In this document: positions 1-64,000 of the stretch, one piece after another | Position numbering within the stretch: position 1 is the first letter of the stretch | How the letters are laid out: the number at the start of each line of letters is the position of its first letter | Source of the DNA: Clostridiales bacterium | Lineage (GTDB): Bacteria > Bacillota > Clostridia > Christensenellales > CAG-138 | Assembly (NCBI GenBank): GCA_004558525.1 | Contig: SFCQ01000003.1 | Location: forward strand, 61,038-125,037 | Direction: 5' to 3' | DNA length: 64,000 bases | Program-made: the position numbers and the translations under genes | Notes under the pieces: model-generated | Told to the model about the DNA's origin: nothing | Database searches by the model: none | The model's input: the letters and a program-made list of their open reading frames with translations, nothing else

Positions 1-695
1 GCAAGGCCCTTTATAAAGCCGTTCAGCGCGTGCGCGATGCCGGCGGTGAACAGCAGCGCCGCCGACTCGCCGAGTATCCTGCCGACGGAGAGTATGCAGC
101 CGGTTATCACGCCGTCCACACAGCCGGGCAGCACAACGGTGCGTATCACCCTCCATTTGCCTGCGCCTAGGCCAAACGCGCCCTCCCTGTAGCTTTGCGG
201 AACGGTCTTTAAGCTTTCCTGCGTGGTGCGCATCACCGTTGGAAGGTTCATTATAACAAGCGTGAGCGCGCCCGCTATAAGCGAGGTCTTAAGCTTCAAA
301 AACTCGCAGAAGAACAGCATGCCGACAAGCCCATATATTATGGAGGGTATTCCGGAAAGCGTTTCCGCGGTGTACTCTATGGCGGCCGCTATCCTTTTGT
401 TCGTGGCATACTCGTTCAAGTATATCGCCGCGCCAACTCCAAGCGGAAGCACGATAACAAGGGTAGCTATAACGACATATACGCTGTTGAGTATATCCGG
501 CAAAATGCCTATGGTATCGTCAAGTATGCTCGGTGCGGTAGATATAAGCTGCCAGGAAATATTGGGTATGCCCTTATAAAGCACATAGCCCGTCAGGAAC
601 AGTACCAGCGCCCCTATTATGCCTGCCGAAAGCCACATCAGAAGCTTCATCACCAATATATAGCCCCTGCGCTTTAAGGTGAGCCTTTTGTGCAT
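1..695 (-). CDS. pstA: Phosphate ABC transporter permease PstA (partial; C-terminal end runs off the window)
   Basis: My own minus-strand translation from ATG 695..693 gives MHKRLTLKRRGYILVMKLLMWLSAG...YTAETLSGIPSIIYGLVGMLFF...GRILGESAALLFTAG, a PstA-type permease. It starts 3 nt after the pstC stop. It is absent from the ORF track because it runs off the window. Confidence 0.85.
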   Translation of the reverse strand, partial: MHKRLTLKRRGYILVMKLLMWLSAGIIGALVLFLTGYVLYKGIPNISWQLISTAPSILDDTIGILPDILNSVYVVIATLVIVLPLGVGAAIYLNEYATNKRIAAAIEYTAETLSGIPSIIYGLVGMLFFCEFLKLKTSLIAGALTLVIMNLPTVMRTTQESLKTVPQSYREGAFGLGAGKWRVIRTVVLPGCVDGVITGCILSVGRILGESAALLFTAGIAHALNGFIKGL

Positions 696-697
696 AA

Positions 698-1564
698 TCA
701 AACCTCCTTCTCCCTTTTCAAGAAGAAATTGAGCGCCGCATTTATCATCATTATGAATACGAACAGCACCAGCGCTATGGACATAAGCGCCTGCCTCTGC
801 AAGCCGCCGGAATACGCCATCTCGCTTGCCACCGCGGTGGTAAGGAACCTTACGCTCTGGAAAAGGCTCGGCATGTTGGATACATTGCCCGATACCATCA
901 TTACCGCCATGGCCTCGCCTATGGCCCTGCCCACGCCAAGCACCACCGCCGCCGCAATGCCGCTTTTTGCCGCGGGGACGGATACCTTAAAGTATGTTTC
1001 TACATCAGTAGCGCCAAGCGCAAGCGACGCGTCCTCATATTCCTTCGGCACGGCCTCAAGCGCGGTCACGGATACCTTTATTATTGAAGGCAATATCATT
1101 ATCGCAAGCACTATTATCGCCGCAAGCAGGCTTGCGCCATCCGGCACGCTAAAAAGCTTCCTTATGCCCGGCACAAGCACCAGCATGCCGACAAGACCGT
1201 ATACCACGCTCGGTATGCCCGCAAGCAGGCTGACAGCGCTCAGTATCAGCTTTTTGAGCCTTTTTGGCGCAAGCTTGGCTATGTATACCGATGCCATGAA
1301 TCCGACCGGTACGCCAAGCACTATCGCGCCGCATGTGCCATAAACGCTTGTAAGTATAAACGACAGTATGCCGTATGAAGGCTCGGCAGCCGTGGAAGCC
1401 CATGTTTTGCCGAACAGGAACGGCACGAGGCCTATCTGTTTTATTGCTGGTATGCCGGATATAACAAGGTACGCCGTTATAAGCAGCACGCAGCCCACGG
1501 TTATCAGCCCCAGCACAAGGAATATGCCGTGTACGATGGTCTCAAACGCTCTTTTGTTCTTCAT
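698..1564 (-). CDS. pstC: Phosphate ABC transporter permease PstC
   Basis: ORF 698..1594 trimmed to ATG 1564 (MKNKRAFETIV), with AGGAG upstream. Multi-TM permease with an EAA-type loop (EDASLALGATDVETYFKVSVPAAKSGI). Lies between pstS and pstA. Confidence 0.9.
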   Translation of the reverse strand: MKNKRAFETIVHGIFLVLGLITVGCVLLITAYLVISGIPAIKQIGLVPFLFGKTWASTAAEPSYGILSFILTSVYGTCGAIVLGVPVGFMASVYIAKLAPKRLKKLILSAVSLLAGIPSVVYGLVGMLVLVPGIRKLFSVPDGASLLAAIIVLAIMILPSIIKVSVTALEAVPKEYEDASLALGATDVETYFKVSVPAAKSGIAAAVVLGVGRAIGEAMAVMMVSGNVSNMPSLFQSVRFLTTAVASEMAYSGGLQRQALMSIALVLFVFIMMINAALNFFLKREKEV

Positions 1565-1641
1565 ATAGCATATTCTCCTACAAAACCAACGCAATGCTTC
1601 TGGGCGGCTTTTCGGGCCGCCCGTGTATTGCTCATGCTTTA

Positions 1642-2448
1642 TCAGTTTGCGGGTACCGCGCCTGCCTTGGCAATAAGTTCCGCCGCACCGGCTGAGGTAG
1701 CGTAGTCAAAGAAGCTCTGCGCCGCGTTGGAAAGCGCTTCGCCTTCCTTTGTTACCAGCACGAACGGGCGCTGCACAAGATATGTGCCGTCCTTAACGGT
1801 CTCTTCAGTGGCGGCTACGCCGTTTACGGTTATCGCCTTTACGCTATCCTTAAGCGAAGCGAGCGACGCATAGCCTATCGCGTTGGGATTCTGAGTGACC
1901 GTTGTTATAACGTCGCCTGTCGAGGTAAGCTCCTGGCGGTATTTGCAGACGTCCTTTGTGCCGGTTATGGACTCAAAGCCGTCCCTTGTGCCGGAGCCCG
2001 CCTCCCTGCCTATAAGCACTATCTCGGCATCGCTGCCGCCAACGTCCTTCCAGTTCGCGATAGCGCCTGTGTATATCTTGGCTATGGTTTCTATATCAAG
2101 ATCATCTATCCGATTTTCGGGATTTACTATTATCGCTATGCCGTCGTAGGCAAGCACAGTCTCCTTCAAGCCCTCGGCCTTTTCCTCGTCCTTAAGCCTC
2201 CTGCTGGAAAGCCCTATGTCGCAGCGCCCTTCAAGCACGGCCTTTATGCCGGAGCCGGAGCCCGTGGGGTTGTAGGTGAAGGTAACGTTTTCGTTGTCCC
2301 TCATAAACGATTCGCCAAGCGCGCCTATCACCTTTTCCATTGATGTCGAGCCGTCGGTAGATACCGTAGCGCCCTGCTCCCCAGCGCAGGCGGTAAGCAT
2401 TATGGCTGAGCAAATTGCCGCAAGCACCATGCACATTATCTTTCTCAT
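1642..2448 (-). CDS. pstS: Phosphate ABC transporter substrate-binding lipoprotein PstS
   Basis: Lipoprotein signal MRKIMCMVLAAICSAIMLTAC. PstS-like motifs TGSGSGIKA and GREAGSGTRDGF. First gene of the pstSCA operon. Confidence 0.9.
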   Translation of the reverse strand: MRKIMCMVLAAICSAIMLTACAGEQGATVSTDGSTSMEKVIGALGESFMRDNENVTFTYNPTGSGSGIKAVLEGRCDIGLSSRRLKDEEKAEGLKETVLAYDGIAIIVNPENRIDDLDIETIAKIYTGAIANWKDVGGSDAEIVLIGREAGSGTRDGFESITGTKDVCKYRQELTSTGDVITTVTQNPNAIGYASLASLKDSVKAITVNGVAATEETVKDGTYLVQRPFVLVTKEGEALSNAAQSFFDYATSAGAAELIAKAGAVPAN

Positions 2449-2514
2449 TTCTGTTCTCCCCTTTCAATTACCTTTATATTTTGTTCTTACGGTTATTATA
2501 AGGATACTCATCCG

Positions 2515-2547
2515 GTGTAAAATCAAAAAGAACAGTATTGTAAAATC
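2515..2547 (-). promoter_or_regulatory. Candidate Pho-box-like direct repeats upstream of pstS
   Basis: Minus strand reads TTTACA-atact-GTTCTT-tttga-TTTTAC with 11-nt periodicity, just upstream of TTATAAT. This resembles Firmicute PhoP TT(A/T/C)ACA boxes. Judged by eye only. Confidence 0.25.
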
Positions 2548-2647
2548 CATGTCAAATCCTGTTTGGGCATATCCGTGCAAATAAGTGTGGCTTAGGAATA
2601 TGAGGTCGAGTATAATAATAGCATAAGCATTAAGGAGGCATTATCGT

Positions 2648-3145
2648 ATGGAACGCATATTTTTTGCAAAGGTAAAGGGAAACGCCCGCATACCTTCAAA
2701 AAGGGATGAGGACGCAGGCTATGATGTATATGGGCTTATAGAAGAGCCGTATATTACCCTACAGCCGCATGAAACACGGCTGATTCCAACCGGCATAGCC
2801 TCCGCATGCCCGCAGGGTTACTATTTTCAGCTTCAGGAAAGGGGCTCCACAGGCACAAAGGGCATCTCCCAAAGGTGCGGCGTTATAGACAGCGGCTACC
2901 GCGGGGAGTGGTTCCTGCCCATAACCAATCTCAATTCGGTGCCTGTGATGCTAAAGGCCCCTGATACTAAGCTGCCTTTTAACGAGGCCGATTATCACGG
3001 CATAATATATGATCTATCCAAGGCGCTTGCGCAAGCCGTGCTGCTGCCCGTTCCCAAGACAGAGGTAACGGAGCTTAGCTATGACGAGCTTTTATCCATA
3101 AAATCACAGCGAATGGCGGGCAGCATAGGCAGCAGCAACAAGTAA
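2648..3145 (+). CDS. dut: dUTP diphosphatase
   Basis: 165 aa with trimeric dUTPase motifs (DAGYDV, GVIDSGYRGE). RBS AAGGAGG lies upstream. Confidence 0.85.
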   Translation: MERIFFAKVKGNARIPSKRDEDAGYDVYGLIEEPYITLQPHETRLIPTGIASACPQGYYFQLQERGSTGTKGISQRCGVIDSGYRGEWFLPITNLNSVPVMLKAPDTKLPFNEADYHGIIYDLSKALAQAVLLPVPKTEVTELSYDELLSIKSQRMAGSIGSSNK

Positions 3146-3172
3146 GCTTATAAGCGTTTGCACCTTTATTGT

Positions 3173-3733
3173 TTATCTTCTGTTGGAGCATTTGAAGCAT
3201 TGCCTCATTATGCCGCACGCCATGTAGTCCGCCATCTGCAATGCTTCTTTTTCTATTTCGTCAAACGTAGCTATATCCCGGGCAAATTGGCAGCTCAGCC
3301 TTTCGCTCGCCTCCCTTTCGGTAAGTTCAAGATGAAAGTATAGCATGTTCCTCCATTCATCCTCGTACCAGAACCTGTTTATGGATGCAAGAAAGCTGGC
3401 TATCTCGTCTGCGTTTTCATACCAGCGGTCCCTTGCGTCGCCGGTTTTTTGGCTGTTCTCCGCCTTAAGCGCGTTTACAAGCTCGCCGCTTATTTCAAGA
3501 TGCTCTGTCAGCAGGCTGCCGAAGCATTCCGACTTTGCCGTGCCGTAAAAGGGCATAAGCGCAACGGTAAAGTCCTTTGGGTTCCGCAAAAGCCTTTTTG
3601 TCACCTCATCCAGATCCTTCAGGCAGGCAGCGGTGCTTATAATAAAAAATCTTGTCCAGTAAACGTGCTACTCCCACAGCAGCCTCATATCGTTGGTTAT
3701 AGAAGTGTTGTTATTGTTGCAGCATCTTTGCAT
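3173..3733 (-). pseudogene. Conserved Firmicute helical protein (family often mis-annotated as acetylglutamate kinase) interrupted by an in-frame TAG at 3670..3668
   Basis: ATG 3733 follows RBS AAGGAGGGT and encodes MQRCCNNNNTSITNDMRLLWE-TAG-HVYWTRFFIISTAACLKDLDEVTKRLLRNPKDF. This continues in the same frame into ORF 3173..3604 (WYENADEIASFLASINRFW...FDEIEKEALQMADYM). The stop replaces the Q/E of the LWE(Q/E)HVxWTR motif that I recall from homologues. Confidence 0.6.
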
Positions 3734-3900
3734 GCTTATCACCCTCCTTATTCGATATGAGCATAATATGCAGCGACGCCAGCTTTGGTTATTGACGATA
3801 GCTTTCTTTTTTATGTGCCGCGGCAAATTTGATATTGTGTAGTGTTATTTCACAGAGGTGCTATTTCACTTGCTCCGTCAGCAGCAGTTTTAATTAAGAA

Positions 3901-3926
3901 AGGACTTGCACAAACAAGTCCTTTTT
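3901..3926. terminator. Hairpin terminator next to the tRNA-Trp 3' end
   Basis: AGGACTTG-cacaaa-CAAGTCCT followed by TTTTT on the plus strand and TTTCTTAATT on the minus strand. Confidence 0.6.
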
Positions 3927-3928
3927 CA

Positions 3929-4002
3929 TGGCAGGGGCAGAAAGACTCGAACTCTCAAGAACGGTTTTGGAGACCGCTATGTTACCATTACATCATGCCC
4001 CT
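3929..4002 (-). tRNA. tRNA-Trp (anticodon CCA)
   Basis: The reverse complement folds as a cloverleaf: acceptor AGGGGCA/TGCCCCT, anticodon loop CTCCAAA, T loop TTCGAGT, encoded CCA end. A TTGACA-17-TATAAT promoter lies upstream on the minus strand (about 4015-4045). Confidence 0.9.
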
Positions 4003-4144
4003 ATCGGCGACTTGATTATTATAGCATCTATGTCTTTTGATGTCAACGCAAAATAATATATGCGCGTTTGTGAACACATGTGCATGCCACTTGCCGCGGC
4101 AGCATATTCTGCGGTATAATTAGCGCGAAAAGGAGCTAATCCGT

Positions 4145-5077
4145 ATGTTTAACTACGTTGCCGGCATAGGCGCCGCAAATCTTGATATAAACGGGCGCAG
4201 CATAAACCCCGTTGTCCTGCGCGATTCAAACCCGGGCGTTCTTTCGTCCTCTGCCGGCGGAGTAACGCGGAATATACTTGAAAACCTGAGCCGTATGGGC
4301 GTTAAAACTGAGCTTATGAGCGCGATAGGCCATGATGCTTTCGGCGAAAGGATAATAGAAAGCTGCAAAAGTGCAGGCATTGGCACGGAGCATGTCCTGC
4401 GGATAAAGGATCACTTTAGCTCAACATATATATCCGTGTTGGATGATTCCGGCGATATGCTTATCGGCATGAGCGATATGCGCATACTAAAAAACATTCC
4501 GGACAAATATATTGAAGCTAATATCAGCCTTATACAAAACGCCGGGGCAATAGTATTGGACGGCTGCCTTATGCCGAAAACCATAGACGCTATCTTATCC
4601 GCCGCAGGCAAAACGCCCGTGTTTGCGGACCCCGTCTCCACTGCGTATGCTAAGACGATACAGCAGTTCTGCCCGCGGCTCTATCTTGTAAAGCCTAATC
4701 TTATGGAGCTTGAGATATTGAGCGGAATGTCCGTAGAGTCGGATACGGATATACGCATGGCGGCAGACAGGCTTATAGACGGCGGCACGCGCGCCGTGGC
4801 GGTAAGCCTTGGCAAAAGGGGCTGCTATTATTGCGATGCGGAAGGGACGAGCATGTTCCGCGCGCTTAAGCCGGTAGACGCTATGCAAAATGCCACCGGC
4901 GCGGGAGACGCGTTTATGGCAGGCCTGATAAAGGGCCACATGGACCGCCTTGACAAGGCCGGCATGCTTGACCGCGCGCTTGCAGCGGGCATAGCGGCAA
5001 CGCTTTCAAGCTCGACCATCAACCCGGATATGAGCGAGGAGCTTATAAACAGCATAATCAAACAGTATACGATATAA
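4145..5077 (+). CDS. psuK: Pseudouridine kinase (PfkB/ribokinase family)
   Basis: 310 aa PfkB-type kinase with the C-terminal GAGDAF motif. It sits directly upstream of psuG, the YeiC/YeiN-type pairing. Confidence 0.75.
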   Translation: MFNYVAGIGAANLDINGRSINPVVLRDSNPGVLSSSAGGVTRNILENLSRMGVKTELMSAIGHDAFGERIIESCKSAGIGTEHVLRIKDHFSSTYISVLDDSGDMLIGMSDMRILKNIPDKYIEANISLIQNAGAIVLDGCLMPKTIDAILSAAGKTPVFADPVSTAYAKTIQQFCPRLYLVKPNLMELEILSGMSVESDTDIRMAADRLIDGGTRAVAVSLGKRGCYYCDAEGTSMFRALKPVDAMQNATGAGDAFMAGLIKGHMDRLDKAGMLDRALAAGIAATLSSSTINPDMSEELINSIIKQYTI

Positions 5078-5090
5078 GGAGAGTGCAAAA

Positions 5091-6011
5091 ATGGAACTGA
5101 ACAAATATATTGACATTCAGCCGGAGGTGGCGCAGGCGTTAACTGAAAATGAGCCTGTTGTGGCGCTTGAAAGCACTATACTGAGCCACGGCATGCCCTA
5201 TCCTGAGAACCTGAGCTTTGCCGCCGAAGTTGAGCGCACCGTAAGGAGCGAGGGCGTGATACCCGCCACCATGGCCATAGTTGGCGGCAGGATAAAGATA
5301 GGCCTTGGCAAAGATGAGCTTGAGCTTATGTGCAGGGCCAAAAACGTAGGCAAGGTAAGCAGGCGCGATTTTGCAATATACGTTGCAGAGGACAAGGACG
5401 GCGCTACAACAGTTGCAAGCACCATGATGTGCTGCGCATATGCCGGAATACAGGTGTTCGCCACCGGCGGCATAGGCGGCGTACACAGGCATGGCGAGGT
5501 CACTATGGATGTATCTGCCGACCTTCAGGAGCTTGCGCACACAAACGTTGCCGTTGTTTGCGCCGGCGCAAAGCAGATACTTGATATAGGCCGCACACTT
5601 GAATACCTTGAAACCATGGGCGTTCCGGTTATAGGCAACGGCACGGCTGACTTTCCGGCATTTTATTGCAGGAAGAGCGGCTTTGGCGTAGACTATGCTG
5701 CAAAGGACGAAGCTGATATAGCAAAGCTTATACACACAAAGCAGGAGCTTGGCCTTAAAGGCGGCATGCTTATAGGCAACCCCATACCGGAAGAGTACGC
5801 AATGGACTTTGACTATATGGAGCAGGTGATACAGAAGGCGCTTAAGAGAGCAGATGAGGCCAACATACACGGTAAGGAGATAACTCCCTTCCTGCTTGCG
5901 AGCATAAAGGACATAACAGGAGGGGCCGCGTTCGAAGCCAACGTAAAGCTTGCGCTGAACAACGCCAAATGCGCCGCCAGGATAGCCAGAGCCTTGAGCG
6001 ATATGGAGTAA
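5091..6011 (+). CDS. psuG: Pseudouridine-5'-phosphate glycosidase
   Basis: 306 aa of the PsuG/YeiN (indigoidine synthase A-like) family: VALESTILSHGMPYPENL, TGGIGGVHRHGE. Confidence 0.85.
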   Translation: MELNKYIDIQPEVAQALTENEPVVALESTILSHGMPYPENLSFAAEVERTVRSEGVIPATMAIVGGRIKIGLGKDELELMCRAKNVGKVSRRDFAIYVAEDKDGATTVASTMMCCAYAGIQVFATGGIGGVHRHGEVTMDVSADLQELAHTNVAVVCAGAKQILDIGRTLEYLETMGVPVIGNGTADFPAFYCRKSGFGVDYAAKDEADIAKLIHTKQELGLKGGMLIGNPIPEEYAMDFDYMEQVIQKALKRADEANIHGKEITPFLLASIKDITGGAAFEANVKLALNNAKCAARIARALSDME

Positions 6012-6028
6012 AAAAGCATATATACAGC

Positions 6029-6055
6029 AAAAAGCCCCAATATTTGGGGCTTTTT
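6029..6055. terminator. Bidirectional intrinsic terminator after psuG
   Basis: AAAAAGCCCCAA-tat-TTGGGGCTTTTT: a perfect stem flanked by A and T runs. Confidence 0.8.
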
Positions 6056-6254
6056 GCCTGTTGATAAGTCCTGGGGTTGATAAGGGGCCGCAGCCCCTTA
6101 TGTTCAATCCGGCTCTGACGGCATGCACGTCAGAACGGATGAAAACCTTCAGGTTTTCGTACCTTGCGGGTTTTGCCGCCCGGGAGCTAATGCGAGAGGC
6201 AAAACCCGTGAAAACTCGAAAAAGTGGCGTTCAGCCACTTGTTCTTGATGCCGA
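6056..6254 (+). mobile_element. Repeat family copy A (MITE-like structured element, degenerate 3' end)
   Basis: Shares the 36-nt run GGTTTTCGTACCTTGCGGGTTTTGCCGCCCGGGAGC and the same hairpin order with copies at 23349, 27605 and 30983. Its end abuts the kbl stop codon. Confidence 0.8.
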
Positions 6255-7436
6255 TTACAGGCCCATTTCCTCTTTTACTTCCTTGAAGCACTTAACCGCA
6301 AACTCAAGATCCTCCCTGCTGTGTCCGGCGGATACCTGGGTGCGGATACGCGCCTTGCCCATAGGCACAACGGGATAGCAGAAGCCTATAACATACACGC
6401 CCTTTTCAAGCATGCGCGCCGCAAATTCCTGAGCTGTGCGCGCATCGTAGAGCATAACAGGCACTATCGGGTGCGTGCCAGGCAGCACGTCAAAGCCGAG
6501 CTTGCCAAGCTCGTTGCGGAAGAAGGCGGTGTTTTCATGCACCTTGTCGCGCAGCGCGGTGGAGGCGGTGAGCATCTCCAGCACCTTAAGACTTGCCGCG
6601 CAGATGGCCGGAGCCAGCGCATTGCTGAAAAGATAGGGGCGGCTGCGCTGCCTTAGCAGATCGACTATCTCCTTCTTTGCGCAGGTGTAGCCGCCGCTCG
6701 CGCCGCCAAGCGCCTTGCCGAGGGTGCCGGTTATTATGTCAACGCGGCCCATAACTCCGCAGGCCTCAGCCGTGCCTCTGCCATGCTCGCCCATGAAGCC
6801 GACGGCGTGGGAATCGTCTACCATCACAAGCGCGCCATACTCGTCCGCAAGGTCGCATATTGCGGGAAGGTTGGCTATATAACCGTCCATGCTGAATACG
6901 CCGTCAGTCGCTATCAGCTTTATACGGCAATCCTTGGCAGCCTCAAGCTGAGCCTTAAGATCTTGCATGTCATTGTTCTTGTAACGGAAGCGCTTTGCCT
7001 TGCAAAGGCGGATGCCGTCTATAATGCTTGCATGGTTCAGCTCGTCTGATATTATTGCGTCGTCAGCGCCAAGCAGCGTCTCAAACAGTCCGCCGTTAGC
7101 GTCAAAGCAGGAGGAGTAGAGTATGCAGTCCTCTGTGCCGACAAATTCGGCAAGCTTCTTTTCAAGCTGCTTATGTATATCCTGCGTACCGCATATGAAG
7201 CGCACACTGGAAAGGCCAAAGCCCCACCTGTCATAGCTTTCCTTGGCGGCCTCTATAAGCTCCTTGTTGTTGGAAAGGCCAAGGTAATTGTTGGCGCACA
7301 TGTTAAGCACGCCGTTAGTAGTCGTAGTGTCTATCCTGGCGCGCTGCTCCGTGGTTATTATGCGCTCGTCCTTATAGGTACCGGCCTCGCGTATGCCCTC
7401 AAGCTCTTTTGCATAGATCTCGTATGCGTTTTTCAT
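6255..7436 (-). CDS. kbl: Glycine C-acetyltransferase (2-amino-3-ketobutyrate CoA ligase)
   Basis: 393 aa PLP-dependent alpha-oxoamine synthase: [27 protein letters not shown]. Lies downstream of tdh. Confidence 0.9.
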
Positions 7437-7454
7437 ATTTGCCTGCCTCCTTTT

Positions 7455-8495
7455 TTATTTGCTCCAGTCAAGTATTACCTTGCCGGAATGTCCGCTGTTC
7501 ATGGCCTCAAAGCCCTTTTCAAATTCGGTATAGTGGTAACGGTGTGTTATTATCGGCGTAAGGTCAAGGCCGGCCTGTATCATGGCTATCATCTTATACC
7601 ATGTTTCAAACATCTTGCGGCCGTAAATGCCCTGTATGCTCAGGCCCTTGAATATAACGTCGTTCCAGTCTATTATGGTGCCTGGTCCGGCTATGCCGAG
7701 CAGGGCCACCTTGCCGCCGTTGCGCATGGATTTAAGCAGCTGGTTAAGCGCCTTCCCGTTGCCGCTCATCTCAAGGCCAACGTCAAAGCCTTCCACCATG
7801 TTGTGCTCAGCCATAGCGTCCTCAAGCTTTTGATTCGTAAGGTTAACGGTGGCGGTCGCGCCCATCTTCTTGGCTATGCTCAGCCTGTAATCGTTAACGT
7901 CGGTTATTATGATGTTCCTTGCGCCGTTCTGGCGGCATATGCCAACGGCCATCATGCCTATCGGGCCTGCGCCGGTTATAAGCACATCCTCGCCGACAAC
8001 GTCAAACATCGTGGCCGTGTGCGTGGCGTTGCCATAAGCATCGAAGAAGGCTATTATCTCCTCCGGAATATCGTCCGGCATGGCTATAACATTGGTCTTG
8101 GGTATGCATACGTATTCGGCGAATGCGCCGTCCCTATCCACGCCGACGCCCGTGGTGAACTTGCACCACTGTCCGTTGCCTGCGCGGCAGTTGCGGCAGT
8201 GGCCGCAAACTATGTGGCCTTCTCCTGAAACGAGCTGCCCAACATGATACTCCGTTACGCCAGGGCCAAGCTTGGCTATTTCGCCAACATACTCATGGCC
8301 TATGGTCATAGGAGGCTTGATGTGCTGCTGGCTCCAGGGATCCCAATTGTAGATATGTACATCCGTACCGCAAATAGCTGTTTTATGGATCTTTATCAGT
8401 ACCTCGCCTATACCCGGCTCCGGCACAGGCACCTGCGTCAGTATTAGTCCTTTTGCACACTCAGGTTTAACAAGCGCATCCATCATTTTCTGCAT
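7455..8495 (-). CDS. tdh: L-threonine 3-dehydrogenase
   Basis: 346 aa Zn-dependent dehydrogenase: [24 protein letters not shown]. Forms an operon with kbl. Confidence 0.9.
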
Positions 8496-8692
8496 ACTAT
8501 TAACCTCGCTGAATTAAGAAGTGTTACGGCGCGTCCACGCTGTACAGACATATTATACTTTCTATTTCAGCATAAATCAATCCCATAGGCCCGTTTTTTC
8601 AAGGCCTGCATTATGTATTCGCTGATTTATTTTAATCTTAGTATGCAGTTATGCAATTTTTGTCCGCGTGCAACGTACACATGTACGTCAAA

Positions 8693-9904
8693 CTATTTTG
8701 AGTACAAATATGTAAGCTCACCGGATTTATTAACAAGAGAGTATTCGCCGTTGCGGCTGACCACAGCATAGCCATCGCTGAACGGTCCAGCCGTATCGAA
8801 CTGAGGCTCAACTATGTACAAGCCTGTTGTGTTTATGTAACCCCAAAGCTCGCTTGCAGCATCTGCAACGGCGGCGGCGCCGTTTGAAAAGGAGGCCGCA
8901 TCGCTGTACTTATTGGCAATCTCAAGCGAGCCTTTTGTGTTTATGTAGCCCCACTTTCCGTCTATCTTCACCGCCGCATAGCCGTTTTTGAAGCTCAAAC
9001 CGTCCTGATAGCGCGTTTTATACGCAGTCTGCGCCTTGCTGTTGAAATAGTAAACCTCGCTGCCGTCATGTATAAGCGCATAGCCTTCGCTATAAGCGGT
9101 ACCATGCTGCTTGGAGCTTAATGTGGCTATCTTCTCCCCCACCTTGTCTATTATATAGCTATTGCCGTTAGCGGAGCGTGCAAACGCCACGTCCGCACCG
9201 TAATCGCTTACAGCCGCCCACTTTTGCGACACCGCGACATCGCCGTTAACATCTATGAACCCATATTCGGAGCCGGAGCGCGCCATTGCCCTTCCGCAGT
9301 GAAAATCGCCCACTTCCCTGAAGCTATAGTCTATTATCAGCTTGCCCGTTCTGTCTATATAGCCCCATCTGTCGCCCGATTCAACCGCGGCCTTATCCTC
9401 GCTGAATATGCTCACATGCTCCCATGCAGGCTCCGCAAGCCATGCGCCCGACCTGTTTATAAGCCCGAACATTCCGTTCTGCGCGGCGAAGGCAACATCG
9501 CCGTCAAACTCATATGCTTCTGAAAACACAGCCTCTATTACCACCTGGCCGGAGGTGTTCTTATAGCCCCAAAGCCCGTTTGCTTCGGCATACGGCACCA
9601 GCCTTCCTGAATTGGAGGGCTTTGGCGTTTGAGTAGGCTCGGCCTGGCCCGAAGCTGATTCGGGTGTTTTTTCAGGCTCCGTATTCTGCGTATCGCCGCT
9701 CTGCTCAGGCGCGGCGGGCGTTGCGGGGGCGGCATCAGCCTGACCCGTAAGCATATTGACGCCGCCGCCTTTATAAAAAGCGGCGTAAAGCAGGCTTGCT
9801 ATTACAAGCGCTGCAATAAGTATAAGATGCGGCTTAATAGCCCTTATCATTTTGTTTGAATTATTTGAACGGCTTTTGCCCGTTTTATATCCCGAGTTAT
9901 CCAT
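8693..9904 (-). CDS. Membrane-anchored WG-repeat (KWG-type) protein
   Basis: N-terminal TM segment (LILIAALVIASLLYAAF), a Pro/Thr/Glu-rich linker, then about 10 repeats of the form WGYxNxxGxxxIxxxF. Confidence 0.7.
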   Translation of the reverse strand: MDNSGYKTGKSRSNNSNKMIRAIKPHLILIAALVIASLLYAAFYKGGGVNMLTGQADAAPATPAAPEQSGDTQNTEPEKTPESASGQAEPTQTPKPSNSGRLVPYAEANGLWGYKNTSGQVVIEAVFSEAYEFDGDVAFAAQNGMFGLINRSGAWLAEPAWEHVSIFSEDKAAVESGDRWGYIDRTGKLIIDYSFREVGDFHCGRAMARSGSEYGFIDVNGDVAVSQKWAAVSDYGADVAFARSANGNSYIIDKVGEKIATLSSKQHGTAYSEGYALIHDGSEVYYFNSKAQTAYKTRYQDGLSFKNGYAAVKIDGKWGYINTKGSLEIANKYSDAASFSNGAAAVADAASELWGYINTTGLYIVEPQFDTAGPFSDGYAVVSRNGEYSLVNKSGELTYLYSK

Positions 9905-10052
9905 AATAAGCTATATCCTAACAAAAACAGTTTTGTATATGAATTTTATCAGATATGCATGCCAAAATAAAGAGCAAATGCACTTTTTTGGCTCAGCCTA
10001 CAAGGAATAGTGTCGCGGCTTATGGCAAAAGCTAATGCCGAGGTGAAAAGAG

Positions 10053-10250
10053 ATGGCATTGATGCAAAACGGCTTCAATGAGCCGGAGCTTCCCCTTGGC
10101 TTCGGCATGGCGCTTATGCAGGATGCAGACGCGCTCAAGCGTTACGCCACAATGAGCGTCACAGAACGATCAAGCTACATAGAAGGCGCAAAGCTTATTC
10201 GCTCCAAGGAGGAGATGCAGCGTTACGTTCATCTTTTCGGCCGTAAATAA
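10053..10250 (+). CDS. Small hypothetical protein (65 aa)
   Basis: ORF with upstream RBS GAGGTGAAAAGAG. Host-like composition. No family recognised. Confidence 0.4.
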   Translation: MALMQNGFNEPELPLGFGMALMQDADALKRYATMSVTERSSYIEGAKLIRSKEEMQRYVHLFGRK

Positions 10251-10260
10251 GGGATACTGC

Positions 10261-10299
10261 AATGTCGGAAAAGTGGCGCTCAGCCACTTTTTCGACATT
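10261..10299 (+). repeat. Repeat family fragment E (solo 3'-terminal hairpin)
   Basis: AATGTCGGAAAAGTGGCgctcaGCCACTTTTTCGACATT matches the 3' terminal hairpin/TIR of the long copies. A host hairpin follows at 10301..10333 (TTAAGGAGACG...CGTCTCCTTAA). Confidence 0.7.
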
Positions 10300-10349
10300 C
10301 TTAAGGAGACGGGGAAAAACCGCGTCTCCTTAACGGCTTATATCAATAT

Positions 10350-10481
10350 TCAGTGTGTTTCAGTTTGTTGTGACTGGCAGCTGCCTCGCATCGCGCAGTT
10401 GGCGCAGTTGCACCCGCAGCAGGACTTGCCCTGTTTTTTTTGACGCACAAGCCGCGCTATTATAAGCGCCGTCACGGCCAT
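10350..10481 (-). CDS. FeoB-associated Cys-rich membrane peptide-like ORF (43 aa, out of frame with the feoB remnant)
   Basis: My own translation gives MAVTALIIARLVRQKKQGKSCCGCNCANCAMRGSCQSQQTETH. The hydrophobic stretch extends upstream (ILISIAL) with no canonical start. It resembles the C-terminal tail of the intact FeoB at 51165 (KKKGCGCGRGCSKCKG). Confidence 0.45.
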   Translation of the reverse strand: MAVTALIIARLVRQKKQGKSCCGCNCANCAMRGSCQSQQTETH

Positions 10482-10821
10482 CAATGCAATCGATATCAGT
10501 ATCCGAGATTGAAAGCGCGCCGGCGTTCTTTTTACTGTAGCAGTTCTTTATTATTCCGGCGATGCAGACGTAACGCTCGTTGGTTATGATGGACTCCGAA
10601 TCGTCGTTAAGCTCCTTTTCGGCGGCTTTGATGTCGCTTTCTATATGCAGCATGGTGCCGGCGGGGATATTGAGCTTTTCATGCGCCTTGTCACCGCTCT
10701 CAAATATCTTTATGGCGTACCAGCGCTGCTGTTCAGGCGGCATATCGTGTACGGCTGCTTCCTCTATATGGGCAATGGCATGCTCAACAGGTCCGGAGAA
10801 GGTAAGCTCGTATCCGCGCAC
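10360..10821 (-). pseudogene. feoB: feoB remnant: only the helical linker domain survives; the G domain and membrane domain are missing
   Basis: RWYAIKIFESGD and ITNERYVCIAGII parallel E. coli FeoB RRWLGLQMLEGD and IADARYQCIAAI, and also the intact copy at 51165..53882. There is no GNPNxGKT G domain and no TM segments. Uses a GTG start directly after feoA. Confidence 0.7.
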
Positions 10822-10844
10822 AGTGACCTCTATAGGATGCCCAG

Positions 10845-11069
10845 CTATAATGCTAATTGAACCATTATCCTTCGGGCCAACTCTGCGCTTATAGCAACCC
10901 TGGCCTCTTTTACCTTCACTATTATGCTGTCACCGATCGAGGATACCACGCTCACCCTTCCTCCCGGCACAAAACCTATATCCGCAAGATGCTTCTTCAC
11001 CTCCGGACTTCCGCCGACCCTGTATATCAGGTTCTCTTCGCCAATATTTGCAAGCACAAGCGGCATCAT
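10845..11069 (-). CDS. feoA: Ferrous iron transport protein FeoA
   Basis: 74 aa FeoA/SH3-like domain (GFVPGGRVSVVS...IIVKVKEARVAISAELA). Ends with TAG. Confidence 0.8.
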   Translation of the reverse strand: MMPLVLANIGEENLIYRVGGSPEVKKHLADIGFVPGGRVSVVSSIGDSIIVKVKEARVAISAELARRIMVQLAL

Positions 11070-11100
11070 CGCATCCTCCTCCGCAGCTCAGTTAGATTTA

Positions 11101-11116
11101 TCTAACTATCGTTCTA
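11101..11116. promoter_or_regulatory. DtxR/IdeR-type operator-like palindrome, box 1 (feoA leader)
   Basis: GTTAGATTTATCTAAC is a perfect inverted repeat. It extends to AGTTAGAT-TT-ATCTAACT and lies about 32 nt upstream of the feoA start. Confidence 0.5.
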
Positions 11117-11159
11117 AAAAGAATGGCTGATCGACTGTAACCGTTGCATCCACATGCGG

Positions 11160-11175
11160 GTTAAGTTTCTCTAAC
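11160..11175. promoter_or_regulatory. Operator-like box 2
   Basis: GTTAAGTTTCTCTAAC, the same 16-nt GTTnnn...CTAAC architecture as box 1. Confidence 0.4.
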
Positions 11176-11184
11176 CGAAATGTA

Positions 11185-11200
11185 GTTTAACATCTCTAAC
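11185..11200. promoter_or_regulatory. Operator-like box 3
   Basis: GTTTAACATCTCTAAC, about 105 nt upstream of the DtxR-family gene start. Confidence 0.4.
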
Positions 11201-11305
11201 CGTTGTTGTCAACCCCTTTTTCAATACTTTTTAAGCGCTTGCAATTTCAGTTTCGATGTGCTACTCTTATGGAAATATATCAAGCCGGAAGGCGGTGCAT
11301 TTGCC

Positions 11306-11689
11306 ATGAAAATACTCAGAGCTTCCGAGGATTATCTTGAGGCTATGCTTATTATGAAGCAAAAGCATGGCTATATCCGCTCCATAGACGTTGCCGAGTA
11401 TCTTGGCGTAACAAAGCCCAGCGTCACATATACCACAAAAAGGCTCAGGGAGAACGGCTACATAACGATGGATGCCGACGGGCTGATAACGCTTACCGAC
11501 AGCGGCATGGAAATAGCCTCCAACATGCTTGGCAGGCACAAGGCGCTCACAAAATTCCTGATATCGCTTGGCATAGACGATATCACGGCCGAAAAGGATG
11601 CCTGCAAAATAGAGCACGACATAAGCCAGCAAACGTTTGAGGCCATATGCGCGCACGCTATGGAGCATGAAGGTAAGCCGGTAGAATAA
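11306..11689 (+). CDS. DtxR/MntR-family metal-dependent transcriptional regulator
   Basis: ORF 11258..11689 trimmed to MKILRASEDYLEAMLIM. Winged HTH (SIDVAEYLGVTKPSVTYTTKRLRENGYI) plus a DtxR dimerisation/metal domain. Divergent from feoA. Confidence 0.8.
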   Translation: MKILRASEDYLEAMLIMKQKHGYIRSIDVAEYLGVTKPSVTYTTKRLRENGYITMDADGLITLTDSGMEIASNMLGRHKALTKFLISLGIDDITAEKDACKIEHDISQQTFEAICAHAMEHEGKPVE

Positions 11690-11710
11690 CAGGTTTTATG
11701 CTTATATCGG

Positions 11711-11748
11711 CCATCAGGTCTCAGCAGGATACATGATGGCTTTTTTGA
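11711..11748 (+). terminator. Intrinsic terminator after the DtxR-family gene
   Basis: GCCATCA...TGATGGC stem followed by TTTTTTG. Confidence 0.6.
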
Positions 11749-11822
11749 TTTGCGCCACCTTCAGCTTGGCTGGCCCGTTATTAAATCTAATTTAGCGATT
11801 TCACATTGGAGAGATAACCACT

Positions 11823-13208
11823 ATGGAGGGTATTGAACGCAAGATAAACGCCGAAAACCGCATGATAACCGGCGTTATATGGAAGCAGATACTGTTTTTC
11901 TTCTTCCCGATAATGCTGGGCTCGCTGTTTCAGCAGCTATACAATACAGTTGACGCGATAGTAGTAGGCCAGTTCGTTGGCAAAAACGCGCTTGCGGCGG
12001 TCGGGGGCTCGGCCTCCAACATATTAAACCTGCTGATAGGCTTTTTTACCGGGCTTTCCTCGGGCGCAACGGTAATAATATCGCAGTATTACGGCGCAAA
12101 CGACAGAGACGGCGTGACCAGAGCTTTGCATACGGCTATATTGTTTTCAATAGTCGGCGGCGGCGCGCTTACTGTACTGGGTCTTTTGGGCACCGACGCC
12201 ATGCTCAGGCTTATGGATACCCCCGCCGACACGATGGAAGAGTCTGCACTGTATCTGCGCATAATGTTCCTCGGCATGATACCGAACATGGTATACAACG
12301 TAGGTTCAGCCATACTGCGCGCAATGGGCGATTCAAAAAGGCCCTTGTATTTTCTTGTAGTCGCTTGCCTTTCAAACGTGCTGCTTGACATAGTGTCCGT
12401 GCTGCTTTTCAAAATGGGCGTTGAGGGCGTCGCCCTGGCAAGCATACTTGCCCAAACCATAAGCGCCGTGATGGTAATGCTTTCACTTGCCTCGCCAGGC
12501 AGAGCCTGTCGCTTCGTATTCAAGAAGATGCGCTTTGAAGGCGACATACTTGCGCGCACAATAAAGATAGGCCTCCCCGCCGGAGTGCAATCCATAATGT
12601 ACTCGCTTTCGAACACCCTTCTTACCGCCACCATAAACAGTTTCGGCACGGATACCGTGGCCGCATGGGTGGTGCTCGGCAAGGTGGACGGCATAACCTG
12701 GATGATGCTTGGCGCGTTAGGCATAGCGTCTATGACGTTCGTAGGCCAAAACTTTGGCGCAGGCAGGCTGGACAGGGTGCAGAAGAGCCTTAAGATATGC
12801 CTTGGCATGGGCGCGCTTATAACCATCGGCTTCGGCGCCGGGCTGCTGCTTTTCGGCGCGCCGCTGTTTTCACTGTTTTCAAAGGACGCGCCGGTGATAG
12901 AGCTTTCCATGCGCCTGCTGTGGTATTTTGCTCCATTCTATTGGCTCTTTGTTCCAATAGAGATAATAAGCGGCACATTGCGCGGACTTGGCGATACGCT
13001 TATACCAACCGTAATCACCGCCGTCGGCATATGCGTGTTCAGGGTCATATGGGTGCTTGCCGCGGTTCCGGCTTATAACAGCGTATTTACAGTATCCATA
13101 AGCTATCCGGTATCGTGGTTGGTTACATCGATAGCGTTTGCAATATACTATCTTATAGTGCGGCGCAAAAGATTTTCCAAAATACCTGAAATTTTAGAGA
13201 AACAGTAA
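11823..13208 (+). CDS. MATE family efflux transporter
   Basis: 461 aa, 12-TM profile, with a typical MATE N-terminus (IWKQILFFFFPIMLGSLFQQLYNTVDAIVVG). Confidence 0.85.
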   Translation: MEGIERKINAENRMITGVIWKQILFFFFPIMLGSLFQQLYNTVDAIVVGQFVGKNALAAVGGSASNILNLLIGFFTGLSSGATVIISQYYGANDRDGVTRALHTAILFSIVGGGALTVLGLLGTDAMLRLMDTPADTMEESALYLRIMFLGMIPNMVYNVGSAILRAMGDSKRPLYFLVVACLSNVLLDIVSVLLFKMGVEGVALASILAQTISAVMVMLSLASPGRACRFVFKKMRFEGDILARTIKIGLPAGVQSIMYSLSNTLLTATINSFGTDTVAAWVVLGKVDGITWMMLGALGIASMTFVGQNFGAGRLDRVQKSLKICLGMGALITIGFGAGLLLFGAPLFSLFSKDAPVIELSMRLLWYFAPFYWLFVPIEIISGTLRGLGDTLIPTVITAVGICVFRVIWVLAAVPAYNSVFTVSISYPVSWLVTSIAFAIYYLIVRRKRFSKIPEILEKQ

Positions 13209-13221
13209 AAATTATTTATCC

Positions 13222-13247
13222 GGGGCCGCAGGCGCGGCTCCTTTTTT
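13222..13247 (+). terminator. Intrinsic terminator after the MATE gene
   Basis: GGGGCCGC-agg-CGCGGCTCC followed by TTTTTT. Confidence 0.65.
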
Positions 13248-13323
13248 GCCCTGCTTTTATGTGTTTGCTTAAATCTGCGCTATATGTTAGAATGGCATGA
13301 GAAACGCTTTAGCGAGGACGTAT

Positions 13324-13965
13324 ATGCAAACCAAAGATATCTCTCTGCCAACTTTGCGCAGATTGCCTGTTTACCTGCATTATCTTAATGCTATCAAGGC
13401 TGAGCGCACTAATATATCCGCAACGGCCATAGCAAGCTATTTTGGCATAAACGATGTTCAGGTACGCAAGGATCTTGCTATAGTAAGCGGCAGCGGCAGG
13501 CCAAAGACCGGCTATGTTACGGAGGAGCTTATCGCGCACATACAGGCCTGCCTTAACTGCAACCGCGAAACAAAAGCCATACTTGTCGGCGCGGGAAACA
13601 TAGGCAAGGCGCTGCTTGCTTACGGCGGATTTGACGATTTCGGCCTTAGGATAATTGCCGCATTCGATTCAGACGAAAACACGGTTGGGAAGCCGATAAG
13701 CGGAAAGCCCGTTTATTCAATGGACGAGCTTGGCAGGATATGCAGGCTTGAAAACGTTAAGCTCGGCATAATAGCCGTGCCTGTTCAAAGCGCGCAGAGC
13801 GTGTGCGACGAGCTTGTTGCCTGCGGCATAAGGGCAATATGGAACTTTGCGCCGGCTATATTGAAAAAGCCAGAAACCGTGCTTATAGAAAACGAAAACC
13901 TTGCCTCCTCCCTGGCTATACTTTCAAGGCACATAGGCAACGTAGAAAAGGAGAATCCACAATGA
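13324..13965 (+). CDS. rex: Redox-sensing transcriptional repressor Rex
   Basis: ORF 13297..13965 with ATG 13324 preferred (GAGGA RBS). Rex wHTH (LRRLPVYLHYL...ISATAIASYFGINDVQVRKDL) plus Rossmann fold GAGNIGKAL. Confidence 0.85.
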   Translation: MQTKDISLPTLRRLPVYLHYLNAIKAERTNISATAIASYFGINDVQVRKDLAIVSGSGRPKTGYVTEELIAHIQACLNCNRETKAILVGAGNIGKALLAYGGFDDFGLRIIAAFDSDENTVGKPISGKPVYSMDELGRICRLENVKLGIIAVPVQSAQSVCDELVACGIRAIWNFAPAILKKPETVLIENENLASSLAILSRHIGNVEKENPQ

Positions 13966-14900
13966 ACCTTTTGCATCTAAAATATGCGGTAGTCATAGCG
14001 GAGACAAACTCCATGACAAAGGCTGCCGATCTGCTTTTTACCGCGCAGCCTAATTTAAGCCGGGCGATAAAGGAGCTTGAAAGCACACTTGGCATAACCG
14101 TATTCAGGCGCACATCGAAGGGCATATTCCCAACCCCTCAGGGCGAAGAGTTTTTGGGCTACGCAAGGAAGATACTCGCTCAGGTAGACGCAGTTGAAGC
14201 CATGTACAAAAGCGGCGCGGAAAAGGCGCCGCAGTTTTCGCTCACCACTCCTGGTGCAAACTATGCCGCGGCTGCATTCGCGGAATTTGCAAAAAAGCTT
14301 GATCCCGCTAAAAAAGCCGAGCTTATATACAACGAAACAGTCGCGCCCATGCGCGTGCTGAGCAACGTTACCGACGCCGGCTACAACCTTGGCATACTGC
14401 GCTGCCAAAACGCGCAGGAGCACAGCATAAAGAGCCTGCTTGACGAAAAGCAGCTTCAATTCGAGCTGATATGCGAGTTTGGATATATGCTGGTCATGTC
14501 AGCTTCCCATCCGCTTGCAGGCAGCGGCAGCATTTCCGCTGACAAGCTTAATAACTTCACGGAAATCGCCTCCGCAGACCCATATGCGCCGACGCTGCAG
14601 CTTTCAACTGCGCGCAAAAACGACATTGAAACGGATCCCTTAAAAAGAATATATGTTTTTGACCGTTCAAGCAGGCTTAGGCTTTTAAATAAGATAAGCA
14701 GCGCTTTTATGTGGGCCTCTCCTCTGCCGAAGAGCGTGCTTGACGAGCTTGACCTTGTACAGAAGCCATGTAAGGATTCTCACCAAACATACAGGGATAT
14801 GCTCATATACCGCCGCGGTTATCAGCTCAGCGATATGGACAACGCTTTTATAGACGAGCTTATGAAAGTAAAGCGTTCTATGGGGTTAAACTGCAATTGA
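13962..14900 (+). CDS. LysR-family transcriptional regulator
   Basis: ORF 13803..14900 trimmed to MNLLHLKYAVVIAETNSMTKAADLLFTAQPNLSRAIKELE (LysR HTH). Its ATG overlaps the rex stop (ATGA). Confidence 0.8.
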   Translation: MNLLHLKYAVVIAETNSMTKAADLLFTAQPNLSRAIKELESTLGITVFRRTSKGIFPTPQGEEFLGYARKILAQVDAVEAMYKSGAEKAPQFSLTTPGANYAAAAFAEFAKKLDPAKKAELIYNETVAPMRVLSNVTDAGYNLGILRCQNAQEHSIKSLLDEKQLQFELICEFGYMLVMSASHPLAGSGSISADKLNNFTEIASADPYAPTLQLSTARKNDIETDPLKRIYVFDRSSRLRLLNKISSAFMWASPLPKSVLDELDLVQKPCKDSHQTYRDMLIYRRGYQLSDMDNAFIDELMKVKRSMGLNCN

Positions 14901-15038
14901 TAAAGGCCCATACCAAATAGAATATAATAGGTATATATACACTCTGTTAAGGTTTACATTATAGTGTTTATCTGATATCATAATGCTTAAGCTGAGGAAA
15001 TTCGGCTTAAAAAGCGCGTTTTGGAGGAAAAATCCGGC

Positions 15039-15776
15039 ATGAGCATCGCCGCGGACAGGATAATCGCCATAAGCACGGGTAAGACCGTGTACCGTGACGG
15101 TGAATCCGTAATCAAGGTATTCAGCCAGCCATATCCAAAGGCGCTTGTTTTTCGTGAGGCGCTCAATCAGGCATGCATGGAGGATTCTCCAGTGCGGGTG
15201 CCGCATGTGCAGCGCGTATTTTACGCCGAGCAGAACTTAGCCATATCTTATGAGTATATGCGCGGCAAAACGCTTAAAAGGCTTATAGCCGAGCAGCCCC
15301 AAAAAAGCGAAGAGCTTTTGAAGGTGCTCATAGATACGCAGCGTCTTATTTCTTTCTCCCGCGCCGATATGCTGTTTCCGTTAAAGGACAGGCTTGCAAG
15401 CAGCATATCCGCCGGCATAAACGACGCTATGCTCATTTATGAGCTTACCAAGCTGCTTTATTCAATGCCGGATGGCGCTTCCGCCTGCCACGGCTCCCTC
15501 GGCTTATCAAGCATACTCATTGGTGAAGACGGAGCCGCTTGCGTAATCAACTGGAGCAGGGCGGCGCGCGGATATTATCTTTACGATGCGGCGGCAAGCT
15601 ACATACAGCTATATATTGAAGGTGAGCAAGCCTTGGCAGAGGCTTATATAAGCATGTATTGCTCGTCGAACGATGTGTCAAGACAGGCCATTTCGCCTTG
15701 GATAACGCTTTGTGCGGCGTCAAGGCTCAGCGAAGGCAACGCGCGGGAGCGCGAGCTTCTGTGCGCTTTTATATAA
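15039..15776 (+). CDS. APH/choline-kinase-fold protein with degenerate catalytic residues (putative pseudokinase)
   Basis: ORF trimmed to MSIAADR (GGAGG 8 nt upstream). The kinase-fold layout has VIKV (beta3 Lys). The catalytic loop reads CHGSLGLSSILI instead of HGDLHxxNIL, and VINWSRA replaces IDW/DFG. Confidence 0.5.
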   Translation: MSIAADRIIAISTGKTVYRDGESVIKVFSQPYPKALVFREALNQACMEDSPVRVPHVQRVFYAEQNLAISYEYMRGKTLKRLIAEQPQKSEELLKVLIDTQRLISFSRADMLFPLKDRLASSISAGINDAMLIYELTKLLYSMPDGASACHGSLGLSSILIGEDGAACVINWSRAARGYYLYDAAASYIQLYIEGEQALAEAYISMYCSSNDVSRQAISPWITLCAASRLSEGNARERELLCAFI

Positions 15777-15817
15777 GAGAGTGTCTTAATCTTAATAATG
15801 AAGGAAGAGGTTTATCT

Positions 15818-16057
15818 ATGAAAATCACGATATGTATCGGAAGCTCCTGCCACATAAAGGGCTCGCGCCAGGTTGTTGAGCAGCTTCAGTCCCTCGTAAG
15901 CGAGCATGGTTTGACGGATAAGGTCGAGCTTGCCGGTACCTTCTGCATTGGGAAATGCCAGAACGGAGTGAACGTGATAGTTGATGGCGAAACATTCTCC
16001 GTAACTCCCGAGATCACGCAGACATTCTTTGAACGCGAAGTGCTTGCCAGGCTGTGA
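15818..16057 (+). CDS. Small thioredoxin-like [2Fe-2S] ferredoxin-domain protein (HfsA-like)
   Basis: 79 aa: MKITICIGSSCHIKGS...GTFCIGKCQNG (C-x4-C ... C-x3-C). RBS AAGGAAGAGG. Paralogue of 23041..23292. Confidence 0.75.
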   Translation: MKITICIGSSCHIKGSRQVVEQLQSLVSEHGLTDKVELAGTFCIGKCQNGVNVIVDGETFSVTPEITQTFFEREVLARL

Positions 16058-16083
16058 GCGTTTCGCTTGATGAGGTAGCCAAA

Positions 16084-17757
16084 ATGGATTATATTTCATT
16101 CAAAAAATCAAACTGCCGCAATTGCCATAAGTGCATACGCTACTGTCCGGTAAAGTCGATACGCTTTTCCGGCAACCAGGCTAATGTTATAAGCGACGAA
16201 TGTATACTGTGCGGCGAATGCTATGTGATATGCCCGCAAAGCGCCAAGCAGATAGTTGACGAAACGGAGATCGCGGCAGTGCTGCTGCACGATACCACGC
16301 CCGTATACGCAAGCCTTGCGCCGTCATTTGCGGCCTATTTTGAAGGCGTAGGCATAGAATCCATGCGCGAAGGCTTAAAAAAGCTCGGCTTTGCCGATGC
16401 TGAGGAGACGGCCATAGGCGCAACCTTTGTCAAGCGCGAATATGAGCGCATTGCAAACGAAGCGACTATGGACGTTGTTATAACCTCCTGCTGCTCAACT
16501 GTAAACACGCTTGTTGAAAAATACTATCCTCAGCTCACGGGCTGCCTTGCACCGGTCATGACGCCTATGCAGGCCCATTGTCAGGACCTGAAAAGAAGGT
16601 ATCCTGGAGCTAAGACGATATTCATTGGGCCTTGCCTTTCCAAAAAGGACGAGGCTGCAAGGGTAGGCGTGGACGCGGCGCTTACGTTTGAAGAAATAGC
16701 GAGCATGCTCAGCAAAAAGGGAATAGAGCTTGAAAAGAAACGCGATAACGACCATAACAGCAGGGCGAGGCTGTTCCCCACCTCCGGCGGCGTGCTTAAT
16801 ACGATGACCAACAAGAATCCCGCCTATGATTATTACTGCATAGACGGATTGGACAACGTTATTCCCGCGCTTGACGATATTCAAAGGGGCGGCATATCGC
16901 ATTGCTTTATAGAGATGTCAGCTTGCGCCGGCAGCTGCGTGCGCGGGCCTATAATGCGCAAGCAGCACCCCTCCCCCGTGCGCGATTATCAGCGGGTGGC
17001 AACATATGCGGGCGAGGAGGATTTTGACATTGCCCAGCCGGAAAGCAGCCTGCTTGCAAACGAATATCACTGCACGCTTCTGCACAAGGTCATGCCGAGC
17101 CAAAGCGAGCTTGAGGACATACTCAGGAAGATGGGCAAGATAACGCCCGATGACGAGCTTAACTGCGGCACCTGCGGCTACAATACATGCCGCGACAAGG
17201 CGGCGGCCATATATCAAGGCAAGGCCGAGATAAACATGTGCCTTCCCTACCTTATGGAAAGGTCGGAAAGGTTTACCGACAACATTTTGGATAACACTCC
17301 AAACGGCATAATAGTCGTTAACGATTCATACGAGATACAGCAGCTCAACAGGGCCGCCATGCGCATGCTGCATGTACATTCGCGTTCCGACGTTATGGGC
17401 GAGCCTTTGATAAGGCTGATGGATCCCATTGACTTTATAAACGCCAGCCAGTACGGCAAGCGCATAGTCAACAAGAGGGATTATTACGCCGAATTTGACA
17501 TATACCTTGAGCTGACTATAGTAACCGACAAAAAGTCAGGAAATATGATAGGCATATTCAGAGACGTTACTGATGAGGAAAGCGAGCGCAAGAGCAAGGA
17601 AACGCTGAGCAGGCAGACCATTGAAACTGCGGACAAGGTAGTAGACAAGCAGATGCGCATAGTGCAGGAGATAGCTTCCCTGCTTGGCGAAACGGCTGCG
17701 GAGACAAAGATAGCCCTTACTAAGCTTAAGGAGTCGATTGCAAATGAAGACGAGTAA
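16084..17757 (+). CDS. hydS: Sensory [FeFe]-hydrogenase-like protein with C-terminal PAS domain (HydS/HfsB-like, group C)
   Basis: ORF 16054..17757, with ATG 16084 preferred (GAGG RBS). N-terminal 2x[4Fe-4S] (CRNCHKCIRYCP, CILCGECYVICP). Variant H-cluster motifs TSCCS, GPCLSKKDE and EMSACAGSCVRGP, versus TSCCP, MPCTAKKFE and VMACPGGCVAGGGQP in the adjacent HydA. Extra CGTCGYNTC...C motif, then a PAS domain (PNGIIVVNDSYEIQQLNRAAMRML). Confidence 0.8.
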   Translation: MDYISFKKSNCRNCHKCIRYCPVKSIRFSGNQANVISDECILCGECYVICPQSAKQIVDETEIAAVLLHDTTPVYASLAPSFAAYFEGVGIESMREGLKKLGFADAEETAIGATFVKREYERIANEATMDVVITSCCSTVNTLVEKYYPQLTGCLAPVMTPMQAHCQDLKRRYPGAKTIFIGPCLSKKDEAARVGVDAALTFEEIASMLSKKGIELEKKRDNDHNSRARLFPTSGGVLNTMTNKNPAYDYYCIDGLDNVIPALDDIQRGGISHCFIEMSACAGSCVRGPIMRKQHPSPVRDYQRVATYAGEEDFDIAQPESSLLANEYHCTLLHKVMPSQSELEDILRKMGKITPDDELNCGTCGYNTCRDKAAAIYQGKAEINMCLPYLMERSERFTDNILDNTPNGIIVVNDSYEIQQLNRAAMRMLHVHSRSDVMGEPLIRLMDPIDFINASQYGKRIVNKRDYYAEFDIYLELTIVTDKKSGNMIGIFRDVTDEESERKSKETLSRQTIETADKVVDKQMRIVQEIASLLGETAAETKIALTKLKESIANEDE

Positions 17758-18928
17758 CAACCTCTGCGCGGATATAGGCTACCTTAGCATAAACCACGCA
17801 GGGGAACAGCTTTGCGGCGATCATGTGGAAATAGTTGAGCCTGAAGACGGCGATTCAACCATAGTCGTTCTTGCGGACGGGCTTGGCAGCGGCGTTAAGG
17901 CGAGCATACTTTCCACGCTTACGTCAAAGATACTCTCTACCATGCTTGCTGCCGGCTTAAGGCTTGAGGACGCTGTTGAAACGCTTGTTGAGACGCTCCC
18001 CGTATGCTCCGTAAGAAAGGTCGCGTATTCAACGTTTACAATAGTACGCATTACCAACAACCGCAGGGTCGAGATAATACAATATGACAACCCGAAGGTT
18101 ATAATGCTCAGGGACGGAAAGAACGTAAATATCCCATTCCACGAAAGCTACATCGGCAACAAAAAGATAATCAAGGCCGAGGTGGATGTTGAGGAGCATG
18201 ATGCGTTTTTAGCGTTTTCAGACGGCGTTGAGCATGCAGGCGTCGGCCTGAGCTACAACTTTGGCTGGAAAAGAGAGGATATAATAGACTTCCTTACAGC
18301 GTTTTGGGACGTTGGGTATACCGCAAAGACGCTTTCGACCATTCTTATTGGCGAGACCAACAGGCTTTATGAAGGCAAGCCCGGCGATGATGCAACGGTA
18401 TGCACGATAAGGATACGCAAAAGGGAGCCGGTCAGCCTTATAATCGGGCCGCCTTCAAACAGGGACGACGGCAACAAGATGATGTCTCTCTTCTTTGCAA
18501 AGGAGGGCAAGCACATTGTTTGCGGCGGCACCACAAGCACCATAGCGGCCGAGTATCTAAGGAAGCCATTAAGGCCCCAGCTCGACTTTTACGATCCTGA
18601 CATACCGCCTACGGCGGAAATAGAAGGCGTTGACATTGTTACGGAAGGAGTTATAACAATAAACAGGGTGCTTGAGTACGCGCTCAACTACCTTGCCGAC
18701 AATACCTCCTTTGAAAAATGGAGCTATAAGAAGGACGGGGCGAGCCGCATAGCGCGAATGTTGTTTGAGGACGCGACGGATATAAACTTCTTCGTAGGCA
18801 AGGCCGTTAATCCGGCCCACCAGAACAGCAATTTGCCTATCAATTTCACAATAAAGATGCAGCTTGTTAAAGAGCTTGCAGAATGTCTTGAAAAGATGGG
18901 CAAAAAGATAAAAGTCAGTTATTTTTAA
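17744..18928 (+). CDS. PP2C/SpoIIE-family serine phosphatase (HfsC-like)
   Basis: ORF 17738..18928. Shows GEQLCGDHVEIV and VVLADGLGSGVKASILS. Overlaps the hydS stop, suggesting translational coupling. Confidence 0.8.
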   Translation: MKTSNNLCADIGYLSINHAGEQLCGDHVEIVEPEDGDSTIVVLADGLGSGVKASILSTLTSKILSTMLAAGLRLEDAVETLVETLPVCSVRKVAYSTFTIVRITNNRRVEIIQYDNPKVIMLRDGKNVNIPFHESYIGNKKIIKAEVDVEEHDAFLAFSDGVEHAGVGLSYNFGWKREDIIDFLTAFWDVGYTAKTLSTILIGETNRLYEGKPGDDATVCTIRIRKREPVSLIIGPPSNRDDGNKMMSLFFAKEGKHIVCGGTTSTIAAEYLRKPLRPQLDFYDPDIPPTAEIEGVDIVTEGVITINRVLEYALNYLADNTSFEKWSYKKDGASRIARMLFEDATDINFFVGKAVNPAHQNSNLPINFTIKMQLVKELAECLEKMGKKIKVSYF

Positions 18929-18982
18929 GCTTATGCTTATCAATAAAATGCCAGTTTAATCATTCAGGAGGAACGACAAGCA

Positions 18983-19459
18983 ATGCAAACCCCATTCGAC
19001 TTCACTGTGGTAGATTCTATAATTGACGGCCATGGTGCAGAGCCAAGCGCAGTTATTGCCATATTGCAGGCAATACAGGAGCATTATCATTATCTGCCGC
19101 GCGAGGTATTCTCTCATCTTTCAAAGCGGCTCAATGTTCCCTGCGCCAGCATTTACTCGGTAGCCACATTCTATGAAAACTTTTCCCTTGAGCCCAAGGG
19201 CAAGTATGTCATAAAATGCTGCGATGGCACCGCATGCCATGTACGCGGCTCTACCCCAATACTTGAAAGGCTGAGGAATGAGCTTGGACTTTCCGAGCAG
19301 AAGGTGACCACGGACGATCTGCTCTTTACTGTTGAAACTGTATCCTGCCTTGGCGCATGCGGCCTTGCGCCGGTAATAACCGTAAATGAGAAGGTACACC
19401 CCGCCATGACGCCGGACAAGGCTTCGGAGCTTATAAAGCAGCTGAAGGAGGAAAACTGA
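18983..19459 (+). CDS. hydC: Bifurcating-type [FeFe]-hydrogenase subunit HydC (NuoE-like 2Fe-2S)
   Basis: 158 aa NuoE family: CDGTACHVRGS...SCLGACGLAP. Confidence 0.85.
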   Translation: MQTPFDFTVVDSIIDGHGAEPSAVIAILQAIQEHYHYLPREVFSHLSKRLNVPCASIYSVATFYENFSLEPKGKYVIKCCDGTACHVRGSTPILERLRNELGLSEQKVTTDDLLFTVETVSCLGACGLAPVITVNEKVHPAMTPDKASELIKQLKEEN

Positions 19460-19460
19460 C

Positions 19461-21341
19461 ATGCTTACATGCCGAGAGGATATTATAAAAGAGCGCAAGG
19501 CTTATGCCGAAAGCTTTGCCAGCCAAAAGCGCAAAATACTTGTCTGCGCCGGCACGGGCTGCATAGCGGGCGGTTCGTTCGATATACATGCCGAGCTAAA
19601 AAGGCTCATGGCCGAAAACGGCCTGCCCTGCACCGTTGAGCTTTCAGACGACCCGCACGAGCATGAGGAATCCATAGGACTTAAAAAGAGCGGCTGCCAC
19701 GGCTTTTGCGAGATGGGCCCGCTTGTGCGCATAGAGCCCGAAGGCTGGCTGTATACCAAGGTAAAGGTCGGCGACTGCAAGGAGATAATAGAGCGTACCA
19801 TAATGAAGGGCGAGCATATTGAGCGCCTTGCCTACCAAAAGGGCGGCGTGGTGCGCAAGAAGCAGGACGATATACCCTTCTATAAGAAGCAGACCCGCCT
19901 TGTGCTGAAGCATTGCGGCCACATCGACGCCACTTCAATAAAAGAATACATTGCCGTGGGCGGCTATACTGCGTTTGAAAAGGCGCTGTTCGATATGTCT
20001 CCCGAAGGCATAGTAAAAACCATATCTGATTCCAACCTCCGCGGACGCGGCGGCGGCGGCTTCCCCACCGGCAAAAAATGGAGCCAGGTCGCAAGGCAGA
20101 AATCCCCCGTCAAGTACATCGTATGTAACGGCGACGAGGGCGACCCGGGCGCGTTCATGGATCGCTCCATAATGGAGGGCGACCCGCACAGGATGCTTGA
20201 GGGCATGATGATAGCCGGCCGTGCCTGCGGCGCTAAGGAGGGCTATATATATGTGCGCGCAGAGTATCCCATGGCCGTTGAAAGGCTCAGGAACGCCATA
20301 GCCCAAGCTGAAGAGATGGGCCTGCTTGGCGATAACATACTCGGCAGCGGCTTTGATTTCCGTATACACATCAACAAGGGCGCGGGCGCCTTTGTGTGCG
20401 GCGAGGGCAGCGCGCTTACGGCATCAATAGAAGGAAAGCGCGGCTTCCCGCGTGTAAAGCCACCGCGCACCGTTGAGCACGGCCTGTTTAACGAGCCCAC
20501 CGTTTTGAACAACGTTGAAACGTTTGCCAACGTTCCGCTCATCATAATGAACGGCGCGGACTGGTATAAGTCCATCGGCCCCGAAAACAGCCCAGGCACA
20601 AAGGCATTTGCCCTTACCGGCAACATAGAGAACACCGGCCTTATAGAAGTTCCCATGGGAACCACGCTTGAGGAAGTAATATACGGCGTAGGCGGCGGCA
20701 TGAGGGGCGGAGCCGAGTTCAAGGCCGTGCAGATAGGCGGACCTTCCGGCGCATGCCTTACAAAGGATCATCTAAACATACCCCTTGATTTCGACTCGCT
20801 CAAGAAGATAGGCGCAATGGTCGGCTCCGGCGGACTTGTCGTTATGGACAGCAAGACCTGCATGGTAGAGGTCGCGCGCTTTTTCATGAGCTTTACGCAG
20901 AACGAATCCTGCGGCAAGTGCGTACCCTGCCGCGAAGGCACGAAGCGCATGCTTGAAGTGCTTGAGCGCATAGTTGCTGGCAACGGCGAGGACGGAGACA
21001 TAGAGCTGCTCGAGGACCTTGCGGACACCATATCCGCCGCGGCCCTGTGCGGACTCGGCAAGACCGCGCCCAACCCCGTAATGAGCACCATACAGTACTT
21101 CCGCAATGAATACGAGGCGCACATTTACGACAAACGCTGCCCCGCCGGCGCATGCTCCAAGCTCAAGCGCATATATATCGACCCCGAGCTTTGCAAGGGC
21201 TGTTCCCGCTGCGCTAAAGGCTGCCCTGTCGGCGCGATATCCGGCCAGGTCAAGACCCCGTTCGTCATCGACGAAAAGAAGTGCATAAAATGCGGCGCGT
21301 GCGTATCTACCTGCGCGTTCCACGCTATCAAGGAGGACTGA
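19461..21341 (+). CDS. hydB: Bifurcating-type [FeFe]-hydrogenase subunit HydB (NuoF-like, FMN/NADH-binding)
   Basis: 626 aa: GRGGGGFPTGKKW, ESCGKCVPCREG, and C-terminal 2x[4Fe-4S] (CKGCSRCAKGCP, CIKCGACVSTC). Confidence 0.9.
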   Translation: MLTCREDIIKERKAYAESFASQKRKILVCAGTGCIAGGSFDIHAELKRLMAENGLPCTVELSDDPHEHEESIGLKKSGCHGFCEMGPLVRIEPEGWLYTKVKVGDCKEIIERTIMKGEHIERLAYQKGGVVRKKQDDIPFYKKQTRLVLKHCGHIDATSIKEYIAVGGYTAFEKALFDMSPEGIVKTISDSNLRGRGGGGFPTGKKWSQVARQKSPVKYIVCNGDEGDPGAFMDRSIMEGDPHRMLEGMMIAGRACGAKEGYIYVRAEYPMAVERLRNAIAQAEEMGLLGDNILGSGFDFRIHINKGAGAFVCGEGSALTASIEGKRGFPRVKPPRTVEHGLFNEPTVLNNVETFANVPLIIMNGADWYKSIGPENSPGTKAFALTGNIENTGLIEVPMGTTLEEVIYGVGGGMRGGAEFKAVQIGGPSGACLTKDHLNIPLDFDSLKKIGAMVGSGGLVVMDSKTCMVEVARFFMSFTQNESCGKCVPCREGTKRMLEVLERIVAGNGEDGDIELLEDLADTISAAALCGLGKTAPNPVMSTIQYFRNEYEAHIYDKRCPAGACSKLKRIYIDPELCKGCSRCAKGCPVGAISGQVKTPFVIDEKKCIKCGACVSTCAFHAIKED

Positions 21342-21345
21342 GCAA

Positions 21346-23037
21346 ATGGAAAACAAGGAATATATGCTCATAGACGGCAACCCCATAGAGATTAACGGCG
21401 AAAAGAACCTGCTTGAGCTTATACGCAAGGCCGGCATAGAGATGCCTACCTTCTGCTATCACTCTGAGCTTTCCGTTTACGGCGCATGCCGCATGTGCAT
21501 GGTCGAAAACAGCCACGGCGGTATGGAAGCCGCCTGCTCCACCGTACCCAAAGCCGGCATGGAGATATACACCAACACCGAAAGGCTGCACAAGCACCGC
21601 AAGATGATACTTGAGCTGCTGCTTGCCAACCATTGCCGCGACTGCACGACCTGCCAGAAAAACGGCAAGTGCAGGCTGCAGGAGCTTGCCTCCCTGTTCG
21701 GCATAGACAGCATACGCTTCAAAAACCTTAAGCCCGAGCCCAAGCTCGATACCTCAAGCGTGTGCATAGTGAGGGATACGCACAAGTGCATACTGTGCGG
21801 CGACTGCGTGCGCATGTGCAACGAGATACAGAACGTTGGCGCAATAGACTTTGCAAACCGCGGCTCCAAGATGATAATTGCCACCGCGTTTGACGAGCCC
21901 ATAGCCAACTCCCCCTGCGTAGGCTGCGGACAGTGCGCCGCCGTATGCCCCACAGGCGCTATAGTCATAAGGAAGGATACCGGAAGGGTATGGCGCGAGC
22001 TTAACGACAAGTCCACAAAGGTCGTGGCTCAGGTCGCCCCCGCAGTTCGCGTTGCAGTAGCCAAGGAATTTGGCCTGCCAGAGAACGAGAACTCGATGGG
22101 CCGCATAACCAGCGCGCTCAGGCGCCTTGGCTTTGACGAGGTGTACGATACCGCCACCGGCGCCGACCTTACCGTGCTTGAGGAAGCAAACGAGTTCATC
22201 TCAAGGATAGAAGAGGGCGGTACCCTGCCGCTGTTCACAAGCTGCTGCCCCGCGTGGATACAGTATTGCGAAAAGAACCACCCCGAGCTTATGCAGAATG
22301 TCTCCACCTGCAAATCGCCCATGCAGATGTTCTCCTCCGTCATAAAGGCGCATTACGCCTCCTCCTCAAGAAGGGTCGTATCCGTTGCCGTGATGCCCTG
22401 CACAGCCAAAAAATTTGAGTGTGCGAGGGACGAATTCAAGCATGACGGTATTCCTGATACCGACTATGTCATAACAACGCAGGAGCTTATACAGATGATA
22501 CACAAGGCCGGCCTCGTATTTGACGAGCTTGAGCCCGAAGCGGTTGACTCCGCCTTCAGCACCTGCACAGGCGCAGGCGTTATATTCGGCGTTACCGGCG
22601 GCGTTACCGAGGCTGTGTTGAGGCGCATTTCTACCGATAAGAGCGCGCAGGCGCTCAGGTCCATCGCCTTCAACGAAGTGCGCGGCATGAAGGGCGTTAA
22701 GGAAACCACCGTTCCCTTTGGCGATAAGGAAGTGCGCATAGCCATAGTAAGCGGCCTTAAGAACGCCGAAAACATAATAAAGGCCATAGAAAACGGCGAG
22801 CATTACGACTTTGTTGAGGTCATGGCATGCCCCGGCGGCTGCGTAGCCGGCGGCGGTCAGCCCTTCGGTACGCTTGCCACAAAGATGAACCGCGGCAAGG
22901 CGCTCTACAGCGCGGACAAGATGCTGAGCATAAAGCGCAGCGAAGAGAACCCGCTCATGCTCAACCTTTACAACGGCGTGCTTAAGGGACGCGTTCATGA
23001 GCTGCTGCATGTGCATTACAGCAAGAAAGGCGAATGA
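21346..23037 (+). CDS. hydA: [FeFe]-hydrogenase catalytic subunit HydA
   Basis: 563 aa: N-terminal 2Fe-2S/4Fe-4S domains and canonical H-cluster motifs FTSCCPAW, MPCTAKKFE, EVMACPGGCVAGGGQP. Confidence 0.9.
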   Translation: MENKEYMLIDGNPIEINGEKNLLELIRKAGIEMPTFCYHSELSVYGACRMCMVENSHGGMEAACSTVPKAGMEIYTNTERLHKHRKMILELLLANHCRDCTTCQKNGKCRLQELASLFGIDSIRFKNLKPEPKLDTSSVCIVRDTHKCILCGDCVRMCNEIQNVGAIDFANRGSKMIIATAFDEPIANSPCVGCGQCAAVCPTGAIVIRKDTGRVWRELNDKSTKVVAQVAPAVRVAVAKEFGLPENENSMGRITSALRRLGFDEVYDTATGADLTVLEEANEFISRIEEGGTLPLFTSCCPAWIQYCEKNHPELMQNVSTCKSPMQMFSSVIKAHYASSSRRVVSVAVMPCTAKKFECARDEFKHDGIPDTDYVITTQELIQMIHKAGLVFDELEPEAVDSAFSTCTGAGVIFGVTGGVTEAVLRRISTDKSAQALRSIAFNEVRGMKGVKETTVPFGDKEVRIAIVSGLKNAENIIKAIENGEHYDFVEVMACPGGCVAGGGQPFGTLATKMNRGKALYSADKMLSIKRSEENPLMLNLYNGVLKGRVHELLHVHYSKKGE

Positions 23038-23040
23038 GTT

Positions 23041-23292
23041 ATGCTTGAGATAAAGGTTTGTATAGGTACCTCCTGTCACCTTCGCGGCTCCTACAATGTG
23101 ATGGTATGCTTCCAGCAGCTTATCGAGCAGTACGGCCTGCACGACAAGATAAACCTTGCCGGCCAGTTCTGCACGGGCAACTGCCAGGACGGTGTGTGCG
23201 TCGATATCGGCGGCGCCGTGTATTCCGTTACGCCGGAAACCGCAAGGGCGTTTTTCAAGAATACTATATTGCCTGCTGCAAACGCAGTGTAA
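23041..23292 (+). CDS. Small thioredoxin-like [2Fe-2S] ferredoxin-domain protein
   Basis: 83 aa: MLEIKVCIGTSCHLRGS...GQFCTGNCQDG. Paralogue of 15818..16057. Confidence 0.7.
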   Translation: MLEIKVCIGTSCHLRGSYNVMVCFQQLIEQYGLHDKINLAGQFCTGNCQDGVCVDIGGAVYSVTPETARAFFKNTILPAANAV

Positions 23293-23324
23293 CGCCAATA
23301 AGCAAATACTGAACAACTTCAAAT

Positions 23325-23346
23325 AGGGACGGCCGAAGCCGTCCCT
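23325..23346. terminator. Hairpin after the hydrogenase operon
   Basis: AGGGACGGCCGAAGCCGTCCCT is a perfect 9-bp stem. The T-tract is missing because repeat copy B begins 2-3 nt downstream. Confidence 0.5.
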
Positions 23347-23348
23347 GT

Positions 23349-23515
23349 TACGGAGTGTCTAAAAAGTGGCAGAACGCCACTTTTTTGAGTTTCACGGGTT
23401 TTGCCTCTTGCTCACGCTCCCGGGCGGCAAAACCCGCAAGGTACGAAAACCTGAAGGGTTTCATCCGTTCTGACGTGCATGCCGTCATAGTCGGAATTAG
23501 CTTAACCCTCCGCAT
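23349..23515 (-). mobile_element. Repeat family copy B (inverted orientation, 5' part diverged or truncated)
   Basis: The reverse complement carries the conserved core and the 3' terminal hairpin (AAAAAAGTGGCGTTCTGCCACTTTTTAGACACTCC). Confidence 0.75.
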
Positions 23516-23817
23516 CTTAGAATAGCCGCATGGCGGCTGCTCCCCCATGCTTCTTCTTCGCCGGGCTTCCTCCTCGCTGCATCGCCCGCAGGAGGCGCTT
23601 CGGCTCCGGCCCTCCCTATTATTATAAGCTTATCAGTCCTATTGCTTATGGAATGGGCATTAGATTTCGCTTAGATATAAGTTTTGCTTATCCATTTCCC
23701 GTCAATTCATATCGATAAAAATACATCGTTATATGTTTGTCATATTCCATTTTGGTTTGATATGCGTTATAATAATGGCATCAAAGATGACTTTAAGTCA
23801 GGAAAGGAAGTTAACTT

Positions 23818-25035
23818 ATGGCACGTTTTACTTTGCCCCGCGATCTTTATCATGGAAAAGGCTCTCTTGAGGCGCTTAAGACATTTGAGGGCAAGCGCGC
23901 AATGATATGCGTTGGCGGCGGCAGTATGAAGAAGTTTGGTTTCCTTGATAAGGCTGTCGGATATCTTAAGGAAGCCGGCATGGAGGTCGAGCTGTTTGAA
24001 GGCATAGAGCCAGATCCCTCCGTTGAAACCGTTATGCGCGGCGCTGAGGCGATGCAGAAGTTCCAGCCTGATTGGATAATAGCTATGGGCGGCGGTTCCC
24101 CTATAGATGCTGCCAAGGCCATGTGGATAAAGTATGAATACCCCGAGGTAACGTTTGAAGATATGTGCAAGGTGTTCGGCCTGCCCAAGCTGAGGAAAAA
24201 GGCCCGCTTCTGCGCCATATCCTCCACCTCCGGCACCGCTACCGAGGTTACCGCCTTCTCCATAATCACCGATTATGCAAAGGGCATCAAATACCCGATA
24301 GCCGATTTTGAGATAACTCCTGATGTGGCCATAGTCGATCCTGATCTGGCCGAGACTATGCCAAAGAAGCTGGTCGCCCACACCGGTATGGACGCTATAA
24401 CCCATGCTATAGAAGCTTATGTTTCCACCGCGCACTGCGACTACACCGATCCGCTTGCCATATTCGCCATAAAGATGATACAGCACGACCTTGTGGATTC
24501 CTACAATGGCGACATGGCCAAGCGCGACACCATGCACAACGCACAGTGCCTTGCCGGTATGGCATTTTCCAACGCCCTGCTCGGCATAGTGCACTCCATG
24601 GCGCACAAGACCGGCGCCGCCTTTGCCGATTACGGCGCGCACATAATACACGGCGCTGCCAACGCCATGTATCTGCCCAAGGTAATAGCCTTTAACGCCA
24701 AGAATCCCGAAGCCAAGAAGCGTTATGGCGTTATAGCCGACTATATGAACCTTGGCGGCAATAACGACGATGAAAAGGTCGCCCTGCTTATCAAGTATCT
24801 GCGCGGCATGAACGATGCGCTCAACATCCCGCACTGCATAAAGAACTACGGTCCGGACAGCTATCCCACAGAGCAGGGCTTTGTGCCTGAGAATGTATTC
24901 CTTGAGAGGCTGCCCGAAATCGCCAAGAACGCTATCGGCGACGCCTGCACAGGCTCCAACCCGCGCATACCCACCCAGGAGGAGATGGAAAAGCTGCTCA
25001 AGTGCTGCTACTACGATACAGAGGTGGACTTCTAA
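23818..25035 (+). CDS. Iron-containing alcohol dehydrogenase
   Basis: 405 aa Fe-ADH family: GGGSPIDAAKA, HTGMDAITHAIEAY, His-rich metal site HSMAHKTG. Confidence 0.85.
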   Translation: MARFTLPRDLYHGKGSLEALKTFEGKRAMICVGGGSMKKFGFLDKAVGYLKEAGMEVELFEGIEPDPSVETVMRGAEAMQKFQPDWIIAMGGGSPIDAAKAMWIKYEYPEVTFEDMCKVFGLPKLRKKARFCAISSTSGTATEVTAFSIITDYAKGIKYPIADFEITPDVAIVDPDLAETMPKKLVAHTGMDAITHAIEAYVSTAHCDYTDPLAIFAIKMIQHDLVDSYNGDMAKRDTMHNAQCLAGMAFSNALLGIVHSMAHKTGAAFADYGAHIIHGAANAMYLPKVIAFNAKNPEAKKRYGVIADYMNLGGNNDDEKVALLIKYLRGMNDALNIPHCIKNYGPDSYPTEQGFVPENVFLERLPEIAKNAIGDACTGSNPRIPTQEEMEKLLKCCYYDTEVDF

Positions 25036-25094
25036 GCATAGAACATGCTTAGCTTAGAAAAGCAAATTTCAACAGCATATAAATCATACTCTGT

Positions 25095-25124
25095 GGGGAC
25101 GGTCTTTTGGCCGTCCCCGATTTT
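25095..25124 (+). terminator. Intrinsic terminator after the adh gene
   Basis: GGGGACGG-tcttttg-GCCGTCCCC followed by GATTTT. Confidence 0.7.
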
Positions 25125-25177
25125 GATATATAAAGACAGCCGCAATAATGCGGCTGCTTCGCAGATGTATAAGCTTT

Positions 25178-26560
25178 TTACTTGCTCAGGTATTCGTCGA
25201 TGGCCTTGGCGGCGGTCTTTCCGGCGCCCATTGCGGATATAACGGTAGCTGCGCCGGTAACGGCGTCACCGCCGGCATACACGCCGTCCCTGCTGGTCTT
25301 ACCGGTGGCCTCTTCAACAATAATGCCGCCCTTGCGGTTAACATCAAGGCCCTTTGTGGTGGACTTGATCAGCGGGTTGGGCGAGGTGCCAAGCGCCATT
25401 ATAACGCAGTCAACATCAATGTCATACTCGCTGCCCTCTACGGGGATGGGACGCCTGCGGCCGGAAGCATCAGGCTCGCCAAGCTCCATCTTCTGGCAAT
25501 TCATGGCGCATACGTTCCCATTTTCGTCCCCTTTTATGGAAAGAGGAGAAGTGAGCAGGCAGAATTCTATGCCCTCCTCCTTGGCGTGCTCTACCTCCTC
25601 ACGCCTGGCAGGCAGCTCGCTTTCGCTGCGGCGGTAAACTATCTTAACCTCAGCGCCAAGCCTTCTTGCGCAGCGCGCCGCGTCCATAGCTACGTTGCCG
25701 CCGCCGACTACCGCCACGCTCCTGCCGTGCAGTATAGGAGTGTCGCTGTTCTCACGATAAGCCTTCATAAGATTTATTCGGGTAAGGAACTCGTTAGCGG
25801 AGTACACGCCCTTAAGATTCTCGCCAGGAATGTTCATGAACATCGGCAGTCCGGCGCCGGAGCCAATAAACACGGCCTCATAGCCCATATCGAACAGCTC
25901 GTCTATGGTGAGGGTCTTACCTATTACCATGTTAGTCTCAACATCAACACCCATGGCGATAAGGTTATCTATCTCCTTCTGCACTATGGCCTTGGGAAGA
26001 CGGAATTCAGGTATGCCATACACAAGTACGCCGCCTGCGGTATGCAGCGCCTCAAAAACGCTGACCTTATAGCCTTTGCGCGCAAGATCGCCCGCGCAGG
26101 TAAGGCCGGAAGGGCCGCTGCCTACTATGGCGACCTTATGGCCGTTTGACTCGGCAGGCGCTGCGGGGGCGCCGGCATGCGCGTTGTGCCAGTCCGCAAC
26201 AAAGCGCTCCAGACGGCCTATACCGACGGGCTCGCCCTTTATGCCGCGCACGCACTTTGACTCACACTGAGTCTCCTGCGGGCAAACGCGGCCGCAAACC
26301 GCGGGTAGGCTTGAATCGCGGCTTATCGCCTGATACGCGCCTTCAAAATCAAGCTCGCGGATCTTGGCGATAAATTCGGGAATATGTATATTTACCGGAC
26401 AGCCGGCTACGCAGGGCATATTCTTGCAGTTAAGGCAGCGGGCAGCCTCGTCAAGCGCCATCTCCTCGGTATAGCCGAGCGCGACCTCGTTAAAATTATG
26501 GTTGCGAACGTCCGGCTCCTGTGAGGGCATGGGGTTCTTTTTAGGGTTCATGTTAGGCAT
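25178..26560 (-). CDS. nfnB: NADPH-dependent glutamate synthase small-subunit-like protein, NfnB type
   Basis: 460 aa: Cys clusters CLNCKNMPC and CGRVCPQETQCE, dinucleotide folds IVGSGPSGL and VVGGGNVAMD. Paired with an NfnA-like gene. Confidence 0.8.
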   Translation of the reverse strand: MPNMNPKKNPMPSQEPDVRNHNFNEVALGYTEEMALDEAARCLNCKNMPCVAGCPVNIHIPEFIAKIRELDFEGAYQAISRDSSLPAVCGRVCPQETQCESKCVRGIKGEPVGIGRLERFVADWHNAHAGAPAAPAESNGHKVAIVGSGPSGLTCAGDLARKGYKVSVFEALHTAGGVLVYGIPEFRLPKAIVQKEIDNLIAMGVDVETNMVIGKTLTIDELFDMGYEAVFIGSGAGLPMFMNIPGENLKGVYSANEFLTRINLMKAYRENSDTPILHGRSVAVVGGGNVAMDAARCARRLGAEVKIVYRRSESELPARREEVEHAKEEGIEFCLLTSPLSIKGDENGNVCAMNCQKMELGEPDASGRRRPIPVEGSEYDIDVDCVIMALGTSPNPLIKSTTKGLDVNRKGGIIVEEATGKTSRDGVYAGGDAVTGAATVISAMGAGKTAAKAIDEYLSK

Positions 26561-26561
26561 T

Positions 26562-27416
26562 TTATTTTACCTCCTGCTTAAAGAGATTGCATACGCGCTC
26601 ATGAGCTTCGCGCTCAAAAGGCTTATAGGTTGCGCCGCGCGACATGGCCTCGTCAAAATCGACCTCATAGCCATTAAAGTCAGGGCCGTCAACACAAGCA
26701 AACTTCGTGATATTTTCGCCGTCGCGATGCAGCGTAAGCCTGCAACCGCCGCACATGCCGGTGCCGTCTATCATTATCGGGTTCATGGACACCGTACAGG
26801 GTATTCCGGTGGGCTGGGTAGCCTTTACCACAAATTTCATCATTATCAATGGCCCGATGGTTATAACCTCATCGAACCTTTCACCCTCGGCAAACATCTC
26901 GTTAAGCGGAACGCATACGTTGCCATGACGGCCGTAAGAGCCATCGTCCGTCATAAGGAACAGCCTGTCCGACGCCTTGCGGAACTCATCCTCAAGTATA
27001 ACTATATCCTTTGAGCGGAAGCCTATTATTGAGGTGACGTTGCAGCCCATCTCATGCAGCTTCTCAGCTATGGGCAGGGCTATCGCGCAGCCCACGCCGC
27101 CGCCCACTATGCAGACCTTCTTAAGCCCGTCAAGCTTTGTGGGAGTACCGAGCGGACCTACAAAGTCGTGTATACTGTCGCCCGCGTTAAGATGGTTAAG
27201 CTTTTCCGTAGTTGCGCCGACTATTTGGAATATTATCCTTACGGTGCCTTTTTCGCGGTCATAACCAGCAACGGTAAGCGGTATACGCTCTCCGTCTGCG
27301 TCAACGCGCAGTATGATAAACTGCCCGGCTTCAGCCTTGGCGGCTACATACGGAGCCTGAATGTCCATAAGAGTAACCGTCGGGTTCAGGTTTTGCTTGT
27401 TAACGATCTTGTACAT
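26562..27416 (-). CDS. nfnA: Ferredoxin-NADP+ reductase-like FAD/NAD-binding subunit, NfnA type
   Basis: 284 aa of the sulfide/dihydroorotate dehydrogenase-like family with a C-terminal Cys cluster (GTGMCGGCRL...FACVDGP). Confidence 0.8.
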   Translation of the reverse strand: MYKIVNKQNLNPTVTLMDIQAPYVAAKAEAGQFIILRVDADGERIPLTVAGYDREKGTVRIIFQIVGATTEKLNHLNAGDSIHDFVGPLGTPTKLDGLKKVCIVGGGVGCAIALPIAEKLHEMGCNVTSIIGFRSKDIVILEDEFRKASDRLFLMTDDGSYGRHGNVCVPLNEMFAEGERFDEVITIGPLIMMKFVVKATQPTGIPCTVSMNPIMIDGTGMCGGCRLTLHRDGENITKFACVDGPDFNGYEVDFDEAMSRGATYKPFEREAHERVCNLFKQEVK

Positions 27417-27581
27417 TATCGCGTTTTCTCCTTTTTTATTGTGCGTACAAAAATACTTTTCTACGCAGAAGCCCTTATTACCTTATTATAGATAATAACG
27501 CACGGCATCACTAAAATCAAGCTTTATGTGCATATCATTACGGATATCATGCTGCCAAAAAACGGCTTATTTTGGTATAAG

Positions 27582-37105: not shown

Positions 37106-37145
37106 CCGTCGGCACTGCTCCAGTGCCGACGCCAGCCCGGGGAAC

Positions 37146-37174
37146 TAAAAAAGCGTCCACTGGACGCTTTTTTG
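37146..37174. terminator. Bidirectional intrinsic terminator
   Basis: AAAAAAGCGTCCActgGACGCTTTTTT. Confidence 0.75.
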
Positions 37175-37252
37175 CCCTTAGGCCCGTTCCCTTCGAGTCC
37201 CACATCTTCTCATGCAACAAACAAAGCACCCCAAGGTGGGTGCTTTGTTTGC

Positions 37253-37339
37253 TGGTGCCGGAAGTGGGACTCGAACCCACACGTTGTCGCCAACAACGGA
37301 TTTTGAGTCCGTCACGTCTGCCAATTCCATCATTCCGGC
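37253..37339 (-). tRNA. tRNA-Leu (anticodon CAA)
   Basis: Class II cloverleaf with acceptor GCCGGAA/TTCCGGC, anticodon loop CTCAAAA, a long variable arm, T arm GTGGGTTCGAGTCCCAC and an encoded CCA. A hairpin terminator follows at 37224..37252. Confidence 0.9.
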
Positions 37340-37463
37340 GCTAAGTGCGATTGTATCACAATATACTCCCTTTTGCAATACACAACCGCATTTAATAAAG
37401 CCAAACGGCATAAAGCTATACACGCCGTGCCGCTTGGCATGGTTTTTCAAATTGATATTGCTG

Positions 37464-37877
37464 TTAGTGCATTATATATGGCTTGAGAAACTCGGGCGCG
37501 CTTTCCTCGCTGCCGGTTATGCTGAGTATCAGCTTAACGTTGCAGCGGTTCGCAAACTCGTCCATGCCCTTAAACAGCTCCTCAAGAGTGTCCAGCGGGT
37601 GATGGACTATCTTCATAAATCCGTCTATAAATATATATTCAAGGTCAAAGTCCTGTGCGGCAATGCCGGAAATGAATCCAAAGAACATCTTTGGGCTGTC
37701 AATATGAAACTCAGATGCGTCCACAAAGCGAATGTCGTGCTTCAGGCCAAACATGTATTGATTGTCATTATCGATGAAGACAATGCTGCCGTTAGCTGTT
37801 TTAAGCGTTTCGTTGGCAATGTCAATTATGCGCTTGGTCTTGCCGGCGCCAGTTTCGCCAAAGATTACCTGTATCAA
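37464..37877 (-). CDS. Small P-loop NTPase-like protein, unknown function
   Basis: 137 aa with Walker A GETGAGKT at residues 7-14 and a Walker-B-like YIFIDGF. No family recognised. Confidence 0.55.
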   Translation of the reverse strand: MIQVIFGETGAGKTKRIIDIANETLKTANGSIVFIDNDNQYMFGLKHDIRFVDASEFHIDSPKMFFGFISGIAAQDFDLEYIFIDGFMKIVHHPLDTLEELFKGMDEFANRCNVKLILSITGSEESAPEFLKPYIMH

Positions 37878-38058
37878 GATGAGCCTCCCTCTGCGCTTTG
37901 CGCTTATGAAATGATCATGGTTTATTATAACCTCTTTATCGCCCTTTGGGCAATAGCGGTTTATGTAAATTCACCTTAAATACATAAATAAGGAAATAGA
38001 TTCCAGAATAAAACTGTGCTATAATGCAGAAATGAGCGATAAAAAAGGAACCAAGGAT

Positions 38059-38898
38059 ATGAAAAGAGTTTTAGGCTGTATCCGCCGTGCGGACGAAAGA
38101 TACCACATGATACGCGAAGGAGATAAAATATGCGTCGGCGTATCTGGCGGGAAGGACAGCCTTCTTCTGCTGTACGGATTGAAGCTTTATCAGCGCTTCT
38201 GCTACAGGCATTTTGATGTTTGCGGCGTGATGCTCGATCTTGGCATAATGGATCAGGATCTTGCGCCTGTTGAGGATTTTGCGCGCGAAATAGGCGTGCC
38301 TTTTGACATAATAAGGACCGACATAGGCGACGTCGTATTCAATGTGCGCAAGGAATCGCACCCATGCGCGCTTTGCGCAAAGCTCAGGCGCGGCGCGCTG
38401 AACGACGCCGCCAGGCAGCGCGGCTGTAACCTTGTCGCGCTTGGTCATAACAGGGACGATGTTATAGAGACCTTCTTTATGAGCCTTTTATATGAAAGCA
38501 GGCTCAACACATTCGGCCCCGTCACATATCTTGGCAGGAAAGAGGTCACGGTGATACGCCCGCTCGTATTCCTGCCCGAAAAGCAGGCCCTAAGCGTCGC
38601 CACAAGGCTCGAGCTGCCTATACGCAAGCCCAATTGCCCCGTCGCGGGCCTGACAAAAAGGGAGGAAATGAAGCAGGTTATGCGCTTTTTCACCAGCCTT
38701 ATCCCCGATGCTGAGGAGCGCATAATGAACGCCATTGCTGATACGGAAAAATACGGTATGTGGGATAGGCTAAGGCTCCCGCCAAGGGACATAGCGGATA
38801 TGACAAACTCCTCATCAGCGCCTGAGCTATGCAGGGATTGCCCAAGCAGGGCGGCGTCAGCTCATACCAACAGCGGAGGCCCGCATGAAGCTGAGTGA
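38059..38898 (+). CDS. ttcA: PP-loop ATPase, TtcA-like tRNA 2-thiocytidine synthetase family
   Basis: ORF 38032..38898, with the start at MKRVLGCIRRADERY preferred. Motifs SGGKDS, HPCALCAKLRRG and GHNRDDVIETFFM. Confidence 0.75.
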   Translation: MKRVLGCIRRADERYHMIREGDKICVGVSGGKDSLLLLYGLKLYQRFCYRHFDVCGVMLDLGIMDQDLAPVEDFAREIGVPFDIIRTDIGDVVFNVRKESHPCALCAKLRRGALNDAARQRGCNLVALGHNRDDVIETFFMSLLYESRLNTFGPVTYLGRKEVTVIRPLVFLPEKQALSVATRLELPIRKPNCPVAGLTKREEMKQVMRFFTSLIPDAEERIMNAIADTEKYGMWDRLRLPPRDIADMTNSSSAPELCRDCPSRAASAHTNSGGPHEAE

Positions 38899-39181
38899 AA
38901 ACACGCTTTTTATCATAATAGTCGGCTATATGCTCATAATGAGCCTTATATTGTTTATAATGATGGGCATAGACAAGGCCAGGGCCAAAGCTGGCAGCAG
39001 GAGAATACGGGAAAGGACTCTGTTTATATTAGCGGCGCTTGGCGGCGCACTCGGCGGCGTGCTTGGCATGAGCGTGTTCCATCATAAAACGCTGCACACC
39101 TCTTTCAGGCTCGGCATGCCCGCGCTTATGGCGCTCAACTTCGCCGCTGCGTTTGCGCTGATGTGGTTCAATGGAAGATAA
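38885..39181 (+). CDS. DUF1294-type small membrane protein
   Basis: 98 aa: GIDKARAKAGSRRIRERTL...GGALGGVLGMSVFHHKT, typical of DUF1294. Confidence 0.7.
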   Translation: MKLSENTLFIIIVGYMLIMSLILFIMMGIDKARAKAGSRRIRERTLFILAALGGALGGVLGMSVFHHKTLHTSFRLGMPALMALNFAAAFALMWFNGR

Positions 39182-39351
39182 GCCTTCACCCGGCTAAAAG
39201 ATAAAAGCCGCTTTGTTTTACCAAGGCGGCTTACCTATATTTGTTTTTTAACCGGCAGTATGCTTTTTACTGCCCCTATCAAGCTTTGGCGCCTCTATGA
39301 GCATCATAAGCTCCCATATAGAGACTGCTGCCGTTGCCTGATACGCTTGTT

Positions 39352-40344
39352 TCACTTTATCTCGCCGCAGATATTCTGCTGCATAAGCTTGCGTACATTC
39401 TCCATGCTGAAGCTTTCCCCCAGCTTGCCAAGCGCCCACATGAGCTTTGTAACGGCGGCTTCCGTAGTCATATCCCTTGCGGATATAACTCCCGCCGCTC
39501 TAAGCGGCGCCGATACCTGATATACATCGGGATTGCTGGCTTCATAAAGGCACTGCGATGTAAGTATCACGGGAATGTTCTGCTCTATCAGCTTATGCAG
39601 GCTTTCGGCATGGTCGCGCCTTATGCTATGCACACCGCCAAGGCCGAACGCCTCCACAACAACTCCCCTCACGCCGCAGCTCGCAAGCCCCACTATTGTT
39701 GCCGGAAGCGCGCCGGGTATAAGCTTGATAAGCGCCACGCGCGACTCTATATTCGTAAAAAAGTCAAGCTTGCCGGCCTGTTTTTCGTCCATACCCGCCA
39801 TCGGTATAAATATGCCGTCCTCAAACCTGCCAACGTTGGGGCAGTTTATCGATTCAAATGCGTTAAGCGACATCGTTCTTGTTTTGACCGCCCTACAGCC
39901 CCTTATCACGCTGCCGCCAAAGCATATGTACACGCCGCCGGGCAGCAGCCTTGCCGCCTCCAGCGCATCGCCAAGGTTCCTCAGCCCGTCCGAATCAGGC
40001 GCGCCTATAGGGTACTGCGCTCCGGTAAGGACTATTGGCTTATCTATACCCCTAAGCATGAACGAAAGCATGGACGAGGTATACGCCATTGTGTCCGTTC
40101 CGTGTGTTATAACTATGCCGTCATATTTATCCACGGAATCTACAACCGCTTCCGCCATTACGCGCCATTCCTCCGGCTGAATGTTGGAGCTGTCCATTCT
40201 AAAAAGCTCCATGCTGTCAACATTTTCGGCTCTTTGTGGGACATAGGAAAGCAGCTGCTCGGAGCTTAGCTGCGGCGCAAGGCCGGCACTCGTCTGCTTG
40301 CAGGCTATGGTGCCCCCTGTGGCTATCAATAGTATTTTCTTCAT
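39352..40344 (-). CDS. ansA: L-asparaginase, type I
   Basis: 330 aa: ATGGTIA, HGTDTMAYTSS. Confidence 0.85.
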   Translation of the reverse strand: MKKILLIATGGTIACKQTSAGLAPQLSSEQLLSYVPQRAENVDSMELFRMDSSNIQPEEWRVMAEAVVDSVDKYDGIVITHGTDTMAYTSSMLSFMLRGIDKPIVLTGAQYPIGAPDSDGLRNLGDALEAARLLPGGVYICFGGSVIRGCRAVKTRTMSLNAFESINCPNVGRFEDGIFIPMAGMDEKQAGKLDFFTNIESRVALIKLIPGALPATIVGLASCGVRGVVVEAFGLGGVHSIRRDHAESLHKLIEQNIPVILTSQCLYEASNPDVYQVSAPLRAAGVISARDMTTEAAVTKLMWALGKLGESFSMENVRKLMQQNICGEIK

Positions 40345-40411
40345 AATTCGGACTGCTCCCTTTTTAATAATCGAATACGCGCTTATCGCCGCATGTCAAA
40401 TCAAGCATGTT

Positions 40412-41599
40412 TTATATAAGCCCCCTCTTTTTCAGTATGGGCTTTATGGCGTTTTCAAGCCTTTCAAGCGCCTTTATAAGCTCGCTTTCCGGCAGCGCAA
40501 GATTCCACCTTGCAAAGCCGCTGCCGTTAGCGCCGAATATATACCCTTCGTCAAGATCAAGATACGCATCGACATGCATCTTTTTCTGCTCCTCATCGTT
40601 AAGGCCAAGCGCACGCATGTCCAGCCAGGCTAAATAAGTGCCCTCTGCGCGTATGCACTTGAGCATGGGCAGCCTTGCCCCGATAAAGCCGTAGAAGGTA
40701 TTAAAATTAGCCTCTATGGCATTTATCATCTCGTCTATCCATTCGTCGCAATCGTTGTGCGCGGCTATGCTCACGGCCCTTGCAAAGTAAGGCACGGTAT
40801 CCGCCATAGAGCGCATCTTTTCAAGCGTAAAGCTATCATAGCGCTCCCTGTTGGGTATAAATATATCCGAACACAAAAGCCCCGCAACGTTGAACGTCTT
40901 GCTCATTGCCGTGCAGACCATGCAATTATCCAAAAACTCGTCAAAAGTCAAGAATGAATGATGCTTTGCGCCATTAAGCAGTATATCGCAATGTATCTCG
41001 TCCGCAAGAACAAATACGCCGTGCTTTTTGCATATTCGCCCAACAGCCAGAAGCTCCTCTTCCCTCCATACCCTGCCGACGGGATTATGCGGGCTGCAAA
41101 GTATCATAAGGTGTATGTCGTCCCTTGCACAAAGCTTTTCAAGGTTTTCAAGGTCCATCTCATAACGGCCGTCTTTAAGTATCAGCCTGTTTTCGGCCAC
41201 CTTGCGGCCGTTCATCTCAATAGCCCTGAAAAACGGCGTGTAGACAGGGCTTTGTATTATAACGCCCTCATCCGGCCTGGCAAACGTTTTTACCGCAAGG
41301 CTCAGCGCCGGCACTATTCCGCCCGTCACCGTATGCCATTCGCGCTTCACCTCATATCCGTGGCGCCTTATATAATAGCCCCTTACGGCGTTATAGTATT
41401 CATCATCGGCGCCCGTATAGCCGTATACGCCGTGTTCGGCGGCTTTGATTATTGCCCGGGTTATCTGCGGCGCCACCTTAAACTCCATATCAGCTATTGA
41501 AAGCGGCGCTAAACCTGCTTTTTTTATGTTTTCTGGCGTATGGTCCCATTTAAGCGAGCCTGTATTCTTTCTGTCAACTATCGTTGTGAAATCGTACAT
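40412..41599 (-). CDS. patB: MalY/PatB-family PLP-dependent C-S lyase (cystathionine beta-lyase-like)
   Basis: ORF 40412..41734 trimmed to MYDFTTIVDRKNTGSLKWD (GGAGG RBS), the typical PatB N-terminus. Class I/II aminotransferase fold. Confidence 0.8.
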   Translation of the reverse strand: MYDFTTIVDRKNTGSLKWDHTPENIKKAGLAPLSIADMEFKVAPQITRAIIKAAEHGVYGYTGADDEYYNAVRGYYIRRHGYEVKREWHTVTGGIVPALSLAVKTFARPDEGVIIQSPVYTPFFRAIEMNGRKVAENRLILKDGRYEMDLENLEKLCARDDIHLMILCSPHNPVGRVWREEELLAVGRICKKHGVFVLADEIHCDILLNGAKHHSFLTFDEFLDNCMVCTAMSKTFNVAGLLCSDIFIPNRERYDSFTLEKMRSMADTVPYFARAVSIAAHNDCDEWIDEMINAIEANFNTFYGFIGARLPMLKCIRAEGTYLAWLDMRALGLNDEEQKKMHVDAYLDLDEGYIFGANGSGFARWNLALPESELIKALERLENAIKPILKKRGLI

Positions 41600-41754
41600 G
41601 TATGAACCTCCGTGATTTGTCACTTGCATTGTAGCACAGTATTTGCAAAATTTGAATCTTAAGCGCAAAGTATCCAAAATATATTTTGCAATATTGAACC
41701 CTGCCGCATTTGCGGTTATAATCATACACAGCATAACTATATAAGGAGCAGCAT

Positions 41755-43065
41755 ATGAAGCTTAACTACAAACGCACATTTCTTGTTGGCCTTGCGTTCT
41801 TTTCCATCTGCGCTTTTTGGCAAATGTACGATGGCATAATACCCCTTATACTGCGCGACACCTATCAGCTTGACAATGCAAAGCGCGGCATAGTTATGGG
41901 TATAGACAATATGCTCGCGCTTTTCCTGCTTCCGCTTTTCGGCACTCTTTCGGATAAAAAGGGCCGCCGCATGCCGTTTATAGTCATAGGCACCGCGCTT
42001 GCTGCCGCGCTTACCATGCTGCTTGCATTTATAATTAAAAGATACGACCCCGCAGCGCCTACGGCATCATTGATAGTATTCTTCATTACGCTGATGGCGT
42101 TGCTGATATCCATGGGGCTTTACCGCTCGCCCGCGGTGGCGCTCATGGCGGACGTTACGCCAAAGCCGTTGCGCAGTCAGGGCAATGCGGTGATAAACCT
42201 GATGGGCGCTTTCGGCGGGCTGTACACGCTTGTGATGATTAAGCTTCTGGCAAAGGCCGACAGCGAAGGTCATTATGACTACACGCTGCTTTTCCTCTCC
42301 GTCATAGGCCTTATGATAGCCGCCGTTACCGTGCTTATGCTCACCATACGCGAAAGAAAGCTTGTTGAAGAGATGAAGGCCATAAACTATGGCGTAAGCG
42401 AGGACGAGGATCAGGGAAAGACCGAGACCGTTAACGGCCACGAAAAGCTGCCAAGGCCCGTATTCAAAAGCCTGCTCTTGATACTTACAACGATAGGGCT
42501 TTGGTTCCTTGGCTACAATGCCGTTACTACTTTCTTCACAAGCTACGCTACCGCCACCTGGAAAGGCGGCCTCAGCCACGCCTCAACCTGCCTTATGGTG
42601 GCTACCGTTGCGGCAGTGGCGTCATATATACCGATAGGCTTTATAAGCGCAAAGATAGGGCGCAAGAACATGATACGCATAGGCCTTATCACGGCGGCAG
42701 CAGGCTTTGCGGTCGCCACATTCTGTGCGCATGAATTCAGCTTTTATCTTTACATCGTGTTTGCGGTCGTAGGCTTTGCGCAGGCTGCTGTAACCGTGAA
42801 CACGTTTCCTATGGTTTGGGAAATAAGCCGTACAGGCAACGTTGGCAAATACACGGGCTTCTATTATACGGTATCCATGACCGCGCAGACGGTAACGCCC
42901 TTTTTCGTGGGCATATTCCTCGATAAGCTCGGCAATGACGCGCTGTTCCCGTACGGTTTTGTGTTTGTGCTGCTGGCTCTTGTTCCCATAAGCCTTGCAA
43001 AGCATGGCGACAACAAGCCCGAGGTGCTTAAGAACAAGCTTGAAGCCTTTGATGTGGACGATTGA
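41755..43065 (+). CDS. MFS transporter
   Basis: 436 aa with a 12-TM profile and the MFS loop motif GTLSDKKGRR. Confidence 0.8.
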   Translation: MKLNYKRTFLVGLAFFSICAFWQMYDGIIPLILRDTYQLDNAKRGIVMGIDNMLALFLLPLFGTLSDKKGRRMPFIVIGTALAAALTMLLAFIIKRYDPAAPTASLIVFFITLMALLISMGLYRSPAVALMADVTPKPLRSQGNAVINLMGAFGGLYTLVMIKLLAKADSEGHYDYTLLFLSVIGLMIAAVTVLMLTIRERKLVEEMKAINYGVSEDEDQGKTETVNGHEKLPRPVFKSLLLILTTIGLWFLGYNAVTTFFTSYATATWKGGLSHASTCLMVATVAAVASYIPIGFISAKIGRKNMIRIGLITAAAGFAVATFCAHEFSFYLYIVFAVVGFAQAAVTVNTFPMVWEISRTGNVGKYTGFYYTVSMTAQTVTPFFVGIFLDKLGNDALFPYGFVFVLLALVPISLAKHGDNKPEVLKNKLEAFDVDD

Positions 43066-43080
43066 TAGGGCATTGAGCGT

Positions 43081-44103
43081 ATGAAGGAATTATATATCAT
43101 AGGCGGCCCGATGGGCGTTGGCAAAACGGCCGCCTGCCGTAAGCTGCAAAACAAGCTTGACAGCTCGGTATTCCTTGATGGCGACTGGTGCTGGGATATG
43201 CGCCCTTTTACGGTTAATGCGGAAACAAGGGCAATGGTTATCGACAACATCTGCCATACGCTTAACAACTTTATACATTGTTCGGAATATGAAAGCATAA
43301 TATTCTGCTGGGTAATGCATCAAGCCGATATAATAAGCAGCATCTTGAGCCGCATAAACACAGGGCTTTGCAGAATAAGGCTAATATCGTTGGTTTGCAG
43401 CGAAGCAGAGCTTGAAAAGCGCATAACAAAGGACATTAAGCTTGGCTTGAGGGGCGAAGACGCGCTTGAAAGAAGCCTTGGCTATCTTCCCATGTATGAT
43501 AAGCTGGATACGGTTAAGCTGGATACCACATCGCTCACTCCGGATGAGTGCGCCGAAAGAATAATGGCAGTCAAGCCGTTTATAAAAGGCGCAGTAATAG
43601 AGACCGAAAGGCTTTATTTAAGGCAGATGAGTCAAAGCGACTTTGACGATATAGCGCTTATCCTTAAGGATCCTGATACCATGTATGCCTATGAGCATGG
43701 CTTTTCCGATGAAGAGGTAAGCGATTGGATAAACAGGCAGCTGATGCGCTATGACAAATACGGCTTTGGCCTGTGGGCGGCCATAGAAAAAGCCTCCGGG
43801 AGGCTGATAGGCCAATGCGGACTTAGCATGCAGGACGCCGGCGGCAAAGAAGTGCTTGAGATAGGCTACCTTTTTAACAAGGCTTATTGGCATAGAGGCT
43901 TTGCTGCGGAGGCTGCTGCTGCATGCAAAAAGTACGCTTTCGATATACTTGGCGCGGACGAGGTATGCTCCATAATCCGCAGCAGCAATATAGCCTCCCA
44001 GCGTGTTGCCGAGCGCAACGGCATGAAGATGGTGTCAAGCTTTGTTAAGCATTATTACGGCATCGATATGCCGCATCTTGTGTTCTCGGTAAGGCGCGGC
44101 TGA
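43081..44103 (+). CDS. Fusion protein: P-loop kinase-like domain plus GNAT N-acetyltransferase
   Basis: The N-terminal ~165 aa carry Walker A GGPMGVGKT. The C-terminal ~170 aa form a RimJ/RimL-type GNAT (TERLYLRQMSQSDF...GYLFNKAYWHRGFAAEAA...N.ASQRVAERNGM). Confidence 0.7.
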   Translation: MKELYIIGGPMGVGKTAACRKLQNKLDSSVFLDGDWCWDMRPFTVNAETRAMVIDNICHTLNNFIHCSEYESIIFCWVMHQADIISSILSRINTGLCRIRLISLVCSEAELEKRITKDIKLGLRGEDALERSLGYLPMYDKLDTVKLDTTSLTPDECAERIMAVKPFIKGAVIETERLYLRQMSQSDFDDIALILKDPDTMYAYEHGFSDEEVSDWINRQLMRYDKYGFGLWAAIEKASGRLIGQCGLSMQDAGGKEVLEIGYLFNKAYWHRGFAAEAAAACKKYAFDILGADEVCSIIRSSNIASQRVAERNGMKMVSSFVKHYYGIDMPHLVFSVRRG

Positions 44104-45488
44104 GGCTCGCTTTCAGCTTTTTGATTCAGGCTCAACGACCTTAGGAACACAGTATACATTATTATTGCCGCTATGCAGCAGGCTATGTCCGCCATAGGCG
44201 TGGCCCAAACTATGCCGTATATCGGTATAATAGGCCTCATAACGAACATAAGCGGTATATCCAGCATACCCTTGCGCATAAGCGCCAGGGCAAGCGACCT
44301 TGCCCCATGCCCCGTCGCCTGGAAGAAGGATATAACCGTATACGCCAATGCCGAGAACGGGCCGCCTATACAGAGTATTCTCAAGAACCTTGCGCCCATT
44401 TCAACGGATATCGAGCCATGCTGTATGAACAAGCCTATAAGCTCCCTGTTAAATATCAGCGATATGCCCATGCATACCGATGCTAACCCAACAGCTATTC
44501 CGGCCGCCATAAGCGCGGCCTTTTTCATGCGCTTATGGTCGCCGGAAGCGAAATTATAGCCTATAAGCGGCAGCACACCCTGCGCCATTCCCCTTGCTAT
44601 GCAGTGCGACAGCATATTAACCTTTTTGGCTACGCCTATGCCAGCCTGAGCTGCCGGCCCATATGCCGCCATAAGATTGCCAAGCACAGCATAGGATATG
44701 TTTTCGCAAAGCGTCATAAGGCATGCGGGCAGACCGACACAGAGCACCTCGGCCGCTATATCCTTAATAAAGCTATGCTTTGGCAAAAAGCTCAGCGTTG
44801 TATTGCGCCTGTTTTTAAGCATCACAAACGCAAAATACATAGCTGATATAACGTTTGAAAGCATTGTAGCAAGCGCAGCGCCCAACGGTTCGCTGCCCGG
44901 CGAAAGCAGCACGAACATGAACAGCGGGTCAAGCGCTATGTTTGCGGCTCCGCCTATGGCTATGCCTATGCTCGCCTGCATGCTCCTGCCCTCAGCGCGC
45001 AAAAGGTGCGCCATCAGCCCGCCAAACGCCGTGCTTAAGCCGCCGAATGCAACGGTGCATATAAGATATGCTCTTGCATGCGAATGTACAGTCAGGTTAG
45101 AGCCGCCGAGCAGGTCCACTACCATATCCGCAGATAAAAGCACCGTAAGCGAATACGCGGCCGTAACGGCCATGCAGCCCCAAAACGCAAACGCGGCCGC
45201 ATGCTTTGCGCGCTCCCTGTCGCCGGCGCCCATAGCCCTTGATATCGCGCTTGCGCCGCCCACGCCAAACAGGTTAGCTATAGCGCTCAGTATCATAAAT
45301 GCAGGCATGCATACGGTAACAGACGTTATCATTGCATCGCTGCCCGTAAGGCCGACAAAAAAAGTGTCCGCCATGTTATATATAACAAGTATTATCTGAC
45401 CCGCTACGGCCGGCATGGCAAGCTTAAATATAGCCGCGGCAATCGGTTCATCTTCAAATAATGCTCTTGATCTCTTTACGCAGTCCAA
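44055..45488 (-). CDS. MATE family efflux transporter
   Basis: 477 aa with a 12-TM profile and the N-terminus AIFKLAMPAVAGQIILVIYNMADTFFVG. Its 3' end overlaps the convergent gene by 49 nt. Confidence 0.8.
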   Translation of the reverse strand: MDCVKRSRALFEDEPIAAAIFKLAMPAVAGQIILVIYNMADTFFVGLTGSDAMITSVTVCMPAFMILSAIANLFGVGGASAISRAMGAGDRERAKHAAAFAFWGCMAVTAAYSLTVLLSADMVVDLLGGSNLTVHSHARAYLICTVAFGGLSTAFGGLMAHLLRAEGRSMQASIGIAIGGAANIALDPLFMFVLLSPGSEPLGAALATMLSNVISAMYFAFVMLKNRRNTTLSFLPKHSFIKDIAAEVLCVGLPACLMTLCENISYAVLGNLMAAYGPAAQAGIGVAKKVNMLSHCIARGMAQGVLPLIGYNFASGDHKRMKKAALMAAGIAVGLASVCMGISLIFNRELIGLFIQHGSISVEMGARFLRILCIGGPFSALAYTVISFFQATGHGARSLALALMRKGMLDIPLMFVMRPIIPIYGIVWATPMADIACCIAAIIMYTVFLRSLSLNQKAESEPQPRLTENTRCGISMP

Positions 45489-45673
45489 TCCTTTTCCCCT
45501 CTTTTATAGACTTATGCCGACGATTTTGGGATACAATTATTAAAAGGGAGCTAAAGCTCTCTTTTTTTTATGCATCTCTATTGCCATCGGTTTATAGATA
45601 TGATATGCTGGTAACAGAATAAATGCAAATTATACTTTTCTTTATTGCGATTAAGATTTGTAATGGAGGCAAT

Positions 45674-46576
45674 ATGTTAGGTACAAAAATGGAAACCCTT
45701 TTGGCGGTCGTGGAATATAAAAACTTCACAAAAGCGGCGGAGGCGCTTGCGCTCACGCAGCCTGCCGTAAGCCATCACATAAGCCAGCTTGAGGAGGAGC
45801 TTGGCGCCGTTTTGTTCGTAAGGAGCAAGGGTGGGCTTAAGCTTACGCCGCAAGGCGAGATAGCCGTGAAATATGCGCGCAGGCTGAAGGCGCTCGACCA
45901 AAAGCTGCACAGGGAGCTTATAAACGTTGAAAAGAGCATAACCAATTTGCGCATAGGCATAACGCATACTGCCGAAAGCAACCTTACCACGCAGGTACTT
46001 GCCAAATGCGCCAACCAGCGTCAGGGCTTAAGCATTACCATAACTACTGATACGATAAAAAATCTTTATGAGATGTTAGAAAATTATGAGATAGACCTGG
46101 CCATTGTTGAAGGTTCGCCCACGGGTTCGTCATTTTCCTCGCTTATGCTTGATACGGATTATCTTGTGTGCGCAATGGCGGTCACGCACCGGCTTGCAAA
46201 CCACGCAATGGTAACGCTGAGCGAATTGAAGGGAGAGCAGATGATACTGCGGCTCCCCTCCTCCGCCACAAGGGCGTTGTTTGAATCCACGCTTGAAAGC
46301 ATAAACGATTCAATAGAAAACTTCAACGTTACCATTGAGGTGGATAACATAGCCACTATAAAGGACCTTGTAAGGAAAGAGCTTGGCGTATCCATACTGC
46401 CGAAAAGCGCATGTATGGATGAGCTTGGTAAGGGCAAGCTTGCTGCGCTGCCAATAGAGAACCTTAGCATGGTGCGCGAAACGAGGATAGTGTACAACCG
46501 CGACTTTTCTCATTTTGACATATTGCAGGAGATAACCAAAACCTATCAGGAAACCGCAAAGAATCAAAGGGGCTGA
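45674..46576 (+). CDS. LysR-family transcriptional regulator
   Basis: ORF trimmed to MLGTKMETLLAVVEYKNFTKAAEALALTQPAVSHHISQLE (GGAGG RBS). Confidence 0.8.
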   Translation: MLGTKMETLLAVVEYKNFTKAAEALALTQPAVSHHISQLEEELGAVLFVRSKGGLKLTPQGEIAVKYARRLKALDQKLHRELINVEKSITNLRIGITHTAESNLTTQVLAKCANQRQGLSITITTDTIKNLYEMLENYEIDLAIVEGSPTGSSFSSLMLDTDYLVCAMAVTHRLANHAMVTLSELKGEQMILRLPSSATRALFESTLESINDSIENFNVTIEVDNIATIKDLVRKELGVSILPKSACMDELGKGKLAALPIENLSMVRETRIVYNRDFSHFDILQEITKTYQETAKNQRG

Positions 46577-46578
46577 GC

Positions 46579-47301
46579 TTATAGCACCTTGCTCAAAAAA
46601 TCCTGAGTCCTTGGGTTCTTCGGATGGTTGAATATATCGTCCGGCGTGCCGCGTTCAAGTATGTTTCCGCCGTCCATAAAAAGCACCCTGTCCGATATCT
46701 CGCGCACAAAGCCCATCTCGTGCGATACTATAACGGTGGTCATTCCGGCCTTTACAAGGTCGCGAATAACGTTAAGCACCTCGCCTACCATTTCCGGGTC
46801 AAGGGCGCTCGTTGGCTCGTCAAACAGCATAACGTCAGGCTCCATAGCAAGCGCGCGCACTATGGCGAGCCTCTGCTTCTGCCCGCCGGAAAGCTTGTTC
46901 GGGTGTTCATCGCGCTTTTCGTACAGGCCTACCTTTTTAAGCAGCGCTTCGGCCTGAGCTGTAGCCTCCTCTTTTGTCTTAAGCTTTTGCAGCACAGGCG
47001 CCATGGTTATGTTGTCAATACAGCTCATGTGCGGGAACACATTAAAGCCCTGGAACACCATGCCCATGCGTCTCCTGTAAAGGTTTATGTCAACGCCCTT
47101 TTGGTTGAGCACATGCCCTTCAAACTCAACCGTGCCGCTATCCGGAATTTCAAGCAGGTTAAGGCACCTTAAAAATGTGCTTTTTCCGCTTCCGGAGGGG
47201 CCTATTATGGAAACAGCCTCTCCCTTTTCAACCTGCTCGCTTACGCCGTCAAGCACCTTAAGCTCGCCAAAGCTCTTATGCAGATCAGTCACCTTAATCA
47301 T
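46579..47301 (-). CDS. Amino acid ABC transporter ATP-binding protein
   Basis: Trimmed to [12 protein letters not shown]. Motifs [35 protein letters not shown]. Confidence 0.9.
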
Positions 47302-47983
47302 GGCTGAGCCTCCTTTCAAGCGCGTGTACGCCGCGGCCCAGTATAAACGTCAATATAAAATAGATTATGCCGACTATCAGCAGGCATTGCAGCGGTAAAA
47401 ATTCCTTGCCGTTTACGGTAAGATAGCTCGTCATCAAATCGCCCGCAAAAAACGTCGAGGCCAGCGACGTCTCTTTGATTATCGTTATAAACTCGTTGCC
47501 TAACGCAGGCAGTATATTCTTTACTGCCTGAGGCAGCACGACCTTTATCATAGCCTGCGCCTGCGTAAGGCCAAGGCTCCTTGCGGCCTCCGTCTGCCCC
47601 TTGTCAACGGCTTGTATGCCGGAACGTATCACCTCAGAAACATATGCCGAGCTGTTTATTATAAGCGCCACGGCCACGCTTGCATATGTGCTCAAGCCAA
47701 GGAACGGCAGCGCGAGCGGCACTATGAAATAGCCGACATATATCTGCAAAAGGCTCGGCGTGCCGCGGATAATTTCAACAAACGCGGTGATTATCCACCT
47801 TAAAAGCCTGCTCCTGCCCATTTTGCCAAAGGCCAAAAGCGTGCCGAATATGGTGCCGAAGAACACCGTTATTGCCGATAGCGAAAGCGTTACCGAAACG
47901 CCTTTTATAAGGAACACGTCCCAATAGCGCACAAGCACCTTAATAAATTTTTCAAAGAAATCAATAAAATCCAACTTTATACC
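47294..47983 (-). CDS. Amino acid ABC transporter permease
   Basis: ORF 47294..48097, with the TTG start at 47983 preferred (GGAGG 7 nt upstream). HisM/GlnP-type permease ([35 protein letters not shown]). Confidence 0.8.
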
Positions 47984-48115
47984 TCCGGAAAATGGGCGCC
48001 ATACCGGCTCAAGCCTCAAGCTTTTTGCCGTAGTCAGGCTGCTGCTATATCCGCACGGCTTGCCTCCCCCTGTAAGAGGAAGGCAAGCATTTTGCATTAT
48101 TGTCTTGCTTTGAGC

Positions 48116-48970
48116 TTACTCAGCCTTGCCATCGTCCCCATAGGAGATCTCTTTGGCCGTATCTATTCCGGCAAGAGCCTTGGCCTCCTCGTACCATCCG
48201 GAGTAAAGATCGTTAGCCATGCAATCGGCAAGTATCTCATTCACCTTTTTAAGCAGCTCTTCGTCCTTCTGGTTAAGCAGTATAACGTTGTTTTCATACT
48301 TGGGATCCACATCAAACTGGAAGCCGCTCTTTGCTATATCCTGATTGTTGGCTATTATAGCATCCGCATTGCCGTCAGCAACCGCTACGCCGTCCACCTT
48401 GCCTGTTTGCAGCGCGACCACCGCAACGTTTATATCCTTAAAAAGCTCTATGCTGGTATCGTCGGGCAGCGCCTCGTTGCAAAGCATCTCCTGAAGGCTT
48501 GCAGCCTGCGCGCCTATCTTAAGCCCAGCAAAATCCTCCGCCTTGCTGTACTGGCCGGCTTTATCTGCAGGGACGATTATCACCTGCTCAGTCTCGTTGT
48601 CGCCTGCAATGTAGTAATCCGATATTAGGTAGTTCTCGGCCCTGTCCTTGGTCCAGCTGAAGCCGGATATGCCAAGGTCAACAGTGCCCATCTGTACCGC
48701 CACCTGGCAGGCGTCAAAGCTCATCGGCTCTATTTCAAGCTTCATGTTGAGCTTTTCCGCTATGTGCTTGGCAAGCGTAACGTCAAAGCCAACAAACTGC
48801 TCCTGACCCTCCTTTGAGGTATCAACAAACTCCATTGGTGAAAAGTCCGGCGAAAGCGCTACCTTCAATACGGGCTGCTCGTCGTCGTTCGTCTTGTCAG
48901 CTTGCTTGGCGCAGGCAACTATGCTCAATACCATACACAGCGCAAGCGCGATCACCATCATCTTTTTCAT
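48116..48970 (-). CDS. Amino acid ABC transporter substrate-binding lipoprotein
   Basis: Trimmed to MKKMMVIALALCMVLSIVACAKQ (lipobox). Family-3 solute-binding fold. Confidence 0.85.
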   Translation of the reverse strand: MKKMMVIALALCMVLSIVACAKQADKTNDDEQPVLKVALSPDFSPMEFVDTSKEGQEQFVGFDVTLAKHIAEKLNMKLEIEPMSFDACQVAVQMGTVDLGISGFSWTKDRAENYLISDYYIAGDNETEQVIIVPADKAGQYSKAEDFAGLKIGAQAASLQEMLCNEALPDDTSIELFKDINVAVVALQTGKVDGVAVADGNADAIIANNQDIAKSGFQFDVDPKYENNVILLNQKDEELLKKVNEILADCMANDLYSGWYEEAKALAGIDTAKEISYGDDGKAE

Positions 48971-49179
48971 AGTATATATCCTCCTGTAAATTGAAGTCAT
49001 TTAGTATGACGGTATAATACTGCATAAAAATACCTTTGTCAACCCTGTTTTTAGAATATTTTTGCATTATTTGGGTTATTTTATGTATATTGATGTATAT
49101 ATGCAGCATCAGCGCGCAGGCATATGAAAACGGGACAGCAACTATCCGTACCGTCCCGCTGTTATAAAAGCACATTATC

Positions 49180-49446
49180 TCAATTCAGCTCTTTTTCGCG
49201 CTTAATAAAAAGCTGAAACACGGCTTCAAGCGTGTCCGCATCGTCTATGCCGCGAAGCTCCTCGTTTTCATCATCGCCTGCGGGCATAAGCTCAAGTATA
49301 ACAAGCTCGCTGTCCTCACCATCTTCTATTGGGCAGAGCACGGCGTATTCCTTGCCAAGATAAGGCACAACGTCCGCTATCTCATAGGCCTGCTCGTTGC
49401 CTTCGGAATCCTCAAGCGCTATAAGGTCGCTTTCTCTTTCTTCCAT
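49180..49446 (-). CDS. DUF1292-type small acidic protein
   Basis: 88 aa: LEDSEGNEQAYEIADVVPYLGKEYAVLCPIED. Confidence 0.7.
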   Translation of the reverse strand: MEERESDLIALEDSEGNEQAYEIADVVPYLGKEYAVLCPIEDGEDSELVILELMPAGDDENEELRGIDDADTLEAVFQLFIKREKELN

Positions 49447-49460
49447 GCTGTAAAGCTCCT

Positions 49461-50396
49461 TTACGCCTTGTTCTCGCAGCCAAGCACATGCTTTATCTTG
49501 TGCATTACCATCTGCTTTATGGCCTCGCGTCCCGGCTTAAGATACTGGCGCGGGTCAAAATGGTCCGGATATGTGTAAAGATGCTCCCTTACGCTTGCGG
49601 TCATGGCAAGCCTCAGGTCTGAATCTATGTTTATCTTGCATACCGCCATGCTCGCAGCCTTCCTGAGCATATCCTCAGGCACGCCGATAGCGTCCGGCAT
49701 GCTGCCGCCAAAGCGGTTTATCTTTTCAACAAATTCCGGAATGACGCTGCTCGCCCCGTGAAGCACTATCGGGAAGCCCGGCAGCCTGTTCTGTACCTCC
49801 TCAAGTATATCGAACCTGAGCTGCGGCTTTGTGCCGGGTTTGAACTTATATGCGCCGTGGCTTGTGCCTATGGCTATAGCCAGAGAATCAACGCCCGTGC
49901 GGTTAACAAAGTCGTACACCTGATCGGGATCGGTATAGCTGCCTTCCCCCATTGCCACCTTAACGTCATCCTCAACCCCTTCAAGCCTGCCAAGCTCGCC
50001 TTCCACGACAACGCCGTGGTCGTGCGCATACTCGACTACCCTACGCGTGAGCGCAACGTTTTCTTCATATTCGTGATGGCTGCCGTCTATCATGACCGAG
50101 GTGAAACCGCCGTCTATGCAGCTTTTGCAAAGCTCAAAGCTGTCGCCATGATCAAGATGCAGGCATATCGGCAGGCCGGTTTCTATAACAGCAGCTTCCA
50201 CAAGCTTCATAAGATAGGTATGGTTGGCATACTTGCGCGCCCCTGCGGAGACCTGAAGTATTAAAGGTGCGTTCAGCTCCTTTGCGCCTTCGGTAATGCC
50301 CTGAATTATCTCCATATTGTTCACATTGAACGCGCCAATGGCATACCCGCCCTCATAGGCTTTTTTGAACATATCGGTGCTTGTTACAAGCGGCAT
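49461..50396 (-). CDS. fba: Class II fructose-1,6-bisphosphate aldolase
   Basis: MPLVTSTDMFKKAYEGGYAIGAFNVNNMEI, LHLDHG, HGASS. Confidence 0.9.
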   Translation of the reverse strand: MPLVTSTDMFKKAYEGGYAIGAFNVNNMEIIQGITEGAKELNAPLILQVSAGARKYANHTYLMKLVEAAVIETGLPICLHLDHGDSFELCKSCIDGGFTSVMIDGSHHEYEENVALTRRVVEYAHDHGVVVEGELGRLEGVEDDVKVAMGEGSYTDPDQVYDFVNRTGVDSLAIAIGTSHGAYKFKPGTKPQLRFDILEEVQNRLPGFPIVLHGASSVIPEFVEKINRFGGSMPDAIGVPEDMLRKAASMAVCKINIDSDLRLAMTASVREHLYTYPDHFDPRQYLKPGREAIKQMVMHKIKHVLGCENKA

Positions 50397-50590
50397 AGCT
50401 CCCACTCCTTTACAATAAAATATTAGCTTCTTATTTTAATTATATCCCATTTTATTGGATATTCCAACGGTGTATTTGGCTATATGCCTTGCGTTCTATC
50501 TTTTATATAAAAGCGGGAACGGTATGCGCCGCCCCCGCTATAGTTATTATATTGAGTTATGCCTTATCACACAAACAGGCTTTATTAAGC

Positions 50591-51085
50591 TTACTCCTCC
50601 GGCTCGATAAGGCCGTAGTTGCCGTCCTTGCAGAAGGAGTGGCCCAGCATCTCAAGCTGAAGCATAGCCTCGTCGACCGTCATCGGCTTTATGTCAAAGC
50701 GCTTAAGCTTAACGACCCTTGCAGGCTCCTCGTCAAGCTCATCTTGTGTAAAAGCATCAGCATACACAGGCTCTGGCGCCTTAAATGCGCCGGCCCTGAG
50801 GCTCTTTTCAAGCTTGGTGCGGTGCTTTACTATCTGCTTTTCAAGCTTGCTAAGCACGTTGTCAACAGAGGCATACATATCGCCGCTGGTCTCTTCTCCC
50901 CTTATTATACCGCCTGCATAGGGTATAGTGACCTCAACTATATGGCGGTTTTTCTCCACCGCCAGGGTCACATGTGCTTCGGTATCCTCAGGAAAATACT
51001 TGTCCAGCTTGCCTACCTTCTTTTGAATGAGGCTCTCCAGGTAATCAGAGACTTCGATGTTTTTTCCAGTGATCGTGATTATCAT
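50591..51085 (-). CDS. hpf: Ribosome hibernation promoting factor (long form) with an apparent internal deletion in the C-terminal domain
   Basis: The N-terminal domain MIITITGKNIEVSDYLESLIQKKVGKLDKYF is typical. The C-terminus reads KPMTVDEAMLQLEMLGHSFCKDGNYGLIEPEE. Compared with B. subtilis [32 protein letters not shown], the FVF...VVYRR block is missing. Confidence 0.8.
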   Translation of the reverse strand: MIITITGKNIEVSDYLESLIQKKVGKLDKYFPEDTEAHVTLAVEKNRHIVEVTIPYAGGIIRGEETSGDMYASVDNVLSKLEKQIVKHRTKLEKSLRAGAFKAPEPVYADAFTQDELDEEPARVVKLKRFDIKPMTVDEAMLQLEMLGHSFCKDGNYGLIEPEE

Positions 51086-51164
51086 CTTTCATACCCCTTT
51101 CATGCGGCGCCTTATAAACGCCGCTAATATTCCTTTCTTGAAGTATACCACATTTTCCTGCTTG

Positions 51165-53882
51165 CTAATGTAATTTACGGGAGCTTTTTTGTGAACACTT
51201 AGCGTCACCTTTGCATTTTGAGCAGCCGCGCCCACATCCGCAGCCCTTCTTTTTGCGCCTGATCATGCACGTCACGCTGTATATCAGCATTATCGCCGCT
51301 ATCGCATAAAATATTACCGCCTTGTCAGTTTCCCCCGTGAACAGGCCTATTATGTTATACGCTAAAAGCGACATGACATAAGCTATGGCTATCTGATACG
51401 CCACTGCGAACGCCGTCCATTTGCGGCTGTGCATCTCCCTTCTTATCGTGGCCACGGCCGCCATGCAGGGAGTATACAAAAGCACGAACACAAGGAATGA
51501 GTATGCAGACGCAGGGGTAAATATACCGCTTAGCGCCTCCCTTACCACCTCTCCTCCGGCAGAGGCAGAAAAGCTTGCAAACATTGAAAGCGAGCTTACT
51601 ACGGCCTCCTTGGCGACGACGCCGGAAAGCAAAGCGACGCTCGCCTGCCATGAGCCGAAGCCGAGCGGCTTGAACACGGGCGCTATTACGGAGCCTGTTT
51701 TGCCGAGTATACTCACGGACGGGTCGCTTATGAAGTTCAGCGAAAAGTCAAAGCTTTGCAGGAACCACAGCACAACGCTCATGGCGAATATAATAGTGCC
51801 TGCTTTTTCAAGGAAGTGCGATACCCTTTCCCAAACATGGGTGGCAACGTTCCTTGCGGAAGGCAGCCTGTATGGCGGCAGCTCTATAACGAAAGGCGCT
51901 TCGCCTTTATCAAATGCGCTTTTTCTTAACATAAGGCCGGACAATATGCCAAGCGCAACGCCCATTGCATAAAGGCTGAGTATTATAAGTCCCCTGTGCT
52001 TTGTAAAGAATGCGCCCGCTATAAGCCCATATACGGGCAGCTTGGCGGAGCAGCTCATAAACGGCAGCAGCAGTATGGTCATGCGCCTGTCTCTGTCGTT
52101 ATCCATGGTTCTTGCGCCCATTGCGGCAGGAACGGTGCAGCCAAAGCCCATCAAAAGCGGAATAAAGCTTTTTCCGGAAAGGCCAAAGCGGCGCATGGGC
52201 TTATCCATTATAAATGCTATGCGGCTCATATATCCGCTGTCCTCAAGCAGGCTAAGGCATAAGAACAGCAGCGCTATCTGCGGCAAAAACGTAAGCACGC
52301 CGCCGACGCCCTTTATTATACCATCGCAAACAAGGCTTATGAACCAATCCATAGCGCCGGCTGAAACGAGCGCGTTCCTTACAAAAGGCGCTATCGTATC
52401 GTCTATAAGCCCGCCTGCAACGTCCGACAGCCATGCGCCCACGGTAGAAAACGTGAGCAGAAATATAACTCCCATTATTATCAAAAACAATGGTATCGCC
52501 AGCGCCTTATGCGTAAGTATGGCGTCTATCCTTGCGCTGCGCTCAACGCTTCCGGCTTTGTTGCCCCTGTGATAAGCTTTTTTAGCGACGCGCTCGATGT
52601 ATCTATACCTGCTGTCCGCAACCAGCGATTCACTGTCGCCCATAGGGTTGGCTGAAGCATATTCCCTTACTACTGCGTCAACCCTTTTGGCGTCCTCCTC
52701 GCTGAGCTTAAGGCTCTCTTTCACCCTTTCATCGGCTTCAAGCAGCTTTATCTCGCTCCAATGCAGCGGAAGCTTTGCCTTTTCTGCATAGCCGGCAATT
52801 ATCGCGCCTATTTTATGGTGCTCCTCATGCGTAAAATCATCGTACACATCGTCAGGCTCTATCAAAAAGCCCTCATGCAGTTGAGTATGCGCAGCCGCTA
52901 TAAGGTTCTGCAAGCCTGTAACAAGCTCGTCTATTCCCTCTCCAGTCCTTGCGCTTATAGGCACCACCGGTATGCCAAGCTCCATAGAAAGCTCCTTGCA
53001 GTCTATGCTGTCGCCCTGCTTCTCTACCTCGTCCATCATGTTAAGCGCAAGTATCATCGGCTTTTCAAGCTCGAGAAGCTGAATGGTAAGATAAAGGTTC
53101 CTTTCAAGGTTAGTCGCGTCAACTATGTTTATTATTGCGTCCGGATCTTCATTTATTATATAGTTTCTGGCGACTATCTCCTCCATAGAGTATGGTGAAA
53201 GCGAGTATATGCCAGGCAGATCTACCACCGTCATGTCGTGGCCCATGGTGCAAAGCCCGTCTCCGCTCTCCTTACACGGCTTCTGCTTTATTTTGCCTTC
53301 TTTTTTTTCTACCGTAACCCCGGGCCAGTTGCCTACATATTCTTTTGAGCCGGTCATTGCGTTAAAAAGCGTGGTTTTTCCGCAGTTGGGGTTGCCTGCA
53401 AGCGCAAGGCGCACCGGCTTATCGTCTTCAAATACTTCTTTTGGGCAATAGCCGCCGTTTTTTGTGGAGCAGAAGCTCTTTTCAAGTATAAACTCCGTAA
53501 GCTCGGCGGCCCTTGCATGCTCAACTATATCCGCGTCCCTTTTATCGCTGCCCTTGCTCCTTGCCTCGGCCGCCGCCTTCTCCCTAAGCTCTATGGCGCG
53601 CTCCATGTCCCTGTGCCACTTTTTATGATCCTCGGCGTTCATCAAAACAACGCTGTCCGCGTCCGCTTTTCTTAAGGACATGGTATAGCCCCTAAGCTCT
53701 ATTTCAACAGGGTCGCCCATAGGCGCCAGCTTTATCAGCTTTATCTCAGTGCCAGGCGTTATTCCCATATCGACTATATGCCTTCTCATGCGCCTGTCGC
53801 CGGATGTCACGGCGTACACATGCCCCTTTTCGCCGCACTTAAGCTCGGAAAGTCTCTTCCTCTCCTCCATCTTCTGTTCCAT
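51165..53882 (-). CDS. feoB: Fused FeoA-FeoB ferrous iron transporter with a C-terminal Cys-rich tail
   Basis: 905 aa. FeoA domain (GHVYAVTSGDRRMRRHIVDMGITPGTEIKLIKLAPMGDPVEIEL), a charged linker, G domain GNPNCGKTTLFN...VDLPGIYSL, a polytopic membrane domain, and the tail RRKKKGCGCGRGCSKCKGDAKC. Confidence 0.9.
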   Translation of the reverse strand: MEQKMEERKRLSELKCGEKGHVYAVTSGDRRMRRHIVDMGITPGTEIKLIKLAPMGDPVEIELRGYTMSLRKADADSVVLMNAEDHKKWHRDMERAIELREKAAAEARSKGSDKRDADIVEHARAAELTEFILEKSFCSTKNGGYCPKEVFEDDKPVRLALAGNPNCGKTTLFNAMTGSKEYVGNWPGVTVEKKEGKIKQKPCKESGDGLCTMGHDMTVVDLPGIYSLSPYSMEEIVARNYIINEDPDAIINIVDATNLERNLYLTIQLLELEKPMILALNMMDEVEKQGDSIDCKELSMELGIPVVPISARTGEGIDELVTGLQNLIAAAHTQLHEGFLIEPDDVYDDFTHEEHHKIGAIIAGYAEKAKLPLHWSEIKLLEADERVKESLKLSEEDAKRVDAVVREYASANPMGDSESLVADSRYRYIERVAKKAYHRGNKAGSVERSARIDAILTHKALAIPLFLIIMGVIFLLTFSTVGAWLSDVAGGLIDDTIAPFVRNALVSAGAMDWFISLVCDGIIKGVGGVLTFLPQIALLFLCLSLLEDSGYMSRIAFIMDKPMRRFGLSGKSFIPLLMGFGCTVPAAMGARTMDNDRDRRMTILLLPFMSCSAKLPVYGLIAGAFFTKHRGLIILSLYAMGVALGILSGLMLRKSAFDKGEAPFVIELPPYRLPSARNVATHVWERVSHFLEKAGTIIFAMSVVLWFLQSFDFSLNFISDPSVSILGKTGSVIAPVFKPLGFGSWQASVALLSGVVAKEAVVSSLSMFASFSASAGGEVVREALSGIFTPASAYSFLVFVLLYTPCMAAVATIRREMHSRKWTAFAVAYQIAIAYVMSLLAYNIIGLFTGETDKAVIFYAIAAIMLIYSVTCMIRRKKKGCGCGRGCSKCKGDAKCSQKSSRKLH

Positions 53883-53894
53883 ATGGCCTCCTCA

Positions 53895-53910
53895 GTTAGA
53901 TACACCTAAC
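53895..53910. promoter_or_regulatory. DtxR/IdeR-type operator-like box in the feoAB leader
   Basis: GTTAGATACACCTAAC lies directly upstream of RBS GAGGAGG. The surrounding TCTAACTGAG...GGAGG context is shared with box 1 at 11101. Confidence 0.45.
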
Positions 53911-54028
53911 GCATGATGCTATTTTATATCCGGCAAACGCCGCTGTCAATGGCAATTACATAGGATATGTGTTATCATTATATAAGTATTATGCTGATTT
54001 AAGCACCAACGGGAGGTTAGTGAAATAT

Positions 54029-54877
54029 ATGAAGCCTGTTACAGTAGACGCTTTCTCGCCCGTGCCGTATGGCGGGAATCCGGCGGGAGTAGCCGTTTAT
54101 GAGCATGCGTTGCCAAGCGAGGCCGAAATGCGCTCAATTGCCCACGAAATGGGGTACAGCGAAACGGCCTTCGTGCTGCCGCTAAGCAAGACAAGATTCT
54201 TGATACGCTATTTTACCCCCGTTGAAGAGGTTCCTCTTTGCGGCCACGCCACCATAGGCACATTTGCATATCTGTTAAGCATAGGCATGATAGCTGACGA
54301 TTCGTCGCTTATAGCCGAAACAAAGGCCGGCGATATAGGCGTTATAATAGAAAACTCGCTTATATGGCTGGATATGGCTAAGCCCAAGGAGCTAAAATAC
54401 CTTAGCGATGCCGATTCAAATGAGCTTTTGAACTGCTTCGGCTTTGATAAGCCTGCTTCTTCATGCTTTGGCGCGCTTTGTCCGGCAATATCCGATACAG
54501 GACTTGCGGACATCATGCTGCCCTTAGCGTCACAGGCGCTGTTGAACGGCTTAAAGCCTGACATGGCAAGGATAGCCGCGCTTTCAAAAAGGCTTTGCGT
54601 AACAGGAGTACATGCGTTTGTTAACGCTGAGGACGCCATACACTGCCGCAACTTTGCCCCGCTTTACGGCATAGATGAAGAAGCCGCAACCGGCACATCG
54701 AACGGCGCGCTGACATATTATCTGTATAAAAACAGGCTCATTGAGCCTGACAGGATCAATTTATTCATACAGGGAGAGGCTATGAACAGGCCGTCGCGCA
54801 TATATTCGCGTTTGAGCATGGATGAAACCTCTGATATACTTATACGGATAGGCGGAAATGGAGCCGTAAGGGAATAG
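54029..54877 (+). CDS. PhzF-family isomerase-like protein
   Basis: Trimmed to MKPVTVDAFSPVPYGGNPAGVAVYEH. Also SETAFV and CGHATIGT, typical PhzF-fold motifs. Confidence 0.75.
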   Translation: MKPVTVDAFSPVPYGGNPAGVAVYEHALPSEAEMRSIAHEMGYSETAFVLPLSKTRFLIRYFTPVEEVPLCGHATIGTFAYLLSIGMIADDSSLIAETKAGDIGVIIENSLIWLDMAKPKELKYLSDADSNELLNCFGFDKPASSCFGALCPAISDTGLADIMLPLASQALLNGLKPDMARIAALSKRLCVTGVHAFVNAEDAIHCRNFAPLYGIDEEAATGTSNGALTYYLYKNRLIEPDRINLFIQGEAMNRPSRIYSRLSMDETSDILIRIGGNGAVRE

Positions 54878-54886
54878 GAGGGCATC

Positions 54887-55495
54887 ATGCAGACGCAGAC
54901 TACACTTCCGGAAGGTTATACCGAGCTTTTTAAGCTTAATCTTCAAAAGGATAAAAAGCTTGCAATTCTTGTGAACTGCATAGCCGTGCTGATAATGGCG
55001 GCAATGTTCGTTACAGGCGCGCTCATCGTGCCGCTAAAGGCCGCGCTGCCCGCCCTTGAAACTGCTGATACTGTATATGTGCCGCTGATACAGCTTATGT
55101 TAAAGCTTATAGTCACGCTGTTCGGCTGCATATTATACATTGTGCTGCATGAGCTTGTACACGGCATATTCATGAAGCATTTCAGCGGCGTAAAGCCGAG
55201 CTACGGCTTCACCGGACTATACGCCTACGCAGGCAGCTCCGCTTATTTTGACAAAAAAAGCTATGTCATAATAACCCTTGCGCCCATAGTAATATGGGGC
55301 ATAGCGCTTATGATACTTACGATATTGGCGCCGAGGGAATGGTTCTGGGTGGTCTATTTTATACAGATAACCAACATATCCGGCGCCGCCGGCGACCTTT
55401 ATATAACGTTCCGCTTCCGCAAGCTGCCCAACGATATACTTATAAACGACACAGGCGTTGAGATGCGCGTATACGGCAACAAAAAAATGAGCTAA
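54887..55495 (+). CDS. DUF3267-type putative membrane zincin
   Basis: 202 aa with TM segments and LHELVHGIFMKH (HExxH). Confidence 0.65.
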   Translation: MQTQTTLPEGYTELFKLNLQKDKKLAILVNCIAVLIMAAMFVTGALIVPLKAALPALETADTVYVPLIQLMLKLIVTLFGCILYIVLHELVHGIFMKHFSGVKPSYGFTGLYAYAGSSAYFDKKSYVIITLAPIVIWGIALMILTILAPREWFWVVYFIQITNISGAAGDLYITFRFRKLPNDILINDTGVEMRVYGNKKMS

Positions 55496-55549
55496 GCGCA
55501 TACACAAAGCAGCCGTTGAGTTGCGGCTGCTCAGGCTTTATAAACTAAT

Positions 55550-55586
55550 GGTTGATAAGGGGCGGCAGCCCCTTAAGCTTTATTCC
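55550..55586 (+). repeat. Repeat family fragment F (5' hairpin module only)
   Basis: GGTTGATAAGGGGCGGCAGCCCCTTAAGCTTTATTCC matches the 5' part of copies A, C and D. It overlaps the stop codon and last codons of meaB. Confidence 0.7.
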
Positions 55587-56704
55587 CTTATTGCGCTTTC
55601 TATGGTGTCTATAAGCTGCTTGGCGGCAAGCGTGGGCGGCATTTCCCCGCTCATAACATGTACGCTCAGTTGCTCCATGCATGCTTGCACCTTGGGGTTA
55701 GAGTATATCATGGTGCGTATATAATCGTCCGTCATGCTCTTTACCCATTCCATGGTCTGCTGGCCGCGCCTGCTTTCAAGTACGCCCGTGCGCTTGGTCT
55801 GCTTAATAAAGCCAAGTATAACGTTCCATATGCCGTCAACGCCTTCTCCCGTAATGGCGGAGCATGTGTATGCGCCGGTCGTCCAGCCCTCTGTGGCCGG
55901 TCTTAAGTACCTGAGCACCTGCTCATATTCCGCCCTTGCAGCCTGCGCGCGCTGTTTGTTGTCGCCATCCGCCTTGTTGACAAGTATAGCGTCCGCCGTT
56001 TCTATAACGCCCTTCTTTATGCCCTGCAGGTCGTCTCCGGCTCCGGCTATGGTTATAACTAAGAAAAAGTCCACCATCGCCCTTACCGAGGTCTCGTTTT
56101 GGCCCACGCCCACGGTCTCTACCAATATGGTATCGAAGCCCGCAGCCTCGCAAAGCAGCATGGTCTCCCTGCTCTTCCTCGTTACGCCGCCAAGCGTACC
56201 GCCTGAAGGCGATGGCCTTATAAAAGCCTCGGGCCGCCTTGCAAGCTTTTCCATCCTTGTTTTGTCGCCCAGTATGCTGCCCCTTGATATGGCGCTTGTG
56301 GGATCAACCGCCAGCACGGCAACCCTCCTGCCCCTATCGCAAAGCATGTTGCCAAAGCACTCTATAAACGTGCTTTTGCCCGCCCCTGGTACGCCCGTTA
56401 TGCCAACGCGCACGGAATTGCCCGTGTGCGGTAGTATCCTTCTGATTATTTCCTGACCAAGCTTAAAATGCTTTTCGGAATTGCTTTCCACAACCGTTAT
56501 GGCCTGCGCAAGTATGCGCCTGTCGCCCCTAAGCACGCCTTCAACGTACTCGTCAACGCTGATTTCTCTGCGTTTGAAGCTGCGGGGCGCCGCCACAGGC
56601 GCCCCGCAGTCCTCCACGCCCGGCATAACGCTGGAGGCAAACTCGCTCCCCGCGTTATCCGGCGTCCATTCGGGTTTATAATTCTCGCTTTTCTTTTCAG
56701 CCAT
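55580..56704 (-). CDS. meaB: Methylmalonyl-CoA mutase-associated GTPase MeaB/ArgK
   Basis: ORF 55580..56731 (TTG), with ATG 56704 (MAEKKSENYK) preferred. Has the P-loop GVPGAGKST and ETVGVGQ. Confidence 0.85.
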   Translation of the reverse strand: MAEKKSENYKPEWTPDNAGSEFASSVMPGVEDCGAPVAAPRSFKRREISVDEYVEGVLRGDRRILAQAITVVESNSEKHFKLGQEIIRRILPHTGNSVRVGITGVPGAGKSTFIECFGNMLCDRGRRVAVLAVDPTSAISRGSILGDKTRMEKLARRPEAFIRPSPSGGTLGGVTRKSRETMLLCEAAGFDTILVETVGVGQNETSVRAMVDFFLVITIAGAGDDLQGIKKGVIETADAILVNKADGDNKQRAQAARAEYEQVLRYLRPATEGWTTGAYTCSAITGEGVDGIWNVILGFIKQTKRTGVLESRRGQQTMEWVKSMTDDYIRTMIYSNPKVQACMEQLSVHVMSGEMPPTLAAKQLIDTIESAIRE

Positions 56705-56708
56705 TTCT

Positions 56709-58904
56709 TTATTCTTCGTCCGTATAGCCAAGGCGCTCGTTAAGCTTATTGAGCATCTCTTCAGCGGCCTGCGGTATCCTGGTGCCCGGCCCGAATATGC
56801 ACGCGGCTCCGGCCTTGTAAAGGAAGTCGTAATCCTGCGCCGGAATCACGCCGCCGACTACCACCATTATATCCTCCCTGCCGAGCTTCCTAAGCTCATC
56901 CATAAGCTGAGGCAGCAGCGTCTTATGCCCGGCGGCGAGCGAGCTCATGCCCACTATATGCACGTCGTTATCAACAGCGTCCCTTGCAGTCTCAGCCGGA
57001 GTCTGGAACAGCGGCCCTACGTCAACGTCAAAGCCCATGTCGGCATACGCGGTGGCGACTACCTTGGCGCCCCTGTCATGCCCGTCCTGGCCCATCTTAG
57101 CTACCATTATGCGCGGACGGCGGCCCTCTCTCTTTTCAAACTCATCGGTCATCTTGCGCACATGCTCTATCTCCGCCGTGTCGGAGGATTCCTTTGAATA
57201 CACGCCCGATATGGAGCGTATGACCGCCTTATGCCTGCCGCATACCTTTTCAACTGCCATAGATATCTCCCCAAGGCTCGCCCTTGCGCGCGCCGCCTCA
57301 ACGGCAAGCTCAAGCAGGTTGCCTTCTTCGGTCTCAACGGACTTTGTTATTGCGTCAAGGCACTGCTGTACCTTTTCATTATCCCTGTTCGCCCTCAGCT
57401 TATTGAGCCTTGCTATCTGTGCCTCGCGAACGGCGGTGTTATCCACCTCAAGAATGTCTATAGCGTCCTCATGCTCAAGCTGCATGTAGTTGAGGCCAAC
57501 TATGTTTTCCCTGCCGGAGTCTATCCTGGCCTGACGCCTTGCGGCGGCCTCCTCTATCCTCATCTTGGGCAGTCCGGTCTCTATGGCCTTTGCCATGCCG
57601 CCAAGCTTTTCAACCTCCTGTATGTGGCCCCAAGCCCTCTTTATAAGCTCATCCGTAAGCGCCTCAACATAGTATGAGCCTCCCCACGGGTCAACCACCT
57701 TGCAGACCCTTGTTTCGTCCTGTATATACAGCTGGGTATTTCTGGCTATGCGCGCAGAGAAGTCCGTAGGCAGCGCTATAGCCTCGTCAAGCGCATTGGT
57801 ATGCAGGCTCTGCGTATGGCCAAGAGCGGCGGCCATAGCCTCCATACACGTCCTTGCAACGTTGTTAAAAGGATCCTGCGCGGTAAGGCTCCAGCCGGAG
57901 GTCTGGCAATGCGTCCTCAGCGCCATGGACTTATCAAGCTTAGGCCCGAATTCCTTTATTATCTTCGCCCAAAGCACACGGCCTGCGCGCATCTTGGCGA
58001 CCTCCATAAAGTAGTTCTTGCCCATTCCCCAGAAGAAGGAGAGCCTGGGGGCAAACGCGTCTATGCTAAGTCCGGCAGCTATACCCGTCCTTATATACTC
58101 AAGGCCGTCCGCAAGCGTATAACCAAGCTCTATATCCGCAGTAGCTCCGGCCTCCTGAATATGATAGCCGGATATGGATATTGAATTGAACTTGGGCATG
58201 TACTTTGCCGTATAGGCAAATATATCGCCTATTATGCGCATGGAGGTCTTGGGAGGATAGATGTAGGTATTCCTCACCATGAACTCCTTAAGTATATCGT
58301 TCTGTATGGTGCCGGCCAGCTTTGACTTGTCAACGCCCTGCTCCTCGGCAGCCAGTATGTAGAACGCCATTATAGGCAGCACGGCGCCGTTCATGGTCAT
58401 TGAAACGGACATCTGGTCAAGAGGTATGCCCTTGAACAGTATCTCCATATCAAGTATCGAATCAACGGCAACGCCGGCCTTGCCAACATCGCCTATCACC
58501 CTGGGGTGATCTGAGTCATAGCCCCTGTGCGTAGCAAGGTCGAACGCTATTGAAAGTCCCTTCTGTCCGGCAGCGAGATTCCTTCTGTAAAAGGCGTTTG
58601 ATTCCTCTGCCGTGGAGAAGCCGGCGTACTGGCGCACGGTCCAGGGCCTGGTAACATACATGGTGGGATATGGTCCCCTCAGGAAAGGAGGAAGTCCCGC
58701 AGTGTAGCCGGTATGCACGGCGTCCTTTATGTCAGCCCTGGTGTAGTTGGGCTGAACGTCTATCTGCTCCATGGTGTGGGTAACAAGCTCTTCAACGCTC
58801 ATGCCTGTCTCGGCCTTAACGCGCGCTGCCCACTGCTCCCTGGTCTCCTTTTCGGTTGAAGGAGCGGTAAAATCAACCTTTGAAAAATCGGGTCTTATGC
58901 TCAT
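56709..58904 (-). CDS. mutB: Methylmalonyl-CoA mutase large (alpha) subunit
   Basis: 731 aa: a TIM-barrel substrate domain plus a C-terminal B12-binding domain with DxHxxG ([10 protein letters not shown]). Confidence 0.9.
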
Positions 58905-60805
58905 CAGCCTATCCCCCTTTCGCTCTGGATCCTTCTGAGTATCTCAAGGCAGTTCGCCTTAACGTGTATGTAGTCATCAACGCCGGCCTCGTCATAGCTC
59001 TGCTTGAACTCCGCCGCCGGAGCGCCTGCAAGCATGACCAGCATGTTGGGCGCTTTTTCCTTTATGCCCCTGGCTATTGAGGGAACAAGCTCCGGATAAG
59101 TATCGTCCGTTGAGCATATAACGGCCACATCGGCTCCGCTTTCGCAGGCGGCCTTTATTGCGCAGTTGGGACATTCAAAGCCATCGTTGCCTATGACGTT
59201 TATGCCGCCCACCTCAAGGAATCCCCTTGAAAAATCAGCTCTCGCCTTATGCTGGGGTATAGGCCCCATATTCACAAGGAACGCGCTCAGGCGCTTGCCC
59301 GTCTTTTCGGCAGCCTCGTCAGTGGCCTTCCTCAGCGCCTCAAACTGCTCTGTCCAGCGGTGCGGCTTTATCGGCTCAACGCTTATTGAGAACTCGCACT
59401 GGCAGCAGCAGGGCTTCTTCTTTTCCTTGGGAGCCCTTTCAAGCGGCTTCTCGGTCATGTTGGCATACATGTTGGTGCCAACGGCCCTGTCAGCCCTTGT
59501 GGCAAGCTTTTTGAACCTTTCGTCAAGCACATTCTTGACCTCGGCCTGTATCTCGCCCGCTTTAAGCAGCTCGAGCATGCCGCCCTTTGCCTCTATATCC
59601 TTGAACTTTTCAGCTATAGCCTCTATAAGCTGATTGGTGAGCGTTTCAACATACCAGCTTCCGCCCGCAGGATCAACGGGGTGCAGAAGGTCAAACTCCT
59701 CCCTCAGCATAAGCTGAAGATTCCTCGCTATCCTTCTTGAGGTCTCATCGCTTTCACCAATGGCTTCGTCAAGCGGGGATACGTTCATAGCGTTTATGCC
59801 GCCAACTACGCCGGAGAAGGCCTCCGTAGTGGCCCTGAGTATGTTCACATAGGGATCGAATACGGTCTTTGTAAATGCCGATGTGCTGGCAAAAACATCC
59901 GCCTTGGCAGCCTCGTCCCCCGCGCCGTAAGCCCTGGCCATCCTTGCGAACACAACGCGCATGGCCCTGAGCTTGGCTATCTCCATAAAGAAGTTGGAGC
60001 CGAGCGATACGCAAAGCCTTATGCTGCCAGCCGCATCGTCCGCGCTTATGCCCCTGTCCGTCATTGAAGCTATGTAGTCGCTGGCTGTGGCTATAACGTA
60101 GGCAGCCTCCTGCACGGCCGTTGCGCCGCCGTTTGCGTATACGCTGCCGTCAGCTATCACGGTGCGCAGCTTGGGCGCGTTTGCCTTGGCGAACCTGACG
60201 GAGCTTGCCATGTCGTCATAGGCTTCTTCCATGCTCTTCTTTATGCCGCCGCTCAGCGCTATCTTGCCTATCGGGTCCGCGCCGAAGCAGCCCTCCGCCT
60301 TGTCAAAGCCGTCTATGACGTTCTTAGCCATTTCAAGCTTCTTTATGGCGCTTGCGCCGCACTTTACATGCAACGCGGCAGCGGGCAGCATAACGCCTGC
60401 GAAAAGAGCCTTCATGCCGGCTTCGTTTTCAACGTCGACGCCCGTGCAAAGGTCAACGTTCACCGCCGTCGCTCCCTTTTCAAGCTCATGCAGTATAAGC
60501 GCGTTTGCCTTTTCAGGCGAAACAGCCTCCACCTGCTGGGCAATGGCCCAGGGCGCGTGCATATAGCCCGCAGGGTCGGTGCCGCGCAGGTAATCGCCCT
60601 CGCCGGGGCGCGAAGGATTGAGGGAATAGTCAGCGTCGGTGTATATGGGCTTAAGGGTTATGCCCTCATATGTTTTGGTAAGCAGCTTTTTATCAAAGTC
60701 GGCGCCCTTCAATGACTCTATCGCGGCAGCCTTCCATTCATCGTAGGCAGGTACCGGAAATTCGTCGAGCGACGGCCTTGTATACTGGGTCTCTTCGTTT
60801 GCCAT
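58904..60805 (-). CDS. mutA: Methylmalonyl-CoA mutase small (beta) subunit
   Basis: 633 aa mutase paralogue that lacks DxHxxG. Its stop overlaps the mutB start (TGATGA). Confidence 0.8.
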
Positions 60806-60823
60806 TATATGTTCCTCCTTGGC

Positions 60824-62353
60824 TTAAACGGGGAAATTGCCGTGTTTCTTCTCGGGTCTGGTTTCTTTTTTGCTTTCGAGCATGCTCAGCGCGCTTGCAA
60901 CATGTACCCTTGTAAGCGCCGGCTCTATAACGTCGTCAACAAAGCCGCGCGACGCCGCCTGATAGGGGTTTGCAAAATTCTTTCTGTATTCCTCTATCAT
61001 CTGCTTGCGGGTCTCCTGCGGGTTCTCGCTGGCCTCTATCTCCTTGCGGTAGACAATGTTGGCCGCGCCGTCGGGTCCCATAACGGCTATTTCGGCCGTG
61101 GGCCATGCAAACACCATATCCGCGCCAAGATCCTTTGAGCACATGGCAAGATACGCCCCGCCGTAAGCCTTTCTTGTGACAACGGTAATCTTGGGGCATG
61201 TAGCCTCGGAATAGGCGTAAAGCATCTTTGCGCCGTGGCGTATTATTCCGCCGTATTCCTGATTCACGCCGGGCAGGAAGCCGGGCACGTCAACAAACGT
61301 AAGCAGGGGTATATTGAAGCTATCGCATATTGAGATGAACCTTGCCGCCTTGTCGGAGGCGTTGATATCAAGGCTGCCTGCCATAACGGTAGGCTCGTTT
61401 GCCAATATGCCTACCGACCTTCCGCCTATGCGGCCAAAGCCGGTTATCATGTTCTTGGCATAGTAGGGCTGCACCTCAAAGAAGTCGCCGTCGTCGATAA
61501 CGCTCTTTATAACGGTCTTCATCTCGTAAGCCTTGTTGCTGCTTTCGGGCATTATCTCGTTAAGGTTCTCGCAAACCCTGTTCACATCGTCGCCAGCATA
61601 ACGTATAGGCGCGCTCTCGCGGTTGGACGAAGGCAGGAAGCTTATCAGCCGCCTTATGCCGTCAAGCGTCTGATACTCGTCAGGATATACAAAGTGCGCA
61701 ACGCCGGATTTCTGGTTGTGTACCATGGCGCCGCCAAGCGCGTCGCTTGTGACCTCTTCCCTTGTAACGGTCTTTATTACCTGAGGACCGGTTATGAACA
61801 TATAGGAGGTCTTGTCGGACATGAATATGAAGTCCGTAAGCGCCGGAGAATACACGGCGCCGCCTGCGCAGGGGCCCATTATTGCAGATATCTGGGGAAC
61901 TACGCCCGAGGCTATGGTGTTCCTGTAGAATATGTTGCCGTAGCCGGAAAGCGCGTCGACAGCTTCGGGTATCCTTGCTCCGCCGCTGTCGTTGAGGCCT
62001 ATTACCGGCGCGCCCATCTTAAGCGCAAGGTCAAGCACCTTGCATATCTTCTTTGCATGCATCTCGCCCAGCGAGCCGCCTACAACGGTAAAGTCCTGCG
62101 CGTAAACGTATACGAGCCTTCCCTCTATCATGCCGTAGCCGGTAACTACGCCGTCGCCGGCGTTGCCCGCGCCGTAACGGCTTTCAACAAAAGCGTCAAG
62201 CTCAACAAAGCTGCCCTCGTCAAGCAGATAGTTGAGCCTTTCCCTTGCTGTAAGCTTGCCGGCATCATGCTGCTTGGCTATGCGCTTTTCGCCGCCGCCT
62301 GCCGCTATTTTATCCTTCTTTTCGTAAAGCAAATCTATCTTGGTTTCCATCAA
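60824..62353 (-). CDS. Methylmalonyl-CoA carboxyltransferase/decarboxylase alpha-type subunit (acyl-CoA carboxylase CT)
   Basis: 509 aa carboxyltransferase fold (GKLTARERLNYLLDEGSF, GGARIPE, GPCAGGAVYSPAL). Confidence 0.85.
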   Translation of the reverse strand: MMETKIDLLYEKKDKIAAGGGEKRIAKQHDAGKLTARERLNYLLDEGSFVELDAFVESRYGAGNAGDGVVTGYGMIEGRLVYVYAQDFTVVGGSLGEMHAKKICKVLDLALKMGAPVIGLNDSGGARIPEAVDALSGYGNIFYRNTIASGVVPQISAIMGPCAGGAVYSPALTDFIFMSDKTSYMFITGPQVIKTVTREEVTSDALGGAMVHNQKSGVAHFVYPDEYQTLDGIRRLISFLPSSNRESAPIRYAGDDVNRVCENLNEIMPESSNKAYEMKTVIKSVIDDGDFFEVQPYYAKNMITGFGRIGGRSVGILANEPTVMAGSLDINASDKAARFISICDSFNIPLLTFVDVPGFLPGVNQEYGGIIRHGAKMLYAYSEATCPKITVVTRKAYGGAYLAMCSKDLGADMVFAWPTAEIAVMGPDGAANIVYRKEIEASENPQETRKQMIEEYRKNFANPYQAASRGFVDDVIEPALTRVHVASALSMLESKKETRPEKKHGNFPV

Positions 62354-62362
62354 TATATCTCC

Positions 62363-62764
62363 TTACTTTCTTTCGGTAAGCTCAATAAGCACGCCGCCGG
62401 AAGCCTTGGGGTGCATAAAAGCTATGCTCGCGCCGCCCGCTCCGTACCTTGGCTCCGTATCTATCATGCGGAAGCCTTTTTCCTGCATCTCTGCTATAGC
62501 GGCCTTTATATCCGGCACGCGTATGGCTATATGCTGTATGCCAGCGCCCTTCTTTTCAATAAATTTGGCGATAGGGCCATCCTCCGTGGTGCTTTCAAGC
62601 AGCTCTATCTCGCTGTCTCCGCAGGGATAGAACTCCACGCGCACCTTCTGCTGCTCAACTTCTTCTATGCCGTTGCTCTTAAGGCCGAGCGCCTCGTAGA
62701 AGGGCCTCATCTCGTCAAGGCTGTTCACCGCTATACCGACGTGGTCGATTCTGAGTGGTTCCAT
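62363..62764 (-). CDS. mce: Methylmalonyl-CoA epimerase
   Basis: 133 aa VOC/glyoxalase fold (IDHVGIAV...GIQHIAIRV...FMHPKASGGVLIEL). First gene of the operon. Confidence 0.85.
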   Translation of the reverse strand: MEPLRIDHVGIAVNSLDEMRPFYEALGLKSNGIEEVEQQKVRVEFYPCGDSEIELLESTTEDGPIAKFIEKKGAGIQHIAIRVPDIKAAIAEMQEKGFRMIDTEPRYGAGGASIAFMHPKASGGVLIELTERK

Positions 62765-62888
62765 GCTGTACCGTCCTTTCTCATAATTGGGTGTGTTTAT
62801 CTGAATCCTACTAATTGTACACTATTTTAACTCGTTTGTGTATACATATCCCACCTGCTGAAATGCGGCAGGTGGGATAATAAGCTTT

Positions 62889-63353
62889 TTACTTGTTAAG
62901 CAGCTCGTCTGCGAACTTAAAGCCCGCTTCCGCGCACTTCATGTTCTTTTCTATAAAGCGCGGGAACTGCTCCTTAAGGGATTCAAGCGCGCTCTCGCGC
63001 CTTACAAGACCGGTATAGGCTACGAGGAAGGATACCGCTATCACGTTTGCGCCCTGCGGATTTATCTCATGCGCTGCGGCAAGAATTGGAACCTTTATCA
63101 CGTTTTTGCCGCTGCCGTCCGTATGCATGGAGGAATCCACGAATATAACGGTCTTTTCATCCGCAACAAGGCCATAGGTCTTGAAAGCGTCGTCAGTAAG
63201 GCAAAGAAGATAGTCGGGAGTGGTAGCCTTGGGGTAGTCGATAGGCTCCTCGCTTATAACGACCTCAGCCTTTGACGAGCCGCCGCGGGCCTCCGGGCCG
63301 TAGCTCTGGCTCTGTATGGCATACTTGCCGTCATGCACGGCGGCCGCGGCCAA
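62889..63353 (-). CDS. 2-oxoacid:ferredoxin oxidoreductase gamma subunit (N-terminus unresolved)
   Basis: QSQSYGPEARGGSSKAEVVIS is the gamma-subunit signature. The expected GxGGQG motif (GSGGQGIISAG) lies in the same frame upstream of the first possible start (TTG 63353), with no start codon before it. Confidence 0.7.
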   Translation of the reverse strand: MAAAAVHDGKYAIQSQSYGPEARGGSSKAEVVISEEPIDYPKATTPDYLLCLTDDAFKTYGLVADEKTVIFVDSSMHTDGSGKNVIKVPILAAAHEINPQGANVIAVSFLVAYTGLVRRESALESLKEQFPRFIEKNMKCAEAGFKFADELLNK

Positions 63354-64000
63354 TATTATACCGGCAGAGATTATGCCCTGTCCGCCGGAACCGCTCCTTG
63401 GCCTGCTTGTTCACAAACTCGCCTATAACAAAGGGCTTATCATACTCTGTCACGCCCGGCTTTAGCATAGTGCAGTCGTCGCGCAGCCTTTCCATCATCG
63501 TTACGGCGTCGCCTATCTTGTTCCTGCGCCCATAATAGGTGGGGCAGGTGGACAGGCATTCCACAACGGAAAAGCCCTTGTGCTCTATGGCGTGCTTTAT
63601 GTAGTTCTTGGTCTGCATGGCATGATATACGCTGCCGCGGGCAACGTAGGTGGCGCCGGCGCCTTCAGCAAGGTTGACAAGGTCGAAGGGCCTGTCTATA
63701 TTGCCGTAAACGGCGGTGGTAGCGAACTTGCCGGTCGGCGTCATGGGCGAATACTGGCCGCTGGTCATGCCGTAGATGCAGTTGTTGACAACAACAAGCG
63801 TCATGTTGACGTTCCTGCGGCAGGCATGTATAAAGTGGTTGCCGCCTATTGCGGTAGCGTCGCCATCGCCGGATATCACTATCACGTTAAGCTCGGGATT
63901 GGCCATCTTTATGCCCGTGGCAAAAGGAAGCGCGCGCCCGTGAGCGGTGTGCAGCGTGTCAAAATCCATGTATCCGGGGGCGCGGGAGGAGCAGCCGATG
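63331..64000 (-). CDS. 2-oxoacid:ferredoxin oxidoreductase beta subunit (TPP-binding; partial, N-terminus beyond the window)
   Basis: GDGDATAIGGNHFIHACRRNVNMTLVVVNNCIYGMTSGQ is the TPP-binding motif. The frame stays open to the window end. Confidence 0.85.
   Translation of the reverse strand, partial: IGCSSRAPGYMDFDTLHTAHGRALPFATGIKMANPELNVIVISGDGDATAIGGNHFIHACRRNVNMTLVVVNNCIYGMTSGQYSPMTPTGKFATTAVYGNIDRPFDLVNLAEGAGATYVARGSVYHAMQTKNYIKHAIEHKGFSVVECLSTCPTYYGRRNKIGDAVTMMERLRDDCTMLKPGVTEYDKPFVIGEFVNKQAKERFRRTGHNLCRYNIGRGRRA

Follow-up and report, generated by a model that had tools for sequence, protein, structure and literature searches.

A putative C3-type sensory [FeFe]-hydrogenase cassette headed by a degenerate but retained kinase gene, upstream of hydCBA in a Clostridiales genome

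Introduction

Group C3 [FeFe]-hydrogenases are classified in HydDB as phosphatase-linked putative sensors (PMC5037454). The hfs operon was originally described as encoding the main hydrogenase of Thermoanaerobacterium saccharolyticum (PMC11837493), and deletion of hfsB raised hydrogenase activity instead of lowering it (PMC5707799). In Ruminococcus albus, hydS is co-regulated with hydA2 and adhE (PMC6776011), and Zheng et al. (2014; cited in PMC5707799) proposed that HydS signals by means of its PAS domain to a neighbouring Ser/Thr protein kinase. According to a 2026 paper, the signalling mechanism of the group C/Hfs type is still not known, and HfsABC is still considered as a possible functional hydrogenase (PMC13277313).

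Here we analysed a window of 64,000 nucleotides from a Clostridiales bacterium, in which a sequence-only reading had placed an arrangement of this type and had described its signalling output as unresolved, in agreement with the 2026 paper. The region is putatively a group C3 phosphatase-linked sensory hydrogenase cassette of Clostridia, of the HydS/HfsB type and thus of a known kind, with one unusual point: the partner kinase, usually highly conserved, is without its catalytic residues yet kept as an intact gene.

Results and Discussion

Organization of the locus

Four plus-strand genes were confirmed at 15039-18928, encoding a kinase-fold protein, a [2Fe-2S] ferredoxin, a HydS-type [FeFe]-hydrogenase and a SpoIIE/PP2C phosphatase, and they lie directly upstream of hydCBA, as had been read from the sequence (Table 1). 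A consensus scan found no terminator-like site between pp2c and hydC, so that kin-fdx-hydS-pp2c-hydC-hydB-hydA-fdx2 could be a single transcription unit; spacing and consensus scans make one operon plausible. The cassette is also linked to hydCBA in three loci of other species, L010 (Acetivibrio straminisolvens), L018 and L083; in these Acetivibrio-type loci, as well as in L090 and L091, an fdx2 gene follows hydA. The hydA product has the canonical TSCCP, MPC and EVMAC motifs. The first small ferredoxin (30.2 bits; cutoff 24.8) carries the Cys motifs CIGSSC...CIGKC (CX4C...CX3C), and in 52 of 58 loci a copy of its gene, often duplicated, separates hydS from the kinase gene. Pfam and NCBIfam profile searches between 11.2 and 26.6 kb of the window found no STAS, HATPase-type or histidine kinase genes, which bears out the earlier statement that no such partner is adjacent.

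Table 1. Features of the cassette and its neighbours, in window positions
Feature	Position	Strand	Evidence or remark
rex, redox-sensing repressor	13297..13965	+	NCBIfam Rex equivalog, 254.6 bits (cutoff 130); Pfam Put_DNA-bind_N and CoA_binding
lysR, LysR-family transcription regulator	13959..14900	+	Pfam HTH_1, E=2e-17; weak LysR_substrate match
Promoter-like site 5' of kinase-fold gene	14953..14981	+	TTTACA-17-TATCAT, extended TG; consensus match only
Pseudokinase, 245 aa	15039..15776	+	Orthologous to the cassette's APH/RIO-like kinase; degenerate
Degenerate catalytic loop CHGSLGLSS	15486..15512	+	Family consensus CHGDFNPSN; catalytic Asp to Ser, Asn to Ser
VINW	15543..15554	+	Family consensus I[IL]DW; metal-binding, DFG-equivalent Asp to Asn
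Small thioredoxin-like [2Fe-2S] ferredoxin, 79 aa, HfsA position	15818..16057	+	Pfam 2Fe-2S_thioredx
HydS, putative sensory [FeFe]-hydrogenase, group C3 type	16054..17757	+	Start GTG 16054 or ATG 16084
PP2C/SpoIIE-type phosphatase domain, aa 1-228 of 394	17744..18427	+	Pfam SpoIIE, E=2.3e-15
Phosphatase C-terminal alpha/beta domain, ~165 aa	18428..18928	+	Conserved
hydC; hydB; hydA	18983..19459; 19461..21341; 21346..23037	+	NuoE/NuoF-like subunits and group A [FeFe]-hydrogenase, HydABC type; Pfam, NCBIfam
fdx2, second small thioredoxin-like [2Fe-2S] protein, 83 aa, operon end	23041..23292	+	Pfam 2Fe-2S_thioredx, 25.6 bits (cutoff 24.8)

HydS and its phosphatase

The variant H-cluster motifs, extra four-Cys motif and PAS domain attributed to HydS were all recovered, the quoted motifs exactly. 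Gene callers favoured the GTG start, which overlaps the fdx stop. The HMM searches that had been suggested all gave matches (Fe_hyd_lg_C, aa 83-299, E=1.7e-43; PAS, aa 408-510, E=1.4e-6; SpoIIE in the phosphatase), and a Fer4 dicluster (aa 15-64) and the FeS domain PF04060 (aa 369-398, E=4e-11) were matched as well, giving the order two [4Fe-4S], H-domain, 4-Cys FeS domain, PAS and a C-terminal helix of about 55 residues. When aligned with the D. desulfuricans hydrogenase, the motifs TSCCS (nt 16483-16497), GPCLSKKDE (16627-16653) and EMSACAGSCVRGP (16912-16950) correspond to TSCCP, MPC and E-x-M-A-C, respectively, while the four-Cys stretch CGTCGYNTC...C occupies nt 17164-17241. Sixty relatives have [ST]SCC[HSPN], GPC and EMSAC at these sites, and the window HydS has TSCCS, GPC and EMSAC.

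All H-cluster Cys ligands are kept in the window HydS, in surroundings where Gly replaces CpI M353, Ser replaces M497 and Ala replaces S319, as in the low-activity sensor TmHydS (PMC10055695). TmHydS, however, is without the proton-relay Cys, whereas the window HydS and all 60 cassette relatives keep it, so that appreciable catalysis is possible. The complete ligand set with the proton-relay Cys (TSCC), the first description of hfs as a main hydrogenase operon and the continued consideration of HfsABC as a possible functional enzyme would fit a HydS that is mainly a catalytic subunit, working with the small ferredoxin in an Hfs-type enzyme, and not a sensor. We regard this as quite unlikely in view of the three TmHydS-like substitutions, the signalling-type PAS and 4-Cys domains, the obligatory coupling of hydS to PP2C, the response to hfsB deletion and the bona fide catalytic HydABC encoded directly downstream. 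A putative sensory role is therefore preferred, by analogy with one characterised homologue, TmHydS, and with the Thermoanaerobacterium genetics.

The overlap of hydS with the phosphatase gene noted earlier measures 14 nt, from the ATG of pp2c to the end of hydS, and the two genes are translationally coupled. They also overlap in L090, L091, L093 and L094, and elsewhere they mostly touch end to end or share a few bases. The PP2C motifs CGD, DGLGSG, SDG and GDDAT were invariant among 22 homologues, and the AF2 model resembles the SpoIIE, RsbU and RsbX phosphatase structures. Against L090, dN/dS was 0.045 for pp2c and 0.098 for hydS, both rough figures since dS is saturated between lineages; by these sequence comparisons, strong purifying selection persists on both proteins.

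The kinase-fold protein has lost its catalytic residues

The kinase-fold ORF begins with ATG preceded by GGAGG 11 nt upstream, and APH was its sole Pfam match, a weak one short of the cutoff (E=5e-4). Its AF2 model shows a bilobal kinase fold (pLDDT 82.7, pTM 0.80), with APH(3')-Ia, APH(4)-Ia and YtaA as the top PDB matches. Since these closest structures are small-molecule kinases, the family (>1177 proteins of about 249 aa each) is itself only putatively one of protein kinases. At least 23 independent metagenome contigs encode an identical protein, which excludes an assembly artefact.

The degenerate catalytic residues already pointed out by the sequence-only reading held up in alignments A1 and A2: HGD has become HGS, N has become S and DW has become NW, whereas the consensus of both motifs was present in 80/80 relatives from other species. 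The window protein retains the Lys of beta3 (IKVF, nt 15111-15122) and the Glu of alphaC (EALNQA, nt 15156-15173). Degenerate kinases occur in three lineages, the window, L090 and L094, all with the order lysR-kin-fdx-hydS-pp2c-hydC, and the three catalytic positions read S/S/N, A/D/N and A/D/G, respectively. The change of the metal-binding Asp to Asn is common to the window and L090 (LNW), and Gly is found in P0286/L094 (LGW).

The protein might still have some non-canonical activity, for example AMPylation, ATPase or phosphotransfer with an atypical geometry: the Lys-Glu pair and the catalytic-loop His-Gly persist, and recurrent variation of the catalytic Asp among the best 150 representatives of the wider family (HGE 11, HGN 9, HGH 2) hints that the triad is not always essential. 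Nevertheless, the base, the Asn and the metal-binding Asp are all gone, and the replacements differ among sister lineages, indicating released constraint and not a new conserved active site, so that we consider such an activity very improbable. The catalytic loss, together with an intact, fold-competent ORF that retains the ATP-site Lys-Glu pair, suggests instead that the protein is most likely a non-catalytic pseudokinase, acting as a scaffold, allosteric or nucleotide-binding partner of HydS/PP2C.

The kinase-fold gene and the conserved cassette kinase are orthologues

The earlier reading had listed the kinase-fold ORF and the rex-lysR pair as neighbours standing in place of a kinase partner. 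For the kinase-fold ORF this did not hold. By position and sequence, it is the orthologue of the kinase that heads the cassette across Clostridia, where a kinase occupied the same position in 80/80 related loci; its clostridial counterpart is the 'adjacent Ser/Thr protein kinase' of the R. albus proposal, as that proposal is cited. The suggested survey of Clostridia found the order kinase-fdx-hydS-pp2c in 49 of the 58 informative loci of other species, i.e. those with enough downstream sequence. The rex and lysR genes are indeed present upstream, but they are conserved neighbours (no farther than 6 kb upstream of the kinase gene in 47/54 loci; rex in 31/54 and lysR in 34/54) and not substitutes; lysR immediately precedes the kinase gene in the window, L090, L091 and L094. 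The window module is thus the canonical cassette in a derived state, with the kinase dead and adhE and the Rex box lost, and not kinase-free by design.

The kinase is normally the best-conserved part of the cassette, with a mean identity of 76.5% among relatives. The window protein is 35-40% identical to each relative (40% to the closest outside its clade), and the observed 37% compares with about 75% expected from the divergence of HydS and PP2C (z=-7.7). Across the clade, kinase identity falls from 72-80% to 60-64% (L093), 48-52% (L091) and 35-39% (window and L090), a gradient that runs in step with the disappearance of adhE from the locus. Kinase dN was 5-10 times that of the neighbouring genes. 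Between the window and strain L087, nonsynonymous and synonymous differences stood at 5:0 in the kinase gene and 1:6 in hydS (one-sided hypergeometric P ~0.008, hand calculation), and within-species amino-acid diversity was about three times higher in the kinase (0.020) than in HydS (0.006).

Within the species, the pseudokinase thus shows relaxed constraint, and decay may be under way. The same observations, with the loss of all three catalytic residues, would be expected of a functionless gene drifting since its role was lost, for example when adhE and a Rex-controlled promoter left the locus. Such a gene should not have stayed open: in three lineages the ORF is intact and nearly constant in length despite saturated synonymous sites, and in neutral simulations both ORFs remained open at 43% amino-acid identity in 0/400 pairs. 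Between the window and L090, pN (0.39) is well under pS (0.71) and merely 4 residues are unaligned; 41 columns, mostly in the N-lobe (KTVY.DG, KVF, EA.N), are invariant across active and dead members, a confident fold is still predicted, and the identical protein recurs among the metagenome contigs. Simple decay is thus unlikely, and the open reading frame argues for a maintained pseudokinase.

Linkage of the kinase gene to adhE

In 54/60 loci, the kinase gene is immediately preceded by a full-length bifunctional adhE, usually behind a Rex box, a linkage at least as tight as that of the kinase gene to hydS. Of 31 Rex-box matches in 963 kb, 25 lay just upstream of adhE, with positions of -2.6 to -3.5 kb relative to the kinase start. 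Nine loci have the kinase gene without HydS/PP2C downstream; an adhE-like gene immediately precedes the kinase gene in seven, and in the other two the contig begins too near the kinase gene to judge. In the window clade, both adhE and the Rex box are absent from the locus. These patterns, the constraint on PP2C and HydS even without an active kinase and the structural likeness to small-molecule kinases could mean that the kinase serves AdhE or an ethanol-branch metabolite, that its death follows the loss of adhE, and that HydS-PP2C signalling never needed it. However, L091 has no adhE at the locus and keeps the catalytic residues, typical, intact kinases occur at five other loci where adhE is not adjacent, the pseudokinase was kept, not deleted, as the first gene of the HydS cassette, and adhE may sit elsewhere in these genomes. 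We hold a kinase devoted to adhE to be possible but rather unlikely.

Proposed mechanism

We consider it probable that the front half of the operon is a regulatory, H2-sensing C3 cassette with a retained pseudokinase, working as follows. HydS would bind H2 at its complete H-cluster, whose surroundings are unlike those of catalytic enzymes, and would exchange its redox state with the two N-terminal [4Fe-4S] clusters and probably also with the small [2Fe-2S] ferredoxin. The signal could then pass from the 4-Cys FeS domain through PAS to the C-terminal helix, and this relay would control the SpoIIE/RsbU-type PP2C, altering the phosphorylation of some target. As synteny and the published hfsB and hydS phenotypes suggest, the output might tune the expression or activity of hydrogenase and alcohol dehydrogenase, beside the linked Rex and LysR. 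In most Clostridia the APH/RIO-like kinase at the head of the cassette presumably opposes PP2C, and in the window clade phosphorylation, if any, would come from a kinase encoded elsewhere.

The C-terminal domain of the phosphatase carries an invariant HI[VI]CGGTTS loop, and 76 of its 167 columns were invariant among 12 homologues. It gave zero Pfam matches even at E<=10, and its lone, weak profile match was to GmhA (3trj, E=0.03), at the phosphate-binding loop of the SIS domain.

Organization of the hydS locus

The genes from rex to the second small [2Fe-2S] gene span 13.3 to 23.3 kb, all on the + strand. Domain searches confirmed the genes and coordinates proposed in the sequence-only reading, and the order it had given, a small Fe-S protein, hydS and pp2c followed by hydC-hydB-hydA, was borne out by both the coordinates and the domain matches. 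If hydS starts at GTG 16054, it overlaps the stop codon of the first small [2Fe-2S] gene (fdx), and the start of pp2c, the phosphatase gene, overlaps the 3′ end of hydS by 14 nt. A scan of the locus found no strong terminator-like hairpin in the pp2c-hydC interval.

Features of the locus and its flanks (window coordinates)
Feature	Position	Strand	Remark
feoB remnant	10360-11069	-	
Terminator-like hairpin	13222-13241		strong, after MATE gene
rex	13297-13965	+	domain searches
lysR-family regulator	13959-14900	+	
Promoter-like site	14953-14981	+	5′ of kinase-fold ORF
Inverted repeat	14987-15010		9 nt
Kinase-fold ORF	15039-15776	+	
Terminator-like hairpin	15740-15765		within kinase-fold ORF
[2Fe-2S] ferredoxin (fdx)	15818-16057	+	79 aa, thioredoxin-like
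HydS-type hydrogenase	16054/16084-17757	+	
SpoIIE/PP2C phosphatase	17744-18928	+	
C-terminal domain of phosphatase	18428-18925	+	residues 229-394
hydC	18983-19459	+	
hydB	19461-21341	+	
hydA	21346-23037	+	
Second small [2Fe-2S] protein (fdx2)	23041-23292	+	83 aa, thioredoxin-like, directly after hydA
Iron-containing alcohol dehydrogenase (Fe-ADH)	23818-25035	+	
Terminator-like hairpin	25094-25119		strong, after Fe-ADH gene
NfnB/GltD-like and NfnA-like pair	25178-27416	-	

Two further elements were observed around the kinase-fold ORF. The inverted repeat, TTAAGCTGA-N6-TCGGCTTAA, lies between the promoter-like -10 and the ribosome-binding site of this ORF, is partly conserved in the related lineage L090, and could be an operator (perhaps for LysR) or a 5′-UTR hairpin. 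The internal hairpin, 11 pairs followed by CTTTTATATA, falls within the final 12 codons of the ORF, just 5′ of the ferredoxin gene; it could be a chance match or could act as an attenuator within the operon.

HydS combines sensor-type residues around the H-cluster with a retained proton-relay Cys

The HydS motifs quoted in the sequence-only reading were found exactly in the sequence, and the HMM searches it had suggested matched HydS to Fe_hyd_lg_C (E=1.7e-43) and PAS (E=1.4e-6); PF04060 also matched (E=4e-11). TSCCS, GPC and EMSACAGSC of the window HydS aligned to TSCCP, MPC and EYMACPGGC of the Desulfovibrio desulfuricans enzyme, and CLAPV to its CKSPI; the H-cluster-ligating cysteines are present in L1 (TSCC), L2 (PC) and L3 (C..C). 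The H-domain is followed by a 4-Cys FeS domain (PF04060, aa 369-398) and then, at aa 408-462, by the PAS match and one to PAS_8 (the latter with E=1e-5). Residues surrounding the H-cluster are numbered below as in CpI.

TmHydS of Thermotoga maritima is the only biochemically characterised sensory [FeFe]-hydrogenase (PMC10055695). In the alignment, with numbering partly from that work, the window HydS shares with it Gly at CpI M353, Ser at M497, a PAS domain and a disrupted canonical proton pathway, the S319 position being Ala in the window (PMC10055695). Unlike TmHydS, which has Ala (Ala131) at C299, the window HydS keeps the proton-relay Cys, as do 60 of 60 cassette relatives (TSCC/SSCC). Judged by these motifs, the window HydS has a complete H-cluster site whose surroundings are in part sensor-type, and signalling domains.

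The kinase-fold ORF has lost its catalytic residues

More than 1177 proteins, each about 249 aa long and annotated at source as APH-family, RIO-like or Ser/Thr kinases, were retrieved in a protein search with the kinase-fold ORF; the best matches came from its own species (99%) and the next were only 40% identical. Active relatives matched Pfam APH (about 1e-14) and RIO1 (about 1e-10), and the window protein scored 20.3 with APH, under the cutoff of 23.2. Its AF2 model (pLDDT 82.7, pTM 0.80) had a bilobal kinase fold, which Foldseek placed with probability 1.0 (TM 0.46-0.64) with APH(3')-Ia, APH(4)-Ia, Bacillus subtilis YtaA and choline kinase; the best PDB matches were aminoglycoside, capreomycin and choline kinases and YtaA. 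The model places the ORF in the APH/eukaryotic-like-kinase fold, for which both a protein and a small molecule are possible substrates.

The catalytic loop reads HGSLGLSS (CHGSLGLSS) in the window and HGDFNPSN (CHGDFNPSN) in 80 of 80 relatives, and the metal-binding, DFG-equivalent motif reads VINW as against I[IL]DW, so that none of the three residues (catalytic Asp, Asn, metal-binding Asp) is kept. The beta3 Lys (K26) and the alphaC Glu (E40) are invariant in both kinase alignments (A1 and A2), the window protein included. The sequence-only reading had described this ORF as degenerate and as a neighbour found in place of a kinase partner; the degenerate residues stood, but the ORF is the cassette's own conserved kinase in a dead state. 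No second kinase copy was found within the 64-kb window. An assembly or frameshift artefact was rejected because at least 23 contigs encode the identical kinase-fold protein.

Variation at catalytic positions occurs elsewhere in the wider family: among the best 150 representatives at 50% identity, about 40 vary at one such position (HGE, HGN, HGH, or GW for DW). In representatives P0296-P0428 the Asn and the DW Asp are retained, but another residue repeatedly stands in for the catalytic Asp: of the best 150, 11 read HGE, nine HGN and two HGH. In one HGE member (L095) two small [2Fe-2S] genes follow the kinase gene. The recurrence of HGE, HGN and HGH suggests that several lineages may be able to do without canonical phosphotransfer. 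All 13 of the explicitly aligned kinases adjacent to HydS are intact, and among the sequences compared the triple catalytic loss is limited to the window clade.

The cassette is conserved across Clostridia

The sequence-only reading had treated these genes as a module whose neighbourhood should be surveyed. We examined 80 loci from other species, retrieved with the kinase alignment and including Oscillospiraceae, Acutalibacteraceae, Lachnospiraceae, Ruminococcus, Acetivibrio, Thermoclostridium and Christensenellales, and found the order kinase-fdx(-fdx)-hydS-pp2c in 49 of the 58 with enough downstream DNA. In 54 of 60 loci the kinase gene is preceded, at a distance of less than 600 nt, by a bifunctional adhE of full length, and 47 of 54 have rex, lysR or both in the 6 kb upstream. 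After pp2c, 38 of 41 other-species loci carry a monomeric HydA2/HfsD-like hydrogenase and three carry hydCBA (Acetivibrio type). Rex operators (TTGTTAA-N4-TTAACAA, up to two mismatches) gave 31 matches in the 963 kb of these loci (L007-L086), 25 of them just 5′ of adhE, some 2.6-3.5 kb before the kinase gene begins. In the survey loci the kinase almost always shares its transcription context with adhE, behind a Rex box.

Three survey loci titled 'Bacteroidaceae' (L047, L079) or 'Mollicutes' (L050) carry a typical Clostridia adhE-kinase-fdx-hydS-pp2c cassette, and these labels are likely binning or labelling errors. Many HydA2-type loci have two small [2Fe-2S] genes between the kinase gene and hydS.

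The window departs from the adhE and Rex-box context of these loci. adhE is absent from its 64 kb, and its stretch from 11 to 27 kb has no match to the Rex box at up to three mismatches. At the same stringency TTGTTAANNNNTTAACAA and TGTGAANNNNTTCACA had no match near the cassette, and their matches were no more numerous than in shuffled sequences; a four-mismatch scan gave weak sites only, one within pp2c and one 5′ of the Fe-ADH gene. Direct Rex control of the window cassette promoter through a canonical box was dropped, since no box lies near the cassette at up to three mismatches. Among the related lineages, L091, L093 and L094 likewise had no Rex box near the cassette at up to three mismatches, and L090 had a single match, within pp2c. 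The rex gene itself is next to the cassette in the window, L090, L091 and L093 but not in L094.

Divergence of the kinase in one clade

In a comparison of 51 species, no member of the cassette was as conserved as the kinase, whose pairwise identity has a mean of 76.5% (minimum 58.6%) as compared with 64% for HydS and 69% for PP2C. The window fdx (62%), HydS (55%) and PP2C (64%) fall within the usual ranges of identity to the others, while its kinase is only 35-40% identical to all others, where about 75% is predicted from the HydS and PP2C divergence (z=-7.7). A PP2C search retrieved closer lineages (92%, 84% and 83% identity), in which the state of the kinase varies.

Cassette and kinase in lineages related to the window
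Locus	PP2C identity to window	Gene order	Kinase	Kinase identity
L090	92%	rex-lysR-kin-fdx-hydS-pp2c-hydCBA-fdx2	dead, HGA...D...LNW	43% to window
L094		lysR-kin-fdx-hydS-pp2c-hydC	dead, HGA...D...LGW	44% to window
L091	84%	as L090, without adhE	intact	48-52% to typical members
L093	83%	adhE present, HydA2-type	intact	60-64% to typical members

The picture these sequences suggest is one of stepwise relaxation within one clade, ending in triple catalytic loss, with replacement residues that differ by lineage.

The dead kinase appears to be maintained

Relative to L090, dN was 0.56 for the kinase, 0.054 for pp2c, 0.11 for hydS and 0.07 for hydA. Since synonymous sites were saturated (pS 0.5-0.8), lineage dN/dS ratios are only rough, and we used pN against pS together with a neutral simulation of the ORF instead. 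The main rival to a maintained protein is full decay of the ORF, which agrees with a kinase-fold protein about three times more variable than HydS within the species, and with five nonsynonymous and no synonymous changes in the kinase, as against one and six in hydS, in the comparison with strain L087. The latter is a single pair, the only unbiased one: the metagenome scan for population pN/pS gave three loci, and L001-L006 are biased, having been chosen for an identical kinase protein. Against decay, the kinase pN of 0.39 lies well under its pS of 0.71 in the comparison with L090, with only four residues unaligned; none of 400 pairs simulated neutrally to equal protein divergence kept both ORFs stop-free, even with indels ignored; and 41 columns, mostly in the N-lobe, are invariant across dead and active kinases. 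We read this pattern as relaxed yet real purifying selection on a folded, non-catalytic kinase-fold protein.

Within the locus lysR ranked second in rate of evolution (relative to L090, dN 0.34 and 61% identity), with nonsynonymous to synonymous counts of 6:3 and 4:4 within the species. LysR may be co-evolving with the pseudokinase.

The phosphatase retains its catalytic motifs and carries a conserved C-terminal domain

The PP2C assignment held in the HMM search (SpoIIE, 57.5 bits, cutoff 25), and the phosphatase model matched SpoIIE (5mqh), RsbU (3ke6) and RsbX (3w40) with E from 1e-9 to 1e-12. All of the 22 homologues compared carry the motifs CGD, DGLGSG, SDG and GDDAT unchanged (CGD26, D45-G46, D160-G161 and D215-D216), and the Asp residues in GD, DG.G.G, SDG and DD.T are assigned to the metal sites by motif analogy with PPM enzymes. 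In the window clade pp2c is the slowest-evolving gene of the cassette (dN/dS 0.045, a rough value). Invariant catalytic motifs together with the slowest evolution suggest that a phosphorylated substrate of PP2C presumably still exists. In line with the sequence-only reading, which had seen no STAS or histidine kinase partner next to the phosphatase, no STAS or HATPase_c/GHKL partner was found by Pfam among the genes from 11258 to 26560.

The C-terminal part of the phosphatase (about 165 aa) is a near-invariant alpha/beta domain with an invariant strand-loop-helix, HI[VI]CGGTTS. The window sequence and 12 homologues gave no Pfam match for it at E<=10, and phmmer found no match in the PDB. A profile search against the PDB returned one weak match, in which the strand-loop-helix "GKHIVCGGTTSTIAAEYL" resembled the loop by which the SIS domain of GmhA binds phosphate (3trj, E=0.03); the fold search with full-length PP2C was dominated by the PP2C domain. 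One might speculate that in the HydS-linked phosphatases this domain binds a ligand or serves as a phospho-acceptor.

Relation to known systems

HydDB classes this arrangement as group C3, "phosphatase-linked (putative)" (PMC5037454), and it has been described for Ruminococcus albus and the Thermoanaerobacterium hfs operon (PMC5707799, PMC6776011, PMC11837493). Claims of Zheng et al. (2014) on R. albus HydS enter here only as far as they are relayed in PMC5707799 and PMC6776011. The published record still calls the HydS signalling mechanism unknown (PMC13277313).

With these systems the window locus shares the fdx-hydS-pp2c core, the HydS domain order (2x[4Fe-4S], H-domain, 4-Cys FeS, PAS), the second-sphere substitutions, the hydS/pp2c overlap, an APH/RIO-like kinase gene at the head and a nearby rex. 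In hfsABCD, HfsA corresponds to the small Fe-S protein, HfsB to HydS, HfsC to PP2C and HfsD to HydA2. The R. albus and hfs clusters have a monomeric HydA2/HfsD downstream and adhE behind a Rex operator 5′ of the kinase, whereas the window has the trimeric HydCBA type downstream, neither adhE nor that operator, and lysR directly upstream; its kinase, unlike that of the group C3 cluster, is catalytically dead. By its gene content the window locus is the hydCBA-linked form of the group C3/Hfs/R. albus HydS cluster, with HydS as the putative sensor.

The order of the Acetivibrio (Clostridium) straminisolvens/thermocellus type, rex-adhE-kinase-fdx-hydS-pp2c-hydC-hydB-hydA-fdx2, is the same as in the window from the kinase gene to fdx2. 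Identity to three such loci (L010, L018 and L083) is 76-81% for HydB, 69-70% for HydA and 71-73% for HydC; the window kinase is 39-40% identical to its Acetivibrio-type counterparts, while the remaining genes reach 47-81%. The Acetivibrio-type loci keep both adhE and an intact kinase (HGD...N...DW), and the window has neither. fdx2 occupies the same position in L010, L018 and L083, and also in L090 and L091.

Partner-switching modules, built of a SpoIIE/RsbU/RsbX phosphatase, a STAS antagonist and a HATPase-type Ser kinase, have the phosphatases structurally closest to the window domain and share with the cassette the principle that a kinase and the phosphatase opposing it are encoded by linked genes. 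They differ in using STAS and GHKL/HATPase kinase proteins, none of which occur at 11-27 kb of the window, where the linked kinase has an APH/RIO fold, and the window phosphatase, unlike theirs, has its own uncharacterised C-terminal domain. Like bacterial and eukaryotic pseudokinases, the window protein keeps the fold and the Lys-Glu pair, has lost the catalytic-loop Asp, the Asn and the DFG Asp, and shows accelerated yet constrained evolution; its role as a pseudokinase is predicted from sequence and model.

Possible mechanism and significance

At the level of gene order and motifs, hydS is coupled to an active-looking pp2c, the conserved kinase partner is dead in the window, and Rex and LysR are conserved neighbours. 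The H2-dependent redox state would be relayed through the HydS FeS domain, PAS and a C-terminal helix to PP2C, the pseudokinase could serve as a scaffold or allosteric partner, and the output would fall on hydrogenase and alcohol-dehydrogenase expression. A more general proposal, which we consider improbable, is that the cassette 'kinase' is mainly a non-catalytic nucleotide-binding adaptor linking HydS/PP2C to LysR and/or Rex output. If so, phosphotransfer would be dispensable, which would explain a clade with a triple-dead pseudokinase under strong selection on PP2C and HydS, as well as the recurrence of HGE, HGN and HGH variants across the family; the PP2C substrate would then not come from this kinase, and candidates would be its own C-terminal CGGTTS loop or a phospho-metabolite bound by the SIS-like domain.

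Since this kind of module is already known (group C3/Hfs/R. albus HydS cluster), the finding under the title given to it in the sequence-only reading, an H2/redox-sensing module of a small 2Fe-2S protein, HydS and PP2C, is not new. Novelty seems to lie in the pseudokinase clade and in the figures now available for the cassette, with the kinase as its most conserved member, the tight linkage of adhE and the Rex box to that kinase, and the uncharacterised C-terminal domain of PP2C. How sensory [FeFe]-hydrogenases transfer the H2 signal has been a question since 2014, with relevance to H2 and methane ecology in rumen and gut and to ethanol yield engineering in thermophilic Clostridia, in which hfsB mutations raise ethanol yield. 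The locus leaves that question unsolved and is no surprise in itself, but it is a useful natural experiment, a dissection in an uncultured clade of gut Clostridia in which HydS, the ferredoxin and an active-looking PP2C are constrained while the kinase is dead yet retained. Whether PP2C signalling needs the activity of the linked kinase, and whether the kinase-fold protein acts as a scaffold, can now be tested.

Flanking genes

Upstream of the locus, the window feoB is a deletion remnant, a 153-aa FeoB_Cyto fragment with one feoA left. In strain L004 of the same species (2037-4903) FeoB is complete, at 831 aa, and feoA is present twice; by comparison with L004 the window is short of about 1.76 kb and 0.8 kb. 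Downstream, the iron-containing alcohol dehydrogenase is 96.5% identical to the L090 protein (dN/dS 0.02, again approximate), and together with the Nfn-like pair it flanks the hydrogenase operon in a compact redox-balancing island.
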